Virus record (IMG/VR): IMGVR_UViG_3300033075_000810 | Strand: one strand, 5' to 3' | Origin: a virus | Length of the DNA: 64,000 nucleotides | Shown: positions 1-64,000 of the stretch, piece after piece | Layout of the letters: every line of letters begins with the position of its first letter | Numbering within the stretch: the stretch's first letter is position 1 | The notes under the pieces: model-generated | Seen by the model: the letters and a program-made list of their open reading frames with translations, nothing else | What the model was told of the DNA's origin: nothing | The model's database searches: none | Translations under genes and position numbers: made by a program

Positions 1-57
1 GTAAGGGCAGGGGACTCGCCCCTGCCCTTGTTTTGAACGCCCGAGTCGGCAGCCCCC

Positions 58-1200
58 TTATTGGAACAGCCTGGCGTGCGAGTCAATCACCTCCTTCACT
101 GCACGGAGGGCGTTCAGGGCCTCGTCCTCGCGGACGACGCACTTGTCAAGATTGCCATAATGGCTTTCAAGACAGTTCAGCAGTAGCTCCTTGATCGCCG
201 TCTCGTCCGGCGAGTGCCTGAGGGTGGACTTGCTGTACACCTCGGTAAGATCGGCCTCACGCTGGGTGAACCAGTCCCTCAGTTGCTGGAGCGTCCAGTT
301 GCCCCGGCGGATGTCCTTCAGCATCTCCTTGTGACGCTGGAGGTCGATGTCGCCCTCCACCATAATCTGCTCGGCCTCCATGACGAGCCTCACGACGTGG
401 TAGCCGAACTTCCAGTCGGCACCGTGGACCTTGACGCCCCCGAACCGCTTCGTCTTGGCGAAGCCGTCGAGGAACATCTGGTGGTAGGTCTTCAGCTTGT
501 CATCGGGCATGTGGTACAGCGGGCCGGCGGTGGCGATCCCCCTGGGGAGCATCGCCTTCCTGGCACGGTCGCGGCTCTCGATCTCCTTCTCCACGTCCTC
601 CAGGGTCGTCTTGCGGTCGATCCCGTTATCGGCCTCAAAAGCCCAGATGCCCTGGTACTCCTCGGCGTTGGGCTTCACGTCCATCTTGTGTAGCTGGCTG
701 TAGGCATAGCCCCGGAAGGTGTGCCAGGCCCCCTTGTGCAGGAACAGCCGACGCCTCTCGCGGACGAGGGTGGCGACCTGCGTGGCGTGCAGCACGCAGT
801 TGGTCGGCGTGAAGAGACTGTCGATCATATTCGGATTGTTCTCCATCACCAGATGGAAGTACCGAACGATGTTGTAGACGGAGAAGTCGTACTCCCGCCC
901 TTTCCCGGCCATCGCCGTCTCGTCCTTGATATGGTGCTGCTGCCACTGGTCGAACCGCTTGGTCTGGCGTCCAAACCCTGGGATTTCGCCGGCGAGGTGG
1001 GGGAATACCACCGGCTTGGACGGGATACAGAAGCCATACACGTCCATGTCGGATGTGTCGCTCGACACGCCATAAGCAGTACTTCCCATGATGGTCAGGT
1101 AGTGGCAGTTGGAGGGCAGCCAGTCCGGCGGGTGGATCAGCTTCCTCTTCTTCAGGTCTTCCAGCAGCATTGCGGACCTCCTTGGGCGTATATCTGACAC
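58..1200 (-). CDS. predicted nucleotidyltransferase (PF10127/RlaP-like, Pol-beta superfamily)
   Basis: N-terminal motif IMGSTAYGVSSDTSDMDVYGFCIP matches the GSxxYG...SDxD signature of the predicted-nucleotidyltransferase family; ORF reaches the window edge. Confidence 0.6.
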   Translation of the reverse strand: MSDIRPRRSAMLLEDLKKRKLIHPPDWLPSNCHYLTIMGSTAYGVSSDTSDMDVYGFCIPSKPVVFPHLAGEIPGFGRQTKRFDQWQQHHIKDETAMAGKGREYDFSVYNIVRYFHLVMENNPNMIDSLFTPTNCVLHATQVATLVRERRRLFLHKGAWHTFRGYAYSQLHKMDVKPNAEEYQGIWAFEADNGIDRKTTLEDVEKEIESRDRARKAMLPRGIATAGPLYHMPDDKLKTYHQMFLDGFAKTKRFGGVKVHGADWKFGYHVVRLVMEAEQIMVEGDIDLQRHKEMLKDIRRGNWTLQQLRDWFTQREADLTEVYSKSTLRHSPDETAIKELLLNCLESHYGNLDKCVVREDEALNALRAVKEVIDSHARLFQ

Positions 1201-1235
1201 CTCTTGGCCGGGCCTGGTTCAGCCCTGCATCACGA

Positions 1236-1616
1236 TCACGTCGGCCATTTGCCGACAACCCACAGCTTCTTCACCTCGTCCATGATGGCGACGATGGTCT
1301 TCTCGCTCTCCCAGTTCTCGTCCACCACGGCGGTAGCACCCTGGTAGTGGGCACTGTCGCTCAGGATGAAGCATATCATCCTCTCGTCGCCGTGGTAAGG
1401 GCCTTCCTCAGACCCCTTCCAGAACTGCACCATCTCGTCGCCGCCCTCCCATCTCAGGAACGACTCCCTGGAACGGTAGACGTAAAAGGTCTGGTCGTCA
1501 TCGAACTCGACCACCATCTTCGGCCAGTGGTGCAGGCACACACCCAGAACGTCCTTGACGAACTGGGCGTAGTTGCCGCCGTAGCCGAACAGGATGTCCT
1601 CGCCGCCGATCTCCAT
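1236..1616 (-). CDS. hypothetical protein
   Basis: ORF with protein-like composition and GC3 bias, packed between neighbours; no recognisable domain. Confidence 0.5.
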   Translation of the reverse strand: MEIGGEDILFGYGGNYAQFVKDVLGVCLHHWPKMVVEFDDDQTFYVYRSRESFLRWEGGDEMVQFWKGSEEGPYHGDERMICFILSDSAHYQGATAVVDENWESEKTIVAIMDEVKKLWVVGKWPT

Positions 1617-1617
1617 G

Positions 1618-1941
1618 TCAGGACTCCTTTTTGGGAGGGTGACCCTCGGTGATGCCCTTGGAGCGGTAGTGTTTCACCAGCCGCTCGTCTAGCCACTCGG
1701 GCTTAAACCAGTAATGGTTCTTGAAGAAGTCATCGCCGTGCTTCTTCGCCATCCCCCTTTCCCAGTAGGCACAGCCGAACGTGTCGGTGGCGTGGGGGCT
1801 GCGGTCGCCGCAGTGGGGACACGGACGACGGTAGTCCTTCTCGTCCCAGGGGCACTTCCCTGAGTAGAGCAGGTAGCAGCGGTCGCAGATGTAGTCGCGG
1901 GGTGAAGCGTTCTCAAGCTCGTCGTCGGTGAACATGCTCAC
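1618..1941 (-). CDS. hypothetical Cys-rich (zinc-binding) protein
   Basis: CxxC...CPHCGD motifs; start follows the upstream stop closely. Confidence 0.5.
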   Translation of the reverse strand: MSMFTDDELENASPRDYICDRCYLLYSGKCPWDEKDYRRPCPHCGDRSPHATDTFGCAYWERGMAKKHGDDFFKNHYWFKPEWLDERLVKHYRSKGITEGHPPKKES

Positions 1942-2597
1942 ATCCAGCAGTGGAACGCACGCTCAAACCGCTTTTCGGCGGCGTGCCAGTTGTCCAGATC
2001 GCGGCCCGGCACCCTACCAGACTGCTCCCAGTAGTGGTAGGCCAGGATGCTCACCGCCTCATGGCGGACGCGGTCAACCCACTCGCTCGGCGGGCAGCCG
2101 ATCCACATAGGGATTCTAAGGTCGCCGGCCTGGCGGATGTAGTCGGGGTGCTTGTAGATGAGGCCCAGGATCACATCCCTCGTCTGGCTAATCTCGCCCC
2201 AATCAACCAGGGGGCCTATATGGAGCATGGGGACGAGTGGCGGGAACGTGACCTGATCGGGGAACGGCAGGGTGATGCTATCAGGTATGCCCTGGGTGTC
2301 GATCTTGATCACGCTGGGGACTGGGTAGCAAATGCGGCAATAGGGGTCTTCACCGTCGCGGTGGGCACTGCACAGACCACTGGGGGCTGGGATCTTGTAG
2401 CCGCTGATATCCGGGGTGCCGAATATCAGCGGCGGCAAGTTAATGTCTACCGGCGGGCATTGCCAGCCCTCCGGTAGAACTAGGTCTGGAATCTCAGGAC
2501 ACTGGGGGATCGGGATCTGAAACTCTTCCGTCATCGGTTCCTTCGTCCGCCAGGGGACCGGATAGGAACACGGTGCCCGGCGGGTACAGAGACACAT
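1938..2597 (-). CDS. DUF2934-domain protein (start probably internal, near 2537)
   Basis: C-terminal AYHYWEQSGRVPGRDLDNWHAAEKRF matches the DUF2934 motif A..LWE..G.P.G..DW..AE; the N-terminal listed residues look like GC-driven artefact. Confidence 0.5.
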   Translation of the reverse strand: MCLCTRRAPCSYPVPWRTKEPMTEEFQIPIPQCPEIPDLVLPEGWQCPPVDINLPPLIFGTPDISGYKIPAPSGLCSAHRDGEDPYCRICYPVPSVIKIDTQGIPDSITLPFPDQVTFPPLVPMLHIGPLVDWGEISQTRDVILGLIYKHPDYIRQAGDLRIPMWIGCPPSEWVDRVRHEAVSILAYHYWEQSGRVPGRDLDNWHAAEKRFERAFHCWM

Positions 2598-3174
2598 CCC
2601 CCGCGACGGCCCCGGTGATCACAGTCTCCAGGGTCGGCTCCGTCATGCCCATGCGAACGGTGCCGAAGTTCGTCGTCCAGTAGTTTCCAGCCCTGCCGAA
2701 CCCAACGTCTCGGAAGTTGCCGTTGAGGATGTTCTGGCGGTGGCCCGCACTATTCATCCAGGCGTTGAACACCTGCTCGGCGGACTGTTGCCCGGCGGCG
2801 ATGTTCTCGCCGGCGTGACCGTAGGGGTAGCCGGCGGCTCTGAGCCTGTCCGTGAAGGGTGCCCCGTTCTCGTCGTGGGTCATCTTACGGTTGGCCTGCA
2901 TCCAGTTGGAGTGCTTCTGTGCAGCGGAGGTGAGCCGGGCATCGACAGCCAGAGGGGCTAGGCCCCTCTGGCTGCGAGCCTGGTTGTGCAAGGCCAGGAG
3001 CTTCGCTGAGTCCCCTTGGGGTTCTGGGGTGGGGGGTGGGGGACTCGGCTCGGGATCAGGCTTAGGTGCTGGCCCCGGCCCTGGCTTTGGCTTCAATAAA
3101 GAGAGAAGCCACTGGGCAAGAAGTTCTCCCAATTTCCGCCAGTCAGTTGTTTCGGGCATTGACCACCTCCGCAC
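2494..3174 (-). CDS. CAP/SCP/PR1-like domain protein with Pro-rich linker
   Basis: LALHNQARS...HSNWMQ...GENIA...AWMNSAGHRQNIL...YWTTNFG matches CAP-superfamily motifs; N-terminal hydrophobic segment followed by KPKPGPGPAPKPDPEPSPPPPTPEP linker. Confidence 0.7.
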   Translation of the reverse strand: MRRWSMPETTDWRKLGELLAQWLLSLLKPKPGPGPAPKPDPEPSPPPPTPEPQGDSAKLLALHNQARSQRGLAPLAVDARLTSAAQKHSNWMQANRKMTHDENGAPFTDRLRAAGYPYGHAGENIAAGQQSAEQVFNAWMNSAGHRQNILNGNFRDVGFGRAGNYWTTNFGTVRMGMTEPTLETVITGAVAGDVSLYPPGTVFLSGPLADEGTDDGRVSDPDPPVS

Positions 3175-3718
3175 GGCTCAGTTCACGCCACTCGCAGGCG
3201 ACCGGGATGTCGTTCCGCTCGCAGAAGCGGGCGAACTTCACGTCCTCGCTCGACAGCCGCAGCAGACGCTTGCTGTTCTCGGGGTCTTCCAGCAGCGTCC
3301 TCAGGGCGATGCGGGCCATATCGCTGTCCTCAGCGATGGTCTTGATCTGCTCGTTGGTCAACTTATCCTCCGGTTTCTCGGTCTGGTCGGGCGTCAGCAG
3401 GATCGGTTTCCAGTCCCAGCAGTCGTAGTACACCAGATACAACACCAGTTTGCGTGGCTGCTGCCACACCCGGACCCTCATCTCGCTGATCGACTTGTTC
3501 GGCCTTTCGCAGGGCATGTCATACCAGTCGTTGATCTTCTGGGTCAGCGGGTCGTCCACGACAGGGTGGTCGTAGACGGGGAGTGGTCTGCCGTTCCAGA
3601 CCTCAAAACGCCTAGGCAGAGACTCCAGCTTGTCCACATGCAACGTGCCGTGGCCGTGGTTGACCTCGTCCCAGGAGTTAGTCCTAAGCCAACACTCGAT
3701 CCAGCAGTTCTTGATCAT
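3143..3718 (-). CDS. hypothetical protein
   Basis: 191-aa ORF with good coding composition; no recognisable domain. Confidence 0.5.
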   Translation of the reverse strand: MIKNCWIECWLRTNSWDEVNHGHGTLHVDKLESLPRRFEVWNGRPLPVYDHPVVDDPLTQKINDWYDMPCERPNKSISEMRVRVWQQPRKLVLYLVYYDCWDWKPILLTPDQTEKPEDKLTNEQIKTIAEDSDMARIALRTLLEDPENSKRLLRLSSEDVKFARFCERNDIPVACEWRELSRAEVVNARNN

Positions 3719-3745
3719 GCCATGAAAGAGTGAGCCTCGGCAAAA

Positions 3746-4855
3746 TCACAAGCAGTACTGCTCTGGAGACAGAACAGACGCCTGTGTCCGCTGCTTGTGA
3801 GCGATCAGAGCCTGCTCTGCTCTATCCCTTGTCTTATAGTTGCCCACGTTGTACTTGACGCCTTTGTGCTTATACATGGCCTTCCAGAGGCGACACCTCT
3901 TGTCCCAATACACACCCCTGATACCGGAGGTGTTGTTCAATGCTAGGGTGGCCCCCAATTCCTTTCTTAGGAAAGAGGAGATAGTGGACCTGCCGCGTTT
4001 GACCTTCTTGGCGATGCAGCCTATATCACACCCTCTGTTATGCTCTGTCAGGATCGCCTCTTTTTCGGCCTCCGACAGCACGCTTTGCCCAGGCAGGCGG
4101 TAAGCCACCTTGTGTCGAAAGCAATCCCACAGCATGTATGGCTTTACTAGAGCCAGAAGCGTCTCCCATGAGCGGGACCGCACGCACAGCTTATGATTCC
4201 CGTTCTTGACATGACGAGGATACGCCTCGATGCCGAACCGAACCACGACACTGGCGAGGAACTCCACGTCATCTAAAGAGAAGCCCTCAGTGTGGAAGCT
4301 GGCCGTTCTGCCTTTTAGGCTGTTGGTCCCGTCGTCAAAATACCACACAGCCAGAGCCAGTGAGTCCAACTCAAGGTCGCGTGGAACCACCTTGACGCCT
4401 TCAGGATACCACTTCGCTCTCAGTTCGGTCAGCCTAGGGTTAGCAGGGACACGCACGGCAAATCCAGCGTGAACCTTCTCGCCTAGCCTAGTCTTTCTAG
4501 CTGTTATGGTTGAACCTGGGAACTCTTGCTGATGCCAAAGCAGGTAGTCATGGTGAGCGGCACACTGCCCTTTTGCCAAAGCCGACTGTCCGTATTTGGG
4601 CTTGGTCAGATACCCATCACCCAGAAGTGACCCGATGATGATGGAGTGTTGTCGCGGGGTGAATCTCTCCGCAGCCTCCCTGCTGGCTGCGAAGGCTTGT
4701 AAACTCTCTTTGGAGATCCAGCTTTCGTGGTAACTGACCCTTTTTGCGGCCAAGTCGCCTTTCTCGATCAGCCTGTACACCGTCTGTCTGCTGATACCTA
4801 AAAAGGATGATGCTTGCGGCAGCCGCACGAACCCATCTGGTGGTGTTGTAGCCAT
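3746..4855 (-). CDS. LAGLIDADG homing endonuclease with N-terminal HTH and C-terminal AP2 DNA-binding domain
   Basis: GSLLGDGYL LAGLIDADG motif; N-terminal excisionase/MerR-like HTH (LGISRQTVYRLIEKGDL); C-terminal SGIRGVYWDKRCRLWKA...YNVGNYKTRDRAEQA matches the AP2 domain; AGGAG-like RBS upstream. Confidence 0.7.
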   Translation of the reverse strand: MATTPPDGFVRLPQASSFLGISRQTVYRLIEKGDLAAKRVSYHESWISKESLQAFAASREAAERFTPRQHSIIIGSLLGDGYLTKPKYGQSALAKGQCAAHHDYLLWHQQEFPGSTITARKTRLGEKVHAGFAVRVPANPRLTELRAKWYPEGVKVVPRDLELDSLALAVWYFDDGTNSLKGRTASFHTEGFSLDDVEFLASVVVRFGIEAYPRHVKNGNHKLCVRSRSWETLLALVKPYMLWDCFRHKVAYRLPGQSVLSEAEKEAILTEHNRGCDIGCIAKKVKRGRSTISSFLRKELGATLALNNTSGIRGVYWDKRCRLWKAMYKHKGVKYNVGNYKTRDRAEQALIAHKQRTQASVLSPEQYCL

Positions 4856-4926
4856 GCTAGATGGTAAGAGCCTCCCGTCGCTCAGACAACGGGAGGCTCT
4901 TCTGTTTAGCCGGCGTCGGTCAAAAC

Positions 4927-5643
4927 CTACTGCATGTCGTGGTCAAGTTCCACGTTCCAGTACGCCACCCCCAGGAATGCCTCCCAACTCTTCACCCGGT
5001 ACTCCCCCCTGAATAGCTGGAACTTGGGCCTGAACGGCTTCCTGCGGAGCTTCATGCCGGCCTGCTCTGGCGTCCTGTCCGCCTTGAAGCTGTTACACTT
5101 CACGCAGGCCAGGGCACAATTCTCCCAGGTGGTCTGACCGCCCTGGGCACGCGGCACGACGTGGTCGATGGTCAGTTCCTCGGTGCCTGGCCGGCCACCG
5201 CAGTACTGGCACTGGTTGGCGTCACGCCGGTAGATCGTCCGCCGGCTGAAACTGAGCTTCTGCTGCGGCAGCTTGTTGTACCGCGTCAGGAGGATGATCT
5301 CAGGCACGCGGAATGCCTTACTCACACCCCGGATGGCCGGCTCGCCGTCCTTAGGACGCATTGCCGACCAGTCGGCCCAGGAGTAGTTCTGGTAGTCCGT
5401 CACGTCGAGGACTTTGGCCTTGGGCTGGCCGTCCGCGTAGTTGGAACAGAGCAGGCCCATCGCCCGCTCGATGTCGATCACCTTGATCGGGGTCCAACTC
5501 TTGTTCAGGACTAACACCTTCCGCTTCGCTACTGCTGACATCTCATCCTCCTCGATTGCATCTAGGTCACTGGTATGTACCTCCCCGTTAGGCGAGTTGC
5601 TGTTAGGACACCGCGTCCCAGGCCGGGTTCGCTTGACGGGCAA
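4927..5643 (-). CDS. HNH homing endonuclease
   Basis: CQYCGG...LTIDHVVPRAQGG...WENCALACVKCNSFK is a classic HNH motif. Confidence 0.75.
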   Translation of the reverse strand: MPVKRTRPGTRCPNSNSPNGEVHTSDLDAIEEDEMSAVAKRKVLVLNKSWTPIKVIDIERAMGLLCSNYADGQPKAKVLDVTDYQNYSWADWSAMRPKDGEPAIRGVSKAFRVPEIILLTRYNKLPQQKLSFSRRTIYRRDANQCQYCGGRPGTEELTIDHVVPRAQGGQTTWENCALACVKCNSFKADRTPEQAGMKLRRKPFRPKFQLFRGEYRVKSWEAFLGVAYWNVELDHDMQ

Positions 5644-5715
5644 AAAGAAAGGCCCGGCTACACGACCCCGCCAATAAGACGAGGCCCCACACTAATCTAG
5701 TGTAGGAGGGTCCAG

Positions 5716-6399
5716 ATGAGCAAAACGTGGGCTGAGAAAGCAGCGATTAAAAGGGCAAGCGGGATCTGCGTCAAATGCTCAGAACCTGCCAAACCTGGGT
5801 ATACGAAATGCCAGCGTCACCTCGACGCCAGGAAACGAGATGGGGCATGCAGGGAGTGCGGAAAGGAATGCCCTGGCCTGAAAACGTGCCCTGCATGCTC
5901 CGAACGCAGTCGGCTCAGGAAAAAAGAGCTTAGGAGGGAGAGGAGGGAGAAGGGCCTGTGCTTCAGGTGCGGGATGCCCGCTATCCCGAATAACTGCCAG
6001 TGCGAGACGTGCTGGTACAAGCACACAGCCCAGAGACACCTAGGCCAGAGGAGTCTGTGGGTTGATCTAAAGCAGAAAATGCTGGACCAAGGGCACAGAT
6101 GCGTCTACTCGGGGCTGCCGATCAGGGAGGGGGTGGACGCAGCCCTCGATCACCGGGTGCCCCGGAGTCGTGGCGGACCCAATACTATCGACAACCTCCA
6201 GTGGGTCCACTATTCGGTGAATACGCTCAAGGCTCGCTTCTCGGAGCAGCGGTTCCTTGAGCTTGTCTGCACGATTGCCCGGCACCAACAAGATAGCCCC
6301 GGCGTCGATAGCCGGGGCCATCAGGGCTGTCGGACGGTCAGACCGCCAGCTTTTCACGGCGACGAGGGACAACCTTCTCCTCCTCCTCATGCACCTTGA
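5716..6399 (+). CDS. HNH endonuclease with N-terminal Cys-rich zinc ribbons
   Basis: CVYSG...LDHRVPRSRGGPNTIDNLQWV HNH motif; AGGAGG RBS at 5704-5709; repeated CxxC pairs at the N-terminus. Confidence 0.7.
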   Translation: MSKTWAEKAAIKRASGICVKCSEPAKPGYTKCQRHLDARKRDGACRECGKECPGLKTCPACSERSRLRKKELRRERREKGLCFRCGMPAIPNNCQCETCWYKHTAQRHLGQRSLWVDLKQKMLDQGHRCVYSGLPIREGVDAALDHRVPRSRGGPNTIDNLQWVHYSVNTLKARFSEQRFLELVCTIARHQQDSPGVDSRGHQGCRTVRPPAFHGDEGQPSPPPHAP

Positions 6400-6574
6400 G
6401 GTCGCCCAAGACGCCCCTCAGCACCTTGGCGAGCTTCAGATCCTTCCTCAGGTGCGGCTGAAGCGACTTGCTCTCCAGCCAGGCGAGAATGCACTGGACG
6501 CCGCCCTGGAGGAGGATCAAACACCCCGGCTAGGAACCCTAGCCGGGGTCTTCAGATTCTGGTTGTGGCTTACT

Positions 6575-7042
6575 TCAGGCGGCGAGCTTCTTCCGGTGCC
6601 ACTCCAGCACCTGTTCGCACAGGGCGTCCAGGCTGTGGACGACCTTCAGCCCCGGCCTCTCCAGGCCGCACTGCACGACCACGTCCATCCGCCGGCTGTA
6701 CTCGGTGTGGGTTCCGACGAAGACGGGCTTGGGCCTGGGCAGCCACGATCCCAGTTCAAACAGGGCGATGGGGCAAACCGTCTCCCTGGGAAACCAGAAC
6801 AGGATCGCGTCGGCACGCAGCAGGTGGGCGTGTTCCCACTTGATCTGCTTCGTGGACTCATCCGGGTTGTCGATGGGCCACTCCTTGCGGCGGGGGTTCA
6901 GCAGGACGAGGTTGTCCACGCCGGTGAGCTTGGCGACCACCTCCGACTGCCAGTCGTGGCAGCCGGTGATGCCGCCGGCGAGGAACAGCTTCGGCTCGGG
7001 GCCGGCCCCGCTGCACTCCTCCAGTGCCTCGATGTACTTCAC
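6575..7042 (-). CDS. nucleoside 2-deoxyribosyltransferase-like protein (putative)
   Basis: KLFLAGGITGCHDW...LLRADAILFWFP...ALFELGSW resembles Rossmann-like nucleoside deoxyribosyltransferase/Rcl family proteins; weak. Confidence 0.4.
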   Translation of the reverse strand: MKYIEALEECSGAGPEPKLFLAGGITGCHDWQSEVVAKLTGVDNLVLLNPRRKEWPIDNPDESTKQIKWEHAHLLRADAILFWFPRETVCPIALFELGSWLPRPKPVFVGTHTEYSRRMDVVVQCGLERPGLKVVHSLDALCEQVLEWHRKKLAA

Positions 7043-7356
7043 TTCTCAGCCTCCTGCCTCAGCATCTGCTGGACGACCTCGTTGGTCTGGTGTTCGCTGT
7101 AGGAGGGGAAGAGGATACGACCGATCCTCTCCATGTCGGCCTTGCACAGACCCTCCCTCGCCGCATACACGACGATCTCCCTCGGCTCCATGAAAAGCCG
7201 CTCCTTGCACGCCTCGATGAAGTCCTTGGCCGCGACGTTCCGCGACTCCTCGATGGCAATCGCCGCCTCCATGAGGCCCTTGAGGCGGCGGGCGTAGGTG
7301 AACTCAGACTGCGGAACCATTGACCGCCACCTCCTGTCGGGGACGCCTCTTGGCAC
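7039..7356 (-). CDS. hypothetical protein
   Basis: 105-aa ORF with good composition; its stop overlaps the next gene. Confidence 0.45.
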   Translation of the reverse strand: MPRGVPDRRWRSMVPQSEFTYARRLKGLMEAAIAIEESRNVAAKDFIEACKERLFMEPREIVVYAAREGLCKADMERIGRILFPSYSEHQTNEVVQQMLRQEAEK

Positions 7357-8293
7357 GCCTGATCCACTCGGGCGGCTGGAGGTTCTTGTAGAGTTCGGTC
7401 AGCGGCGGGGGCGGCGGACCTTGACGCACCTCGGGGTGCCTGGAACCGCCGGCGTAGACCTGATGCTTGATGGCGTAGCCACGGAACTTGTTCTCGTCGT
7501 TGAGGATGAGCAAGTACCGCATGATCAGGCTATCGGTCGGCGGGAAGTCGCCCCTGAGTACGACACACAGCCGCTCAACAAGTTCGCCCTTGTTGAAGAC
7601 CTTCGTGATGCCGTGGCCGGGGAAAATCTGGTAGCGGAGTCCGCTCTTGCCGGTGATGACGATGAAGCCCTTCTTCAGGTAGCCCTGGTACTGCTCCAGG
7701 CCGATCACGCGGGCCAGAGTCTCCCTGGCCCTCTCCTCCCTGATGTCCCTGGCCTTCTCCAGGCCCCTCTTGCTGGTGATGATCGTCGGGGCCATCCTCT
7801 CCCTGATCATCTGCCGCAGACGCCGCTCGGGGTCCGGGTAGACCTCGTTGCAGTAGTAGGTGTCGTCGGTCGCGTCCCAGTTCCACACCGCCTGCGTGTG
7901 GCGGGCCACGATCCGCCAGGTGCGTTCCTCGGCCATCTGCCGGGTCAGTTCGCAGTCCTGGGTCCACTCGTCGGCGGTGCCCATCCACGTCCACTTCACC
8001 TTCATGGTGGCGGTGCCACTGCTGGACGTGGCGACATAGGGGGACCACCCCACCGCCTCCGATGTGACGCACCAGTCGCCGCAGGTTCCCCGGATTTTGG
8101 GCAGCGTGGTGACGGTGCCCACGGAGACATTGAAGAAGCGGGCGGTGCCCTCGCTGGTGACGGTGAGCCTGGGCATGTCGTTGACCCCCGTCCCGTCCAC
8201 CTCCATAGCGACCACGCGGTCGCCCTGGATGACGGCGGGCATGTACCATGTGCCGCATGTACTGGTGACGTTGTCGGTGTTGGCCGTGATCAT
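7304..8293 (-). CDS. hypothetical protein (start taken at internal MITANTD)
   Basis: the listed 360-aa ORF has an artefact-like Pro/Ser-rich N-terminus; the internal start at about 8293 overlaps the upstream stop at 8295; no recognisable domain. Confidence 0.45.
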   Translation of the reverse strand: MITANTDNVTSTCGTWYMPAVIQGDRVVAMEVDGTGVNDMPRLTVTSEGTARFFNVSVGTVTTLPKIRGTCGDWCVTSEAVGWSPYVATSSSGTATMKVKWTWMGTADEWTQDCELTRQMAEERTWRIVARHTQAVWNWDATDDTYYCNEVYPDPERRLRQMIRERMAPTIITSKRGLEKARDIREERARETLARVIGLEQYQGYLKKGFIVITGKSGLRYQIFPGHGITKVFNKGELVERLCVVLRGDFPPTDSLIMRYLLILNDENKFRGYAIKHQVYAGGSRHPEVRQGPPPPPLTELYKNLQPPEWIRRAKRRPRQEVAVNGSAV

Positions 8294-8294
8294 G

Positions 8295-8657
8295 TCAGCC
8301 CCCCGCGACGGCGGCGACGGGCAGGAAGATGACCTCGCCGGCGTTGGGGTCGAACTTGTCCATGACCTCGGCAGAGGCCCGGCCATCGACGCCGACGCGG
8401 TAGGGCACCAGCCCCTGCTCGACCAGTTCCATGAACATCCGCTCGGCCTCAGCGATCTGGAACAGGTCGTCCGTGTCCCAGGTCACCCGCTTGTCGCCGT
8501 CGCGGATGGTCATGATCCTGAAGACGCCGTGGCGGGGCGGCGGTTTTTCGCCCTCCTTCAGGATGCCCAGGTTGGCTGGAATCTGGATCGGCTTCTCGAC
8601 GTGCGAGGGCCTGAAATTGGGACTCCCCGGCTGGCCCATGCCGATGGGGGTCACCAT
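8295..8657 (-). CDS. hypothetical protein (start at internal MVTPIGMG)
   Basis: the distal part of the listed ORF is GC artefact; the proximal 120 aa are protein-like. Confidence 0.45.
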   Translation of the reverse strand: MVTPIGMGQPGSPNFRPSHVEKPIQIPANLGILKEGEKPPPRHGVFRIMTIRDGDKRVTWDTDDLFQIAEAERMFMELVEQGLVPYRVGVDGRASAEVMDKFDPNAGEVIFLPVAAVAGG

Positions 8658-8683
8658 GACGGTACGTTCGTCCACCCTTAACC

Positions 8684-9058
8684 TCACTTGCTGGGTTTGG
8701 TGTAGTCTTGGAGTTTCTGGAACACGTCGTTGAAAGTGGTGGGCAGCAGCCAGGCGTAGGCGTTCACCTCCACCCGGTCGTTGGCCCGCCCGGTGTCCAC
8801 CTCGATTTTGACGAAGACCGTGGCCTTGTTGGCGGTATCGACGTGGGACCACGTCCTCGTCTCGCCGGCGGTGATGGCCTGACAGAGATCCTGCCAAGCC
8901 GCGTACCACTTGGCGTTCGGCACGGCTGCCTTGAGCTTCAGGTTGTCGTCGTGGAAGTGCGTCTCCTTCCCCGAGTCATGAACGCGAAGGTGCCCCAGTT
9001 GCGTGGGCGTTCCCGCCGCACGACTCTGGGGCACCAGCGTCTCTCGTTCTCCTCCCAT
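8684..9058 (-). CDS. hypothetical protein
   Basis: 124-aa ORF with protein-like composition. Confidence 0.45.
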   Translation of the reverse strand: MGGERETLVPQSRAAGTPTQLGHLRVHDSGKETHFHDDNLKLKAAVPNAKWYAAWQDLCQAITAGETRTWSHVDTANKATVFVKIEVDTGRANDRVEVNAYAWLLPTTFNDVFQKLQDYTKPSK

Positions 9059-9125
9059 GTGCAGACCCTCCTACCCACCGGGCGACGGTTGCATCCATGA
9101 TATCATCGGGGGGCCGAACGTCAAG

Positions 9126-9425
9126 TTACATGAAACGGCGGCGACCCTCGGGACGCCGTTTCGCGTTGTGCCCCTTGGGCTTATGGGCGAGGATTTTGTA
9201 GTCGGCCCCGCAGTTGTCGCAGGAATACTCGATCACCTTCTCGCTGTTCCACTGCTCCTTGACGAACTGGGCGTGGACCAGGCCGTGGCACTGGCACACT
9301 TTGGGGAAACCGGCCCAGCACTCGCCGCACTTGGGGTCACCCACCGGGTGTTTGCAGCCGCCCACCTGAACCGTCTTGTCGTATACGCCGTCGCTGAATG
9401 GCAATCTGCTCATCTGAACCTCCAT
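9126..9425 (-). CDS. hypothetical Cys-rich protein
   Basis: CKHPVGDPKCGECW...CQCHG...CDNCG metal-binding pattern. Confidence 0.5.
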   Translation of the reverse strand: MEVQMSRLPFSDGVYDKTVQVGGCKHPVGDPKCGECWAGFPKVCQCHGLVHAQFVKEQWNSEKVIEYSCDNCGADYKILAHKPKGHNAKRRPEGRRRFM

Positions 9426-9464
9426 GAAAAGAAAAAGGGCGGACCCCGTTGACCGAGGTCCGCC
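9424..9464 (-). terminator. rho-independent terminator (minus strand)
   Basis: perfect 9-bp stem GGGCGGACC/GGTCCGCCC (9436-9444 and 9456-9464), 11-nt loop, followed on the minus strand by CUUUUUCUUUUC; sits directly downstream of the gene ending at 9491. Confidence 0.6.
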
Positions 9465-9490
9465 CCGCGTGCGTTCTGTGTGACCGCTCG

Positions 9491-9709
9491 TCAGCCTTCC
9501 TCTTCCTCCTCTTCGTCCTCGTCGGAGCTACCGCCGCCGCTAATCAGGGCCAGGAGCATCAGCACGACGCCGATGCCCAGGAACCAGGGCCATGAGTCGT
9601 GGGCCATCGTCGCTTCGGTGGCGAGCTTCAGGAACACGGCTGTGTAGCCGGCGAAGACCAGGCAGCCAATGCCTGTGACCATCGTCAGGAGTCTGAGGAA
9701 GCTGTGCAT
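9491..9709 (-). CDS. small membrane protein with acidic C-terminal tail
   Basis: two hydrophobic helices followed by DEDEEEEEEG. Confidence 0.5.
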   Translation of the reverse strand: MHSFLRLLTMVTGIGCLVFAGYTAVFLKLATEATMAHDSWPWFLGIGVVLMLLALISGGGSSDEDEEEEEEG

Positions 9710-9859
9710 GACCTATTAGAGTCAGCGGCCTCCAGTTTCGTTTTGAGTTCTCGGATCTCCTCCATCGTGTAGGGGGCCTGCCCTTGCCGGACCCGCAGCC
9801 AGTTCATCATCTGGATCTGCCAGTCCGGGTGGACGGGTCGCCACTCCGTGAGGGGGATT

Positions 9860-10186
9860 TCACCCCCGATTGGGTTCCTGTCCATTGAGTTCCTCCAGCA
9901 CCCGCTTCTTGCACGCCTTGTAGGCCCGCTTCTCCCGCTCCACCGTGCTACAGTGGCGGGCACAGAGGACTCCCTGGACGAAGCCGACCCAGCGGGCACA
10001 CTTGGTCGGACTCATCTGGGTGTGGTTGACGATGAGCCTCTGGCAGAGGCCCCTGAGGTGGCTCAGTTGGCACTCCTTCTGGTACTGCTCCTCGTCGCCG
10101 TCCGCAATACCGTGCCGGTCCTCGTACTCGATCTGCTTGATGCGGTCGATGAGTTCCCTGGCGTAGGCGACCTGAACCTCTTTCAT
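9860..10186 (-). CDS. hypothetical protein (MKEVQVAYAR...)
   Basis: high GC3 in this frame; starts at an internal ATG of the listed 320-aa ORF. Confidence 0.5.
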   Translation of the reverse strand: MKEVQVAYARELIDRIKQIEYEDRHGIADGDEEQYQKECQLSHLRGLCQRLIVNHTQMSPTKCARWVGFVQGVLCARHCSTVEREKRAYKACKKRVLEELNGQEPNRG

Positions 10187-10443
10187 CAGCACGCCTCCCT
10201 GAGGGGCTGGCAGAGCAGGCCCTCCCTGAGTTTGGCCCTCTCGTCCCGGTAGTTCTTGCGGCCCGGCTCCGACTGGAGCCGGTCGAGGGCCGTGATCATC
10301 TCCTTGCGGTCTTCCTCGGGGATCTCCGAGAACTGCTCCTTCTGCATCAGGTCGCAGTACAGCCTGATCTTGGACCAGTTCATCTGGGTGTCCCAGCAGA
10401 GCTTGGTGATTAGCTCCACGATCACCAGCCTTTGCGACGACAT
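10186..10443 (-). CDS. hypothetical protein (MSSQRLVIVEL...)
   Basis: high GC3 in this frame while the alternative frame has low GC3; ATG at 10443. Confidence 0.5.
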   Translation of the reverse strand: MSSQRLVIVELITKLCWDTQMNWSKIRLYCDLMQKEQFSEIPEEDRKEMITALDRLQSEPGRKNYRDERAKLREGLLCQPLREAC

Positions 10444-10657
10444 AGCCTCGCTCCTTGATGATCTCCTCGGCCTTGCGAAGGACCGTATTGTAGTCCCCCT
10501 TGCAGGGGGCATCCATGACGTAGACGGCTTCGATCCCGGTGTGGGGGGCGGTCGTCCTGCCGTCCGGGTGGCGGACGAGCCTGTAGCTGCCGTTGATCAC
10601 GTCGAGGCCATCGACCAGCAACAGGTGATTCGGACGACCTTCGACGGAATAGATTTT
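10443..10657 (-). pseudogene. coding segment (GTG start about 10657) lacking its own stop codon; apparent frameshift or indel
   Basis: VRKIYSVEGRPNHLLLVDGLDVINGSYRLVRHPDGRTTAPHTGIEAVYVMDAPCKGDY... has high GC3 down to about 10443, then the frame stays open but loses coding signal until 9860; GTGA overlap with the upstream stop at 10660. Confidence 0.3.
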
Positions 10658-10659
10658 CC

Positions 10660-10881
10660 TCACGTCGCGGTCCTTTCCGCGAGGATCGCCGCCTCCTGCT
10701 CGATGAGGTCCACCTCGTCGGGCCTGAGGTAGGTCCGCTTGAGGATGTCCAGGCGGTCGAGGGCGTTCTCGGCGTCGATCAGCTTGTCGAGCGGGATGCA
10801 CTCGTAGGCGTAGCGGACGCACCTCAGGGCCTCTTCGTAGGCCGGGCTGGTTTCACAGGTCATGATCCCTCCGTGTTGCAC
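10660..10881 (-). CDS. hypothetical protein
   Basis: 73-aa ORF with protein-like composition. Confidence 0.45.
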   Translation of the reverse strand: MQHGGIMTCETSPAYEEALRCVRYAYECIPLDKLIDAENALDRLDILKRTYLRPDEVDLIEQEAAILAERTAT

Positions 10882-11078
10882 AGCGGACAGACGGGGACAT
10901 TATCCATCTTCGCCCAGTCGAAGACGGAGTTCTTGGTGCCGGCGTCGTTGGTGATGAACTCGTAGCCGCACCTCTGACACTCGGTCAGTTGTTCGCGTCC
11001 GAGGCACTCGATGACGCGGAACCTGCCCTTGATGGGCGGGTCGTCGTACTTCTGGTGCATAGGTCGTCCTCGACTCAC
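10860..11078 (-). CDS. zinc-ribbon protein
   Basis: CQRCGYEF...CPLCN. Confidence 0.5.
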   Translation of the reverse strand: MSRGRPMHQKYDDPPIKGRFRVIECLGREQLTECQRCGYEFITNDAGTKNSVFDWAKMDNVPVCPLCNTEGS

Positions 11079-11129
11079 GCCCCTGGGGTCAGACCCAGAG
11101 GTCCGCCACTATAAACGAGGACGTTTGTT

Positions 11130-11173
11130 AGGGGAAGGCGAAAACGAACAAGGACCGCTCGGGGCGGTCCTTG
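11130..11173 (-). terminator. putative rho-independent terminator (minus strand)
   Basis: perfect 10-bp stem CAAGGACCGC/GCGGTCCTTG (11149-11158 and 11164-11173) followed on the minus strand by UUCGUUUUCGCC; lies downstream of pyrC. Confidence 0.45.
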
Positions 11174-11330
11174 TCTACAGTGGCGGCGGGGAGTCTCGGA
11201 CTAACCTGCAACGCTCGCATCGTCTCGTTTCAGACCCGTCCACTCTGAGAATGCCCCACCCCCAACGGTGGCCTAGCACCTGGCAAATCAGCACCCGGCA
11301 AATCAGTTTGGCGATCATCCCCTAGGAGAG

Positions 11331-12494
11331 TCACGCCGCGTGAACGCCGGTGAGGCGGTAGCGGAGCCGCCTGCCGTACTTCCAGGGGACGAGGTCAGCC
11401 CTGGGGTCGCCAACCCGCTGCGGGACGTAGTGCGTGTCCGCACCGGCCAGCGTCAGCACCATCTCCTCCGTGGACCTCTCCAGGCCGTAGAAGTCGGCCC
11501 CGAAGTAGGAGCCGAAGCCGGGGAGCTTGTCCAACGAGCCGTGGTCCTCAAACACCTCGGTCAGGATCTCGGCAAGGACCGGGGCAGTGAAGCAGCCGGC
11601 ACAGGCCCGGCAGGCGTGCTTGCTGGACACCTCATGGGGGGCCGAGTCACTGCCCAGGAAGAACCAGGGCTTGCCGCTGATGGCGGCGGCGATCAGGGCC
11701 TCGCGGTGCTTCTCCCTTTTTGGCTTGGGGATCGGCTTGCAGAAGTTGTGGCTCTCCAGCATGCCGCCGATGACGGCGTTCAGGTCATCGATCAGGTGGT
11801 GCAGCGTGATCGTGCCGGCCATGCGGCCAGTGTAGTGCTGGTTCAGGTCGTTGACGTAGCGGACGGACTGCCAGGTCGTGAGGTGTTCCAGCACCACCTT
11901 GATGTCGGGGTCCATCTGCAAGACGGACAGGACGAAACCCGTATTGAGGAACTCGCTCTCGCGGTCGAGAACGTCGAGTTCGGCTCCGGGGTGTTCGGGG
12001 TGGACCGAGAGCTTCATCTTGTTCCGGCTGAGGGCCGGGATGATGCGTTGCCAGTACGGGTGCAGGCCCCGCAAGTTGTCCGGCTGGACCGTCTCAGGCG
12101 GGTCGAAGTACTCCTCCGTCAGACCGCCCTCGCTGTTGGTCGTGATCTGCTGCGAGTGGTCCTTGCTTTCGGGGTAGATTTTCGCCGCGACCGCACCGAG
12201 CTTCGCACAGGCGTCGATGTCATCAGGTGTCGTCTGCGGTGTGAGTTTGATCGTGTAGAGCGGCTGGAACCACCTGTCGCAGAGGTCATCAATGGCCTCC
12301 TCGACAGCCTCCTTGTACGCCGCCAGGGAGACAGTGTCCTTCACCGGCCCCTGCGGGCGGTCGTTCGGGGTAGTGTTGGGCATCAGAAGCCCGTACTTGC
12401 AGCAGCGAGTGGTGTAGGGGGCTACGGCCCGCAGCAGGTCGCCGGCACGCCAGTGGATGTGCATGTCGGAGAACAGCGGCAGTCGGATACTCAT
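11331..12494 (-). CDS. pyrC: dihydroorotase (class II, homodimeric type)
   Basis: DMHIHWRAGDLLRAVAPYT...MPNTTP and FLGSDSAPHEVSSKHACRACAGCFTAPVLAEILTEVFE align with E. coli PyrC (DWHLHLRDGDML...; [24 protein letters not shown]); start taken at the internal ATG 12494 with a GAGGA RBS (the listed ORF extends to 12560). Confidence 0.85.
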   Translation of the reverse strand: MSIRLPLFSDMHIHWRAGDLLRAVAPYTTRCCKYGLLMPNTTPNDRPQGPVKDTVSLAAYKEAVEEAIDDLCDRWFQPLYTIKLTPQTTPDDIDACAKLGAVAAKIYPESKDHSQQITTNSEGGLTEEYFDPPETVQPDNLRGLHPYWQRIIPALSRNKMKLSVHPEHPGAELDVLDRESEFLNTGFVLSVLQMDPDIKVVLEHLTTWQSVRYVNDLNQHYTGRMAGTITLHHLIDDLNAVIGGMLESHNFCKPIPKPKREKHREALIAAAISGKPWFFLGSDSAPHEVSSKHACRACAGCFTAPVLAEILTEVFEDHGSLDKLPGFGSYFGADFYGLERSTEEMVLTLAGADTHYVPQRVGDPRADLVPWKYGRRLRYRLTGVHAA

Positions 12495-12565
12495 GCGAAC
12501 GGTCCTCGGGGTAGGATTTCGGTTACACGGCAGTGTAACGATTCCGAGGTCCGGCGGCAACCCTT

Positions 12566-12796
12566 TTATTCGTCGTCGGTGCTACTCGCCTTCAACATCT
12601 TCTTCCAGAGCCTGTCGGCGTCTTCGGACAGGGTCACATAGCCCTCGTCGCCATCCACCAAACTGGATGTGAGAGTCCTGGCTGCTGTGTCCCCTAAGAC
12701 CTCTGAGGTCAAGAGGATCACCGCTTCAGCGGCATCACTGGGAAGCCCCTTGGGGCGTCTGAGCGACTCAACTAGCTTGTGCAGAATGCTTTTCAT
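12566..12796 (-). CDS. hypothetical protein
   Basis: 76-aa ORF with moderate composition. Confidence 0.4.
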   Translation of the reverse strand: MKSILHKLVESLRRPKGLPSDAAEAVILLTSEVLGDTAARTLTSSLVDGDEGYVTLSEDADRLWKKMLKASSTDDE

Positions 12797-12844
12797 TGTC
12801 TTTCCTTACCGGGCCGGGAACCGACCCTTTCATGGGTATCTATG

Positions 12845-13390
12845 GGCATGAGGACGTTTCGTGAGTTCCTGAGCGTCACGGTGTCTCCGAACGCTCTGCC
12901 TGACATTTTCCCTGCCATCGTCCAGAGTATGGACGACATCCACGACCTGATATCGAGGATGAAACAGAAAGAAGAAGCCCCTCCCCCCGAGCCTAGGGGC
13001 TGGGGGGAGGGGCCGGCGGAAGTCTGTCGCAAAGCGGAACAGATGTTGAACCAAACCATCGGGGAGATCCGAGCCAGCAGAGGCACCGGCATCAAGACCG
13101 TGGCGTGCCACTTCCTCTGCGAAGGGGACGACGGCGTCCTGTCCGTCGAACTGACGGGCACCGCCGTGGCCGGTTCCGCCGACGAGGTGCCCCGCTTCGT
13201 CAAGAAACTCATCCGGCATAGCCGGAAGCATATGTTCCAGGCCGGCATCCTAATAGAGTGTGAACTGAAGAAGCTGTACGTCTCGGAGGTTCCCCTGGGC
13301 GAGGCGGTCGATCTCCTCCAGCAGTTCCACTTCTCAGTTCACACCCACGTCGTACCCCTGGCGATGGACGCAATGGAGGACGAGGGCTAG
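12845..13390 (+). CDS. hypothetical protein (plus strand; listed ORF 12779..13390)
   Basis: protein-like composition; divergent from 12566..12796 and convergent with 13387..13704. Confidence 0.45.
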   Translation, partial: GMRTFREFLSVTVSPNALPDIFPAIVQSMDDIHDLISRMKQKEEAPPPEPRGWGEGPAEVCRKAEQMLNQTIGEIRASRGTGIKTVACHFLCEGDDGVLSVELTGTAVAGSADEVPRFVKKLIRHSRKHMFQAGILIECELKKLYVSEVPLGEAVDLLQQFHFSVHTHVVPLAMDAMEDEG

Positions 13391-13704
13391 TCGTGATCGC
13401 CGTCCTCCATTCGGAAGAACGAGTCCTTCTCATGGTCGTAGACGATGCACAATCTTGGGAGCTTGTCCTTGGGCATGGCTTTGTACTCTCGCATGGACAT
13501 CACGATGCCCGCTGCGACTAGCTCGGGTCCGCTCTTGTCGTGCATCGCCCTGAGTACTTGGTGGAACTCGATCTGCTCCCTGATGTAGTTTCTGTATCGG
13601 ACACGCCGGTCTGGGTCAGGAATCGTTTCGGCTAAAACGAATCGCTTTTTGAGCAGAGCCAGTGTGCGGTCGATGCGAACGGCATTCTCCGCGTCCGTAA
13701 CCAT
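13387..13704 (-). CDS. hypothetical protein
   Basis: AAGGAG RBS 6 nt upstream of ATG (MVTDAENAV...). Confidence 0.5.
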   Translation of the reverse strand: MVTDAENAVRIDRTLALLKKRFVLAETIPDPDRRVRYRNYIREQIEFHQVLRAMHDKSGPELVAAGIVMSMREYKAMPKDKLPRLCIVYDHEKDSFFRMEDGDHD

Positions 13705-13846
13705 TGTCACTCCTTCTTTGGCATGACGTAGACGCCGACCGAGCAGTCAGCCTCCACCTCGGCAAGGATCTTCTGGATCGCCTTGGACGCCTCCTCGGGC
13801 GTCTTATGGATTTTCGGCTTGTAGCGGGTCAGCAGCAGCTTCTCCT

Positions 13847-14737
13847 TCAGCTTCTGTAGTCCGGGTTCCCGTTAATCACCCGGTCGAGGAGGGCATTGTC
13901 ACCCGGTTCAGCCAGGTGTGTCAAGTCGAACGGCTCCCACTCCCTCACGGTCTTGAAGCAGGCGATGGTCATCCCAGGGCGTGCGTAGTCGTCCAGCCTC
14001 AGGTTGTACTGGGGGAACCTCATGTGGTTGTCGTAGCCGCCGCCGTGCATGGTCCGCGTCACGCGGATGTTCATGCCGTTGTAGGTGTCGAGGAGGTCGG
14101 TGGGGATGTAGTCCCCCAGTCGGTTCCTCAGGAGGGTCATCCGCTCCTTGCGTCCCTTCCTGCGGACGTAGTAGAGGCGGATGGCCTCGGAGAGCAGGAC
14201 GCTCTTCTCGTCGCCCCTCTCCTCAAGCCAGTCGGCGTAGATGAGGCCCGCCGCCTTGGACTCGCCCTCGATCTTCTTCCAGATGTCATCGAGGAAGGCC
14301 AGCCGGGTCGGGTCGAAGTCGATGGGGTGGAACACCCAGGCGAAGTAGTCCCAGGGCATCGGGTTGGCGAGGATCAGTTCGTTCAACTGCTTGTGGACGC
14401 TCTGGCCGAACTGCCAGACCTTGTAGCCGCCCCAGCTACCGGGGAACAGGACGTTGCACCACCACCGCTCGACCGGCTTGTACTGCTGGGCCTCCCTGTG
14501 GGCGTCCGGCCCGTCCCGACGCCAGATTTCCTTCCAGCGGTAGCAGGCGGGGCACTCGGCACCGCCGCAGCGGTACAGCTTAGGGACGCTGCTGCTATGC
14601 TCGCCGTGGAGGTAGTGACACTTGCCGCCGACCGGCTTGCCGCAGAACCTCAGGACGCACATCCAGTCCTGGGCGTGTCCGAAGCCCTCGGACTTGTCCG
14701 GCCTGAGCATGTCTTCGTGCGTGGGTTTCTTACCCAT
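13847..14737 (-). CDS. TIGR02996-like repeat-companion domain protein
   Basis: AGLIYADWLEERGDEKSVLLSEAIRL matches the repeat-companion domain signature typical of Gemmata/Planctomycetes; the rest is uncharacterised. Confidence 0.5.
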   Translation of the reverse strand: MGKKPTHEDMLRPDKSEGFGHAQDWMCVLRFCGKPVGGKCHYLHGEHSSSVPKLYRCGGAECPACYRWKEIWRRDGPDAHREAQQYKPVERWWCNVLFPGSWGGYKVWQFGQSVHKQLNELILANPMPWDYFAWVFHPIDFDPTRLAFLDDIWKKIEGESKAAGLIYADWLEERGDEKSVLLSEAIRLYYVRRKGRKERMTLLRNRLGDYIPTDLLDTYNGMNIRVTRTMHGGGYDNHMRFPQYNLRLDDYARPGMTIACFKTVREWEPFDLTHLAEPGDNALLDRVINGNPDYRS

Positions 14738-15164
14738 TAGGGGTTCTCCTGGGCTTGCGGAAGTTAGTCGGGTCGGGGTGGACGATGACCTCCACCCCGT
14801 TGGGGATCAGCATAGCCAGCAGTTGCTCGACCGACATCCGCTCCAGTTCCTCGGGCTTGAACTTACGTCCGCCCAGGAGAATGATGGTGGCCTGGATCTC
14901 GTCCAGAATGCGGTCATACTGCTCCTTGTGGGCGTCCTTGAGCCGGTCCTTGCCGTTCATGCCTCTTGTGGCCTCCATTCCTTCCATCATCCTGACGATC
15001 TGGCTGGGCACTCCGTCCCAGATCATCACCTCGCCGTCCTCGCGGCGGATGACGTGGGCGAGGTAGCGTCTGCGGGTCGATAGGTAGCTGTAGCCCCCTT
15101 CCGCGAGACTCTTGAGGACGTTCTGGAGGTAGAGTTCGCGTGCGTTAGGCTTCTCGTCAGGCAA
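14730..15164 (-). CDS. hypothetical protein
   Basis: 144-aa ORF with good composition. Confidence 0.5.
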   Translation of the reverse strand: MPDEKPNARELYLQNVLKSLAEGGYSYLSTRRRYLAHVIRREDGEVMIWDGVPSQIVRMMEGMEATRGMNGKDRLKDAHKEQYDRILDEIQATIILLGGRKFKPEELERMSVEQLLAMLIPNGVEVIVHPDPTNFRKPRRTPNG

Positions 15165-15366
15165 AGGAGTCCCTCCTCTCGACGCGGGTCAACTGGTTGA
15201 TGTAGCGGTAGCCATTGGCCCCGGCATTGAGACGCCTCGTCTCTTCCTCGGCGTTGCTCTCGCCCCAAACCACTTTGGTGACCACGAACCCTAAGGGGCC
15301 TGTGGGGTCTTCGTCATCAATCCTGATGATGGCGAAGGCGTGGTCATACTTGCTGTTCGGCTTCAA
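15157..15366 (-). CDS. hypothetical protein
   Basis: 69-aa ORF. Confidence 0.4.
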   Translation of the reverse strand: MKPNSKYDHAFAIIRIDDEDPTGPLGFVVTKVVWGESNAEEETRRLNAGANGYRYINQLTRVERRDSFA

Positions 15367-15694
15367 CTCGGCCCTCCAGTTCCTCGATGCGTGCCCTCAG
15401 GGCACGGTACTCCTCCCGGTCCATGCTCATGTGGGCCGGGCCGCTCCCGCCGCTGAAGGTGGCGTTCTCGACCAGCCCGCTCAGGGCAGCATACAGTTCG
15501 CCGGCCAGCCCGCCCAGGGCTGCGGCGACCCTCTGCCGCTTCTCCTCCTTCTGGCGGGCACGCTCCTCCCAGAAACGGTCCTGCTCTTCGTGCTGGCGGA
15601 AGATGCCCCGGATGTGTTCCGTGATCATCCTGCCCGCCGGGGAGTCGCCGGGGATGACGTGGGCCTTGCAGGCGTTGTAGGGTTTGTCGGACAT
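15344..15694 (-). CDS. hypothetical coiled-coil protein
   Basis: 116-aa ORF with charged heptad-like C-terminus. Confidence 0.45.
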   Translation of the reverse strand: MSDKPYNACKAHVIPGDSPAGRMITEHIRGIFRQHEEQDRFWEERARQKEEKRQRVAAALGGLAGELYAALSGLVENATFSGGSGPAHMSMDREEYRALRARIEELEGRVEAEQQV

Positions 15695-15775
15695 ACCTAA
15701 GCTCCAAGAAGACGCCAGGCCGCTCAGGTTGGTGAGCGGCCTGGTGGGGTGATGCGAGTTGCGACGGCGTTAGGG

Positions 15776-24213: not shown

Positions 24214-24672
24214 TCATCCTCTGAATGGTGGCGGGTTAGGGATGGTTACCCCATCCTTGGTCGTCAGGATCTTGTCGGGCGGCATGTCCCACCAGTCGGC
24301 GTACATGACCGGCAGGCAGTCGGTCGTCTTCTCCAGCACGCCCTTGTACCACTCGACGTACTCCTTGTCCTCCCCCTTGGCTTTCGCCGCGATCTCGGGG
24401 TAGAGGGTCAGGAACGCCTCCGCGAGGTCCATGCTGGTACTGACGGGCAGGTCCGTGTCGAAGGGCGTCGGCTGGGCACTGGTGTAGTGCCAGGCTTCCT
24501 CGCGGTTCTTGACCCGCTCGCCGGCCCCGTAGGGGTTCGGCTCGGTGTTGGCCGCGTGGGTGAGGGTCAACCTCCAGGCACAGCCCGAGGGGGCCATGCC
24601 GAAGGTCGCCCTCAGCCTCTCGTAGCCGACCCAGTGGAGGATGTCGATCATCTCCAGCAGCATCCACTCCAT
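24214..24672 (-). CDS. hypothetical protein
   Basis: 152-aa ORF. Confidence 0.45.
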   Translation of the reverse strand: MEWMLLEMIDILHWVGYERLRATFGMAPSGCAWRLTLTHAANTEPNPYGAGERVKNREEAWHYTSAQPTPFDTDLPVSTSMDLAEAFLTLYPEIAAKAKGEDKEYVEWYKGVLEKTTDCLPVMYADWWDMPPDKILTTKDGVTIPNPPPFRG

Positions 24673-25172
24673 CAGTCCGAGTTCTCCCAGGTCAGGATAG
24701 CCGGCTCCCCGTTGATGTTGACATGCAGCCAGGCTTCCTCGTTGGAGTAGCAGCGGTCAACCTTCCACGGCAGGCCGGCCTCCCTGAAGGCACGGTCGCA
24801 CTGGTCTAGCTCGCCGTCGTCGGCGTAGCAGCAGTCGTAGAGGGCACGCTTGACGCCCTCGGGGATCGGGTAGATGACGAAGCGGCCCTGGGCCTTGGGG
24901 TGGTTGCAGGAGACGCCGCCCGTCTGGTTGGTATACCAGCCGCCGTTGTTGTCGAGATAGATCACGCCCTCATGGTCGAACAGGCAGGCCGCGTCCTCCT
25001 CGGTGGGACCGCCCTGGACGGGCTTCTCGGGTAACGCCGCGACGGCGTTCAGGGTCGAGACGATCTCCCCGATGAGGTCCATGTCCGTGTCAGGGCAGAA
25101 GTCCGCGATGACGACGCCCTTGTGTAGGAGGCGGCTGTGGTGGTAGTCCGTCTCGACCGTGAACTCGTTCAT
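24672..25172 (-). CDS. hypothetical protein
   Basis: 166-aa ORF. Confidence 0.45.
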   Translation of the reverse strand: MNEFTVETDYHHSRLLHKGVVIADFCPDTDMDLIGEIVSTLNAVAALPEKPVQGGPTEEDAACLFDHEGVIYLDNNGGWYTNQTGGVSCNHPKAQGRFVIYPIPEGVKRALYDCCYADDGELDQCDRAFREAGLPWKVDRCYSNEEAWLHVNINGEPAILTWENSD

Positions 25173-25666
25173 TTCTTGCCCTCAGCGGCCTCGACCCAGA
25201 ACTTCCTGCTCATGTCGATATTGGGGAACTTCAGAAGAGTCTGGCAGAAGGTGGCCGCGAGATCCCTGTGCCCAAGCTCCCTCAGACTGGCGATGACGCG
25301 GGTCATCCTGAGCCAGTTGTGGTTGAACCCGCCCATGACGGCGGGCGTCCCCTCGTAAATGATAGACTTGCCCCTGAGGCGGAAGTCCCAGAAGAGCAGG
25401 ATGCGGCGGAACGCCTCGACCACTCGGTCCCTAAGGACGGGGTCCGCAAACATGACCTCGGCCTCGTACTCGGTCAGGGTCGGGGCGTCGTGGAACATGC
25501 TCGGCTTGACGGTCGGGAAGAGCCACTGGATGTACTCATGGTGGCCCTCCAGTTCGTGGTCCGTCATCGCCAGGACGGAACTGTAGGTGTGGCCGTCAGG
25601 GGTGGGTGTGATGTCCCTGTAGAAGTCTAGGATGGGTGTGCGGGCCGGCGGGTTCGCGGTGGTCAT
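25169..25666 (-). CDS. opioid-growth-factor-receptor (OGFr) N-terminal-domain-like protein
   Basis: ILDFYRD...HEYIQWLFPT...APTLTEYE resembles the OGFr conserved region (PF04664). Confidence 0.45.
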   Translation of the reverse strand: MTTANPPARTPILDFYRDITPTPDGHTYSSVLAMTDHELEGHHEYIQWLFPTVKPSMFHDAPTLTEYEAEVMFADPVLRDRVVEAFRRILLFWDFRLRGKSIIYEGTPAVMGGFNHNWLRMTRVIASLRELGHRDLAATFCQTLLKFPNIDMSRKFWVEAAEGKK

Positions 25667-25702
25667 CGGATTCTCCTGTGGGCGTACAGGAGAATCAGAG
25701 TA

Positions 25703-26092
25703 TCACTGGGCCTTGTCCAGTTCAACCAGCGGCTCCTCAAATTGCATCGTGTCCTCGTCCAGGGAGTCCTTGTCCCAGGAGGGAACCTCGCCGCCGACCA
25801 GGCCCCAGAAGTTGTACCGGCGGTAGTCATCGACGTAGGGCAGGCCGTCGTCGCTGCGGGGCGGCAGGTGGTCGTGAGCGTCGTGGTACATCGTCAGCCA
25901 GACGCCGTCGTCGTTCTGGTACAGCAGGAAGCCGCAGTCCTTGGCCCCCTTCTCCTCGATCCTCTTGCGGAGGTACTCGATGTGGCTGGGACGGTCCTCC
26001 ATGACGTGGACGGACCCGACCTCAAGGTAGCTCAGGTCGAGCCTGAACCACAGGTAGTGTCCCGGCCTCTGGGGCAGCTTCGTCTTAGCCAT
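25703..26092 (-). CDS. hypothetical protein
   Basis: 129-aa ORF. Confidence 0.45.
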   Translation of the reverse strand: MAKTKLPQRPGHYLWFRLDLSYLEVGSVHVMEDRPSHIEYLRKRIEEKGAKDCGFLLYQNDDGVWLTMYHDAHDHLPPRSDDGLPYVDDYRRYNFWGLVGGEVPSWDKDSLDEDTMQFEEPLVELDKAQ

Positions 26093-26104
26093 CAGGCCCT
26101 CCGC

Positions 26105-26356
26105 TCAGTCGTGGTACTTGTACATGCCGGCGAAGCCGTAGTAGACGGGGATCACGCCCGCGTCCTGGGACAGTTCGTCCCTCTTGGCCTCACACTTGAT
26201 ACAGTAGCGGTAGCGGCTCGGATCTTCGCTGAGGAAGGAGTCGGTGCAGCCCGGCCCCAGGCACCGCACCACCCTGGGGACCGCGTTGGGGGAGACGTAC
26301 CGCCCCACCTCATGCTGCTTCTTCCTCTTCCCGTCCTTCTTGGGTTTGGCCTTCAT
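26105..26356 (-). CDS. hypothetical Cys-containing protein
   Basis: 83-aa ORF with CLGPGC...CIKCE. Confidence 0.4.
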   Translation of the reverse strand: MKAKPKKDGKRKKQHEVGRYVSPNAVPRVVRCLGPGCTDSFLSEDPSRYRYCIKCEAKRDELSQDAGVIPVYYGFAGMYKYHD

Positions 26357-26359
26357 GGC

Positions 26360-26599
26360 TCACTCCGTCATGTGTTCAAAATACTCGTCCCTGGTGATCT
26401 CCCTGGCGTCCACGACGCTTCCGATGAAGTTGTCGAGCATCTCGCCCGTCTCTACCGCCGTGGGCACGATCAGGTGCTTGGGCAGCTTGCAGGGCCAGCG
26501 GAAGAAGACATACGTCTCCGTGTAGTTCATGCCGCTGCCGCAGGCGTGGGTGATGCGGTAGAAGCGTTCCCTGATCTCCAACCCGTCACTCCTTCTCAT
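26360..26599 (-). CDS. hypothetical protein
   Basis: 79-aa ORF. Confidence 0.4.
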   Translation of the reverse strand: MRRSDGLEIRERFYRITHACGSGMNYTETYVFFRWPCKLPKHLIVPTAVETGEMLDNFIGSVVDAREITRDEYFEHMTE

Positions 26600-26939
26600 C
26601 GATCACCTTTTGCAGGCGGTCATAGAGGTTGATCTCCCTGGCGATCCTCAGGATGAGCTTGTAGGTCGCCTCGTCGCGGATGAACCTCTTAGGCCCCTTC
26701 CAGTCGTTCATGGCCTCCACCAGAAACTGGTCCGCGATCATCGACTTCTGTTGGGCCTCGGGCAGGGTCGTGTCGCACTCCTCGCAGTAGACCAGCGGCA
26801 TGACGATCCGCACGGCGAGCTTGCCGGGGATCTCGACGCGGTCCACCTCGCGGTGCTTGCAGGGCTTGTACTTGAGGCAGAAGAAGCACCGCTCGGTGCC
26901 CTCGGGCGGCTGCCCGCGAAAGTGGCCGATCCTTGTCAT
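26586..26939 (-). CDS. hypothetical Cys-rich protein
   Basis: CFFCLKYKPCKH...CEEC. Confidence 0.45.
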   Translation of the reverse strand: MTRIGHFRGQPPEGTERCFFCLKYKPCKHREVDRVEIPGKLAVRIVMPLVYCEECDTTLPEAQQKSMIADQFLVEAMNDWKGPKRFIRDEATYKLILRIAREINLYDRLQKVIDEKE

Positions 26940-26970
26940 GGATACACCTTAATCGCTTCGGGGTTCAGAT

Positions 26971-27354
26971 TCAAGACTTGAGCTTGGACGCACGCTGGTG
27001 GCCGGTGCCCGCCGGGACGTTCTCATTAGGGGTGTAGGACACCTCCTCGGAGACGAGCAGGACGCGGGTGGCGTCCTGCTGCAAAGTGCTTTCGCGGATC
27101 TCCGTATTCAGGCACGCACCCCAGACCAGTCCGCCGCCCTTCTTCTTGTGGACGATAGCCGACAGGTTGCCCTTGTTCCACGTCAGGACGAACAGGTCCG
27201 ACGCTGGGTCGCGTAGCCAGGCCGGAAAGTCGGGACGGTAGTGATTCGCATCGGTCGTGATGAAGTGGAACAGGTCAGAGATGGTCGCCCCGAAGCCGGC
27301 GGGCTGGGTGCGGCACACGGCCAGGAGCCTGGGTGTGACTTTGTAAGTGTCCAT
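26971..27354 (-). CDS. hypothetical protein
   Basis: 127-aa ORF. Confidence 0.45.
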   Translation of the reverse strand: MDTYKVTPRLLAVCRTQPAGFGATISDLFHFITTDANHYRPDFPAWLRDPASDLFVLTWNKGNLSAIVHKKKGGGLVWGACLNTEIRESTLQQDATRVLLVSEEVSYTPNENVPAGTGHQRASKLKS

Positions 27355-27388
27355 GCGAAGACTCCGGTTCCAGGGCGATAGGAACAGG

Positions 27389-27652
27389 CTAGTCCTCGTC
27401 GGCGGGGTGTCGAGTTTCGTGTCCGGGGAAAACGGGGACCAAATCGGCGTCGGCCTCGATCTCGGAGCCGATCCAGCGGCCTTCCTGGCGGTGCTTGCGG
27501 TGCAGGCAAAAAGGGGCGTACTCCATCGTGGTGGCCTCGTAGCGGGCCTTGGCAGCCTCGCGGGCCTCAGCCGAGGTGTAGACGCCGATCAGCGTCACGT
27601 CGGCGTCATCGAACTCCAGGCCGTTGTACCACTCAAGCATGTAGAGCATCAT
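27389..27652 (-). CDS. hypothetical protein
   Basis: 87-aa ORF. Confidence 0.45.
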   Translation of the reverse strand: MMLYMLEWYNGLEFDDADVTLIGVYTSAEAREAAKARYEATTMEYAPFCLHRKHRQEGRWIGSEIEADADLVPVFPGHETRHPADED

Positions 27653-27702
27653 ACCCTAAAGGAGCGAGGGCGGCGTCGGTTGCAACCGACGCCGCCCTCG
27701 CC

Positions 27703-27936
27703 TTAGGATCGCCACTTGGGCTTGCAGCCACCCTCACGCCTCCACTCGGCCTCCTTATGCCACTCAGCCAGCTTCTGGGCGAACGGCTTCTTGGGGTCTT
27801 CGCAGAGGTTGCCGTCTTCCGCGATCATCTCCTTGTTGCCAGTGATCACGGCGAAGATCACCAGCATGTACTTCCCGAATGCCGCGAGGCAGATCAGGAA
27901 GCCGAAGAAGAAGACCACGGCGAGTAGCTCGCCCAT
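27703..27936 (-). CDS. small membrane protein
   Basis: two hydrophobic segments. Confidence 0.45.
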   Translation of the reverse strand: MGELLAVVFFFGFLICLAAFGKYMLVIFAVITGNKEMIAEDGNLCEDPKKPFAQKLAEWHKEAEWRREGGCKPKWRS

Positions 27937-29006
27937 CAGTCACCGCCTTTCTCGACCTTGTCGAGGATGGCCTCCTCCTCGGTGACAATGGTCACCTTGG
28001 GGCAGTTCTCCTCGTAGAACATGGCGACGAACTCCAGGGCGGCATCCCAGCACTTGCCGACCCAGGAGAAGAACCGCCCCACCACGAAGAACGGCGGGGA
28101 GATCGTCACCAGCCCCTGGTGACACAGGGCCGCGAACCTCTGGTAGAAGCCGACCTTCAGACCGCCCCAGACGACGCCGAAGATCACGCCGCCGGCGAGG
28201 AGCAGGTAGAAGAACACCTTTGCCAGGAACTTCAGGGCGTTGAAGAACGAGGCGTCGGAGAACAGGCCGGCGAAGAAGCCGCAGACCGTGCTGCACACCC
28301 AGCAGACGCCGTTGAACGCCGGCACCGCCACGACGAACAGGCCGTAAGCCAGGCCGATTGCCAGCAGGACGTAGGCTACGTTCAGTGCCCACTTCAGGAA
28401 CACCTGAGAGAAGTTGGTCCAGAAGATCAACCTCTGCCGGAACGCCTCCTTCCGCTGCCGGTGCCTCTCGCGGGCGTCCAGCACCTTGGGCATCACCTCC
28501 ATGTAGACCGCCTTGGCCTCGTCCTCGGTCAGGGCCTGGAAGTGCCGCCCGTAGGCACCCCAGAACCTGTCGAAGCCAGGCTCGTCGGCCTTGCCCGTCC
28601 ACTCGCCAGCCAGCAGGCTCAGGAGCGTGCTACGCTCCTTGTGCTTGCACGGCGGCGGCGGGGGAGGCGGCTCCGTGGCCGGCCTGTCCGGCAGCTTGAA
28701 CATGGCGAAGAACTTCTCGACGTAGGGCCACAGCGGCGACAGGTCGATCATCGACACCGCCCCGATGAAGGCCCAGAAGACCACCGCCAGCACCCTGAAC
28801 AGTAGGATGAAGGGGCTGAGGAGGGCGATCAGATTCGTGAGGTGGAACAGGGGGCAGTAGTGCGTGTAGAGGAACATCGGCAGCCCGGTCTGCGACGGGT
28901 GCGTGATCTTCTTCGTGTCCACGCTGAACGCCCAGTGGAGGAGGCGATACCTCCAGTGGGAGAAGGAGAGTTTTCGCTCCTCCTTGAGAGAACTCAGGAT
29001 GCTCAT
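27936..29006 (-). CDS. multi-pass integral membrane protein
   Basis: 356 aa with at least six hydrophobic helices, a PPPPPPP linker and a central charged soluble domain. Confidence 0.55.
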   Translation of the reverse strand: MSILSSLKEERKLSFSHWRYRLLHWAFSVDTKKITHPSQTGLPMFLYTHYCPLFHLTNLIALLSPFILLFRVLAVVFWAFIGAVSMIDLSPLWPYVEKFFAMFKLPDRPATEPPPPPPPCKHKERSTLLSLLAGEWTGKADEPGFDRFWGAYGRHFQALTEDEAKAVYMEVMPKVLDARERHRQRKEAFRQRLIFWTNFSQVFLKWALNVAYVLLAIGLAYGLFVVAVPAFNGVCWVCSTVCGFFAGLFSDASFFNALKFLAKVFFYLLLAGGVIFGVVWGGLKVGFYQRFAALCHQGLVTISPPFFVVGRFFSWVGKCWDAALEFVAMFYEENCPKVTIVTEEEAILDKVEKGGD

Positions 29007-29070
29007 CGAACACTTCCTCCTTAGGGGTCGAACTGACGGAGGAGAGTATAAGCCGGATGCGAGGGACGGG

Positions 29071-29325
29071 TCAACCCGACAAATCGGTTTTGTCGAAGAG
29101 GCGGCTCGACCAATCGAGTTTTCCCTTAGTCCCGTCGTGGAACAGCGACAGACCGCCGGCCAGGATCTGGACCTTGATGTCCTCGGCGTGGAGTTCGTAG
29201 TCGGTGTACCGCTTCCTGCCGGTGTCGGGGTCAGGCTCGTCGTGGTAGACGCGGAACCAGTGGCGGTCGGTGAAGGGGTTGTAGAGGAGGAAGCCTTGGA
29301 CGCCTTCGGCGGGTTTCTCAGTCAT
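29071..29325 (-). CDS. hypothetical protein
   Basis: 84-aa ORF. Confidence 0.45.
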   Translation of the reverse strand: MTEKPAEGVQGFLLYNPFTDRHWFRVYHDEPDPDTGRKRYTDYELHAEDIKVQILAGGLSLFHDGTKGKLDWSSRLFDKTDLSG

Positions 29326-29446
29326 GTGCTGGCTGGCCCTTAGGCCAGCCGGGGGGTTAGGACAGGATTCAGAGCCTCTTGTCGGAGTTGCACCGACGTT
29401 GCCACATTACAAGTGTGGTAGATTAGCTGCTATCGTAAAGAGGCGT

Positions 29447-30058
29447 TCAGTAGCTTTTGCCTTCAAGGTAACGGACCCTGCGGATGTGCCGTCCGTTTCC
29501 GCGATTTCGACTTTTGTATGTAGGCAGCGTCGAGTCACAATTTGAACAGATCAACCTGAGGTTAGCCAGCGACCAGTCTTCAGAGTTGCCGCTAACGTGA
29601 TCCAGTATCATAGGCAACTCTTTGCCGCACCACTCCGCGACCCCGCAGATACTGCACTTGTGGCCGCAGACCTCTGTGAGATATCGCTTGGCGATGGGCG
29701 TGCTGCCATTGGGAACAACACCCGTTGACTCAACCGACCTCTTCCTCTCAGCCCACTCCCAGTCGGCTCTGCATTGGTTGGAACAGAACTCACGCTGCCG
29801 ACGTATCCTAATCTCTTCACCACAGTGGCGACAAGGGTGGATGTCAAGCCGGCTTGAGCAGATCACCCACGTCACCGACTTCCTTGCCGACACGCTCCAT
29901 GTTGGCGGCGAAATCTCTGACCTCTTCGGGCGACAACTTGCCGACGAACTGCATGTCGGGGATGTCACCCTCCGTGATCCGCTGCACCAGTTCCTCGCCG
30001 GTGCAGTTGCAGGCCCAGCCGTGGTGGAAGCTCTGGTGGAACCTGGCCGCACCCTCAA
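29447..30058 (-). CDS. HNH endonuclease (true start probably internal, near 29870)
   Basis: CRHCGEEI...CSNQC...CSICG...ILDHVSGN...NLRLICSNCDS; the N-terminal part of the listed ORF is artefact and overlaps the upstream gene. Confidence 0.55.
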   Translation of the reverse strand: MRVRPGSTRASTTAGPATAPARNWCSGSRRVTSPTCSSSASCRPKRSEISPPTWSVSARKSVTWVICSSRLDIHPCRHCGEEIRIRRQREFCSNQCRADWEWAERKRSVESTGVVPNGSTPIAKRYLTEVCGHKCSICGVAEWCGKELPMILDHVSGNSEDWSLANLRLICSNCDSTLPTYKSRNRGNGRHIRRVRYLEGKSY

Positions 30059-30416
30059 AAACGCGGTCGAACATGGCCGTCAGCAGGTCGATCTTCCCGC
30101 CGCCGGGTGTCTTCTCCTTGAGGTAGGTGTAGGAGAACTCGTCGGGGTGGTCGGGGTCCAAAAGGTGCCTGGCCTCGGGGTTGTAGTAGCGGAACCTCAG
30201 GCCGGCCCAGTGGGTGCCATCCGGGGTCCGCCAGATCATGCCCAGGAGGTTGGCCCGCTTGATCCTTTTGGCCTCGGAGTACTCCCTGGAGGGGGCGTCC
30301 GCGTACCACATCTTCAGGTAGAAGTTCTCAGGGCTTATTTCCACTGATAGGCTCCTTGACGGTGAGAGTGCCGTTGAGGCTGAACTCGGGATTGTTGAAG
30401 CCGAACGCCTGGGCAA
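29844..30416 (-). CDS. hypothetical protein
   Basis: 190-aa ORF; the distal part has weak composition. Confidence 0.4.
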   Translation of the reverse strand: MPRRSASTIPSSASTALSPSRSLSVEISPENFYLKMWYADAPSREYSEAKRIKRANLLGMIWRTPDGTHWAGLRFRYYNPEARHLLDPDHPDEFSYTYLKEKTPGGGKIDLLTAMFDRVFEGAARFHQSFHHGWACNCTGEELVQRITEGDIPDMQFVGKLSPEEVRDFAANMERVGKEVGDVGDLLKPA

Positions 30417-30693
30417 TGGCCTTGACGGCGGCGGGGTTGGGGAGCCTCTCGGCCAGATTCGCCAGGTGGACGCACAGACGGCGTCTCCAGACGCCGTCGT
30501 CGCCCTCCTCGATGGTCAGGACCACCCTGTACCCGAAGTCTAGGAAGACGATCCGGTGCGGGTCTTCCGAGACGATCCGGTGGTTCGCCTGGAGTGCCTC
30601 CAGATCGACCCTGCGGAGCGGGTTGTGGTTCGCATAACGGACAGCATAGGCGATCCGTTTGCGGGCCTCCGCGTCTATGACGAGCGGTCGCAT
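30328..30693 (-). CDS. hypothetical protein
   Basis: 121-aa ORF. Confidence 0.45.
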   Translation of the reverse strand: MRPLVIDAEARKRIAYAVRYANHNPLRRVDLEALQANHRIVSEDPHRIVFLDFGYRVVLTIEEGDDGVWRRRLCVHLANLAERLPNPAAVKAIAQAFGFNNPEFSLNGTLTVKEPISGNKP

Positions 30694-30706
30694 GACCCCT
30701 CCTTAG

Positions 30707-30919
30707 TCAGTTGTACAAGAAGATGAGCCTGGCGTATTCCGACTCGACTGCCGCCTTGGCCTCTTCCAGCGTCGGGAAGGGGCCTACGCCTTTGATCTTG
30801 TTGCAGTAGACCGCGTTTCCGCACCACCCTCCCTTGTCGGGGTAAACGCCGCCACCCTGTCCATCCGTGCCGAAGCACCAGAAGTCAGGGCGAGGTTTGT
30901 CCCATTGCTGCTGCATCAC
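30707..30919 (-). CDS. hypothetical protein
   Basis: 70-aa ORF. Confidence 0.4.
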   Translation of the reverse strand: MMQQQWDKPRPDFWCFGTDGQGGGVYPDKGGWCGNAVYCNKIKGVGPFPTLEEAKAAVESEYARLIFLYN

Positions 30920-31344
30920 TGGCCCTCATCGGAGGGCAGGATCTCCTCGTCCTTGGCGTTGGGCCGGAAACGGGCCGGGTCGCCCGCCGCGTCCACGCTG
31001 AAGAGCTTGTAGTCGGTGATGACACCACCCTCGACCCGGCCCTGACCCCGCGTCTTGAACTCGATCTTGACCCCATCCTTGAGAAGGGAAGTCAGCACCC
31101 TGCCGTGCGGGGTGTCCAGCGTCTCGATGTCGGCCATCACCACGTCACCTTCCTGGCGAAGCGTAGCACGGTGGGACACCTCGCCGTACACGACCGGCAC
31201 GAACTGCGTCGGCGTGTCGAGATGCCCCAGGTAGGGCTTGCCCAGGTGGTCCCTGAAGCAGCCCTCCGTGTAGATCCTGCCATTTCTATTGGGAACGCCG
31301 AGCTTGCACAACTCGGCGGTGTACTTCACCGTCTTCTCGCTCAT
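30916..31344 (-). CDS. hypothetical protein (MSEKTVKYTAEL...)
   Basis: GAGGAG RBS upstream of the internal ATG; the distal part of the listed ORF is artefact. Confidence 0.5.
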   Translation of the reverse strand: MSEKTVKYTAELCKLGVPNRNGRIYTEGCFRDHLGKPYLGHLDTPTQFVPVVYGEVSHRATLRQEGDVVMADIETLDTPHGRVLTSLLKDGVKIEFKTRGQGRVEGGVITDYKLFSVDAAGDPARFRPNAKDEEILPSDEGQ

Positions 31345-31559
31345 GGAATGCTCCTCGCGGCCCTGATCGGCCTTACGAGGAGTATAAGTGTCAGCCCCAC
31401 TTCCAGGGAAGGATCTGGCCGGTGGCCCTGGTCTGGTGGCCCTCCCACCACCACTCCCACTCGACCGTGCCGCAGACGTGTGGGCACCAGTCCTCGCCAC
31501 GGTCGAACGCGGCCACGCCCTGGAAGAAGTACTTCTTGGCGGTCTTCAACTTCATGGGG

Positions 31560-31877
31560 TCAACCCTGCGGGCGGGGTCCGTGGTGCTTGAACGCGACGA
31601 CGCGACCTCCGCTTCCCGTTGGACGCAGCAGGCTGCCGACCAGTTCCATGTCCCGCTGGAAAGTTTCCGCCTGCTCGTCGGCCTGCTTCAGGAACGCCCG
31701 CAGCGTGTCGGAATTGACCGGCACCTCGACCGGGGCGTGCCCGTCGAGGTGAACCTTGATCGTCAGATTGGTCGCGTTTCGGACGACCTCCAGGGACAGG
31801 CCCCGGAGGTTCAGTTCAGGACTCGCAATGCTCATGGTCGCACCCCCCGTCTGGGGCGGGCACGCCGCCCCGGCCAC
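31560..31877 (-). CDS. hypothetical protein
   Basis: 105-aa ORF. Confidence 0.45.
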   Translation of the reverse strand: MAGAACPPQTGGATMSIASPELNLRGLSLEVVRNATNLTIKVHLDGHAPVEVPVNSDTLRAFLKQADEQAETFQRDMELVGSLLRPTGSGGRVVAFKHHGPRPQG

Positions 31878-32982
31878 CGCAGTCGAAGCAGTCGTACCCG
31901 GTCCACCGCCAGGCTTCCGACCACCCGGCCCCGCCGCACCGCGTGCAGCGAACCAAGCCGTCCCGCTTCAGGCCGGCCTCAAAAGCCGCTTCCTTCCGGC
32001 GGGCTTCCGCGAGCCGAACCTCCTTGGTCCGCTCGCGGTCCCAGTACTCCTTGATCTCCCACATGAGCTTCTGGGCCTTGCCCAGGAAGCCGTGACCCGC
32101 CCAGCCGTTGTCCGACCAGGCGTTGTAGTTGCTGATGAAGACCTCGCGGAGGGTCTTGCCCTCGCCGTACCAGCGGTCCTTGAGGTACTCGCGGGTCCAC
32201 TCCACCAGGGTCGCCTTCGCCACCCCGGCGTTCATCTCGACGTACCCGTCGAGCAGGTTGTCGAACTGGACGACCGCCAGGTCCGCCTCCTTGCCGTGGA
32301 CCGCCTCGCTGAACTTCGGCTTGACGTACTTGTCGTAGACCTCATGGCTGCCGTTCCGGTGCTTGTTCAGGAACAGCGGCTTGCCGCCCTCCATGATCGG
32401 CTCGATCAGGCCCGCCGCGTCGTGGACGCCGTACACGACGTAGGTGAACTGGCCCCGGTCGCTGGTGGTGCCCAACTCGCGGGTGACCTGGCTGACGATC
32501 AGGCCCTCCTTGATCTTCTGCCAGAGGACCACCGACCCCGCCGGCAGCGGCTTGCCGGGGGTGTCGCGGAAGCGGTCGGTGTCCTCGATCACCGACAGCG
32601 TGCGGCCCACGAACCACGACCCCTTCGGCGGGGCGTCCGCCGCCTCGCCCCGGAACTTGTTGATCTCCGCGATCACGTCCCGGCGGTTGGGGCAGTTCTC
32701 GACCACCCAGTCGAGGTAGCTCGCCGGGATCTTGTCCAGCGGCTTGCCGGCGTGCTTGCCGAACGGGAAGACGTAGACCCCCTCAGGGACCGGCTCCGGG
32801 GCCGGAGCCTCGCCCACGACCTTCTCCATCGCCGCCTTCACGTCCGGGTCCAGTCGGCTGACGTTCGCCAAGGCCCATTGGAGGTAGCTCACCGGCACCT
32901 TCGCCACGTCCTTGCCGGCGTGCTTGCCGAAGGGCATCTCGACGCCGGTCAACTCCACCTTGGACTTCTTGGTCTTCGCCAT
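31816..32982 (-). CDS. tandem DUF3820-domain protein with C-terminal Cys-rich zinc-binding tail
   Basis: two copies of the (M/F)PFGKHAGK..(K/I)P.SYL.W motif (DUF3820-like); C-terminal CTRCGGAGW...CFDCGG...CDHEHC. Confidence 0.55.
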   Translation of the reverse strand: MAKTKKSKVELTGVEMPFGKHAGKDVAKVPVSYLQWALANVSRLDPDVKAAMEKVVGEAPAPEPVPEGVYVFPFGKHAGKPLDKIPASYLDWVVENCPNRRDVIAEINKFRGEAADAPPKGSWFVGRTLSVIEDTDRFRDTPGKPLPAGSVVLWQKIKEGLIVSQVTRELGTTSDRGQFTYVVYGVHDAAGLIEPIMEGGKPLFLNKHRNGSHEVYDKYVKPKFSEAVHGKEADLAVVQFDNLLDGYVEMNAGVAKATLVEWTREYLKDRWYGEGKTLREVFISNYNAWSDNGWAGHGFLGKAQKLMWEIKEYWDRERTKEVRLAEARRKEAAFEAGLKRDGLVRCTRCGGAGWSEAWRWTGYDCFDCGGRGGVPAPDGGCDHEHCES

Positions 32983-33304
32983 CCGCCACCTCCCGCGTAG
33001 TGAGCCGCCGGGACGACCCCCCGTCCCCGCACTATCATCTTAGGGTAAGGAGCTTAGGGTGTCAAGTCCCCTAAGAGATTTTCTTAGGATTGCGGCAGGC
33101 CGATGGTCACCTCGTCGGGTAGTTGTCGAGGCCGGCGAGGTTGCGGAGCCTCTGTCCGCTGCGGGACTTGTGCAGAGCCTCTAGCCAGGAGTCGCGGGGC
33201 CACAGTTGGCCGGCGTACTCACGGCTCCAGGCGTTCTGCAAGAAAGCGACGACGCGGTCATAAGCACCTCCATACAGGTGCAAATTAGCCCCGCGTCTGA
33301 CGTG

Positions 33305-33628
33305 TCAACCTCTTGCTAGTTCGGTTTCCGCCTTCGGCAGGACGACGTACTTGCCCTTGATGATGCCCTTGACCATCTCCGTGTCCTGGCCGTCGTCGCC
33401 GGTGTAGCGTTCGACGCCCATAACCTTCATACATCCCCGCTTCGTCCTGATAGTGCCTGGTTCGCACTCGTCCTTGCCCCTGGGCAGGTCGGAAGCCCTG
33501 ATCGCGTTGGAGGGCGTGCCCTTGCCGGCCAGGTCGCGGCCCAGGCCCAGGGCTGCGGAGAAGAAGGGGCCAATCTCGTTGACCGGCTGCTGCGACAGCC
33601 ATTCCTTGAAGTTGAGTTGCGGCTTCAT
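33305..33628 (-). CDS. hypothetical protein
   Basis: 107-aa ORF. Confidence 0.45.
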   Translation of the reverse strand: MKPQLNFKEWLSQQPVNEIGPFFSAALGLGRDLAGKGTPSNAIRASDLPRGKDECEPGTIRTKRGCMKVMGVERYTGDDGQDTEMVKGIIKGKYVVLPKAETELARG

Positions 33629-33632
33629 GCCC

Positions 33633-33947
33633 TTATGTAGCCACAGCCCCGCACGGTTTCTCGTCGCCGCAGAGCATGATCGGGCCGCACTCCTTCACGA
33701 CCACCTTGTAAGGTTCCATCCCCTGTTCCTCGATGCAGCCGAAGTAGAACTCGTCGCCGGCGACGACGCAGTGCTTGGCGAGAAACTTCCTGGCCCGCTC
33801 CACGTCCGCCGCATAGAGGACCATGTAGTCGGGGCAGTCGCCGTGCATCTCGGCCACGCCGACGTTGGTGTACCAGTCCGGCCTGAATGAGGGACCGTGG
33901 GGGCAAATGAGGGCTGAGAGGAGGCTTGCACTGTCTTTGACGCTCAT
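33633..33947 (-). CDS. hypothetical protein
   Basis: 104-aa ORF. Confidence 0.45.
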   Translation of the reverse strand: MSVKDSASLLSALICPHGPSFRPDWYTNVGVAEMHGDCPDYMVLYAADVERARKFLAKHCVVAGDEFYFGCIEEQGMEPYKVVVKECGPIMLCGDEKPCGAVAT

Positions 33948-34195
33948 AGCTTGTGTTCCTTGAGTCTGGTGATCTGCTGCTTGAGCCGATCCCCTTCCAT
34001 TCTAAGGAACGCCGCCAGGGCGAAGTCCTGATACGCGACCGCTTTTTCCTTCTGCTGGAGCAACTCCTCGTAGGCGTCATCCATCATCTTGACCAGCGGC
34101 TTCAGGTCGTTGACGTACTCGCTCATACCACTCGCAGCCCCCTGAATAGTGCGAGATCGTCCATGTCGCCCTCGATGACGCTGCCGTCCTCGCAC
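33944..34195 (-). CDS. hypothetical protein
   Basis: 83-aa ORF. Confidence 0.45.
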   Translation of the reverse strand: MRGRQRHRGRHGRSRTIQGAASGMSEYVNDLKPLVKMMDDAYEELLQQKEKAVAYQDFALAAFLRMEGDRLKQQITRLKEHKL

Positions 34196-34347
34196 TCGAT
34201 GACCACGTCGTAGACGACCTTGCGGGCCACCCTGCCGTAGACGAAGGCGTCGTCGGGGTAGGTGAAGACCGGGCCGAACTCACTCGGCTTCATGATGGCC
34301 GGAATGTTCGGGTCGCTGACGATCTTGACGAAGTCACCGACTTGCAT
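34123..34347 (-). CDS. hypothetical protein
   Basis: 74-aa ORF. Confidence 0.4.
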   Translation of the reverse strand: MQVGDFVKIVSDPNIPAIMKPSEFGPVFTYPDDAFVYGRVARKVVYDVVIECEDGSVIEGDMDDLALFRGLRVV

Positions 34348-34362
34348 GGCCGATCCTCTGAG

Positions 34363-34716
34363 TCAGGCGAGTAGTTGCGACTCATTCCAATGCTCCTTGC
34401 GATGGCAGTTGGAACACAGGACATCGCACTTGGCTACCTCGGCCAGAATCCTTTCCTTGGACCACCCCTTGTTCCAGCAATTACCCAGGTCGAACTTTTT
34501 GTCTTCCCTGTTTAGGTGATGAAAGTCGAGACAGGCGATGTGAGACTCGCCACACTCCCTGCATTTCAGATCGCTCTTCAGGGAGTAGAACCACGCCTTC
34601 ATCTCCTTTTTCCGGCGTTCGACAGTCGCTTTGTGCCGCTGCCTGTACTGCTCGTCTGCGTGGTATTTGTTCTTGATGTACTCGCGGTGCGTTTCACGTC
34701 TGTTGCCTGCCATCAT
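34363..34716 (-). CDS. HNH endonuclease
   Basis: CRECGESHIACLDFHHLNRED...CDVLCSNCHRKEH; immediately upstream of a tRNA. Confidence 0.65.
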   Translation of the reverse strand: MMAGNRRETHREYIKNKYHADEQYRQRHKATVERRKKEMKAWFYSLKSDLKCRECGESHIACLDFHHLNREDKKFDLGNCWNKGWSKERILAEVAKCDVLCSNCHRKEHWNESQLLA

Positions 34717-34740
34717 AACCTCCTGCTGAGGTTATGTGAG

Positions 34741-34811
34741 TACCAGAGGTTGGAATCGAACCAACTTTTCATCCTTATGAGGGATGCGTCTTACCAATAG
34801 ACGACACTGGC
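34741..34811 (-). tRNA. tRNA with CAU anticodon (Met or Ile2)
   Basis: hand-folded: acceptor GCCAGUG/CUCUGGU (one mismatch), D-arm GUCU/AGAC, anticodon stem CAUCC/GGAUG with loop CUCAUAA, T-arm GUUGG-UUCGAUU-CCAAC. Confidence 0.5.
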
Positions 34812-34910
34812 AAATGTGATCTGAGACGGTCGGGACTGGGTTCCTCGTTCGGGGTTGCCCACACCTAGCCAGCCCATACGGCAACTCTCTGCCGCCTCAG
34901 AGACACCCTA

Positions 34911-35166
34911 TCATACGCGAGGTTCGCGTCTTTTTCTATAGTCCCTCGCCCATTTTCCCCGCCACTCGCAGTAGCCGACGATGGGCAGGACGGCGTCCAG
35001 CCTCACCTTAGCCAGGTCGGCTGAGGTGAGGCCCCGCAACTCCTCCTTGACGGCCTCGGGGAGGGCGTTGAATGCCTCCCCAGGCTTGCCGTCCCTGACC
35101 CAGAAGTGGTCGGGCTGGAAGTAGATGCCCTCCACGATCCGGCACAGGGCGTCAATCGCTGCCACG
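34911..35166 (-). CDS. hypothetical protein (GTG start)
   Basis: coding signal confined to the proximal 85 aa; AGGAGGG RBS upstream of GTG. Confidence 0.4.
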
Positions 35167-35391
35167 GTCGTCCACCCCCTCCTTGAACTTGCCGAGGGCC
35201 TTGATGAACATCTTCGCGTGCCAGTGGGCGTGGTCGAGGTCTTCGTAGTCGATGTCCCCGATGCGGAAGTACTGGACCCCCACCCGGAACCAGACGCGGT
35301 AGCCGGTCCCCTCATAGGGCGGCTTGTGGACAAAGACGTTCGGGCTGTCCGTCTTGGTGCATTCGCTCTCGGGGAACATCTCGACGCTCAT
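35152..35391 (-). CDS. hypothetical protein
   Basis: 79-aa ORF. Confidence 0.45.
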   Translation of the reverse strand: MSVEMFPESECTKTDSPNVFVHKPPYEGTGYRVWFRVGVQYFRIGDIDYEDLDHAHWHAKMFIKALGKFKEGVDDRGSD

Positions 35392-35398
35392 GGCACTC

Positions 35399-35779
35399 CT
35401 AGTAGAGTTTCAGGTCTGCGGTCACCTTGGCGAGATTCTCCGACCAGTTTGGGCCGATGCCTAGGGCGGTGGGCGTGTCGGGTGCCACCTCGGTCTTGCC
35501 GGCGTCCCTGATCAGGTAGGTCGTCAGTTTGTGTTCCTTGGCTTTGGCCTCCAGGGCCAGCAGGGCCTCCTCGCTGTCGATCTGGAACACGATGACGATG
35601 GGCAGCCTGAACAGGAACGACCTCTCCTCCTCGCTGATCAGGTCTTGCAGCCCCCGCCGGTAGCGGTCCCTCAGCCACGCCATCGCGGCGTGGCTGCCCT
35701 GGCCGATCTCCTTACCCCTCCTGAGCTTCAGGTCGCGGCGGACCACCAGGGCCAGTTTTGCTTCGCGGCTTGCCTCCAT
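35399..35779 (-). CDS. pth2: peptidyl-tRNA hydrolase, PTH2 (archaeal/eukaryotic) family
   Basis: KLALVVRRDLKL...GKEIGQGSHAAMAW...DAGKTEVAPDTPTALGIGPNWSENLAKVTADLKLY matches the PTH2 family (KMVLVVRTDL..GKGKIAAQCSHAA...DAGRTQIAPGS.TVLGIGP....VTG.LKL). Confidence 0.8.
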   Translation of the reverse strand: MEASREAKLALVVRRDLKLRRGKEIGQGSHAAMAWLRDRYRRGLQDLISEEERSFLFRLPIVIVFQIDSEEALLALEAKAKEHKLTTYLIRDAGKTEVAPDTPTALGIGPNWSENLAKVTADLKLY

Positions 35780-36314
35780 TCGCTTCCTCCAGCCTTTCTT
35801 GCAGGTGCCTCAGCACCCCGAACATGAACCTCATGTCCTTGACGTAGGTGCGGGCCAGTGCCGAGGCGTGGGCCGCGTCACTGGGGAACGTGTGGGACGA
35901 CCTGCCGTTGGTCCAGTCGCTCAATTCCGAGAGCCTGTCCCTGATCGCCTCCAGTTCGCTGTCCCGGTCGTTCTTGAAGGTGCAGAGCGTCACCGGCAGC
36001 CAGCACATCGATGCCTGCGGCGGCACGTCCATCGTCTGGGCGACCGGCATGTCCAGCATCTTGCGGTCGGCAAGGTAGACGAGGATCGTCGTGGGGTGCA
36101 GGTGCAGGCTGCCCTCAGCCACCATCTCGGTGATGGCCTCGGCCACCGGGGCGGACAACCCCTGCCAGACGATCAGGTTGTCCTTGCCGGGGACGTGCAG
36201 GATGCTCTGCCCCTTGGACAGGTCGGGCCACGCCGCCTCGATCTCCGCGAAGGAGACGTACTGCTTCGCATTGACCAGGGCGGCGATCTCTTCCTTCCAC
36301 TTAGCCTTGTCCAT
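35712..36314 (-). CDS. hypothetical protein (start at internal MDKAKW)
   Basis: 200-aa ORF; its 3' end overlaps pth2 by about 68 nt, so one boundary is uncertain. Confidence 0.4.
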   Translation of the reverse strand: MDKAKWKEEIAALVNAKQYVSFAEIEAAWPDLSKGQSILHVPGKDNLIVWQGLSAPVAEAITEMVAEGSLHLHPTTILVYLADRKMLDMPVAQTMDVPPQASMCWLPVTLCTFKNDRDSELEAIRDRLSELSDWTNGRSSHTFPSDAAHASALARTYVKDMRFMFGVLRHLQERLEEANGGKPRSKTGPGGPPRPEAQEG

Positions 36315-36766
36315 CACGCCTTGTCCTTTCGCCGCACCAGCGTCACGTTGTTCGGGCAGATGTTCTGCTTGACCCGCCAGCCGCTCATGACGAGGTGGCC
36401 CGCCAGCCACGACTCCATCACCGACTCGGACTCGATGGCCTGGATGTCTCTGGAGTCGTCGCAGACCTTCTCCAGCCAGTGCATGAACCACTTGAACTTC
36501 TCGGCGTCCTCGCACTCATGGTTCGCCAGGACGACGCCCTGGTAGGCGTTGCCGTCGAACAGCACCGTCGCGTGCCTGAGGTAGAACCGTGCGTCGGGTG
36601 GGCCGATCCAGGCCCGGTGGTTGGGGACCGTTGTCCCCTCTCCGAGGAAGGCGAATAGCTCGACCATCAGCCTGGTCTGCCACTCAGCCGCCATCTTGTT
36701 CAAAATCATAGACACACACCTCAGGGTTTGGTTTCTGTGCAGGCCGCGTACATGCGGTCGCACCAC
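36314..36766 (-). CDS. hypothetical protein (start uncertain)
   Basis: 150-aa ORF. Confidence 0.45.
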   Translation of the reverse strand: MVRPHVRGLHRNQTLRCVSMILNKMAAEWQTRLMVELFAFLGEGTTVPNHRAWIGPPDARFYLRHATVLFDGNAYQGVVLANHECEDAEKFKWFMHWLEKVCDDSRDIQAIESESVMESWLAGHLVMSGWRVKQNICPNNVTLVRRKDKA

Positions 36767-37017
36767 TGTTCCGCCTTCTCGACGGTCAGCTTCTGGGCAT
36801 TATGGAGATTAGCCTCCATGTAGAGCGTGTCGTGGCCGTTGAAGAACACCCGGAAGGTCATCCCCACGCCTCCGTACAAGCGGGATTCGTAGACGAGGAC
36901 GAGAATGTTGTAGAGCGGACCCTCGTCCTGGGTGATCTTGCGTTCGTAGCCACGGTCAGCGGGATCGTCCACGGTCACCTTGCGGTAGCCGGCGTCCAAC
37001 AGGTCTTGCTCGGTCAC
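36721..37017 (-). CDS. hypothetical protein
   Basis: 98-aa ORF. Confidence 0.45.
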   Translation of the reverse strand: MTEQDLLDAGYRKVTVDDPADRGYERKITQDEGPLYNILVLVYESRLYGGVGMTFRVFFNGHDTLYMEANLHNAQKLTVEKAEQWCDRMYAACTETKP

Positions 37018-37225
37018 TTCTCACCTTCCCGCTCTTGGTCCGGTTCGTCAACTCCCTGAAACACTCGACGCAGAGAACCTTGTCGTGGAACTGCTCGGGC
37101 AGCTTGGCCCAGGTGCGGTCGTCGCAGATCCAGCAGGTGAAGTCGCACAGGCAGCGACCGCACCAGTAGAAGTCCAGGGTCTTGACGAGATACCTCGGAG
37201 GCCAGTCCTTGCCCTTGTACCTCAC
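36956..37225 (-). CDS. hypothetical zinc-finger protein
   Basis: CGRCLCDFTCWIC...CVEC; the distal tail is probably not coding. Confidence 0.35.
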   Translation of the reverse strand: MRYKGKDWPPRYLVKTLDFYWCGRCLCDFTCWICDDRTWAKLPEQFHDKVLCVECFRELTNRTKSGKVRSDRARPVGRRLPQGDRGRSR

Positions 37226-37312
37226 CTGGGCCTTGATCCAGGGCCGGAACCGCCTGCCGTCTGGCCCGCCCTCAGTCGCCGCTTGATCTCTTCGGCAGCT
37301 TCTTGACTCATG

Positions 37313-37921
37313 TCATTTCATCCGTGTCAGTGGGTACTGGTCCAGGGCGAGCAGCGTGTAGATTTTGTCCCGGTCGTCCGTGTCCTCGATCACACCCCTG
37401 CGTTTGTAGCGGCGGTAGACCGCCGCCGTGGCCCACCAGCCCCAGCACGGACCCGTCTTCAGGGGTCCGGCTATGTCGCTCAGGTGGTGGATGCAGTTGG
37501 TGGCGTGGCGGTCGCCATGCCTCTTGCGTGAGGCGTAGTCGAGGAACTTGTACTTGCCCGGCTTGTTCTGCTGGGCCTCGGCTTTGTCGAAGAACTCCTT
37601 GGTGATGGCGAACGGCCCCCAGACGCGGACGTGCCGCCTCCCGTTGACCGCATCCTCGATGGACTGCTTGCTCGTCAGGTCGTAGCCCTTGCCGGGCACG
37701 TCGAAGTAGCTGACCCGCTCCGGTGCCCAGCTTAGGCACACGTCTTTCTTGACAGTCTTGCCGTCATCGCTCACCTGCACGAAGGTGCCCCAGATGTGAC
37801 ACAGTGTCGGCAGCGGGACCGGCTTGGAGTCGTGGGCGAACAGCACACAGTAGCACTTGTCGGCCCAGGCGGTGCTGCTGAGTCCCAGCAGCAGGGTCAC
37901 GGCGAGCAGCAGTCGCTTCAT
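37313..37921 (-). CDS. secreted protein
   Basis: N-terminal signal peptide MKRLLLAVTLLLGLSSTAWA. Confidence 0.55.
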   Translation of the reverse strand: MKRLLLAVTLLLGLSSTAWADKCYCVLFAHDSKPVPLPTLCHIWGTFVQVSDDGKTVKKDVCLSWAPERVSYFDVPGKGYDLTSKQSIEDAVNGRRHVRVWGPFAITKEFFDKAEAQQNKPGKYKFLDYASRKRHGDRHATNCIHHLSDIAGPLKTGPCWGWWATAAVYRRYKRRGVIEDTDDRDKIYTLLALDQYPLTRMK

Positions 37922-37942
37922 GGTTAGGCCACCTCACGTTCC

Positions 37943-38170
37943 TCATGAGTCATCGATCTCTTCCTCCTCAACCTCATCGCACCTGAGGTCGTAGTTGGCG
38001 TCGTCCCAGGGGGCCGTTTCGCCACACCGGGGGCAGGACCAGCGGCTGTCGGGACGCGACAACTGGGCGATGTACTCTTCGCGGTCTAGGTAGACCAGAT
38101 GGCCCCCCTCAGGCTCGCAGAAATAGCAGCGGACGGCCCAGGGCGTCGGGGTTGACGATTCACCACCCAT
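37943..38170 (-). CDS. zinc-ribbon protein
   Basis: CYFCEP...CPRCGE. Confidence 0.45.
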   Translation of the reverse strand: MGGESSTPTPWAVRCYFCEPEGGHLVYLDREEYIAQLSRPDSRWSCPRCGETAPWDDANYDLRCDEVEEEEIDDS

Positions 38171-38204
38171 GTAGCATACCTCCTAAAAGCCAGTCTAGGC
38201 CGGT

Positions 38205-38768
38205 TTACGCCCTGTCAAGCGAAACCGATTCCAGCTTGCCCTCATGCACCCGCCGGTCGAAGAGCCAACGGGCCGAGAGGATGTCGGCGGCGTGAACGAT
38301 GGCACCCAGGGGGTTCATCACCCGCTTGTCCTTGCGGTAGTCGTCGCCCTCTCCGTGGGCGTACTTGATCGCGTCCAGCACTTCCTGAGGGAGCGTGAGT
38401 TTGAACGTCTCTGGCAGCACCTTCGTGAGGAAGTCCATCTTGCCGATAGCCCACTCGCCGTCGCCGGCGTACTTGAACAGCTTCTCGATGTCGTGGAAGT
38501 AGATCGCCAGAACGAGGTTGCCCCAGTCGGGCTTAGGGACCGACTGGTAGACCATGCTGCTGATCATCATCTCGGCCAGATTCAGCATGTGGGTCAGGTG
38601 ATCGCGGTAACCACCCTCCCACCACTGGTGGTTGTGGGAGGAACCCCTGGCCTCGTTGAACCTCCAGTTGACCGAGTGGAATTGCCTGAGCCGCTCGCCC
38701 CGGTCGCCGGGCACCCACAGGAGGTACTCCTCGACCGGCTTGAAATGGTGGAAGATCAGATCAGTCAT
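38205..38768 (-). CDS. HD-domain phosphohydrolase (YfbR/5'-deoxynucleotidase-like)
   Basis: H...FHDIEK...HAADI pattern of the HD superfamily. Confidence 0.55.
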   Translation of the reverse strand: MTDLIFHHFKPVEEYLLWVPGDRGERLRQFHSVNWRFNEARGSSHNHQWWEGGYRDHLTHMLNLAEMMISSMVYQSVPKPDWGNLVLAIYFHDIEKLFKYAGDGEWAIGKMDFLTKVLPETFKLTLPQEVLDAIKYAHGEGDDYRKDKRVMNPLGAIVHAADILSARWLFDRRVHEGKLESVSLDRA

Positions 38769-39123
38769 TGTTGCCGTCGCCCCCGTAGAGTTCCAGCCAC
38801 CGCTCCTTCAGCAGCGGGTCGCCCTTGTAGTCCGTGGCAAAGTTGAAGACCTTGCCGTCGCGGGCACCGATCATCATCCCGTTGTGCCGGCTCTCCTTGG
38901 ACCAGGCACTCTTGGGCACGACGATCTCTTCCTTCCAGGCGTTGGCCCCGAGGTCGGCGTTCTCGTAGATGACACCGTCCTTGATGACCCTGGGGTGCTT
39001 GCGACCACAGTTGGGGCAGCACATCTCGACCCTGGCGTTGATCGCCATGTTGAGCTTCACGCGGAAGTAACCGCCGTCAGGGCAATCGTTGCAGTAGAAC
39101 TCCTGCCAGACCTTGTTGTCCAC
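38761..39123 (-). CDS. zinc-ribbon protein
   Basis: CNDCPDG...CCPNCGRKH. Confidence 0.45.
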   Translation of the reverse strand: MDNKVWQEFYCNDCPDGGYFRVKLNMAINARVEMCCPNCGRKHPRVIKDGVIYENADLGANAWKEEIVVPKSAWSKESRHNGMMIGARDGKVFNFATDYKGDPLLKERWLELYGGDGNND

Positions 39124-39135
39124 GGTCGCATCTCC

Positions 39136-39543
39136 TTAGGCGTAGTCGGTCGGCTTGCCCTCCACGAACAAGCCCTCTTCGTCCATCGTGATCAGCCGGT
39201 AGTCGCCCGACATCTCCACCTTGGGGTGCCAGACGCCGCCCAGGCAGATCGCGGCCAGGATGTCGGTGAGCTTGCCGACATCCTTGGCGTCCACGCGATA
39301 AGAGCCACGCCAGTTCCTGTCGCGGTTCTCGCCCCTGACGTAGACGTACTCCTTGCCGGTGACGCGGTCGTGGGCGGTGAACCACGTCTCTGCTGTCGCC
39401 CGAGTCCTGCCCTTCCAGTCGCGGAGCGTGAAGACCCAGTTGAGCCAGTGCTTCATCGTGGCAGTAATCTCGTACTGCCGCAGCAACCTCTTCTTGCGTC
39501 GGACCTGGGAGAGTATAGCAGACCAGACTTCGCGTTGCAACAC
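39136..39543 (-). CDS. hypothetical protein
   Basis: 135-aa ORF. Confidence 0.45.
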   Translation of the reverse strand: MLQREVWSAILSQVRRKKRLLRQYEITATMKHWLNWVFTLRDWKGRTRATAETWFTAHDRVTGKEYVYVRGENRDRNWRGSYRVDAKDVGKLTDILAAICLGGVWHPKVEMSGDYRLITMDEEGLFVEGKPTDYA

Positions 39544-39635
39544 GGTGTAACCCCCTATGTTACTTGAATCCAGGGCATGAAAAAAGGACGCCCGGCCTTC
39601 CGACCGGGCGTCCTTGCGTTGTGGTGGCGGGGCGT

Positions 39636-40136
39636 TCAGGCCACCCAGTCCTTGGGCACGTCGCCCAGGCGGACGGGCCTGCCGTCCTGGGCCTGGGGCC
39701 GCTGCTGCGGCTTGCCGCCCCGGCGGTTGTTGTGGTGCTGGGGCTTGCCGCCCTTGTTGTGGGGCCGGCGTCCACGGTTGTCCGCGAACGTGCGACCGTC
39801 GCGGTTCTCCTGCTCTTTGGCCTTGGCCTTCTCGCGGGCCTCCTCTGCCTTCCGCTTGGCCTCCTGCCAGGCCCGGTACTCAGGGCAGGACTTGTCGAGC
39901 ATCTGATCAAATTGCTCATCCGTCAGCCCCTCGACCCGGCCCGTCATGGCACGGAACTTCTGCCGCTGCTCGCGGACGGCAGCCTCGCTCACCATGAGCT
40001 TCTGCTCGTCCTTGGTCCCCTTCGTCCTGAGGGCGATCAGTTCCGCCGTCTCCTTGCCGAACTCGTCCCAGACCAGGGACTTCTCCTCGTCAGTCGTGGC
40101 CGACGAGAACTTGGACGCCCACTCGTATGCCTTCAT
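39636..40136 (-). CDS. hypothetical protein with highly basic disordered C-terminal tail
   Basis: 166-aa ORF; RGRRPHNKGGKPQHHNNRRGGKPQQRPQ tail suggests nucleic-acid binding. Confidence 0.45.
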   Translation of the reverse strand: MKAYEWASKFSSATTDEEKSLVWDEFGKETAELIALRTKGTKDEQKLMVSEAAVREQRQKFRAMTGRVEGLTDEQFDQMLDKSCPEYRAWQEAKRKAEEAREKAKAKEQENRDGRTFADNRGRRPHNKGGKPQHHNNRRGGKPQQRPQAQDGRPVRLGDVPKDWVA

Positions 40137-40179
40137 GGATGGCTGCTCCTTAGGTGCTGATCAGATTGTAGGAGGGAAG

Positions 40180-40250
40180 TGCGGGATGCGGGAATCGAAC
40201 CCGCGTCTAAGCGTTGGGAACGCTCCATCCTACCATTGAACGAATCCCGC
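40180..40250 (-). tRNA. tRNA-Gly (CCC)
   Basis: GCGGGAU acceptor, anticodon loop UUCCCAA, T-arm GCGGG-UUCGAUU-CCCGC, 71 nt. Confidence 0.7.
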
Positions 40251-40259
40251 GAATGAGAG

Positions 40260-40331
40260 TGCGGCATGAGGGAATCGGACCCTACGACTGAAGTTTGGAA
40301 AACTTCCGTGATACCATTTCACCAATGCCGC
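40260..40331 (-). tRNA. tRNA-Gly (UCC)
   Basis: GCGGCAU acceptor, anticodon stem GAAGU/ACUUC with loop UUUCCAA, T-arm UAGGG-UCCGAUU-CCCUC. Confidence 0.7.
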
Positions 40332-40333
40332 AT

Positions 40334-40406
40334 GGTGCGTCTTGCCGGAATCGAACCGGCGATTTGTGCATGGCAAGCACACGCGATACCACTTCACCAA
40401 AGACGC
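40334..40406 (-). tRNA. tRNA-Gly (GCC), CCA encoded
   Basis: GCGUCUU acceptor, anticodon stem UGUGC/GCACA with loop UUGCCAU, T-arm GCCGG-UUCGAUU-CCGGC, 3' ACCA encoded. Confidence 0.7.
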
Positions 40407-40778
40407 AGTCTACCCCTAAGATAGTGTCCTGCCCCTCATTTTTCAAGGGCAGAAGCGAAATGGCCCCCGAGGGCGGGTAACCTCGGGGGCCGCAGGAAGG
40501 CAGATGGAGGGTCGCGTTCTTAGCTCTTCATGGCTCGTTCTCCGTGGGCCAAGGGGCCTGAATCTCAGTCGCCCCCGATGTCACCAGTAGTGCCGTCGCG
40601 GAAAGAGTCTGTCAGTCTAGTAGGGTTCGATGCAGGTCACATGGCTAACTCTCCGTGGTTGGGTGACTCCAGGGAGTGAGTACCACCGGCCTCCGGGGTG
40701 AGGGTTGACTATGACTTCTCACCCCATTGCTCGGTCGCCCCACGTCACGATGACAGTTTACCCAGGGCGACCGTTCTG
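40407..40778 (-). other. about 370-nt non-coding region with several strong hairpins between the Thg1-like gene and the tRNA-Gly array; candidate structured RNA or processing/regulatory region
   Basis: no credible ORF; perfect inverted repeats GCCCCCGAGG/CCUCGGGGGC (40463-40490) and GGGGUGAG/CUCACCCC (about 40698-40728). Confidence 0.35.
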
Positions 40779-41600
40779 TCAAGCAACCTTTTCCGCCAGA
40801 TTCGGCTCCTCACCGTAGAAGAAGACCCTGACACGGTTTGCGACCTGCGTGATGGGCGGCAGGTCCAGGGCGACCACGTCCGTCCGCTCCACCATCAGGT
40901 CCGGGTTGGTCCTGGCCTGGTGTTTGGGCGGCAGGTTGACCATCTCCTCGGTCGTGAACCGCCGGACGGTCTTCTTCCTCTGGAAGTAGGTGCCCCGCTT
41001 GAAGAACGCGGGGTAGTCGTTCCAGTTGATCCCCCGCTGCCAGAGCATCTCCTGCATCTGGCTGCCGTTCTTGTCCTGAAGCTCCTTGTGGCTGAAGTAG
41101 GCCCTCGCCGCCATCGAGATCGAGTTCTTGGTGGCGTCCAGTTCCCTCCAGACGAAGACGTTCGACGCCTCGTCCAGGGTAGGGCAGTTCCACACCCTGG
41201 CGTCGAAGGTCGGCATCTTCTCAACGTACTCGGGCAGTACCTGGGCGATGTGCCGGTTGAAGAACAGGGTCGCCAAGGCCGCGAGTTGGCTGGTCATCTT
41301 CTGGACCCGCCCGTCGAAGAAGATTTGCGTCCCCTCGTCAGCGGCGTACCACGCCAAACTGATTTCGTCGCTCTGCGTGTAGCCCACGCAGGCGTTAGTC
41401 TCGCGGACCAGATCCCTGGTCGTCTGCTGCATCACCTGGGACATCCGCTCGTCATAGGGGCGGTTCATGCCCTGGGTGAAGCGGCTGAAGGCACGCCCGT
41501 CGATGCGGGCACAGGCCGGTAGCCGGGGCATCAGGCGGCGTGCCGCCTCCATGCCCTCGTACAGTTTCATCCGGTCACCGAGTGCGTCGTTAGTAGCCAT
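40779..41600 (-). CDS. tRNA-His guanylyltransferase (Thg1)-like protein, 3'-5' nucleotide polymerase
   Basis: GDRMKLYE...ARIDGRAFSRFT...YTQSDEISL are the conserved Thg1/TLP motifs; start at internal ATG 41600 with AGGAG RBS. Confidence 0.8.
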   Translation of the reverse strand: MATNDALGDRMKLYEGMEAARRLMPRLPACARIDGRAFSRFTQGMNRPYDERMSQVMQQTTRDLVRETNACVGYTQSDEISLAWYAADEGTQIFFDGRVQKMTSQLAALATLFFNRHIAQVLPEYVEKMPTFDARVWNCPTLDEASNVFVWRELDATKNSISMAARAYFSHKELQDKNGSQMQEMLWQRGINWNDYPAFFKRGTYFQRKKTVRRFTTEEMVNLPPKHQARTNPDLMVERTDVVALDLPPITQVANRVRVFFYGEEPNLAEKVA

Positions 41601-42081
41601 CGCAATCGTCTCGTTTCTCCTCTGGGAGGACGAAGTCCCCCACGCTCTTTCTCTCGTACTTGGTCGCCTGGTCCCTAAGGAGTTTCTTCCCGTACCTTGT
41701 GAGTATCCCACGCTTAGGGTCGTAGTCGGGATCGATCACAGGTTCCTTCATGTCCGCAGGGACATAAGGGCAGCAGATGATACCCTTGCCCATAAGGGTT
41801 GGATACCTCAGATCGTACCCGGCCTCGTCCAACTGTCGCTCGGCCTCAAACCAGAACTCGTCCGAGCGACCGTGCGGACGACCGGCGTCCTCCCAGAGCT
41901 TGTAGGCGACCAACTCGGTCAACTTCCGGGTGGACGTGATCAGGTTGGGGAACACAATCTTGTCGCGTTCCTCGGGCGGCGTCTTGTCCTCGTAGATCCT
42001 CCACTCCCCGATGGGGCTGCGGATCGTCTCGGTGTGTTGGATTCCGCTCATGTTGGACACCTTTCTGGTCGGGAGGTTCAC
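41590..42081 (-). CDS. DUF2934-domain protein
   Basis: AYKLWEDAGRPHGRSDEFWFEAERQL. Confidence 0.5.
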   Translation of the reverse strand: MNLPTRKVSNMSGIQHTETIRSPIGEWRIYEDKTPPEERDKIVFPNLITSTRKLTELVAYKLWEDAGRPHGRSDEFWFEAERQLDEAGYDLRYPTLMGKGIICCPYVPADMKEPVIDPDYDPKRGILTRYGKKLLRDQATKYERKSVGDFVLPEEKRDDCDGY

Positions 42082-42968
42082 GGCTTGTAGTAGTCCAGTG
42101 CCCGGTCCACCATCTCCGGGTTCTCCCGGTAGTACTGGACCGTCTTCCGCAGGCCCTCCTCCCAGGAGGTGAGGTGGCCGAACAGGCTCCGCAGCAGCGA
42201 GGTGTCCGCCACCGCCTCCGACTTGCCCGTCTCGCCGGGACGCATCGGCATCTTCACCAGGCCCCCGGTGCTGCCGGTCAAGCGGATCACGTCCTCGGCC
42301 ACCTGGCGAACCGGGATCGGTTCGCCGGTGCCCAGGTCACACTGGACCGTCAGCCCGTCCTCGGTGGCGTCGATGATGACGCGGGCCATATCATCGACGT
42401 ACATCATGTCCACTACCTGATCGCCGTTGCCGAAGATGGTGATCGGCTTGTTCCTGAGGCCCAGGGCGACGAACACCGGCAGCATCTTCCTCACCGGGTG
42501 AATTGACTGGCCTGGTCCGTAGGAACTGTAGCACCTCAGGCAGGTCACCTTGACCGGGTGGTGTTCGTTGTAGACGCGGATTAGGTCGTCGTTGACCGTC
42601 TTGGTGATGGTGTACACGTCGGGCCAGACCTTGGGCTTGCTGGCGTAGAAGACGTGCGGCGTCTCCATCCTGATGCAGGACTCGATCACCCGGCAGGTGT
42701 TCAGGACGTTCTCCCTCACCGCCGCCGCGATGTTGTTCCTCAGTTCTGAGGTGCCCAGCATACCGTTCATCAGGTAGACGGCGTCGTGGCCCTCGATCAG
42801 CTTGTCCAACTCGCTGTCGGGGTAGGTACTGATGTCGAATAGCTCGGACAGGTTTGAGGAGGCGACCCTCTTGTCCACGACCTTGACCTGGCGACCGATA
42901 TCCCTCAGACGCCGGGCGATAGCACCGCCCATGAAGCCGTGACCACCAATGACCAAAGCCTTCTGCAT
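42078..42968 (-). CDS. NAD-dependent epimerase/dehydratase (extended SDR)
   Basis: ALVIGGHGFMGGAI Rossmann motif, YxxxK-type core (YTITK), start at internal MQKALV with AGGAGAG RBS. Confidence 0.7.
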   Translation of the reverse strand: MQKALVIGGHGFMGGAIARRLRDIGRQVKVVDKRVASSNLSELFDISTYPDSELDKLIEGHDAVYLMNGMLGTSELRNNIAAAVRENVLNTCRVIESCIRMETPHVFYASKPKVWPDVYTITKTVNDDLIRVYNEHHPVKVTCLRCYSSYGPGQSIHPVRKMLPVFVALGLRNKPITIFGNGDQVVDMMYVDDMARVIIDATEDGLTVQCDLGTGEPIPVRQVAEDVIRLTGSTGGLVKMPMRPGETGKSEAVADTSLLRSLFGHLTSWEEGLRKTVQYYRENPEMVDRALDYYKP

Positions 42969-43002
42969 GAGTACTCTCCTAGGTTGCCCTAGAGGAGAGT
43001 AT

Positions 43003-43647
43003 ATGCTCAAGTCCCTGCCGCGTGCCGTGGGAGTCAACGGGAAGCTCATCAAACCCTGGGCCAGCGACCCGATCTACAAGGTCGCCGGCGGCAGGACGGC
43101 CCTCAGCCCGGTCGCCCAGCACGTCCTGCTGCAATGGCTTTCCTACGCATTAGCGGCCCCTGGAGCCGTCGCGGAGTTCGGGGTATGGAGGGGCGGCTCG
43201 GCGGCTCTGATCGCGTCCAAGACGCGGCTAGAGGCCCCTGAGAGGCGGATTCACCTGTTCGACACCTTTGAGGGCATCCCCTCACATACCTCCAAAGACA
43301 ACTACTACCGGGCCGGCGACTGGAAAGATACCAGCCTAGGGGACGTGAGTGCCTTCCTGGCCGAGTACGGTGCCGTCTTCCACCCCGGCGATATCTCCGT
43401 CACCGTCAACACCCTGTCGGGGCCTCTGGCGTTCGTCCACGTCGATTGCGATATGTACGAGCCGGTCAAAGCTGTGACCGAACACGTCTATCCCATCCTC
43501 TCCAAGGGAGGTGTAATCGTCTACGACGACTACGGGTGGATGGACTGTGCCGGGGCCAAGCTCGCCGTAGACGAATACTACGCCGGCTGGCCCGACAAGC
43601 CGATCTACCTGGGCGGGACCAGCCAGGCCGTTGTCGTCAAGCGTTGA
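43003..43647 (+). CDS. TylF/MycF-family SAM-dependent O-methyltransferase
   Basis: GAVAEFGVWRGGSA...HLFDTFEG...HVDCDMYEP...LSKGGVIVYDDYGW matches macrocin-O-methyltransferase family motifs; divergent from the epimerase gene with starts only about 35 bp apart. Confidence 0.7.
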   Translation: MLKSLPRAVGVNGKLIKPWASDPIYKVAGGRTALSPVAQHVLLQWLSYALAAPGAVAEFGVWRGGSAALIASKTRLEAPERRIHLFDTFEGIPSHTSKDNYYRAGDWKDTSLGDVSAFLAEYGAVFHPGDISVTVNTLSGPLAFVHVDCDMYEPVKAVTEHVYPILSKGGVIVYDDYGWMDCAGAKLAVDEYYAGWPDKPIYLGGTSQAVVVKR

Positions 43648-44961
43648 TCACAGGAGAGGGTCCAGTGCGTTCGCTGAGTGGCCGTGCATGATGAAGTCCC
43701 CGTCCTGAGGGGCCTCCAGCGGGTAGGGAACGAAGGTGCCCTTGATCGGGTAGCCCATCTCGTCCTTCTCCGCGTCGATCAGGTAGCCCTCGGGGTCGAT
43801 AAAGACGATCTTCAGGCCGGCCTCGCGGGCGTAAGCCGTCGCCTTCCGCCGGTCAGCATGGGAGCCGATCACGAACAGGGACTTGGCCCTGGGGTCCAGG
43901 GGCGGCTTGGGGTAGATGCCGGTGGCGTCATGCTGCCTCAGTGAGTACTCGGGCAGACCGACGCTCAGGGCCAGGCCGTCGAAGTTGTTGGTCAGGACCG
44001 GCCCGACGATGTCGCCCCGGTCGTGTAAGAACTTCAGGTCGCGGTAGAACTTGTTCGGCCTGGCCTGGAGGCAGGCCGCGTGGATATACGCCGCCTTCTT
44101 GTAGTGCCCCTCCACGTCCCCGAAGTAGCTCTGAATGAAGGTATCGTCCCCGGCCTTCAGAACGAACTTTTTGTCGGGCGTGGTAATCGAGTAGATGCCG
44201 TGCATGTAGTTCAGCGGCGGGATGCCGGCGTCGATGGACGGGCCGCAGCCAAGCTCGACCTGGGCCGGCAGGAAAGGCTTGAGAGCCGTGATCTTGGTCG
44301 GCTTCCCCCTGGGCGGCACCTGGCGGATGCCCGTCTTCAGGATCTTCCAGGGCCTCTCGTACCTGTCCATGTCCGGCTGCTTGCCCCGCTGGTGGACCCA
44401 AATCTCCAAGCTCCGGTAGTGGGCGGGGTTGGGGGTGTCATTCTCGATGTCGTACTGGCTGGCCTTGAACGTCTGCATGACAAGGTTCAAGTCGCCCCTG
44501 CACCACAGGTTGTCGCTACTCCACGTCTGCCAGTCGCCCCTGTCCAGGCTGTCGATGAGGGCATCCCTGTAGACGGTCACCTCGTCCTCAGGCCCCTTGA
44601 TGTTGAGGAACAGGTAGGCGTCCTTGATGACGAAGCTGTCCCCCTCCAGGGCGTACTCGTCGCGGAAATAGAGGATGCGGCGACGGGCGTCCTCGGTGCA
44701 TACCCAGCCCGACTGCTCGGCATTGACCGGGGCCTGGTGACGCCTCCAGACGTTCTCCCTGACGGCACGGTTCCATCCGCCCTCCGAGGAGAAGCGGACC
44801 TTGAAGTTCTCGACCGCCTCGGTGTTGAGTCCGGTCAGGATGGGGAATGGCAGTTGCATGCTTTCATAGAGTATGTCCTCCAAAACGCTGTCGGTCGCCG
44901 TGTTTTTCAAGCCTAAACTCAACTGGAAGTGCGGGGCCTCCCACCAGTTGCAGATCCTCAC
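43648..44961 (-). CDS. SIR2-like (sirtuin-fold) domain protein with uncharacterised 200-aa N-terminal domain
   Basis: C-terminal half has LGCGPSIDAGIPP (like GAGIS..GIP), VLTNNFDGLA (like QNIDGLH) and VIGSH (like VIGTS) resembling SIR2 NAD-binding motifs. Confidence 0.55.
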   Translation of the reverse strand: MRICNWWEAPHFQLSLGLKNTATDSVLEDILYESMQLPFPILTGLNTEAVENFKVRFSSEGGWNRAVRENVWRRHQAPVNAEQSGWVCTEDARRRILYFRDEYALEGDSFVIKDAYLFLNIKGPEDEVTVYRDALIDSLDRGDWQTWSSDNLWCRGDLNLVMQTFKASQYDIENDTPNPAHYRSLEIWVHQRGKQPDMDRYERPWKILKTGIRQVPPRGKPTKITALKPFLPAQVELGCGPSIDAGIPPLNYMHGIYSITTPDKKFVLKAGDDTFIQSYFGDVEGHYKKAAYIHAACLQARPNKFYRDLKFLHDRGDIVGPVLTNNFDGLALSVGLPEYSLRQHDATGIYPKPPLDPRAKSLFVIGSHADRRKATAYAREAGLKIVFIDPEGYLIDAEKDEMGYPIKGTFVPYPLEAPQDGDFIMHGHSANALDPLL

Positions 44962-45799
44962 GGACGGCCTCAGGTCCAGGGGTCACCGGGTTTCCACGTT
45001 CACAGACCCGGCGGCTGACCTGTCCGGCCACGACGTGGCCTTCGTCACCAGTCTGAACGAACCTTTCTCCAGCAGCCTGGCCGACCGCTGCAAGGCCAGG
45101 GGCGTGCCGCTGGTGATCAAGGCGGTCCACCACCCGCTGTTTGGGGTGTCCGTGCCGCTACTGAAGATGATGGACGACGCCGCCTTCATCACGGTCGAGA
45201 GCCAGGCCGAGACGGACGCCCTGCTGTCCTGCCTGTCGCCCTACTGGGCGAAGGGTAAGTACATCCCCAAGATCGTGGAGATGAAGCCCGCCGTCCACCC
45301 GGACATCTATCCCATGAACCTGCCCAGGGACGGTGTCCACCTTAACGGACGTTACGACAGGAACAAGGGTCACCTCCGTGTCCTGCGTGCCTGCAAGGAA
45401 CTTGAGGTCCGCGTGAGTGTGGCGGGCCACCCTCAGTATGTCGATGTCTACAACGAGTGTTTGAGGGAGGGATACGGCGAGGTGCTGGGGGAGTTATCCA
45501 AGGACGAGCTTAGGCTCCAGTATAACCGGGCCAAGGTCTACGTCTGTGCCAGCGGCGTGGAGGTGAGCAGCACCAGCGTCTGCGAGGCCATCGCCTGCGG
45601 CTGCGTCGTGGTGTCGTCCCCGACGCACCTGATGAACTCGTCCTTCACGAAGCCCGGCTACATCGTGTACGCGAGCGAAGACACCCTCAAGGACTCCATC
45701 AAGCAGGCTCTAAAAGTGAAAAAGCAGGAGAACGGGTACTGGACCGACACGATGCTAGTGAACGCCTACGAGGAGTTGTTCCTCAGTCTGGCACGGTGA
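44873..45799 (+). CDS. glycosyltransferase, GT4/GT1-like
   Basis: VYVCASGVEVSSTSVCEAIACGCVVVSSP resembles the GT4 C-terminal E-x7-E region. Confidence 0.6.
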   Translation: MSSKTLSVAVFFKPKLNWKCGASHQLQILTDGLRSRGHRVSTFTDPAADLSGHDVAFVTSLNEPFSSSLADRCKARGVPLVIKAVHHPLFGVSVPLLKMMDDAAFITVESQAETDALLSCLSPYWAKGKYIPKIVEMKPAVHPDIYPMNLPRDGVHLNGRYDRNKGHLRVLRACKELEVRVSVAGHPQYVDVYNECLREGYGEVLGELSKDELRLQYNRAKVYVCASGVEVSSTSVCEAIACGCVVVSSPTHLMNSSFTKPGYIVYASEDTLKDSIKQALKVKKQENGYWTDTMLVNAYEELFLSLAR

Positions 45800-46034
45800 T
45801 CTTGGGGCCGAAACGGATGCTCTTGTCCAGCTTGCCGGCGTACTTGAGGCCGGGACCGCCGTGGTTAGGCCCCTCAAAGAACGAGTCGTTGTAAGCCGTC
45901 ACGACGCAGACGCCGGCGTCCTTGAACCGCCACACCTGACAGGGGCACTTAACCATACGGTTCCGCTTGCCCCTGTACTTGATCCAGTACCAACCCTCCT
46001 CAGCGGGCGTTTCTGCGACCCATGAGCTTTTCAT
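45783..46034 (-). CDS. hypothetical protein (start at internal MKSSW)
   Basis: short ORF; boundaries uncertain. Confidence 0.35.
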   Translation of the reverse strand: MKSSWVAETPAEEGWYWIKYRGKRNRMVKCPCQVWRFKDAGVCVVTAYNDSFFEGPNHGGPGLKYAGKLDKSIRFGPKITVPD

Positions 46035-46242
46035 CTTCACTCCCCGGAGGCGGCAAGTAGCAGAACCGCCAGTTGGGTACGAGCAGCCAGTCGCCGTTGG
46101 GGGTTTCAACCAGATGCTCGGGGTAGCCCAGGGTGGACCGCGACACCTCCGACATGAGGATTATACACCGATCCCCCACGGCGGGCGGGTTTGCGAGGTC
46201 GCCGTAGATGACCCAGCAGTACTCGACCCCGTCGAAGATCAC
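46000..46242 (-). CDS. hypothetical protein
   Basis: 80-aa ORF. Confidence 0.35.
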   Translation of the reverse strand: MIFDGVEYCWVIYGDLANPPAVGDRCIILMSEVSRSTLGYPEHLVETPNGDWLLVPNWRFCYLPPPGSEDEKLMGRRNAR

Positions 46243-46353
46243 CGAGGGTGAAGTCCCCGAACGTCATGGCGTCCTCGCGGACAGCCTGGATCAGCCTCTC
46301 CTTCAAGCTCGCATCCATTCCCGTAGTCCCCTTGGTCACACCGAGTCTGCCAG

Positions 46354-46422
46354 TCACCCCAAGAGGAATCGAACCTCTCAAGCAGTTTTAGGAGAACCGC
46401 CGCCGAATCCATCGGTGGGGTG
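46354..46422 (-). tRNA. tRNA-Arg (CCU), compact D-arm
   Basis: perfect acceptor CACCCCA/UGGGGUG, anticodon stem CGGUU/AACUG with loop CUCCUAA, T-arm AGAGG-UUCGAUU-CCUCU; D-stem CCGA/UCGG begins directly at position 8. Confidence 0.5.
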
Positions 46423-46527
46423 CGAATCGAAACTCACACGCTATTCTAGCTCACTGACTTTCAACCCAGGAGCCGCCATGAACCACTGGGAGTTCGATCA
46501 CGGCAAGCTGGACCGGCCTCTGGCCCT

Positions 46528-46740
46528 CTAGGTGGCGAACAGGTCGCCCTGCTTCTTCTTGCGGGGCTTCTTGGCCGGCTCGGCAGGCACCCGCTGGTCT
46601 TCGGACAGTGTGCGGGTGCCTGTGCCGTGCCAGCCGCAGGAGTCGCAGTTCTGGTCCTCGATCACCGTCGAGGCACCAGGCTCGGGTTTACGGAGAGAGC
46701 GGCTCGTCTTCGTGGAGCCGCAACGGGGACAACTGCTCAT
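46528..46740 (-). CDS. zinc-ribbon protein with basic tail
   Basis: MSSCPRCGS...CDSCGW; KKPRKKKQ. Confidence 0.4.
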   Translation of the reverse strand: MSSCPRCGSTKTSRSLRKPEPGASTVIEDQNCDSCGWHGTGTRTLSEDQRVPAEPAKKPRKKKQGDLFAT

Positions 46741-46984
46741 GCTTAACCTCCGGTGGTAGGGGCGGGTCGTGCCCCTCGTAGTCGTTCCAGCCACACCACC
46801 AGTAGTAGTGCATGTCGTCGCTGTGTCCACTGTCCCGTTCGTGATTCGTCCGCTGGTGAGGGTTATCCCTCTCGGGCTTGCCGTCCCTGGCAGCCTTGTA
46901 GCCGGCGTCATAGGCTTCCGCGTAGCACTCCGCGAACCTATCCGTCCGGCACCAGTTCTCTTTGCTCGGCGGGTCGTAGGGCAT
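46688..46984 (-). CDS. hypothetical protein
   Basis: 98-aa ORF. Confidence 0.4.
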   Translation of the reverse strand: MPYDPPSKENWCRTDRFAECYAEAYDAGYKAARDGKPERDNPHQRTNHERDSGHSDDMHYYWWCGWNDYEGHDPPLPPEVKHEQLSPLRLHEDEPLSP

Positions 46985-47028
46985 CGAGCCATTCCTCCGC
47001 TTGGATGAACCCCACGACCTGCGTGCCG

Positions 47029-47391
47029 TCAGGGAGCATCACGTCCACCGGGATTGGGTCTTCCATCCTTGATCTCAGGCCAGATTTTGTCCGCGAAGAT
47101 GTCGAGGAACCCGTCGAGCGGGTAGCCGATCCCGACGTAGAACTCGGTCCACTCCTTCAGGGTGAACTGGCCTCGGCTCTGTGCGATAGCCATGTCCTGA
47201 AGGCTCACCCCGCCGCCCATCGGCGGGTCTTCGATCAGCCAGCGGCACAGGCCGTTGGCCCTGAAATAGTACTTGTCGTTGGGCATCTCGACTACCTCGG
47301 GCCAGCCGAGGTAGTCCATGAGCCTGCCGTAGCGTTCGACCAGCGTTGCGTCGTCGTGAGGGACGATCCTTTTCCAGCCGCTCAAGGGCAT
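47029..47391 (-). CDS. hypothetical protein
   Basis: 120-aa ORF. Confidence 0.45.
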   Translation of the reverse strand: MPLSGWKRIVPHDDATLVERYGRLMDYLGWPEVVEMPNDKYYFRANGLCRWLIEDPPMGGGVSLQDMAIAQSRGQFTLKEWTEFYVGIGYPLDGFLDIFADKIWPEIKDGRPNPGGRDAP

Positions 47392-47479
47392 GGCATCACC
47401 GTTAAGGAGGATGAAAGATACCAGTTCCAGAAGTTGGCTGTCAAGCCAACTTACACCGTGTTATCGCTCTGGCGGGCGG

Positions 47480-47764
47480 TCATTCGTCGTCGTTGTCGCC
47501 GCCCAGGGTCCACTGGAGGAACACCCTCAGGGCCTCCATCTTCTTGGCGTTGCCGCCCCCGCCGTAGCGGTAGGTGATCTTGATCTCCCGCGTCTCCAGA
47601 TCGAGGTGGTCGCACCACCAGTCGTTGCTGCCGTCCAGTGCCCAGGGGTAGCCGCTGTCCTTCTTGTGGACGTTCTCGTCGCTGGAGCAGACGGCTCGGG
47701 CGATCCTCTTGACGAGGCGTTCCTCGTCCTTCCAGAAACGGCTGACCCGTACCTTGATCTCCAC
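47480..47764 (-). CDS. hypothetical protein (GTG start)
   Basis: AGGAGGA RBS 8 nt upstream of GTG; GTGA-type overlap with the upstream stop. Confidence 0.45.
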   Translation of the reverse strand: MEIKVRVSRFWKDEERLVKRIARAVCSSDENVHKKDSGYPWALDGSNDWWCDHLDLETREIKITYRYGGGGNAKKMEALRVFLQWTLGGDNDDE

Positions 47765-47765
47765 G

Positions 47766-48053
47766 TCAGTTGTCCTCCAGCACCTTGTGATAGAGCTTGT
47801 CCCTGTGGTTGACCTTGGCGTTCTCGACGGCCTCAAACCAGTTTGGGCCGATCCCCACGATAACGATCTGCCCCTGGTCGCGGTAACCGACCTTGCAGCC
47901 CTCGGCACCCTTGGCGAGGTAGACGTTGGCCCAGACGCTGTTGGCCCATGCCAGGGCCTGCTCCTGGGTCCACTCTGGCTTCTTCTTCGGCATCTTCAGT
48001 TCCTCATCCTTCAGTGACCGGAAGAACTTCTCCCATTGTTCCAGCGTCAGCAC
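47766..48053 (-). CDS. hypothetical protein
   Basis: 95-aa ORF. Confidence 0.45.
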   Translation of the reverse strand: MLTLEQWEKFFRSLKDEELKMPKKKPEWTQEQALAWANSVWANVYLAKGAEGCKVGYRDQGQIVIVGIGPNWFEAVENAKVNHRDKLYHKVLEDN

Positions 48054-48474
48054 TGAAAACCTCCGTGAGTCTGACCGCCATGTCCCAACCCTCGTCGGTC
48101 GGCACGAAGCGGGCGATGGGCGAAACCAGTTTGGCGTCCGCGAAGAAGTGGGGGTCGATGACCCTCTGGTTGACCACGTCGATGAGGGTGACGCCCCTGA
48201 AGACGAGGATCTTGTTGCCCTCGTAGTTGTTGCAGTCCGGGTAGTTGATCTTGAGGATCAGGAACCGCCCCACTTCCTTCGCACTGACGATCTTGTAGTT
48301 GAACGGGTCCGGGTTGCCGGACACCTTTTTGACCTTCTTCTCAGGCTCGGTGGGCGGGGGCGGGCTGTAGGACTCGGGCGGTCGCTTGCCGTCGATCCAG
48401 GGGCCTGAGGGGTAGTAGGCCCGGCGGTACTCGCCCGGCCCCAGTGACCCCGAACTTCTGCGGTTGACTCCCAT
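48004..48474 (-). CDS. hypothetical protein (start at internal MGVNRR)
   Basis: 156-aa ORF. Confidence 0.45.
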   Translation of the reverse strand: MGVNRRSSGSLGPGEYRRAYYPSGPWIDGKRPPESYSPPPPTEPEKKVKKVSGNPDPFNYKIVSAKEVGRFLILKINYPDCNNYEGNKILVFRGVTLIDVVNQRVIDPHFFADAKLVSPIARFVPTDEGWDMAVRLTEVFSADAGTMGEVLPVTEG

Positions 48475-48484
48475 GATCTCCTCC

Positions 48485-48685
48485 TTACCACCATTGTACT
48501 GGTTCGATACTGAGGATTTCCGCGATGTCGTCGCCGCAGCCTCCGATCTGGATCGACTCCTCGACCTGCCACCTCTCCCAGGACCAGGGGGCTTCCTTCT
48601 CAAACCACCGCCGGTTGTCCTCACAACTGACATACCAGATACGCCAGGTGCGGAGCGGCTCCTCTTCCTCAGGCTCAGGGGACAT
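48485..48685 (-). CDS. hypothetical protein
   Basis: 66-aa ORF. Confidence 0.4.
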   Translation of the reverse strand: MSPEPEEEEPLRTWRIWYVSCEDNRRWFEKEAPWSWERWQVEESIQIGGCGDDIAEILSIEPVQWW

Positions 48686-49316
48686 GGTTCCTCTCCATTG
48701 TGCCGTCCCTGAGGACGCGGGTCGGGTGGTCCGGTGGGTAGAACATCATCATCTGGTACGGCGTGGTGACGCAGAACCTGCCATCCCCGAAGTCCGAGGC
48801 CCGCACGTCCGTGTCCAGGGTGACCTGCTCGCGGTAGCCGACGAACGGCTTGTAGCCGCCGTCACGCCACTCGCAGGCGTACTCATAGACGAACTTGAGG
48901 GCCGGGGTGGTCCTCCTGAAGCCGGCGTCGAAGTTCTCCACGCTCTCCACCCTGACGGCCTGGATCTGGCACCTCTGGCGACCGCCTCCCTCCCCCTTCT
49001 CGATCACCTCGACCTGACCGCCGACGTACTTCTGCATCATCTCCGTCGTGAGTTCTGACCCCTGCATGTCCATCTCCTTGAGGATGGCGTCTTTGGTTGG
49101 ACCGTACCGCCCCATCCTCACGAAGCGGATGCCCTCGATCACGCAGTCGCGGTAGTGGTGCGACGTGTAGAACCTCAGCAGCATCATGAGCAGGTTGCGT
49201 GGGATCTCCGCAGGCTCGTACCCCTCGGTGTAGATGCAGCCGTGGGTGTCGTCCTCCCGGTCGTGGTAGTCCAGGCGGACGGACAGATGAAAGTCCGGCA
49301 AATCGGTTTCCGACAT
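48675..49316 (-). CDS. hypothetical protein
   Basis: 213-aa ORF. Confidence 0.5.
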   Translation of the reverse strand: MSETDLPDFHLSVRLDYHDREDDTHGCIYTEGYEPAEIPRNLLMMLLRFYTSHHYRDCVIEGIRFVRMGRYGPTKDAILKEMDMQGSELTTEMMQKYVGGQVEVIEKGEGGGRQRCQIQAVRVESVENFDAGFRRTTPALKFVYEYACEWRDGGYKPFVGYREQVTLDTDVRASDFGDGRFCVTTPYQMMMFYPPDHPTRVLRDGTMERNHVP

Positions 49317-49367
49317 GCTGCACTCCTGGGGCGAGTTGGGATCAAGTTAGACACGCCCCAGGGCGTG

Positions 49368-49805
49368 TCAATCGTCGTCTTCGTCGGCCAGGTAGGGGCG
49401 GTGGCAGTACGGGCAATCCTCGTTCACATCCACCTTCTCGTCGGCGTGGGCCTGTGCCTCATACTTCTCAGAGAAAGCTCGGTTGCCGACGACGAACAGG
49501 ACGACAGCGTTGCTCTGAAGCGATGTGTGCTTGTTGTGGGCGGCGATGGACTCGGGGGTGACCGGCGTGGTGTCGCGGCGGAAGCTCGATGTGGTCACCG
49601 CGTACTGGATCTTTGACCCGTCCCCGATAAAACTCAGGAACGGCCCGTCCATCGTCATGGGCGGCATATCGACGGGGTCCATGTGCAGCCCCTGCCCGCC
49701 GATGATCGAGCGGAGCAGGGCGAAGTCGGTCACGGTGTCGGGCTGGAATAGCTCGATGGCGTCCGCCCGGTCGTACAGGTTCAAAACAACTCTCACGGAT
49801 TTCAT
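49368..49805 (-). CDS. hypothetical protein
   Basis: 145-aa ORF. Confidence 0.45.
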   Translation of the reverse strand: MKSVRVVLNLYDRADAIELFQPDTVTDFALLRSIIGGQGLHMDPVDMPPMTMDGPFLSFIGDGSKIQYAVTTSSFRRDTTPVTPESIAAHNKHTSLQSNAVVLFVVGNRAFSEKYEAQAHADEKVDVNEDCPYCHRPYLADEDDD

Positions 49806-49862
49806 TCTTTCCTCCTTAGGGACGAGGCCCCCACTGAGGTAGTGTCCGCAAAAGCGGTTTGC

Positions 49863-50186
49863 CTAGAATGTGACCCGACGCTCGTCGTACACGTCGTCGC
49901 TGGTCCGCCCCCGCGTGACCGTCACCGACCCGCTCGGCAGCACCCGCACGGTGACGTGCTGGTCGGAGTTTTCGTGGCAGAACAGCTTGACGGTCCAGAC
50001 GCCGCCCTCGACCTCCAGGCTGAGTTCGGAGGCGAAACTGTGGTGCAGGGCACACTCCTGCTTGATCGCCTCGCACGCGGCCTGGTTGGGCAGGTCGCGG
50101 GTCTTGCTGGAGACGGTGGTGATGAGTTCCCAGAGGTTGACGTGAGCCATGCTGACTCCTGGCCGGGTGGGGGCGACTACTACCAC
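49863..50186 (-). CDS. hypothetical protein
   Basis: 107-aa ORF. Confidence 0.45.
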   Translation of the reverse strand: MVVVAPTRPGVSMAHVNLWELITTVSSKTRDLPNQAACEAIKQECALHHSFASELSLEVEGGVWTVKLFCHENSDQHVTVRVLPSGSVTVTRGRTSDDVYDERRVTF

Positions 50187-50207
50187 CTTAGCCAGGAGAT
50201 CGGCTTG

Positions 50208-50483
50208 TCAATTCATCACGAAGTGGCGGAACAGGAAGTAGGCGACGATGCCGAGGAAGATCACGTCGGAGGACCAATCGAGGAAGTTCCAGAAGTAGCA
50301 GAAACGCCCCCAGTTCTCCCACTCCTTGGCCTGCCAGGCCGCGTAGTCCTTGTACTTGGGCAGCGGGTTGTAGCAGTGGCGGATGACCACGGAGATCGGC
50401 CAGGAGGCCGCGAGGATGACCGCGACGGCGATCACCCAGGCGTCCCACCGCTGGAAGAACAGGGACAACTCGCGGTATGTCAT
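50208..50483 (-). CDS. membrane protein
   Basis: two or three hydrophobic helices. Confidence 0.45.
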   Translation of the reverse strand: MTYRELSLFFQRWDAWVIAVAVILAASWPISVVIRHCYNPLPKYKDYAAWQAKEWENWGRFCYFWNFLDWSSDVIFLGIVAYFLFRHFVMN

Positions 50484-50770
50484 CCGGCGATCCTCACGTC
50501 GGGGGAGATGCCGACGCAGTTATTGCCCAGGGGCACATTGTGGATCTTGCCGGACCCCTGATGGGCGGCGAGGTAGGAGGCGACCTCCTCATCGATGATC
50601 GGTCGGCACTTGGAGTTGCCTTTGAGGCAGGCGTAGCCGTCGTCATCCTCGCCCAGGTAGCGGCACTGCCCCGAGGGGCCGATGCCCTTGCAGACGGCAA
50701 GGCTCTGCGTCTCGGGACAGGTGACGATGACGGAGCTTAGGGCAACCCCCAGGAAGATGCGGCGGTCCAT
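50480..50770 (-). CDS. secreted Cys-rich protein (start at MDRRIFLGVAL)
   Basis: signal-peptide-like N-terminus; six Cys. Confidence 0.4.
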   Translation of the reverse strand: MDRRIFLGVALSSVIVTCPETQSLAVCKGIGPSGQCRYLGEDDDGYACLKGNSKCRPIIDEEVASYLAAHQGSGKIHNVPLGNNCVGISPDVRIAG

Positions 50771-50771
50771 G

Positions 50772-51167
50772 TCACTTCTCCTTGTTGATCTTGGCCTTGA
50801 GTCCCTCGCGGATACCCTTGGTGGCACCTCGGGTCAGGCCGCGAGCGATACTCTCGCTTACGCCCTCCTTGCGGTCGATGGCGATGTAGCTCTTGGCGAC
50901 GACATCGTCGCCTGTGTAGGGCAAGCCGTCTGGTCCGCTGGAGCGTGTCAGGACAATGTAGTTCCAGATGCCCTTCTCGATCTCCCAGGTGATTTCGTGC
51001 CCCCAGGGGTCGTCCTGGCCGGTGGTGCCGTCCGGCTTGAAGTTGGTGTCGTTAAACGGCAGGCGGGAGATCACCTCGACCTGCGAGCGGGCCTTGTCAG
51101 TGTTGCTGGGGCCGCAGCCGACGAAAGTCAGTGCGGCAATTCCGATTGCGACGAGCAGGCTTCTCAT
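50772..51167 (-). CDS. lipoprotein
   Basis: MRSLLVAIGIAALTFVGCG signal peptide with lipobox. Confidence 0.5.
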   Translation of the reverse strand: MRSLLVAIGIAALTFVGCGPSNTDKARSQVEVISRLPFNDTNFKPDGTTGQDDPWGHEITWEIEKGIWNYIVLTRSSGPDGLPYTGDDVVAKSYIAIDRKEGVSESIARGLTRGATKGIREGLKAKINKEK

Positions 51168-51308
51168 GTCACTTTCTCCTGGGCGACCAATACAGGATTT
51201 CCCGCCCGCACCTTCTCGCCACGCAAGACGCCCGGCGTGATTGACACGCCGGGCGTCTGCCGGCAAAGTACCACCGCTATGTTATCGCGGTGTAACCGGA
51301 ATGCAAGG

Positions 51309-51575
51309 TCAGACGACGGGGAGTTCCTCCCCGATGGCGTAGGAGATGCGGCAGCGGGTGACGATGTCGTTGGTATCGTCGTAGAACTCGATGACGCCCT
51401 TCTTGAAGCAGATGCCCGCACTGCTGAAGCGGGTGCCGGCGGCGTGCTTGCCGACCTGTTTCTTGAGTGTGACGTTGTAGAACTGCATGTACTCCTGATC
51501 GCCGTCCCAGCCGTCCCAGGAGAACCACTCACGCTCCATCGCAGTCGGCGTCACCTTGGCAGTCTTCTCGCCCAT
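51309..51575 (-). CDS. hypothetical protein
   Basis: 88-aa ORF. Confidence 0.45.
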   Translation of the reverse strand: MGEKTAKVTPTAMEREWFSWDGWDGDQEYMQFYNVTLKKQVGKHAAGTRFSSAGICFKKGVIEFYDDTNDIVTRCRISYAIGEELPVV

Positions 51576-51673
51576 GTTGTCGCTCCAGTTCGCTGTTGGT
51601 TAGGATGGTTGCCGGACGTAAGGCAACAGTTTTACCCCGAGCATTCAATTTGTCAACCCGAGAAGGAGAGCCT

Positions 51674-52327
51674 GTGGAGAGCAAAATCATCGTGGCCCTG
51701 GATGGCATGGACTGGGAGGTCGCCCGCCGCCTGGCACGATCCCTGAGGGACGAGGTCTGGGGCTTCAAGGTCAACGACGCCCTCATCGACAAGGGCCTCG
51801 ACTGCGTCCACGAACTCAAGAACCTGGGCGTCAACGTGTTCGCGGACCCGAAGCTGCACGACATCCCCAACACGGTTGGCAACGCCGTCAAGAAGATCGT
51901 GAGGGCCGGGGCCGACATCATCACGGTCCACGCGATGGGTGGCTTTGACATGCTCAGGGCTGCCGTGGCCGAGGGCGGGCCACGCATCGCCGCTGTCAGC
52001 CTCCTGACCAGCATGGGCGACGACGACTGCATCGAGGTGTTCGGCGGCTTCCGCCGGAACATTCTGCCCGACCTGCTGAAGATGCCCGAGCGGGCCGGCG
52101 TGAGCAAACTGATTTGCGGCGTGCCCGACCTCGATCTGGTCGGCATCCGCTTCTTCACCATCGTGCCCGGCATCAGGGTCGAGCAGACGGTGGACGACGA
52201 CCAGAAGAACCGGGGCATCCCCAAGAACGGCACCTACGGACTGACCGTGGTCGGCAGGCCCATCACCAAGGCCCCGGACCCCGTCGCCGCCGCCAAGCTC
52301 TACAACCAGATCCTCAACGACGCCTGA
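51674..52327 (+). CDS. pyrF: orotidine-5'-phosphate decarboxylase
   Basis: IVALDGMD...FKVN...DPKLHDIPNTV...ITVHA...LLTSM...IVPGIR...VVGRPIT match PyrF signatures (DLKFHDIPNT, VHA, LTSM, VTPGIR, VIGRPVT); GTG start 51674 with GAAGGAGAG RBS. Confidence 0.85.
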   Translation: MESKIIVALDGMDWEVARRLARSLRDEVWGFKVNDALIDKGLDCVHELKNLGVNVFADPKLHDIPNTVGNAVKKIVRAGADIITVHAMGGFDMLRAAVAEGGPRIAAVSLLTSMGDDDCIEVFGGFRRNILPDLLKMPERAGVSKLICGVPDLDLVGIRFFTIVPGIRVEQTVDDDQKNRGIPKNGTYGLTVVGRPITKAPDPVAAAKLYNQILNDA

Positions 52328-52343
52328 GCATCGCCTCTCCTTT

Positions 52344-52385
52344 GGAAATGGGACTTCTGGCACTACCTTACTAAGTCCCATTTCC
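52344..52385 (+). promoter_or_regulatory. perfect 13-bp inverted repeat hairpin between pyrF and the downstream secreted-protein gene
   Basis: GGAAATGGGACTT (52344-52356) and AAGTCCCATTTCC (52373-52385) with a 16-nt spacer; no following U-run, so not a canonical intrinsic terminator; the downstream RBS follows directly. Confidence 0.45.
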
Positions 52386-52396
52386 GAAAGAGAGGA

Positions 52397-53011
52397 ATGA
52401 TGAAGACCGCACTGGCAACACTGCTTTCAATGGTCGTGGCTATCGGCCCGGCTCTCGCCCAACGCCCTCCAGCCGGCCCTTCGGCCCCGCCCAGCAGCCC
52501 CCGCGTGAACCCAGGGACGCCTCCCAGGGTGAACCCGCCGTCGAGGCCGAGCGTCAACCCGCCCAAGGCCCCGCCGCCGAAAGTCAGTCCGCCTAAGACG
52601 ACCCCGCCCAAGGCCACGCCGCCGAAAAACAACAACCCGGTGCGTCCACCTAAAGCCAACAGGCCGACCGTCAACCGGACCTTCCATCGGCACCACCGTG
52701 CCCATCGCCACCACCGCACGACCGCCCAGTTTCATCACAGACACGGCCTCAAGCATCGCAGACACGGCCCACACCATAACCTGGGCCGACACTTCCGTGG
52801 TCACCACTACCGCCACTGGTGCTTCCACCCCCGCTGGACCGGCTGGAGTTACTACCGCTGGTATCCGACCTACGGTTGCTACGTCTTCTGGGTGCCGACC
52901 TACGGCATCTGGTATCGCTACCACGCCGTGGAGAGGGTCTACGTCCCCTGCGAGAACCTCAACACCGAGAACCTTGAGGGCCTGACCGTCCACCCGCCTG
53001 GCGGCGATTGA
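52397..53011 (+). CDS. secreted protein with Pro-rich repeats, His-rich and aromatic-rich segments
   Basis: signal peptide MMKTALATLLSMVVAIGPALA; repeats PPRVNP/PPKxxPPK; HRHHRAHRHHR; W/Y-rich C-terminus. Confidence 0.55.
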   Translation: MMKTALATLLSMVVAIGPALAQRPPAGPSAPPSSPRVNPGTPPRVNPPSRPSVNPPKAPPPKVSPPKTTPPKATPPKNNNPVRPPKANRPTVNRTFHRHHRAHRHHRTTAQFHHRHGLKHRRHGPHHNLGRHFRGHHYRHWCFHPRWTGWSYYRWYPTYGCYVFWVPTYGIWYRYHAVERVYVPCENLNTENLEGLTVHPPGGD

Positions 53012-53053
53012 GCCTAATGGAAAAAGAGCCGGCCATTGGCCGGCTCTTTTCGT

Positions 53054-53314
53054 TTACTCACCCTTGCCGTGGTCCCTGCCGTTGCAGAGCGGGCATGGCC
53101 CCTCCAGGCGACAACTCTCCAGCAGAACAGTGCCCGGTGGCCTGTCCTTGAGGAGCTTGTCGAGCAGGCCGCTCTTGGCCCACTTCTCCCCCAGGAGCTT
53201 GGCCTCCTCAAGAAAGCGTTTGTTGATGCTCAGTGAGTCTATCCGCACCAGCAGCCCCCTTCGTTCCTGAGGCGGTGGCTCTGGAGAAGCTCGGCGGTCA
53301 CCTGCCGGCTCCAC
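53054..53314 (-). CDS. small hypothetical protein, paralogue of 53239..53436 (start uncertain)
   Basis: shares the N(K/S)RFL..(L/K)..G....KL(L/N) motif with the adjacent ORF. Confidence 0.35.
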   Translation of the reverse strand: MEPAGDRRASPEPPPQERRGLLVRIDSLSINKRFLEEAKLLGEKWAKSGLLDKLLKDRPPGTVLLESCRLEGPCPLCNGRDHGKGE

Positions 53315-53436
53315 TTCCTGTCGATGCCCTCCAGCAACTTGGGGTTCAACTTGAGTTCCCCCAGCTTGAGGAAACGGCTGTTGAGGGTCTGGAGGTCTTT
53401 CTTCTTAGCCGCCTGAGCCAGCCAATGGTTCTTCAC
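53239..53436 (-). CDS. small hypothetical protein (tandem paralogue)
   Basis: 65-aa ORF. Confidence 0.35.
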   Translation of the reverse strand: MKNHWLAQAAKKKDLQTLNSRFLKLGELKLNPKLLEGIDRKWSRQVTAELLQSHRLRNEGGCWCG

Positions 53437-53605
53437 TCTGCTCCTTCTCTCTGCGTTTCTGGATCAGCTTCAGCCAGTCTTGGACCTCCTTCTCCGTGCC
53501 CCTGGAGGTCCAGAGCCGGTCCTCGCACTCTGGGCACTGGCTGCCGTAGGCGGTGTTGAGTTCGCCGGACCACTTACACTTGGGGCAGTACATCGCGTAA
53601 GCCAT
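53405..53605 (-). CDS. zinc-ribbon protein (MAYAMYCPKCKW...)
   Basis: CPKC...CPEC. Confidence 0.4.
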   Translation of the reverse strand: MAYAMYCPKCKWSGELNTAYGSQCPECEDRLWTSRGTEKEVQDWLKLIQKRREKEQSEEPLAGSGG

Positions 53606-54060
53606 CAGGCCACCACCTCGGGGATCTTCCACTCGGTCAGGCGGGCCGCATCGAAAACGATGTCCCGATTGATGTCGGGCAACTCGTCCTTCTTGCCGGC
53701 CTTCTGGACCTGGGCCAGGACGGGCTTGAGTGCGGCCTGGAACTGCTCGTCCCGCCACAGGACCATGTCGTAGCGGTACTCCTCGCCCTCCTTGAAGACC
53801 CTGGTGAAGGCGTGGACCGTGCCGTTGTCGAAAGAGTGGATGTGCCGCACGTCCTCGGGCAGGCCGTCCGGGTACTTATCACCGACCATGCCGACGACCT
53901 TGTCCACGATGTCGCCCAGATAGTGGTCGTAGCTGGCGTCGAGGACGAACTCCTGCCTCAGCCTCTTCAGGCTGTCGTCGCCGCCATAGACCTTGAGCAG
54001 GTCGAGCCTGATCGGGGTCGTCTTCGCCTTGGACTCGTATGTCCTTCTGCCCTTGCTCAT
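53605..54060 (-). CDS. hypothetical protein
   Basis: 151-aa ORF. Confidence 0.5.
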   Translation of the reverse strand: MSKGRRTYESKAKTTPIRLDLLKVYGGDDSLKRLRQEFVLDASYDHYLGDIVDKVVGMVGDKYPDGLPEDVRHIHSFDNGTVHAFTRVFKEGEEYRYDMVLWRDEQFQAALKPVLAQVQKAGKKDELPDINRDIVFDAARLTEWKIPEVVA

Positions 54061-54362
54061 CTCAGCTTCTCCACTTTCACGTCGGTTTCGTTCAGCTTCA
54101 CACGGACGGTGGTGCCCCGGTGTACCACCGAGACGAACGCCTCCTCCGTATAGATGTCAGAGTTGCTGACCACCCGATTTTCCCCGTCGAGTTCGATGAC
54201 GCCCACCTGGCGGGTGCCGTCCGGCCAGTGGAGACGAACCCGGTCGCCGTCGATACAGAACCGGGTCGTCTCCTTGCCGTTCTCGTTGCGGCTGGGGTGC
54301 CCGTAGCAGTCCCTGTGCAGACCGTCCGTGCAGTAGATGATGATCCGCTTAGGGCACGCCAT
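54057..54362 (-). CDS. hypothetical protein
   Basis: 101-aa ORF. Confidence 0.45.
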   Translation of the reverse strand: MACPKRIIIYCTDGLHRDCYGHPSRNENGKETTRFCIDGDRVRLHWPDGTRQVGVIELDGENRVVSNSDIYTEEAFVSVVHRGTTVRVKLNETDVKVEKLR

Positions 54363-54364
54363 CG

Positions 54365-54503
54365 GTCACTCCTTCAGCTTGTTGCCCGCCTTGAGGATTA
54401 TCTCGGTGTACTTGTCTTGGTACACGCCGTAGCACTTGTAGAACCGCACCACGCAGAACGCGGCGGCGAGGAGGAACAGCAGGGCGAGCTTGACGTAACT
54501 CAT
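54365..54503 (-). CDS. small membrane protein (unlisted 45-aa ORF MSYVKLALLFLLAAAFCVV...)
   Basis: found by manual translation; hydrophobic helix; its stop lies 3 nt before the next ATG. Confidence 0.35.
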
Positions 54504-54505
54504 GG

Positions 54506-54865
54506 TCACTTCACCTGGGTTTGGGTCATCACAAGGCAGCCGTGAGTCGTCATGCTGAACGTGGCGACGAACCGGAAGGGACGCTCGATCCCGGTCACCC
54601 GGTCCTCGATATTCAGCGTGTACAGGTAGTGTCTGTTGCCGAGGTACTTGATGTCCTTAGCCCCCGGCGGCAGCCGCTTCAGCATCTCGGGCAGGGGCTT
54701 GTCCTTCTCGGGGTCGTCCGCCGCCACCGCGATCACCTCGCCGGTGTCCAGCACCACCGCGTGTTTTTTCTGGTCACCATTACAGCCGGCGAGCAGTGTA
54801 AGTGCCGCAACAGCCGGTAGGATCAGCAGTTGGGGGAAAACCCGATTGCTCTTGACAACCATTGA
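54506..54865 (-). CDS. lipoprotein (start at MSMVVK)
   Basis: LLILPAVAALTLLAGC signal peptide with lipobox. Confidence 0.5.
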   Translation of the reverse strand, partial: SMVVKSNRVFPQLLILPAVAALTLLAGCNGDQKKHAVVLDTGEVIAVAADDPEKDKPLPEMLKRLPPGAKDIKYLGNRHYLYTLNIEDRVTGIERPFRFVATFSMTTHGCLVMTQTQVK

Positions 54866-54990
54866 CATCTCGGTGCCCTTTCGGTAAGATGCTTGCGGAC
54901 CCATGTGGACAACCCTTGGTGGACGGGGGTATTGGGTCCGTGCGTTAAAAACAGGAGGTACTTGGCCCCACGCACACACAGGAGTGGGTA

Positions 54991-55242
54991 ATGACACCCT
55001 TTTCCTTTGTCGAGGACGACTATCTGTCGCCCTATCCCGTCAACATCCCCTACGGCGGCAATGACGCTGCTGTGATCCTCATCTCATCGGACGAGTCCCG
55101 TCGTCGCCGTCGCAAGCTCCGCATCCTCATGGAGTTCGTGACGGAATCATTCCTCATGGTCGGAGTCCAGCCTAATCTGGAACAGATGAAATCTGTTCTG
55201 GTCCTGGCTTGCAAGAAGATCGCTACCGAGGACGATCTGTAG
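54991..55242 (+). CDS. hypothetical protein
   Basis: AGGAG RBS upstream of ATG; Arg-rich middle segment. Confidence 0.45.
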   Translation: MTPFSFVEDDYLSPYPVNIPYGGNDAAVILISSDESRRRRRKLRILMEFVTESFLMVGVQPNLEQMKSVLVLACKKIATEDDL

Positions 55243-55394
55243 GCATCTGTCTGGCGGGTGGGCGGGCAGGCCCACTCGCCAGTTGTGGTGTAAGGAGGGG
55301 TCGATGACAGGGGATGAAGCCTCAACCTAGCTGAACCGCCGAGTCCACACGCTGGTTCAACAAAGAGCCTCACCCAGTCCACCGCCCCTCCTTC

Positions 55395-55540
55395 TCAGGC
55401 TTCCTTCTCCTCGGCCTGGTCTTCCTTATTCGCCTCCTTCTTCGCCTCCTTGCCCCGCATCCACCTCCATGCGTCCTCCACGCGGTCGAGGAACTTCTCC
55501 ATCAGCCAGCCGATCATCTCGGTCCAGAGTATCATCACAA
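55395..55540 (-). CDS. small hypothetical protein (unlisted, 46 aa)
   Basis: manual translation MILWTEMIGWLMEKFLDRVEDAWRWMRGKEAKKEANKEDQAEEKEA; GGGAGG RBS. Confidence 0.3.
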
Positions 55541-55816
55541 ACCTCCCAGGTACTCACCCTCCACATGCGGGCCACTATGATCACTCGCTGCCCGCCACCT
55601 TGGGCTTCCGCCGGAAAGCCGTGGACCCCCAAGACCTCCAACAGATTCCCTTCTTAGCCCGAAGGCTCCAGTACTACTGCCTTCATCGGTCTTGAGCGTC
55701 GGGGGTCACGCAGACCCCCGAAACAAAAGGGCTACTTAGCACGCCAGGGTTTTCGGGGCCGTCCCCTCAAAGGCGTGGTCCCATCCCCTGCCACTGACGC
55801 GGGCAGGAAGCGTTCC

Positions 55817-55960
55817 TCACTGGTCGGTGAGATCGACCCGCTCCAGGCGGGCCTTCAGATCGTTGTAAGCCCGGTTGATCTCCCTGTCCAAGTCTCCTTT
55901 CTTAGCCATGAAGAGGGCCATCCCAGCCCACAGCCACATCAGGATCGAGAAGGTAACCAT
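55817..55960 (-). CDS. small membrane protein (unlisted, 47 aa)
   Basis: manual translation MVTFSILMWLWAGMALFMAKKGDLDREINRAYNDLKARLERVDLTDQ. Confidence 0.3.
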   Translation of the reverse strand: MVTFSILMWLWAGMALFMAKKGDLDREINRAYNDLKARLERVDLTDQ

Positions 55961-55994
55961 GATTCAGAATCTCCGCAAGGGGTGATTCTGAATC
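55961..55994 (-). promoter_or_regulatory. perfect 11-bp inverted repeat hairpin overlapping the RBS of the small ORF at 55960
   Basis: GATTCAGAATC (55961-55971) and GATTCTGAATC (55984-55994) with a 12-nt loop containing GGAG. Confidence 0.4.
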
Positions 55995-56000
55995 ATAGGG

Positions 56001-56180
56001 TCACCACATCTCCCGTTCCAGGCAGCGGCACCGGCAGCCTCCACACAGTGGGATGCCACAGACGAGGAAGCACGTCTCTGGGCAGTCGTGCGTGGCCTGT
56101 GCCCCGCACCGCCAGCACTTCTCCTGGGCGTGCTTCTCGCAGTAGTCACCGTGGGTCGCCACCTCGCCGCAGCGACCCAC
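56001..56180 (-). CDS. small Cys-rich protein (unlisted; GTG start) preceded by a 12-codon mini-ORF
   Basis: manual translation VGRCGEVATHGDYCEKHAQEKCWRCGAQATHDCPETCFLVCGIPLCGGCRCRCLEREMW (11 Cys); the GTG directly follows the TGA of a mini-ORF MMETKGCVFDKA (56183-56221) that has its own RBS. Confidence 0.3.
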   Translation of the reverse strand: MGRCGEVATHGDYCEKHAQEKCWRCGAQATHDCPETCFLVCGIPLCGGCRCRCLEREMW

Positions 56181-56249
56181 TCACGCCTTGTCGAACACAC
56201 AGCCCTTGGTTTCCATCATCACACCCTCACCTGGGTTCAGACCCAGAGA

Positions 56250-56732
56250 TTAGACCTTCACGAACTGGAGGAGGTACTCCGCGAGGTAGTCCTCGCTGAG
56301 GTACTCGTAGTACTCCTTGTCCTTGTTGCCGTACTTGGTTTTGTGGGGCAGGTAGAAGTGCATGCTCGCAGCCGAGCGGTAGTTGCCGGTGCCCCAGGAA
56401 CAGCCGTCGCTGTCGTACTCGCTCTCCTCACGCTCCCAGAAGTGGATGCTGGCGACCTTCTGGTCGTCCGCCATGAGGGTGGTCTGGGCGTACTTCTCGT
56501 CCTCCTCGACGCGGAGCTTGTGCTTCTTGCCGTCGATGATGCAGGTCTTGCCGACGAGGTCACCGAAGAGCCTCTGCGACTCCTGCTTCATCCGCCTGAC
56601 CGAGTAGTCGTGGCGTCTCTGGGACGCCTCACGCTCGGCCTGCTCCTTGGCTTCCTGCTCTGCCTTCGCCTTGTCGAACTCGGTTTTCTTGCCTTTCAGC
56701 CAGGACATGATCTCCCCTTTATGTGAGGACAC
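56250..56732 (-). CDS. hypothetical protein
   Basis: 160-aa ORF, charged/coiled N-terminus. Confidence 0.5.
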   Translation of the reverse strand: MSSHKGEIMSWLKGKKTEFDKAKAEQEAKEQAEREASQRRHDYSVRRMKQESQRLFGDLVGKTCIIDGKKHKLRVEEDEKYAQTTLMADDQKVASIHFWEREESEYDSDGCSWGTGNYRSAASMHFYLPHKTKYGNKDKEYYEYLSEDYLAEYLLQFVKV

Positions 56733-56788
56733 CTAAGCGTGGGCAGCCCACGCTTAGGTGTGAGATTGTATCCGAGCTTGGCCCAGCT

Positions 56789-57208
56789 TTACCAGGCGTG
56801 TGCGTGACGCCGTTTCTTGCCGTGCCTGCGGCGAGGAGGCGGCGGGGCCGGTGGCTGCTGCGGGTAGGCGACGGCAGCACCGTTGCGGGGTTGCTGATTC
56901 AGCGGGTCCGCACCGTCAGGACGCTCGGCAGCGTAACGCTGGCCGAGTTCAACCGCGTTCTGCTTCTGCTCCTCTTCCCTCTTGCGGCGGTACGTCTTGT
57001 ACTGCTCTTCGGGGGCAACCTTGGGCGAATTGACGTGCCCAGGCATAAGGCCAGACATCTTTGCCATGTTGCCGTACCCACCTGCTGCGGTGGCGGCGAT
57101 CATCGGAACGGTGTACGCCCACTTGGCAACGTCACGCCATCCCTCTTGGTGAAGCTGCTCGGAAAGCGTGGGGTCACGCTCGGCCAGCCACTGCTTGAAA
57201 GTACTCAC
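56789..57208 (-). CDS. hypothetical protein
   Basis: 139-aa ORF. Confidence 0.5.
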   Translation of the reverse strand: MSTFKQWLAERDPTLSEQLHQEGWRDVAKWAYTVPMIAATAAGGYGNMAKMSGLMPGHVNSPKVAPEEQYKTYRRKREEEQKQNAVELGQRYAAERPDGADPLNQQPRNGAAVAYPQQPPAPPPPRRRHGKKRRHAHAW

Positions 57209-57746
57209 GCTCGTATCTAGGCAGGCATCCCAGATTGCCTTCCGATGAAAAAACCAAAGACCCCCAGAAGTCCAGCCAGAGCTAATAGCAGCATGTCACC
57301 TCCGTTCAAGCCTAATGAAGTATAACGCCGAGAATCGCTTTGATGGCTAAAACGGCTCCAGGCCGGGAGGTACTGCCTCCCGGCCTGGGGTACTCCTTGT
57401 GCAACATGGCACATGAGCTAAACCAATTTAGTCGCAGTCGCAGTGATTGTCCACCTCTTCCGCCGCTCTCCTCCAGCCCTTGAGGTGGATGTAGCCTAGC
57501 CTCCTTAGGGCTGTCACCAGGGACACCGAACAGTCGAGGACCATGCGGACATCGTTGGGCCTGATGCGTTCACCGTACCTCTCGTACCACAGGCTGCGTG
57601 CCCAACGGCACCGTCTGCTGTACGATTCGCAGTTGCTCTCCAAAATGCCCTCCTCCTTGATGGCACGCGACTTCCGGTCGCGGGGCCTATGATATCTAGC
57701 ACCCGGACTGACAGCCCCCAGACTATGATTAAGACAAGGAGGTCCA

Positions 57747-58529
57747 ATGCACCCAACCCTACTCTTGACGGCCCTGGCCGTCGCAGCCGCCGCCCCTGTG
57801 CCCGCACCCAAAGCAAAGCCTAATCCCGCCATGCTGCCGGCACCCGCCGTCGTCGCCGTCGTCCCGCCCTGGGTGGGCAACCCGGCCCGCATCATGCCAA
57901 GGAACGGCGTCCCCGCCTGGCAGAACCCCGAACCGAACAAGCCGATCTGTACCAGGCCCACCGAACGCGAACTGGCCGTCGCCAGGAACCTCATCACGCT
58001 CGACCGCAAGCTGCTCGGCAAGTACTACGACGCCTATAAGCACAAGTACCACACGCCCGAGATCCGCAACGCCCTGAGGTACTGGTGCATCACCAACGAA
58101 ATCCTCGATGACCGTGAGGCCGCGAACTACTTCCGGGGCAGCGACAACATCGAGACGTTCACCAACGACCTTTACAACATGAGGGGACGCTGGGAGGACA
58201 CTAAGGACACTCCGCTCATCAGCTATGTGGAAGGTCTGCCTAGCCAGAAGGTGACCCAGGAGTGTTGCGAGGCGAACCGCAAGATGCTCAATAGCCTTGA
58301 GGACAACAAGTATAACCACGGCTACCACAACGTGCCCTGGTTTGAGGCCGCGATCCAAGAAACGAACGAACTGTACGCCATCTGGGACGCCCTCAGGGAC
58401 TCCCAGCATGAGTACAGTTACATCCACACCCGCCGCCAGGCACTCGCCAGGATGTTCTGGCTGATCAAGGCGAGCGGCTGGAAGGGCGACGGCATGCCGC
58501 CCCACACGCCCTACTGGCGTCGTTGGTGA
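57747..58529 (+). CDS. secreted protein
   Basis: AGGAGG RBS; signal peptide MHPTLLLTALAVAAAAPVPAP; Pro/Ala-rich linker. Confidence 0.55.
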   Translation: MHPTLLLTALAVAAAAPVPAPKAKPNPAMLPAPAVVAVVPPWVGNPARIMPRNGVPAWQNPEPNKPICTRPTERELAVARNLITLDRKLLGKYYDAYKHKYHTPEIRNALRYWCITNEILDDREAANYFRGSDNIETFTNDLYNMRGRWEDTKDTPLISYVEGLPSQKVTQECCEANRKMLNSLEDNKYNHGYHNVPWFEAAIQETNELYAIWDALRDSQHEYSYIHTRRQALARMFWLIKASGWKGDGMPPHTPYWRRW

Positions 58530-58705
58530 GCGATCAGGTTTGCCCACGCATGAGGGGGCAGTGCGATCTTGCCACGGACGAGCCTGATATACTGCCCCAG
58601 AGTAAGACCGAGGAGGCGGGCGAACGGGCCGAAGCCCAGGTTCATCCGCCTCCTCTGCATCTCCAGCAACTCCCCGTCGAACGTCAGCCTGAACTTCTTC
58701 CTCAT
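58511..58705 (-). CDS. small HTH-like protein (MRKKFRLTFDG...)
   Basis: LLGLTLGQYIRLVRG resembles an XRE-type helix-turn-helix; convergent overlap with the plus-strand gene. Confidence 0.4.
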   Translation of the reverse strand: MRKKFRLTFDGELLEMQRRRMNLGFGPFARLLGLTLGQYIRLVRGKIALPPHAWANLIAHQRRQ

Positions 58706-58929
58706 TCTGTTACCGTGGCGACGTGCTTCTGCCACTTCACCTTGCCGTAGCACTGGAAGTGGTACTTCACCTCGCCGGTGGCTATCCTTTCCGTAACCGT
58801 CTCTGATGTCACCTCGATGAAGACCTTGCGGGCCAGGGACTCCTCCCCGTTCACCAGCACCCTCCACTCTCGCTTCAGGGCGTCTTCCTCAAACTTCGTG
58901 TTGAACCGGATCAGGACGCGGTCGCTCAT
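58702..58929 (-). CDS. hypothetical protein (MSDRVLIRFN...)
   Basis: GGAGGAGG RBS; ATGA overlap with an upstream 52-aa Cys-containing mini-ORF (58930-59090). Confidence 0.45.
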   Translation of the reverse strand: MSDRVLIRFNTKFEEDALKREWRVLVNGEESLARKVFIEVTSETVTERIATGEVKYHFQCYGKVKWQKHVATVTE

Positions 58930-59056
58930 TTCTTGTTCCTCCTCCTGCCGTTCCGCCGGCGGCAGATAGGGCACTTGCGGGTGTGCCCCATCAGCGTCAT
59001 GTCGCACCAGCACCAGAAGAGGCCGAGGCGTGGTCGCCGCCTCCTCTCCCGGTTGT

Positions 59057-64000: not shown

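Follow-up and report, generated by a model that had tools for sequence, protein, structure and literature searches.

The window, which is the whole 64-kb stretch of DNA analysed here, carries what is probably the gene for a catalytically competent class II dihydroorotase (PyrC), borne by a very large bacteriophage or phage-like element and acting with a pyrF gene of the same window in support of UMP synthesis during infection. I put the probability of this reading at about 0.72. What the analysis shows is homology, conserved residues, a matching fold, the gene context, and retention in related elements; the enzymatic activity of PyrC, the timing of its expression, and its benefit to the phage I infer. 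The features under discussion are collected in Table 1.

Table 1. Positions of the features discussed, in coordinates of the window
Feature	Coordinates	Strand	Remarks
pyrC, class II (homodimeric-type) dihydroorotase	11331..12494	-	387 aa; ORF, TIGR00856, PDB, AF2/Foldseek
GAGGA, Shine-Dalgarno-like	12503..12507	-	8 nt upstream of the ATG at 12494; read from sequence
KDHSQQ insertion, residues 111-116 of PyrC	12147..12164	-	catalytic flexible loop, just before T118-T119; alignments
17-residue insertion, residues 134-150 of PyrC	12045..12095	-	after the flexible loop; alignment
Terminator-like hairpin	11141..11175	-	12-bp stem, 5-nt loop, then UUCGUUUU; about 155 nt past the pyrC stop
pyrF, orotidine-5'-phosphate decarboxylase	51674..52327	+	217 aa; opposite strand to most genes
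MVP-like (major-vault-protein-like) protein	15776..18397		873 aa
gp21-like protein	30916..31344		142 aa; head-maturation-protease PHROG, 3e-12
RlaP-type nucleotidyltransferase	58..1200		PHROG 388, 5e-46

The single strong match of PyrC in NCBIfam is to TIGR00856 (pyrC_dimer), with E=1e-77 over residues 4-381 and a score of 261.3 bits, which lies below the curated equivalog cut-off of 292.95. Pfam Amidohydro_1 does not match the protein. Searches of the PDB return dihydroorotases with E values from 1.6e-60 to 6.5e-34, and every solved class II enzyme is amongst them: the protein from Burkholderia (4LFY) at 1.6e-60, that from Vibrio (5VGM) at 1.5e-51, and that from E. coli (1J79) at 8e-41.

The residues on which the family depends can be traced in an alignment of PyrC with the E. 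coli protein (taken from NC_000913) and as many as 120 homologues. None of the metal ligands (H12, H14, K105, H165, H204, and D283) is missing, nor any of the substrate contacts (R16, N40, T118, T119, and H287), and each of these 11 residues is shared by at least 119 of the 121 homologues in the alignment, K105, R16, N40, and H287 being invariant. The HxH motif is H12-I-H14, giving two ligands of the alpha metal. K105, within the motif AAKIYP, aligns with E. coli K102 and would be the carboxylated lysine that bridges the two metals. H165 and H204 correspond to E. coli H139 and H177, which bind the beta metal, and D283 corresponds to D250, the catalytic aspartate. The contacts to the substrate carboxylate made in E. 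coli by R20, N44, and H254 have their counterparts in R16, N40, and H287, and the Thr-Thr pair of the mobile loop (T109 and T110 in E. coli) is found as T118-T119.

The AlphaFold2 model of PyrC, built from a 77-sequence alignment, has a mean pLDDT of 92.2 and a pTM of 0.92. When it is compared by Foldseek with the PDB, the best 34 matches are all class II dihydroorotases, with TM scores, normalised to the length of the target, of 0.88-0.94 (0.90-0.94 for 4lfy, 6cty, and 1j79). The dihydroorotase domain of human CAD scores far lower, with a TM of about 0.75. The predicted fold is thus a single-domain (beta/alpha)8 barrel like those of the solved class II enzymes. The sequence-only reading of this DNA had called the gene a class II pyrC from its His and Asp metal motifs and had named missing ligands as the outcome that would tell against the call. 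None is missing. The profile search, the PDB matches, the complete set of ligands (HxH, K, H, H, D), and the fold all bear the call out.

Where PyrC departs from its family, it does so by insertion. Judged by alignment, there are four: six residues after N40, six just before T118-T119, 17 following the loop, and two near residue 256. The AF2 model is less confident at these insertions, with pLDDT falling to 65-85 in residues 134-150. The linker from K-x-Y-P to Thr-Thr is nine residues long in the window's protein and exactly three in 150 of the 153 homologues in which the motif could be located. Shorter insertions at the same post-loop site occur in the closest homologue of the protein (P0002), in the next best (P0003), and in a dihydroorotase-like protein encoded by a 234-kb contig (L093). 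The shortfall of PyrC from the TIGR00856 cut-off coincides with its insertions; its relatives P0002, P0003, and P0011 lie above the cut-off at 307.5, 317, and 342.5 bits, respectively. The long catalytic loop is the main residual doubt concerning canonical PyrC activity.

The gene itself has the appearance of one in use. Its reading frame is intact and in full extends from 12560 to 11331, with a TTG at the outer end and an ATG at 12494. The ATG is favoured as the start, and 387 amino acids as the likely product, because GAGGA stands at an 8-nt spacing from it and the N-termini of homologues coincide with it. GC content by codon position is 0.62/0.44/0.87, which is typical of the genes of the window. 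The GC-rich hairpin 3' of the gene has a predicted RNA folding energy of -21.8 kcal/mol (z=-3.95), and none of 200 shuffled sequences was as stable; it is absent from the output of a scan for consensus terminators. So far as the DNA can be read, pyrC is an expressed-looking gene, with its GAGGA, a downstream hairpin with U-tract, and a GC3 of 0.87 like that of its neighbours.

The partner of pyrC within the window is pyrF, which the sequence-only reading had placed about 40 kb away and which lies at a distance of 39.2 kb. Its product matches Pfam OMPdecase at 2e-37 and scores 109.3 bits against TIGR01740, where the cut-off is 92.3. The motifs D, K, DxKxxD, and GRPI, present as ALD, KV, DPKLHDIPNT, and GRPIT, align to PDB 3tfx and 1dbt. 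That the remaining steps of the pathway are absent from the window had also been claimed, and this too holds: precomputed Pfam calls over all genes of the 64 kb include no OTCace, DHO_dh, or Pribosyltran domain, and tblastn found no pyrB, pyrD, or pyrE in the window, using as queries PyrD and PyrE of the phage type and a PyrB from L177, a pyrC-bearing contig of uncertain origin. With pyrB, pyrD, and pyrE absent from the window, a boost by two enzymes would rest on those of the host or on phage genes beyond view. That there are further pyr genes beyond the window is plausible, since on other viral contigs such genes cluster.

The surroundings of pyrC look phage-like, as the sequence-only reading had it. 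The window is about 62% GC throughout and holds about 116 ORFs, most of them short and almost all of them on the minus strand. ARAGORN finds 13 dispersed tRNA genes, nine of which reach the Rfam gathering score. Free-standing homing endonucleases of the HNH and LAGLIDADG types are present, along with translation-related genes (Thg1, PTH2, and a protein with an L7/L12 domain), sugar epimerases, a glycosyltransferase, and a TylF methyltransferase. Also recognisable are CsrA, a dual-specificity phosphatase, an M24 peptidase, and a CAP-domain protein, and a nucleoside deoxyribosyltransferase-like gene lies near pyrC. Matches to PHROGs include the RlaP-type nucleotidyltransferase and the gp21-like protein (Table 1). 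Over 127 residues the latter shares 35% identity with gp21 of the T4-like phage Syn1, a weak similarity; it has no match in Pfam, and a search of a large database gave a single weak homologue. The MVP-like protein has full-length counterparts, 38-41% identical, in the published huge-phage genomes LR756500, LR756501, and LR756503. Close kinship to these phages was considered and dropped: LR756500 is 24% GC, and across 42 kb the MVP-like gene alone is common to it and the window. The 64 kb belong to a source contig of 114,781 bp, and a metagenome scan with the RlaP-type protein returned 80 related contigs, the source contig not among them. As judged by the gene content of the window, the element is very likely, though not certainly, a huge phage.

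Those relatives show that the two pyr genes keep their places. P0002 is 52-55% identical to the window's PyrC and is the sole close homologue amongst 5.8 billion proteins; beyond it, identity falls to about 40%. It is encoded by a 75-kb contig (L002, Logan ERR3494958) that is collinear with positions 58..22500 of the window across a run of 26 genes, and its pyrC fills the matching slot. Similarly, the closest homologue of the window's PyrF (P0122, 67-69% identity) comes from a contig (L095) that is collinear with 46.7-54.4 kb of the window over 12 genes; there too pyrF is inverted and occupies the corresponding slot. Occupying the same slots in collinear relatives, pyrC and pyrF are stable components of the lineage, not recent accidents.

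More distant relatives show what company pyrC keeps. The gene for P0003 is overlapped by pyrD, on a phage-like contig (L176) with suppressor tRNAs. On L093, a pyrE-like gene, pyrF, an overlapping gene for the dihydroorotase-like protein (with all of its ligands), and pyrD fall within 15 kb; this contig has no match to phages by megablast, and it is taken as viral from its gene content only. Contigs of IMG/VR show the orders pyrD-pyrC-pyrE (436 kb), pyrD-pyrC (156 kb), and pyrC-pyrF (196 kb). L177, with its related pyrC, has a mixed, bacterium-like set of genes. That pyrC recurs beside one or another of pyrD, pyrE, and pyrF on huge viral contigs elsewhere supports a role in the canonical pathway.

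Class II pyrC is uncommon in viruses overall, as the sequence-only reading had stated, and is almost absent from isolated phages. A tblastn search with PyrC through 50,697 GenBank phage records matched four: two 7-kb contigs on which rnt is a bacterial neighbour, one record of 1.6 kb, and one unannotated Pseudomonas phage record. At least three of the four look like host DNA or fragments. With pyrF as query, 11 of the phage records match, mostly short or host-like. A scan of IMG/VR with the single PyrC protein returned no relative, and one with a pattern derived from the alignment, over 2.9 million IMG/VR contigs, returned six distant class II pyrC genes.

The gene's source was not so tractable. 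The best match to PyrC amongst 185,579 species-representative genomes is 41% identical, and the top matches are scattered over Burkholderiales, Chlamydiota, Melainabacteria, Actinomycetota, Patescibacteria, Fibrobacterota, and Spirochaetota. A phylogeny had been suggested as the way to the donor lineage. In the neighbour-joining tree, PyrC and P0002 pair in 100 of 100 replicates, and support at deeper nodes is at most 45. Naming a donor was therefore dropped, given matches that span many phyla and deep nodes that are weakly supported. The element-like ('host-like') codon composition of pyrC together with its long branch points to an old acquisition.

I propose that PyrC works as would be expected from what is known of the family's chemistry and from its own conserved residues. 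It would hold a binuclear zinc centre, with H12, H14, and D283 at the alpha site, H165 and H204 at the beta site, and carboxylated K105 as the bridge between them, and this centre would interconvert N-carbamoyl-L-aspartate and L-dihydroorotate. The carboxylate of the substrate would be held by R16, N40, and H287, and the mobile loop with T118-T119 would close over it. PyrC and the phage's PyrF, perhaps with pyr genes beyond the window, would then sustain or de-regulate the host's de novo supply of UMP while a large, GC-rich genome is replicated. This auxiliary support of UMP synthesis is a role I infer, and the case for it is strengthened by the slots of pyrC and pyrF that are kept in relatives and by the huge viral contigs elsewhere on which pyrC adjoins pyrD, pyrE, or pyrF.

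There are other ways to view the protein. It might be a re-purposed amidohydrolase, one that has retained the scaffold and metal centre of a dihydroorotase and acts on another cyclic amide or ureido substrate, for example a modified pyrimidine for phage DNA or RNA, or that works only in a phage-specific complex. A score below the TIGR00856 equivalog cut-off speaks for such a protein, and so too does a unique 6-residue extension of the loop that gates the substrate, with a 17-residue insertion beside it at a site common to other proteins on phage-like contigs. The lack of a flanking pyrB or pyrD in the window and the nearby nucleoside 2-deoxyribosyltransferase-like gene fit as well. However, all of the contacts by which E. 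coli PyrC holds carbamoyl-aspartate or dihydroorotate are kept (R16, N40, T118, T119, and H287), the nearest relatives, P0002 and P0003, score above the equivalog cut-off, and on related viral contigs pyrC lies directly beside pyrD, pyrE, or pyrF, as befits a member of the canonical pathway. A change of function is thus unlikely. Rather less likely again is a proposal that the lengthened gating loop and the insertion next to it mark a dihydroorotase adapted to the phage, altered in its gating or its substrate (for example, a non-canonical pyrimidine) or fitted to dock in a virus-specific pyr metabolon. The proposal draws on the same insertion site in several proteins on phage-like contigs. The least probable view is that PyrC is an inactive passenger, either a captured host gene adrift or a non-catalytic structural partner like the PyrC' of Pseudomonas. 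Strong divergence from all cellular PyrC (about 40% identity) and insertions in and beside the catalytic loop might be read in that way, but drift is hard to square with an intact reading frame and all catalytic residues in two lineages that are 52-55% identical, with a codon composition that matches that of the element, or with a fold predicted with confidence. PyrC'-type proteins lack metal ligands. The PyrC' that partners aspartate carbamoyltransferase is of this ligand-less type, while the window's PyrC keeps every ligand.

It might instead be the viral assignment that is in error. If the window were part of a cellular genome or of some other large extrachromosomal element, then pyrC and pyrF would be housekeeping copies. 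The 64 kb include no recognisable gene for a major capsid protein, portal, or terminase, the single protein found no match in IMG/VR, megablast of positions 1-25000 against GenBank phages found none either, and L177, which has a related pyrC, carries mixed, bacterium-like genes. Against this, most of the approximately 116 genes are short ORFans on one strand, interspersed with 13 tRNA genes and accompanied by free-standing HNH and LAGLIDADG endonucleases; there are matches to PHROGs and an MVP-like protein in common with three published huge phages. It is also not easy to find a cellular home for a pyrC that is no more than 41% identical to anything in the 185,579 species-representative genomes, or for a pyrC and a pyrF that stand 39 kb apart among unknown genes and not in bacterial pyr contexts. 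A non-viral origin is accordingly improbable, and a phage-borne, active dihydroorotase is the reading carried forward here.

As such, the window adds a well-supported case to those in which portions of the de novo pyrimidine pathway are encoded by very large phages. Class II pyrC, nearly missing from isolated phages, recurs on huge viral contigs beside pyrD, pyrE, or pyrF, and the copy described here is a clean candidate for asking whether such genes are active and what the phage gains from them. Phage genes of this category have been on record since 2020, and the chemistry is that of textbooks; current understanding is unchanged, and specialists in huge phages will not be surprised.

Nucleotide-synthesis genes are familiar as auxiliary metabolic genes of phages, the pyrE and pur genes of cyanophages for example. 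The logic of the window's genes is the same as in phages generally, in that single steps of a host pathway are provided for the supply of DNA precursors. Set beside bacterial class II enzymes, those of E. coli (1J79) and Burkholderia cenocepacia (4LFY), the window's PyrC has the same fold with no adjacent domain, the same set of metal ligands, and the same substrate contacts, is similar in length, and aligns from end to end. It differs in being 34-42% identical to them, in its four insertions, and in having phage-like neighbours and not a bacterial chromosome about it. P0002, its sister (100% bootstrap), shares its gene slot and its ligands; that protein is 357 aa long, with a loop linker of three residues and a post-loop insertion of seven, and it lies above the TIGR00856 cut-off.

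The nearest published precedent is among the huge phages, many of which have been described as carrying de novo biosynthesis genes for purines and pyrimidines (Al-Shayeb et al. 2020, Nature 578:425; PMC7162821). In the supplementary GenBank file of one of them, SR-VP_PHAGE_64_16, a gene annotated as 'Dihydroorotase, homodimeric type' has a pyrD-like gene overlapping it and pyrE in its vicinity (PMC7162821). Both that genome and the window place a dihydroorotase of the homodimeric type in a GC-rich genome with other pyrimidine genes, and both proteins bear the signature YPEGVTTN and FCKP of a non-proteobacterial subgroup. In SR-VP_PHAGE_64_16, however, pyrC has its pyrD-like overlap and pyrE 3 kb off, whereas the pyrC of the window stands alone, its partner pyrF 39 kb away. 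The two proteins are 37% identical and fall on different branches of the neighbour-joining tree, and the PyrC of SR-VP_PHAGE_64_16 is without the loop insertions. The comparison suggests that the two phages may have acquired pyrC separately or, if they acquired it once, that the copies diverged very deeply.

The pyrimidine genes of this phage-like element have company on other contigs and records. On L093, a 234-kb contig, a pyrE-like gene, pyrF, a dihydroorotase-like gene and pyrD all lie inside 15 kb. The dihydroorotase-like gene is divergent and overlaps the stop of pyrF; no Pfam match to it is on record, and all the ligands are retained in its product of 394 aa. An Acb2/Tad1-hairpin protein and Cpn10 are encoded near these genes. 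There is also a full-length class II dihydroorotase-like ORF (hit H1), 35% identical to the window's protein, in OQ572407.1, an unannotated GenBank record of 92.6 kb titled 'Pseudomonas phage Y5'; it may be a true phage gene or come from host DNA.

In the window, the protein encoded next to pyrF begins with a signal-peptide-like stretch and contains a region of proline-rich repeats as well as one rich in histidine. Over 89 residues it shares about 70% identity with its homologue on L095, a relative with pyrF in the same slot.

Features of the window and of other contigs and records
Feature	Location	Strand	Remarks
LAGLIDADG endonuclease gene	window 3746..4855	-	adjoins HNH gene
HNH endonuclease gene	window 4927..5643	-	adjoins LAGLIDADG gene
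MVP-like protein, 873 aa	window 15776..18397	-	Pfam MVP_shoulder 1.9e-25, Vault_3 8.6e-11
M24 methionine-aminopeptidase-like protein	window 20315..21079	-	
CsrA	window 22294..22488	-	
NAD-dependent epimerase/dehydratase	window 22576..23418	-	
tRNA genes (13)	within window 29372..63871	-	
PTH2 peptidyl-tRNA hydrolase	window 35399..35746	-	
tRNA-Gly triplet	window 40179..40406	-	
Thg1-like tRNA-His guanylyltransferase	window 40779..41711	-	
NAD-dependent epimerase/dehydratase (second)	window 42078..43052	-	
TylF-type methyltransferase	window 43003..43647	+	
Family-1 glycosyltransferase	window 44873..45799	+	
204-aa protein	window 52397..53011	+	immediately 3' of pyrF, same minority strand
Protein with ribosomal L7/L12 domain, 253 aa	window 59057..59818	-	
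tRNA cluster	window 61795..63871	-	Arg, Thr, His, Asn, two Trp, Glu
Pyrimidine-gene region	L093 5773..11832 and 20354 onward		
Class II dihydroorotase-like ORF	OQ572407.1 47230..48258		hit H1
Suppressor-type tRNA/tmRNA regions	L176 3355..3818; L178 15308..15482 and 17619..17993; L179 3141..3296		

Nine of the window's 13 tRNA genes reach the Rfam gathering score. Other pyrC-bearing contigs, viral or phage-like (L176, L178 and L179), carry suppressor-type tRNAs with anticodons tca and cta, and one of the three carries a tmRNA as well. This hints at stop-codon recoding in those phages. No tRNA with either anticodon was seen in the 64-kb window.

Comparison with L002, the collinear 75-kb relative, bears on the pair of endonuclease genes. 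L002 keeps the HNH gene (74% identical to that of the window) and the gene that follows, and between them the LAGLIDADG gene is absent. Because both flanking genes are present there without it, the LAGLIDADG gene of the window looks like a free-standing homing-endonuclease insertion. The two epimerase/dehydratases, the TylF-type methyltransferase and the family-1 glycosyltransferase are sugar-modification genes, whose targets may be the cell surface, DNA or glycans.

The M24, CsrA, PTH2, Thg1-like and L7/L12-domain proteins make up a set of translation and RNA genes typical of huge phages. The major-vault-protein-like (MVP-like) protein, whose C-terminal part is a long coiled coil, has a counterpart of 905 aa in L002 (64% identity), and proteins of the published huge-phage genomes LR756500, LR756501 and LR756503 match it over its full length at 38-41% identity. 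Viral MVPs in gut phages have already been described (2023 bioRxiv preprint, 10.1101/2023.11.10.566534).

Follow-up and report, generated by a model that had tools for sequence, protein, structure and literature searches.

A Pth2-family peptidyl-tRNA hydrolase gene of a large phage, with substitutions along one active-site edge

The gene and its neighbourhood

The stretch of viral DNA analysed here (the window; 64,000 nucleotides of IMG/VR record IMGVR_UViG_3300033075_000810) is part of a contig of ~114.8 kb with ~62% G+C, in which genes of unknown function are densely packed, mainly on one strand. At 35399..35779 its minus strand carries a gene of the Pth2 family of peptidyl-tRNA hydrolases, which encodes 126 aa, runs from ATG to TAG and has no internal stops. 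A ribosome-binding site, GGAGG (35786..35790, minus strand), is located 6 nt 5' of the ATG. The gene call available in the database (P0001) is only 115 aa long and begins at residue 12 of the 126-aa form. We prefer the longer form because of the position of GGAGG before its ATG and because the shorter one would truncate the first beta-strand of the structural model (residues E7-14).

Upstream of Pth2 there is a gene of 200 aa with no assigned function (35712..36314, minus strand), the N-terminal half of which is phrog_7134-like; the start of Pth2 falls within its last 22 codons, in a different frame. In the related contig L001, the two are not adjacent: an 85-aa gene intervenes, and the start of Pth2 is ordinary. 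The simplest reading is that the overlap in the window results from the loss of this 85-aa gene. Downstream, a 79-aa gene (35152..35391, minus strand) begins 7 nt past the Pth2 stop; it has no family match in Pfam or PHROG and is probably on one transcript with Pth2. The next feature, tRNA-Met(CAT) (34740..34811, minus strand), is preceded by its own promoter-like site (34938-34910). A non-coding leader of ~100 nt (34812-34910, minus strand), for which no Rfam match was obtained, extends from this site to the tRNA, and an HNH gene comes after it. The whole tRNA-Met/HNH block is missing from L001. Searching the Pth2 gene and four neighbours with PADLOC gave no matches.

To judge by a head maturation protease-like gene, the HNH genes and 13 tRNAs (the number called in the window at default settings), the carrier is a large phage; its size was measured as that of the ~114.8-kb contig, and the 200-kb threshold for jumbo phages applies to the full genome. 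The protease-like gene (30916-31347, minus strand; phrog_207, E 4e-11) is short and stand-alone, is not near any structural cluster and is kept in L001. Additional Arg and Leu tRNA calls (46353-46425, 60050-60128, 60470-60544, 61279-61343 and 61426-61498, all on the minus strand) appear only at the relaxed ARAGORN threshold. The relaxed search also returned a tRNA with a four-base anticodon at 37495-37584 (plus strand), which we rejected as noise: it lies within a gene, on the opposite strand, and Rfam does not support it. Other genes of the window include a major vault protein homologue with MVP shoulder and Vault_3 domains (15776-18397, minus strand) and two genes of pyrimidine synthesis, encoding a dihydroorotase-like protein (11331-12560, minus strand) and orotidine 5'-phosphate decarboxylase (51596-52327, plus strand). 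A match to TIGR02996, which would hint at a planctomycete host, reached 22.4 bits and stayed under the cut-off of 29.05, so such a host is only a guess.

The preliminary description of this DNA listed further translation-related genes as scattered over the window, and they proved to be real: genes for Thg1 (PF04446), a bL12 C-terminal domain protein (PF00542), type I MAP (TIGR00500) and CsrA (PF02599), together with the tRNAs, span ~20.3-59.8 kb. To this list should be added an RlaP-family RNA-repair nucleotidyltransferase (58-1200, minus strand; PF10127), which had been missed. The Thg1-like gene is located together with three tRNA-Gly genes at 40179..41600 (minus strand), 4.4-5.8 kb upstream of Pth2, and the same order occurs in L001. 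A single translation operon was considered and rejected: Pth2 is separated from the genes for RlaP, MAP, CsrA, Thg1 and bL12 by 5-35 kb. In contrast to this scattered layout, a subgroup of phage Pth2 genes resides in a compact RlaP-Pth2(-bL12) block (L166:5414-8803 and the contigs of P0004 and P0029; the L166 block also holds an RNA ligase), which represents a real tRNA-repair and ribosome module.

Family membership, distribution and origin

The gene at 35399-35779 is a complete member of the Pth2 family, and this assignment is confirmed well beyond chance. All four motifs quoted as Pth2 signatures in the preliminary description are present in the open reading frame. It had proposed a search against PF01981 (Pfam PTH2), with the absence of a match as the outcome that would speak against the family; the protein matches this profile at 94.8 bits (E 5.2e-27, profile positions 2-115 of 115), the curated cut-off being 23 bits. 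The NCBIfam model TIGR00283 is narrowly passed (83.3 bits vs. a cut-off of 82), while NF003314 (PRK04322), the stricter equivalog of archaeal Pth2, is failed (88.7 bits vs. a cut-off of 126). The PHROG match is phrog_1866 (E 3e-18), and the top PDB sequence match is human Bit1/PTRH2 (1Q7S, E 2.4e-19), followed by archaeal Pth2 structures. The AlphaFold2 model, with a mean pLDDT of 94.2, was aligned by Foldseek to Pth2 of P. horikoshii (1WN2) with TM 0.85 (E 1e-10) and to human Bit1 with TM 0.81, the range over the human and archaeal Pth2 structures being 0.79-0.85.

Comparison with the archaeal enzymes (S. solfataricus 1XTY, P. horikoshii 1WN2, M. jannaschii 2ZV3 and A. fulgidus 3ERJ) indicates a shared fold, the same length, the same Lys/Asp/Thr centre and the same C-terminal end, at 30-39% identity; the phage protein has no counterpart of S. 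solfataricus W49 or K56. Archaeal Pth2 is a homodimer, with dimerisation via helix 1, and it is the only Pth of the cell, whereas the phage gene is accessory. Identity to human PTRH2 is ~42%; the equivalents of its K81, Q85, D145 and T157 are kept, while those of W108, Q113 and K115 are replaced and the N-terminal membrane/mitochondrial leader is absent. Bacterial Pth1 (PF01195), which catalyses the same reaction as Pth2, is unrelated to the phage protein in sequence and fold, and the Pfam search gave no Pth1 match for it.

Pth2 also occurs outside archaea and eukaryotes. Apart from P0002, the sister protein encoded in L001, relatives have 35-52% identity and are numerous: one profile search returned 1707 clusters, at least 376 IMG/VR stretches carry the gene, and the 13 phage Pth2 records of GenBank (33-44% identity to our protein) include the annotated genes of phiM12 and Atu_ph07. 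Related phages were thus found to carry the gene, as the preliminary description had suggested checking: L001 holds a syntenic orthologue, and Pth2 is frequent in other phages. tRNA calls with a CUA, UUA or UCA anticodon (relaxed ARAGORN) lie within 5 kb of Pth2 in nine of 80 IMG/VR loci (L004, L007, L018, L022, L042, L043, L066, L070 and L079), and the Pth2 genes of these nine have no internal stop. One relative, P0045 (226 aa), combines PF08299 (DnaA C-terminal) with PF01981 and is possibly an odd fusion or a gene-calling artefact.

In GTDB genomes, 196 Pth2 matches were obtained, including those of Actinomycetota, Myxococcota, Gammaproteobacteria and Planctomycetota; C. glutamicum, examined as a control, is another bacterial example. 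The earlier statement that bacteria normally use Pth1 is borne out by the 201 Planctomycetota genomes: Pth1 is present in 180 of them and Pth2 in five, all of which have Pth1 as well. The planctomycete chromosomal matches (L164 of Singulisphaera sp. PoT; G057, G074, G150 and G185) fall in open frames of 294-357 aa; this could reflect a fusion or simply the length of frames in high-GC DNA. The sporadic Pth2 proteins of bacteria (Actinomycetota, Myxococcota, Bdellovibrionota, Gammaproteobacteria and some Planctomycetota, e.g., Singulisphaera) share the GKE[IV][AG]Q motif type with the phage protein at 37-46% identity and are intermixed with phage proteins in the tree. In contrast to the phage protein, the conserved W and K are both present in them, and their position 98 is mostly Phe.

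In the careful tree of 80 rows, our protein and P0002 form a pair (100/99) within a phage-plus-bacteria group (100/99), separate from the archaeal rows. In the quick tree of 204 rows, the pair belongs to an unresolved group with archaeal rows and with proteins of the phages that have the RlaP-Pth2-bL12 operon. The nearest rows are phage-like proteins in both trees, and in neither is there a sign that the gene was acquired recently from archaea or eukaryotes. The phage protein is not grouped with the planctomycete chromosomal copies; in AU tests on 127 columns, this grouping had p 0.25, and a grouping with archaea/eukaryotes had p 0.42, so that neither was rejected. No donor can be named because the alignment comprises only these 127 columns. 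Of the preliminary description of an archaeal/eukaryotic-type Pth2 in a phage, the fold type and the large phage therefore stand, while the nearest relatives are those of phages and bacteria: “archaeal/eukaryotic-type” is a label of the fold and not of the source.

The surprise implied in finding such a gene in a phage was overstated, given that it is published (PMC3622015, PMC7824862), common and accompanied by bacterial copies. ORF188 of Klebsiella phage RaK2 was noted as a phage Pth2 in 2013 (PMC3622015), and the jumbo-phage review by Iyer et al. (2021) reported PTH2 in two phage groups and remarked on its archaeo-eukaryotic type (PMC7824862). As the review names the type of PTH2 and proposes its role, this reading was already in print.

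A two-member lineage with an altered active-site edge

P0002 (L001:10001-10390, in a 75-kb Logan contig) is the sole close relative of the protein, with 58-60% identity. L001 is collinear with positions 25-41 kb of the window (Thg1, tRNA-Gly, then Pth2, to tRNA-Thr and OGFr), the synteny of the Pth2 locus spanning 20 kb. Neither pattern scans over viral and metagenome contigs nor two profile searches revealed further members of the lineage, and Pth2 was absent from the DNA around seven Thg1-related viral loci, which covered up to 10 kb on each side.

By a crude Nei-Gojobori estimate, dN between the two Pth2 genes is 0.35 and dS is 1.25, i.e., a ratio of about 0.28. Over 12 gene pairs of the window and L001, the ratio varies from 0.24 to 0.79, so that Pth2 is among the lowest and close to Thg1 (0.29); these values are rough owing to high GC3. 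Since its ratio is below those of most neighbours, Pth2 appears to be under purifying selection.

Residue equivalences were taken from alignment to 1Q7S (human) and to S. solfataricus Pth2; all codons given below are on the minus strand. The core of the active site is kept: K23 (35711..35713), the core lysine, corresponds to human K81 and S. solfataricus K18, D92 (35504..35506) to human D145 and S. solfataricus D86, and T96 (35492..35494) to S. solfataricus T90, the proposed nucleophile. D92 and T96 are invariant among 453 relatives. Mutagenesis of S. solfataricus Pth2 is said to have identified K18, D86 and T90 as the most important residues. The equivalents of human Q85 and T157, Q27 (35699..35701) and T104 (35468..35470), are kept too, which completes the putative active-site network described for human PTRH2 (K81, Q85, D145 and T157; PMC10217894).

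Outside the core triad, six of 29 conserved columns are off-consensus, a number matched or exceeded by only ~11 of 454 sequences. The conserved tryptophan and lysine at the start of strand 2 (human W108 and K115) are both absent: F55 (35615..35617) replaces a tryptophan present in 448 of the 453 relatives and retained in P0002, and V62 (35594..35596) replaces a lysine present in 442 (S. solfataricus K56). In addition, A117 (35429..35431) occupies the place of an aspartate (405/453), glycine that of alanine at position 26 (416/453), and P60 that of human Q113. P0002 has the same residues at positions 62, 117 and 26, and its own change, H30W, affects a histidine kept in 451 of the 453 relatives. 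This loss of several near-invariant residues was not mentioned in the preliminary description.

Assembly error as a cause of K62V and D117A was rejected because the sister protein carries both changes. The idea that the losses of K62 and D117 compensate each other is unsupported too, as the aspartate is retained in most other sequences without the lysine. The lysine is missing in ~10 other, unrelated Pth2 sequences among the 453 relatives, so it is a conserved feature of the family and not a defining one. With this near-invariant lysine and other conserved positions lost, the activity or specificity of the two-member lineage may differ from that of other Pth2.

Proposed role in infection and its alternatives

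We consider it likely, with a probability of about 0.72, that the protein is an active and ungated Pth2, which would cleave peptidyl- and N-acyl-aminoacyl-tRNA and return the tRNA to use during infection. The Pth2 fold, the kept core residues, the intact gene, purifying selection and carriage by a large phage speak for this reading, while the off-consensus columns, K62V and W55F among them, and the missed cut-off of NF003314 speak against it. As in the rest of the family, the enzyme would hydrolyse the ester joining the tRNA 3' end to an N-blocked amino acid or peptide, with Lys23/Asp92/Thr96 as the predicted catalytic centre, and the tRNA would go back into the free pool. During infection, peptidyl-tRNA and N-acyl-aminoacyl-tRNA would be left behind as phage mRNA is translated heavily, ribosomes stall and the host attacks tRNA or ribosomes, and the phage Pth2 may supplement or substitute for host Pth1. 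It may be a part of a dispersed tRNA-upkeep set (RlaP, Thg1 and tRNAs) rather than of one operon; in related phages, Pth2 genes adjoin those for RlaP, RNA ligase and bL12.

Phage-made peptidyl-tRNA can be limiting, as demonstrated by the lambda bar minigenes, which poison E. coli cells deficient in Pth (PMC8012679), and for the PTH2 of jumbo phages a ribosome-rescue role was proposed alongside RlaP and Thg1 (PMC7824862). We found no publication in which a phage Pth2 had been assayed. The benefit for the phage is not obvious because its likely host already has Pth1; added tRNA recycling on top of host Pth1 is most likely, being the best-supported role.

It is possible, if unlikely, that the enzyme is a specialised variant, in which the rebuilt edge of the active site (F55, P60 and V62, with H30W in P0002) shifts the preference to a particular blocked tRNA. 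An example of such a substrate is N-acetyl-Gly-tRNA, as made by host toxins of the TacT type; Pth2 would then serve in counter-defence and not as a general recycler. Consistent with this, K62V, D117A and A26G are common to both lineage members, and human W108, Q113 and K115 constitute one interacting group in which K115 is a putative active-site residue (PMC10217894). In bacteria, Pth undoes the TacT acetylation of Gly-tRNA (PMC9241777), and tRNA-Gly genes occur upstream of Pth2 in both phages. However, the TacT evidence concerns Pth1 and not Pth2, the tRNA-Gly genes are 4.4 kb off and next to Thg1, and just two members of the lineage were found despite further searches. The lysine is also lost in the unrelated Pth2 proteins mentioned above, which may mean that Pth2 can do without it and still act on its usual substrates. 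Nor do other phages support a link to Gly-tRNA: of 287 tRNAs near viral Pth2 genes, 19 are for Gly, which is no enrichment. The narrower proposal, that the lineage rebuilt this edge, with the K115/W108 equivalents lost, for a blocked tRNA such as toxin-acetylated Gly-tRNA and acts in counter-defence alongside the tRNA-Gly set and Thg1, appears doubtful.

A weak or dead enzyme, retained as a tRNA-binding or decoy protein or being in early decay, seems improbable as well. The loss of the near-invariant W55, K62 and D117, the long stem branch of the lineage (0.56-0.89) and the absence of the conserved histidine from P0002 would agree with it, but the core residues are all kept in both members, dN/dS is low, the fold is intact in the model and the ribosome-binding sites are good in both phages.

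Least probable by far is gating of Pth2 expression by recoding, with ribosomes either reading through a stop or shifting by +1 out of the upstream gene that overlaps Pth2. Although the Pth2 start codon falls within this ORF, in its +1 frame and 68 nt ahead of its stop, we reject gating because Pth2 has its own ATG, its own ribosome-binding site and a stop-free frame, while the L001 layout has the 85-aa gene between the two and the 64 kb searched of the ~115-kb contig contain no CUA, UUA, UCA or credible enlarged-loop tRNA, even at the relaxed threshold.

The protein belongs to the same family and has the same proposed role as the PTH2 of jumbo phages (RaK2 ORF188, Sinorhizobium phage phiM12 AGR48002.1 and Agrobacterium phage Atu_ph07 ASV44756.1), and its carrier is likewise a large tRNA-rich phage with RlaP and Thg1. 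It differs from them in forming a separate two-member lineage marked by K62V, D117A and A26G (with W55F in the present protein). Unlike in some related phages, its gene does not adjoin RlaP or bL12, and the phage is high-GC and perhaps one of planctomycetes.

Phage Pth2 is thus not new, and the sole oddity here is a few substitutions along one active-site edge. Because of these substitutions, this copy would be a poor first choice for assaying phage Pth2. It is a natural variant that lacks the putative active-site lysine and yet is under purifying selection. The gene provides one further example of large phages carrying Pth2 among tRNA-upkeep genes and bears on the question of why phages carry Pth2 when the host has Pth1.

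Follow-up and report, generated by a model that had tools for sequence, protein, structure and literature searches.

A predicted Thg1-like 3'-5' polymerase gene beside three tRNA-Gly genes in a probable large phage genome

Introduction

Does a Thg1-like protein (TLP) that is encoded directly upstream of three tRNA-Gly genes act on these tRNAs in particular, on tRNAs generally or on another RNA? The question is raised by a 64 kb stretch of DNA, called the window here. TLPs are RNA polymerases that work in the 3'-5' direction from a template. After activating the 5' end of a tRNA with either ATP or GTP, or starting from a 5' triphosphate, they extend this end by nucleotides paired to the 3' acceptor strand.

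The source genome is probably that of a large phage. The window has scattered tRNAs as well as homing endonucleases, its genes are mostly orphans on one strand, and relatives of its TLP are found in huge phages. A megablast search of positions 40100-41800 against the GenBank phages gave no match, so there is no close sequenced relative among them.

Identity and fold of the Thg1-like protein

The TLP is encoded on the minus strand by an ORF with its stop at 40779 and its start at 41711 (GTG) or, likelier, at 41600 (ATG). Homologue alignments begin at residue 1-5 of the ATG form, which has 273 amino acids and shares 11 nt with the end of the DUF2934 ORF that lies upstream.

40779..41600, minus strand: TLP gene, 273 aa plus stop (Pfam, PHROG, PDB and AF2 model)

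The ORF carries GDRMKLYE, ARIDGRAFSRFT and YTQSDEISL, the three motifs from which the original prediction had named a Thg1-like protein. Profile searches agree with that assignment: the protein scores 104.7 bits (4.5e-30) against the Thg1 family (Pfam: PF04446; cut-off 29.2 bits), covering profile positions 2-130 of 130, and reaches 4.3e-86 against PHROG 4717, "tRNA-His guanylyltransferase". The match to Thg1C is sub-threshold (21.2 vs 26.3), and a search of NCBIfam returned no matching model. Its best PDB sequence match is BtTLP, the TLP of Bacillus thuringiensis (PDB: 4KGK), with 1.9e-40 over residues 2-201, as against 3.8e-13 or worse for Thg1 proteins. The AF2 model has a pLDDT of 92.6 and a pTM of 0.87; its best fold match is 4KGM (E 5e-22, target-normalised TM 0.88-0.89), and the top 32 PDB matches of the fold search are all Thg1 or TLP. 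As modelled, the protein has the polymerase-palm-like Thg1 fold.

Loss of the catalytic carboxylates had been named as a point that would speak against the prediction, and none is lost. Residues D34, D78 and E79 align with D30, D75 and E76 of BtTLP and are invariant both among 11 and among 36 homologues. The same three conserved carboxylates are D29, D76 and E77 in hTHG1 (PMC3701042). We also compared the residues that bind the nucleotide and triphosphate, namely BtTLP E12, R28, K43, S74 and R131 together with hTHG1 K95 (residue roles: PMC3701042). Residues E15, R32, S77, K101 and R135 of the window TLP are invariant in 36 homologues, and the equivalent of BtTLP K43 is R47, an arginine in more than 90% of close homologues as well. 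K43 positions ATP for adenylylation and matters only for ATP-dependent activation in BtTLP (PMC3701042).

The motif DATKNSISM aligns with DASKNSISM of BtTLP, at the place where Candida Thg1 has DCHINNLYN. HINNLYN is a eukaryote-specific motif which reads the His anticodon (PMC6471195). Judged from these alignments, the window protein is a bacterial-type TLP and not a bona fide Thg1. It is intact, retains all three catalytic carboxylates and is predicted to be a competent 3'-5' polymerase.

BtTLP and the window protein thus have in common the three carboxylates, the equivalents of E12, R28, S74 and R131 and the motif DA(S/T)KNSISM. They differ in that their identity is about 42%, in the arginine at the K43 position and in length, the deposited chain of BtTLP having 245 residues. 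Furthermore, the window gene lies in a probable phage and adjoins tRNA genes. Eukaryotic Thg1 (yeast, human, Candida) shares the superfamily, the fold and the two-metal active site with the window TLP, but in sequence it is far less similar (E 1e-7 to 1e-13), and its HINNLYN motif is missing here.

The tRNA-Gly array

40333..40406, minus strand: tRNA-Gly(GCC), A73, CCA encoded (ARAGORN; Rfam 63.6 bits)
40259..40331, minus strand: tRNA-Gly(UCC), A73, without encoded CCA, 1 nt past tRNA-Gly(GCC) (ARAGORN; Rfam 56.0 bits)
40179..40250, minus strand: tRNA-Gly(CCC), A73, without encoded CCA (ARAGORN; Rfam 63.4 bits)

Both programs recover the three tandem tRNA-Gly genes of the original prediction, the Rfam cut-off being 29 bits. 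The array lies downstream of the TLP gene on the same strand, as described, and the distance given as about 370 nt measures 372 nt (40778-40407) from the TLP stop to the first tRNA. All three have the cloverleaf, an NCC anticodon and the pairs G1:C72, C2:G71 and G3:C70, and together their anticodons read all GGN codons. Glycine codons make up 7.2% of the codons in the window, with GGC dominant. We read the three genes as an ordinary phage tRNA supply set.

The discriminator base is A73 in all three, as against the bacterial-type U73, which is found in 12 of 13 tRNA-Gly at other TLP-phage loci. We considered a non-bacterial host on account of A73 and rejected it, because A73 tRNA-Gly are present in some bacterial genomes of several phyla.

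The spacer between the TLP gene and the array

40755..40782, minus strand: promoter-like P1, TTGACA-16-TAAACT, overlapping the TLP stop codon (consensus scan, 10/12 matches)
40637..40654, minus strand: Shine-Dalgarno GGAGAG, then a start-stop mini-ORF, ATG TGA (sequence read)
40520..40543, minus strand: Shine-Dalgarno GGAGA, three-codon mini-ORF (ATG AAG AGC TAA, M-K-S), then a CCTCCA motif
40462..40491, minus strand: terminator-like GC-rich hairpin of 11 bp with a T-rich tail (consensus scan)
40418..40446, minus strand: promoter-like P2, TTGAAA-17-TATCTT, 11 nt ahead of tRNA-Gly(GCC) (consensus scan)

The order of TLP gene, spacer and tRNA-Gly recurs in the two closest relatives, L211/L212 (72% identity) and L214 (77% identity); the spacer comparison covers three homologues. 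The hexamers of P1 are kept as TTGACA..TACACT in L211 and as TTGACG..TAATCT in L214. L211 has the same Shine-Dalgarno and start-stop arrangement, GAGGAGGG..ATG TAA, and an identical ATGAAGAGCTAA with its Shine-Dalgarno, while L214 has a Shine-Dalgarno and ATG AGT GCG TGA at the second mini-ORF. Both relatives carry a hairpin of other sequence in the same place, and both keep the -10 element of P2, TAT(A/C)TT. The promoter and terminator calls in the spacer are consensus matches only; read in this way, the tRNA-Gly array appears to have its own promoter past the terminator-like hairpin. That the TLP gene and the array are separated by a terminator-like hairpin and a promoter-like site argues against an obligatory operon.

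A structured non-coding RNA in the spacer is unsupported. Rfam at E <= 1 found nothing over the spacer except the tRNAs, the single-sequence fold has a z-score of -1.4, and RNAalifold on the three spacer sequences supported the hairpin alone, with no covariation-supported structure. Searches for further copies returned unrelated sequences: one match in IMG/VR for the mini-ORF pattern, three in IMG/VR for the tRNA-Gly(GCC) pattern, all of them tRNA-Thr, and, from a metagenome scan for the spacer, one tRNA island without a TLP gene.

The conserved spacer can also be seen as a unit that runs from the promoter at the TLP stop codon through the Shine-Dalgarno-led start-stop and three-codon mini-ORFs to the hairpin. 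Two versions of a module can be drawn from it. In one, ribosome occupancy of the mini-ORFs would set the read-through into the tRNA array. In the other, the TLP would remodel the 5' ends of the phage's own G1·U72 or A73 tRNAs by 5' editing. That the TLP, this transcription unit and the A73 tRNA-Gly array form one lineage-specific functional module, in either version, seems to us a far-fetched proposition.

Genomic context of related TLP genes

The TLP has relatives in GenBank, in at least 164 phage records, and in IMG/VR, on at least 600 contigs. The 64 kb window holds eight tRNA clusters, and we estimate a chance of about 13% that a gene lies within 400 nt of a tRNA; for this reason the adjacency within the window alone is not significant. 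Among 87 related phage loci, a tRNA is found within 10 kb of the TLP gene in 24 and is absent in 63. Seven distinct loci have a tRNA within 300 nt, in each case with the TLP gene and the tRNA on one strand. The adjacent tRNA in other TLP phages is Met, Ala, Glu or Arg; one example is the tRNA-Met 30 nt upstream of the TLP gene in L219. The TLP gene of Pseudomonas phage 201phi2-1 lacks any tRNA within 5 kb. With 63 of 87 loci and 201phi2-1 lacking a nearby tRNA, the linkage between TLP and tRNA genes is therefore optional. The suggested tie between the enzyme and tRNA-Gly stands in one part, the recurrence in the two closest relatives, and fails in the other, since elsewhere the adjacent tRNA varies or is missing. 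As the array is apparently driven by its own promoter past a terminator-like hairpin, we take the adjacency to reflect the usual grouping of tRNA-handling genes with tRNA islands and not a dedicated enzyme-substrate pair.

The immediate neighbours of the TLP gene are not conserved outside the closest relatives, and all-against-all ORF clustering of 88 loci gave no partner present in more than 10 loci. The top neighbour clusters are a deaminase, GIY-YIG and HNH endonucleases, TnpB, UDG, an HD-domain protein and RlaP. In 7 related loci, homologues of the RlaP-type nucleotidyltransferase are found no more than 10 kb from the TLP gene, and the window has an RlaP-family nucleotidyltransferase at 58-1200. 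Moreover, L211 carries PTH2, L217 has a SpoU methylase directly downstream of the TLP gene, and Caulobacter phage CcrColossus has a CCA-adding enzyme 6 kb from it. The approximately 45 window ORFs scanned included neither an RNA ligase nor a kinase. The distant homologues P0004, P0005, P0008 and P0010 lie in contexts unlike the window.

Proposed role

We lean slightly towards the reading that this bacterial-type TLP upkeeps tRNA 5' ends during infection, with the Gly array as an ordinary supply set and not a dedicated partner. The gene sits in an accessory, translation-related part of the probable large phage genome, and 5'-end upkeep is its most likely role. The enzyme would refill 5'-truncated acceptor stems of host or phage tRNAs, and it could also restore G-1 of tRNA-His opposite C73 after loss through processing or damage. 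Its activity, substrates and timing, as well as any part in counter-defence, are inferred. Since the eukaryotic anticodon-reading motif is absent, the TLP is expected to act on tRNAs generally and not on tRNA-Gly in particular. All bacterial and archaeal TLPs tested prefer the repair of 5'-truncated tRNAs and ignore the anticodon (PMC6471195). In a survey of 224 jumbo phages, Thg1 figures among the phage RNA-repair functions as a sporadically found enzyme that restores 5'-end nucleotides (PMC7824862). In the searchable literature we found no measured activity or substrate for any phage TLP. We also know of no 5'-end-cutting host nuclease that would make repair necessary. A role in counter-defence or repair would be plausible and has been put forward for jumbo phages before (PMC7824862).

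Possible alternative substrates

62831..62905, minus strand: tRNA-His(GUG), encoded G-1 (62905), C73 (62832), without encoded CCA (ARAGORN; Rfam 54.3 bits)

The family name points to tRNA-His, and databases call these proteins "tRNA-His guanylyltransferase". If the TLP matured tRNA-His as eukaryotic Thg1 does, it would add G-1 to the tRNA-His of the phage or of its host, a need that might arise from the absent encoded CCA together with a cut by host RNase P at +1. The window tRNA-His does have C73, which serves TLPs as a template for G-1 in vitro (PMC6471195), and it lacks an encoded CCA. It had been suggested to look for a tRNA-His without an encoded G-1, and the one in the window turned out to encode it: a sequence read places the G at 62905 immediately before G1, where it pairs with C73 and gives the bacterial 8-bp acceptor stem. 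With G-1 encoded opposite C73, its post-transcriptional addition is not required, and the non-templated addition opposite A73 is likewise inapplicable. Bacterial RNase P keeps a G-1 that is paired with C73 (PMC6471195). Besides, the TLP has no HINNLYN motif for anticodon recognition, and 21 kb separate its gene from tRNA-His. TLPs are also encoded in 13 Caulobacter and 7 Brevundimonas phage records, and we take both genera to be among the alpha-proteobacteria without G-1. That several alpha-proteobacterial groups manage without G-1 is described in PMC6471195. The window tRNA-His is the most obvious substrate for templated G-1 addition, yet the enzyme is not needed for it, and we regard dedicated tRNA-His maturation as unlikely.

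Another possibility is 5' editing, in which the TLP rebuilds wobble or mismatched acceptor tops (G1·U72 to A1:U72), as in amoebozoan mitochondria; DdiTLP3 does such editing in Dictyostelium mitochondria (PMC6471195). The U1:G72-type or mismatched acceptor ends originally reported for the window are not borne out. Of its 13 ARAGORN tRNAs, 8 are fully Watson-Crick at pairs 1-3, 3 have G1·U72, 1 has a U·G pair that is an ARAGORN register artefact, and 1 has a real mismatch but is a doubtful tRNA (60175-60248) that fails Rfam; none of the Rfam-supported tRNAs is mismatched at pairs 1-3. The G1·U72 tRNAs are Met (34740-34811), Arg (61795-61867) and Glu (63799-63871), and Met alone passes Rfam. Across loci, G1·U72 is found in 44 of 185 tRNAs (24%) within 10 kb of a TLP gene, while G·U makes up 1-4% at positions 2-7; the share is 55/584 (9.4%) in control phage loci and 3/153 in cellular loci. 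The difference from the phage controls is significant (Fisher p = 2e-6, per-locus Mann-Whitney p = 0.01), with the limit that the counts are not independent, because TLP loci are phylogenetically related. The excess is, however, largely due to tRNA identity. Phage tRNAs for Glu, Leu, Arg, Ile and Val have G1·U72 as a general feature, also in control loci, and TLP-linked and control counts are 15/21 vs 11/18 for Glu, 7/16 vs 17/50 for Leu and 2/7 vs 6/20 for Val, a clear difference being seen for Arg alone (10/18 vs 5/37). The 584 control tRNAs and the stratification by identity led us to reject G1·U72 as a TLP-specific signature. Where pairs 1-3 are truly mismatched, the mismatch is nearly always of the initiator type C1/U1, a G·U pair is legitimate, no 5'-removing nuclease is evident, and the window offers a single Rfam-supported tRNA with G1·U72. 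We consider 5' editing very improbable.

The TLP might also act on the 5' end of another RNA, by extension or capping; a small RNA of the phage, like the approximately 290-nt spacer transcript, would be an example. Or it might have no functional tie to the neighbouring tRNAs, whose adjacency would be a by-product of accessory cargo shared in one variable region. The majority of loci without nearby tRNAs, the variable neighbours, with many genes for mobile endonucleases, TnpB, deaminase and UDG, and the conserved putative transcription unit directly after the TLP gene are all in keeping with this. Against it, of the about 20 distinct loci that have a tRNA within 10 kb, 7 have it no farther than 300 nt away, which is far above a uniform spread, and RNA-repair and tRNA-handling genes recur near the TLP gene. 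The weak fold score and missing covariation of the spacer also speak against a small RNA substrate. We hold a non-tRNA substrate or the lack of a tie to be rather improbable.

Comparison with known systems

The "tRNA-His guanylyltransferases" of 201phi2-1 (gp319), CcrColossus (gp300) and Bacillus phage Bc431v3 (gp143), all annotated under this name, belong to the same family, PHROG 4717; the window TLP is 59% identical to gp319 and 46% to gp300. A repair or tRNA-modifying role has been suggested for such proteins (PMC3601020, PMC7824862). Unlike the window, the annotated CcrColossus record has no tRNA within 20 kb of its TLP gene, and among annotated phage TLPs the order TLP, tRNA-Gly(GCC, UCC, CCC) is specific to the window lineage.

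DdiTLP3 of Dictyostelium resembles the window case as a TLP in a genome with its own tRNA set and in its templated refilling of the acceptor 5' strand, but the encoded mismatches at pairs 1-3 that define amoebozoan mitochondrial editing are missing from the reliable tRNAs of the window. T4 Pnkp/Rnl1 and the RlaP/RtcB/Rnl sets of jumbo phages are likewise phage-encoded means of tRNA restoration against host attack (PMC7824862), and the RlaP-family genes of the window and of the 7 related loci are a further link to them. These sets mend breaks in the anticodon loop by end-healing and ligation, whereas a TLP uses templated polymerisation to rebuild the 5' end.

Significance

Phage TLP genes and their proposed 5'-end role are already known from PHROG 4717, from the GenBank records counted above and from the 2021 survey (PMC7824862). 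What the window contributes is a single divergent example and a gene order specific to its lineage, and not a new kind of system. A phage with a TLP beside tRNA genes is a reasonable system in which to probe 3'-5' polymerase function outside eukaryotes, and it could also reveal whether hosts attack tRNA 5' ends.

A phage gene for an intact bacterial-type TLP

The Thg1-like protein (TLP, a 3'-5' polymerase family) of the original prediction is encoded in the window as described, and all three motifs quoted for it are found in the translation of 41600-40779. The ATG at 41600 was adopted as the start because homologues align from residue 1-5 of this form. The gene shares 11 nt with the end of an upstream ORF that contains DUF2934.

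41711 (GTG) to stop at 40779, minus strand: longest form of the TLP ORF
41600 (ATG)-40779, minus strand: TLP gene as adopted, 273 aa

The profile search against Thg1/TLP families was significant, with the whole Pfam Thg1 profile (PF04446) covered at 104.7 bits (cut-off 29.2) and a match to PHROG 4717 ('tRNA-His guanylyltransferase') at 4.3e-86. Among solved structures, the best sequence match is to the Bacillus thuringiensis TLP (BtTLP, PDB 4KGK; 1.9e-40), and eukaryotic Thg1 proteins match only at 1e-7 to 1e-13. The catalytic carboxylates are kept: D34, D78 and E79 align with D30, D75 and E76 of BtTLP, equivalent to D29, D76 and E77 of human Thg1 (PMC3701042), and, like E15, R32, S77, K101 and R135, they do not vary in alignments of 11 and of 36 homologues. 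K43 of BtTLP contacts ATP and matters for adenylylation only (PMC3701042); its equivalent is R47 in the window TLP, as in most of the clade. In place of HINNLYN, the eukaryote-specific, anticodon-reading motif of Candida Thg1 (PMC6471195), the window TLP has DATKNSISM, resembling DASKNSISM of BtTLP. An AlphaFold2 model built with 36 input sequences has a mean pLDDT of 92.6, and the 32 PDB entries that match it best are without exception Thg1 or TLP structures, with BtTLP at the top (TM 0.88-0.89). The window protein is an intact bacterial-type TLP.

The tRNA-Gly array and codon use

The predicted tandem of three tRNA-Gly genes about 370 nt downstream on the same strand is correct, the gap from the TLP stop codon to the first of them being 372 nt. 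ARAGORN calls all three and each exceeds the Rfam tRNA threshold of 29 bits.

40333-40406, minus strand: tRNA-Gly(GCC), 63.6 bits
40259-40331, minus strand: tRNA-Gly(UCC), 56.0 bits
40179-40250, minus strand: tRNA-Gly(CCC), 63.4 bits

All three have G1:C72, C2:G71 and G3:C70, and they share the discriminator A73 with their counterparts in the two closest relatives of the TLP locus, L211 and L214. U73 is the usual discriminator of bacterial tRNA-Gly and is present in 12 of 13 tRNA-Gly at other TLP-phage loci. Since A73 tRNA-Gly occur in bacterial genomes (alphaproteobacterial, Opitutales and candidate-phyla MAGs), A73 may simply mirror the host and be a clue to it.

Gly codons make up 7.2% of the 11,727 window codons (GGC 60%, GGG 19%, GGT 14%, GGA 7%), and the favoured codons GAG, CAC, AAC and ACC are also matched by other window tRNAs. 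The tRNA set is consistent with ordinary codon supply. The commonest Arg codon is AGG (22 per thousand), an unusually high frequency for a genome of 62% GC, and the window holds no tRNA-Arg(CCU).

The spacer between TLP gene and tRNA array

Consensus scans and a three-way alignment of the window, L211 and L214 gave the following spacer features.

40782-40755, minus strand: promoter-like TTGACA-16-TAAACT, overlapping the TLP stop, kept in both relatives
40654-40637, minus strand: GGAGAG (SD), then start-stop ATG TGA (40642-40637)
40543-40520, minus strand: GGAGA (SD), then three-codon mini-ORF ATG AAG AGC TAA (40531-40520)
40491-40462, minus strand: terminator-like GC-rich hairpin with T-rich tail; each relative has one, of differing sequence
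40446-40418, minus strand: second promoter-like site TTGAAA-17-TATCTT, 11 nt ahead of tRNA-Gly(GCC)

The start-stop has the counterpart GAGGAGGG..ATG TAA in L211. The mini-ORF, after which a CCTCCA motif stands, is identical in L211 and reads ATG AGT GCG TGA in L214. The stretch 40455-40782 (minus strand) looks like a conserved small transcription unit, its motifs being found again in L211, and in part also in L214, within a spacer that has otherwise diverged. Judging from these motifs, a separate transcript of ~290 nt may lie between gene and array, and the second promoter-like site is placed such that the array seems to have its own promoter. The unit resembles phage minigenes or an attenuator. 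The spacer has no Rfam match, its stability is not unusual (z = -1.4), the three sequences show no covariation beyond the hairpin, and pattern scans recovered no further spacer homologues.

tRNA-His and acceptor ends in the window

62831-62904, minus strand: tRNA-His(GUG)

A tRNA-His lacking an encoded G-1 had been proposed as something to look for, and here G-1 is encoded: a G at 62905 precedes G1 opposite the discriminator C at 62832, so that the stem has the bacterial 8 bp, with G-1:C73 encoded. The gene lacks CCA. Six nt upstream lies a tRNA-like gene (62911-62998, minus strand, 87 nt) with anticodon GUU and a long extra arm, called Asn by ARAGORN and best matched in Rfam by tRNA-Sec (40 bits, under the 47-bit cut-off). 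Two differing tRNA-Trp(CCA) genes stand 8 nt apart at 63389-63541 (minus strand), one of them weak (33.7 bits, reduced D arm).

Rfam was passed by nine of the 13 ARAGORN tRNAs, and pairs 1-3 are free of mismatch in all nine. Of the odd acceptor ends claimed, what the 13 calls show is G1·U72 wobbles:

34740-34811: Met(CAU), passes Rfam
61795-61867: Arg(ACG), weak call
63799-63871: Glu(CUC), weak call

A 'U·G' end in one tRNA-Trp was rejected as an ARAGORN register artefact, and the sole real acceptor mismatch is in a doubtful tRNA call (60175-60248).

G1·U72 across phage tRNAs

In the window plus loci L002-L089 and L225-L344, G1·U72 was found in 24% of 185 distinct TLP-linked tRNAs (G·U at positions 2-7: 1-4%), versus 9.4% of 584 control phage tRNAs from 120 loci; a cellular sample of 153 tRNAs had 2%. 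Among the other six acceptor pairs of the control tRNAs, G·U reaches up to 11% (position 6), so the specificity for the terminal pair holds only in the TLP-linked set. Against control phages the excess reaches nominal significance (Fisher p = 2e-6; per-locus p = 0.01) but mostly vanishes when stratified by tRNA identity (TLP-linked vs control: Glu 15/21 vs 11/18, Leu 7/16 vs 17/50, Val 2/7 vs 6/20), Arg alone differing clearly. We therefore rejected G1·U72 as a TLP signature; it characterises certain phage tRNA species that have A73. The wobble is found chiefly in Glu, Leu, Arg, Ile and Val tRNAs that combine A73 with U at -1.

Genomic context of TLP genes

In the window alone, TLP-tRNA adjacency is not meaningful (estimated chance ~13%). 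Both closest relatives share the order TLP to tRNA-Gly, with Gly(GCC) and Gly(UCC) 316 nt downstream in L211/L212 (72% identity) and Gly(GCC), (UCC) and (CCC) 274 nt downstream in L214 (77% identity). More distant homologues have RNR, SpoU methylase, UvdE or DUF488 as neighbours. Of 87 related phage loci, 63 lack any tRNA within 10 kb of the TLP gene; the other 24 have one or more. At seven distinct loci the nearest tRNA lies within 300 nt on the same strand, and is Met, Ala, Glu or Arg, never Gly. The TLP-Gly connection is a property of the window's lineage.

No conserved protein partner was found among related loci, the commonest neighbours being a deaminase, homing endonucleases, TnpB, UDG and an HD-domain protein. 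Seven related loci have RlaP-family nucleotidyltransferases within 10 kb of the TLP gene, and the window also has one.

58-1200, minus strand: RlaP-family Pol-beta nucleotidyltransferase, 'RNA repair pathway', 380 aa (Pfam 2e-16; PHROG 388 5e-46)

From this survey of neighbours and tRNAs, TLP genes therefore tend toward sites in or beside tRNA and nucleotide-metabolism islands. At locus L077 the RlaP copy ends 670 nt upstream of the TLP gene. Also seen beside homologues were a PTH2 peptidyl-tRNA hydrolase (L211, 16063-16452), a SpoU-family RNA methyltransferase (L217, 3367-3906), a candidate ARAGORN tmRNA-like call overlapping a UvdE gene (L218, 3630-4024) and a tRNA-Met (L219, 610-681). L066, a 379-kb IMG/VR phage contig, carries a bacterial class A RNase P RNA (1997-2295; Rfam RF00010, 142 bits vs cut-off 100) among tRNA genes ~8 kb upstream of its TLP gene, which would be a phage-borne ribozyme processing tRNA 5' ends.

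The window's TLP region is flanked by two NAD-dependent sugar epimerases (22576-23418, 42078-43052) and a TylF-type methyltransferase (42949-43647), the methyltransferase-TLP order being common to the window and L211. Translation-related cargo includes a 253-aa protein with a ribosomal L7/L12 C-terminal domain (59057-59818, minus strand; 2.7e-11) and a methionine aminopeptidase (20315-21079, minus strand; M24, 4.8e-51). The protein encoded at 15776-18397 (minus strand; 873 aa) has Major Vault Protein shoulder (1.9e-25) and vault repeat (8.6e-11) domains and matches no PHROG family. LAGLIDADG and HNH homing endonucleases, an OGFr_N-domain protein and an OMP decarboxylase are encoded at 3746-4855, 4927-5643, 25169-25666 and 51596-52327.

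Distribution and function of phage TLPs

No DNA-level match of the TLP region to GenBank phages was found. At the protein level, at least 164 GenBank phage records have a homologue; the majority of those listed are jumbo phages, including 201phi2-1 (59% identity to the window TLP), Viktualia, CcrColossus and GAP32, and Bacillus phages account for 46 of the listed records, Mycobacterium phages for 11 and uncultured phage assemblies of 485-635 kb for three. Relatives are encoded on at least 600 IMG/VR contigs. A search of a large protein collection gave more than 7,000 homologues at E <= 1e-10, among them chromosomal copies from Nannocystis and Pseudomonas luteola with 61-64% identity. A survey of 224 jumbo phages counts Thg1 among phage RNA repair functions, as a sporadically occurring restorer of 5'-end nucleotides (PMC7824862). 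A 2019 family review, in which phages are absent, gives the natural substrates of bacterial TLPs as unknown (PMC6471195), and the literature searched yielded no biochemical work on a phage TLP.

On balance we lean towards the TLP being a general tRNA 5'-end maintenance enzyme that would also be able to restore G-1 on tRNA-His, probably encoded in a translation-related accessory region of a huge phage, with the neighbouring tRNA-Gly genes as a supply set independent of it. Dedicated tRNA-His maturation is unlikely: a G-1 opposite C73 could be restored by a TLP, but with the pair already encoded in the window's tRNA-His, addition is not required. Editing the 5' ends of G1·U72 tRNAs would suit the raw excess of this wobble, which is not TLP-specific after stratification, and we regard it as very improbable. 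We give a small chance, below that of the tRNA-His role, to a substrate other than tRNA or to no functional tie to the tRNAs.

Within general maintenance, a counter-defence purpose would be plausible, but no host nuclease that cuts 5' ends is known to us. The original prediction was right about the protein and the tRNAs, and its interpretation is supported in part. The kind of element is already known; the window TLP is a new and divergent example of it, in a gene order specific to its lineage.
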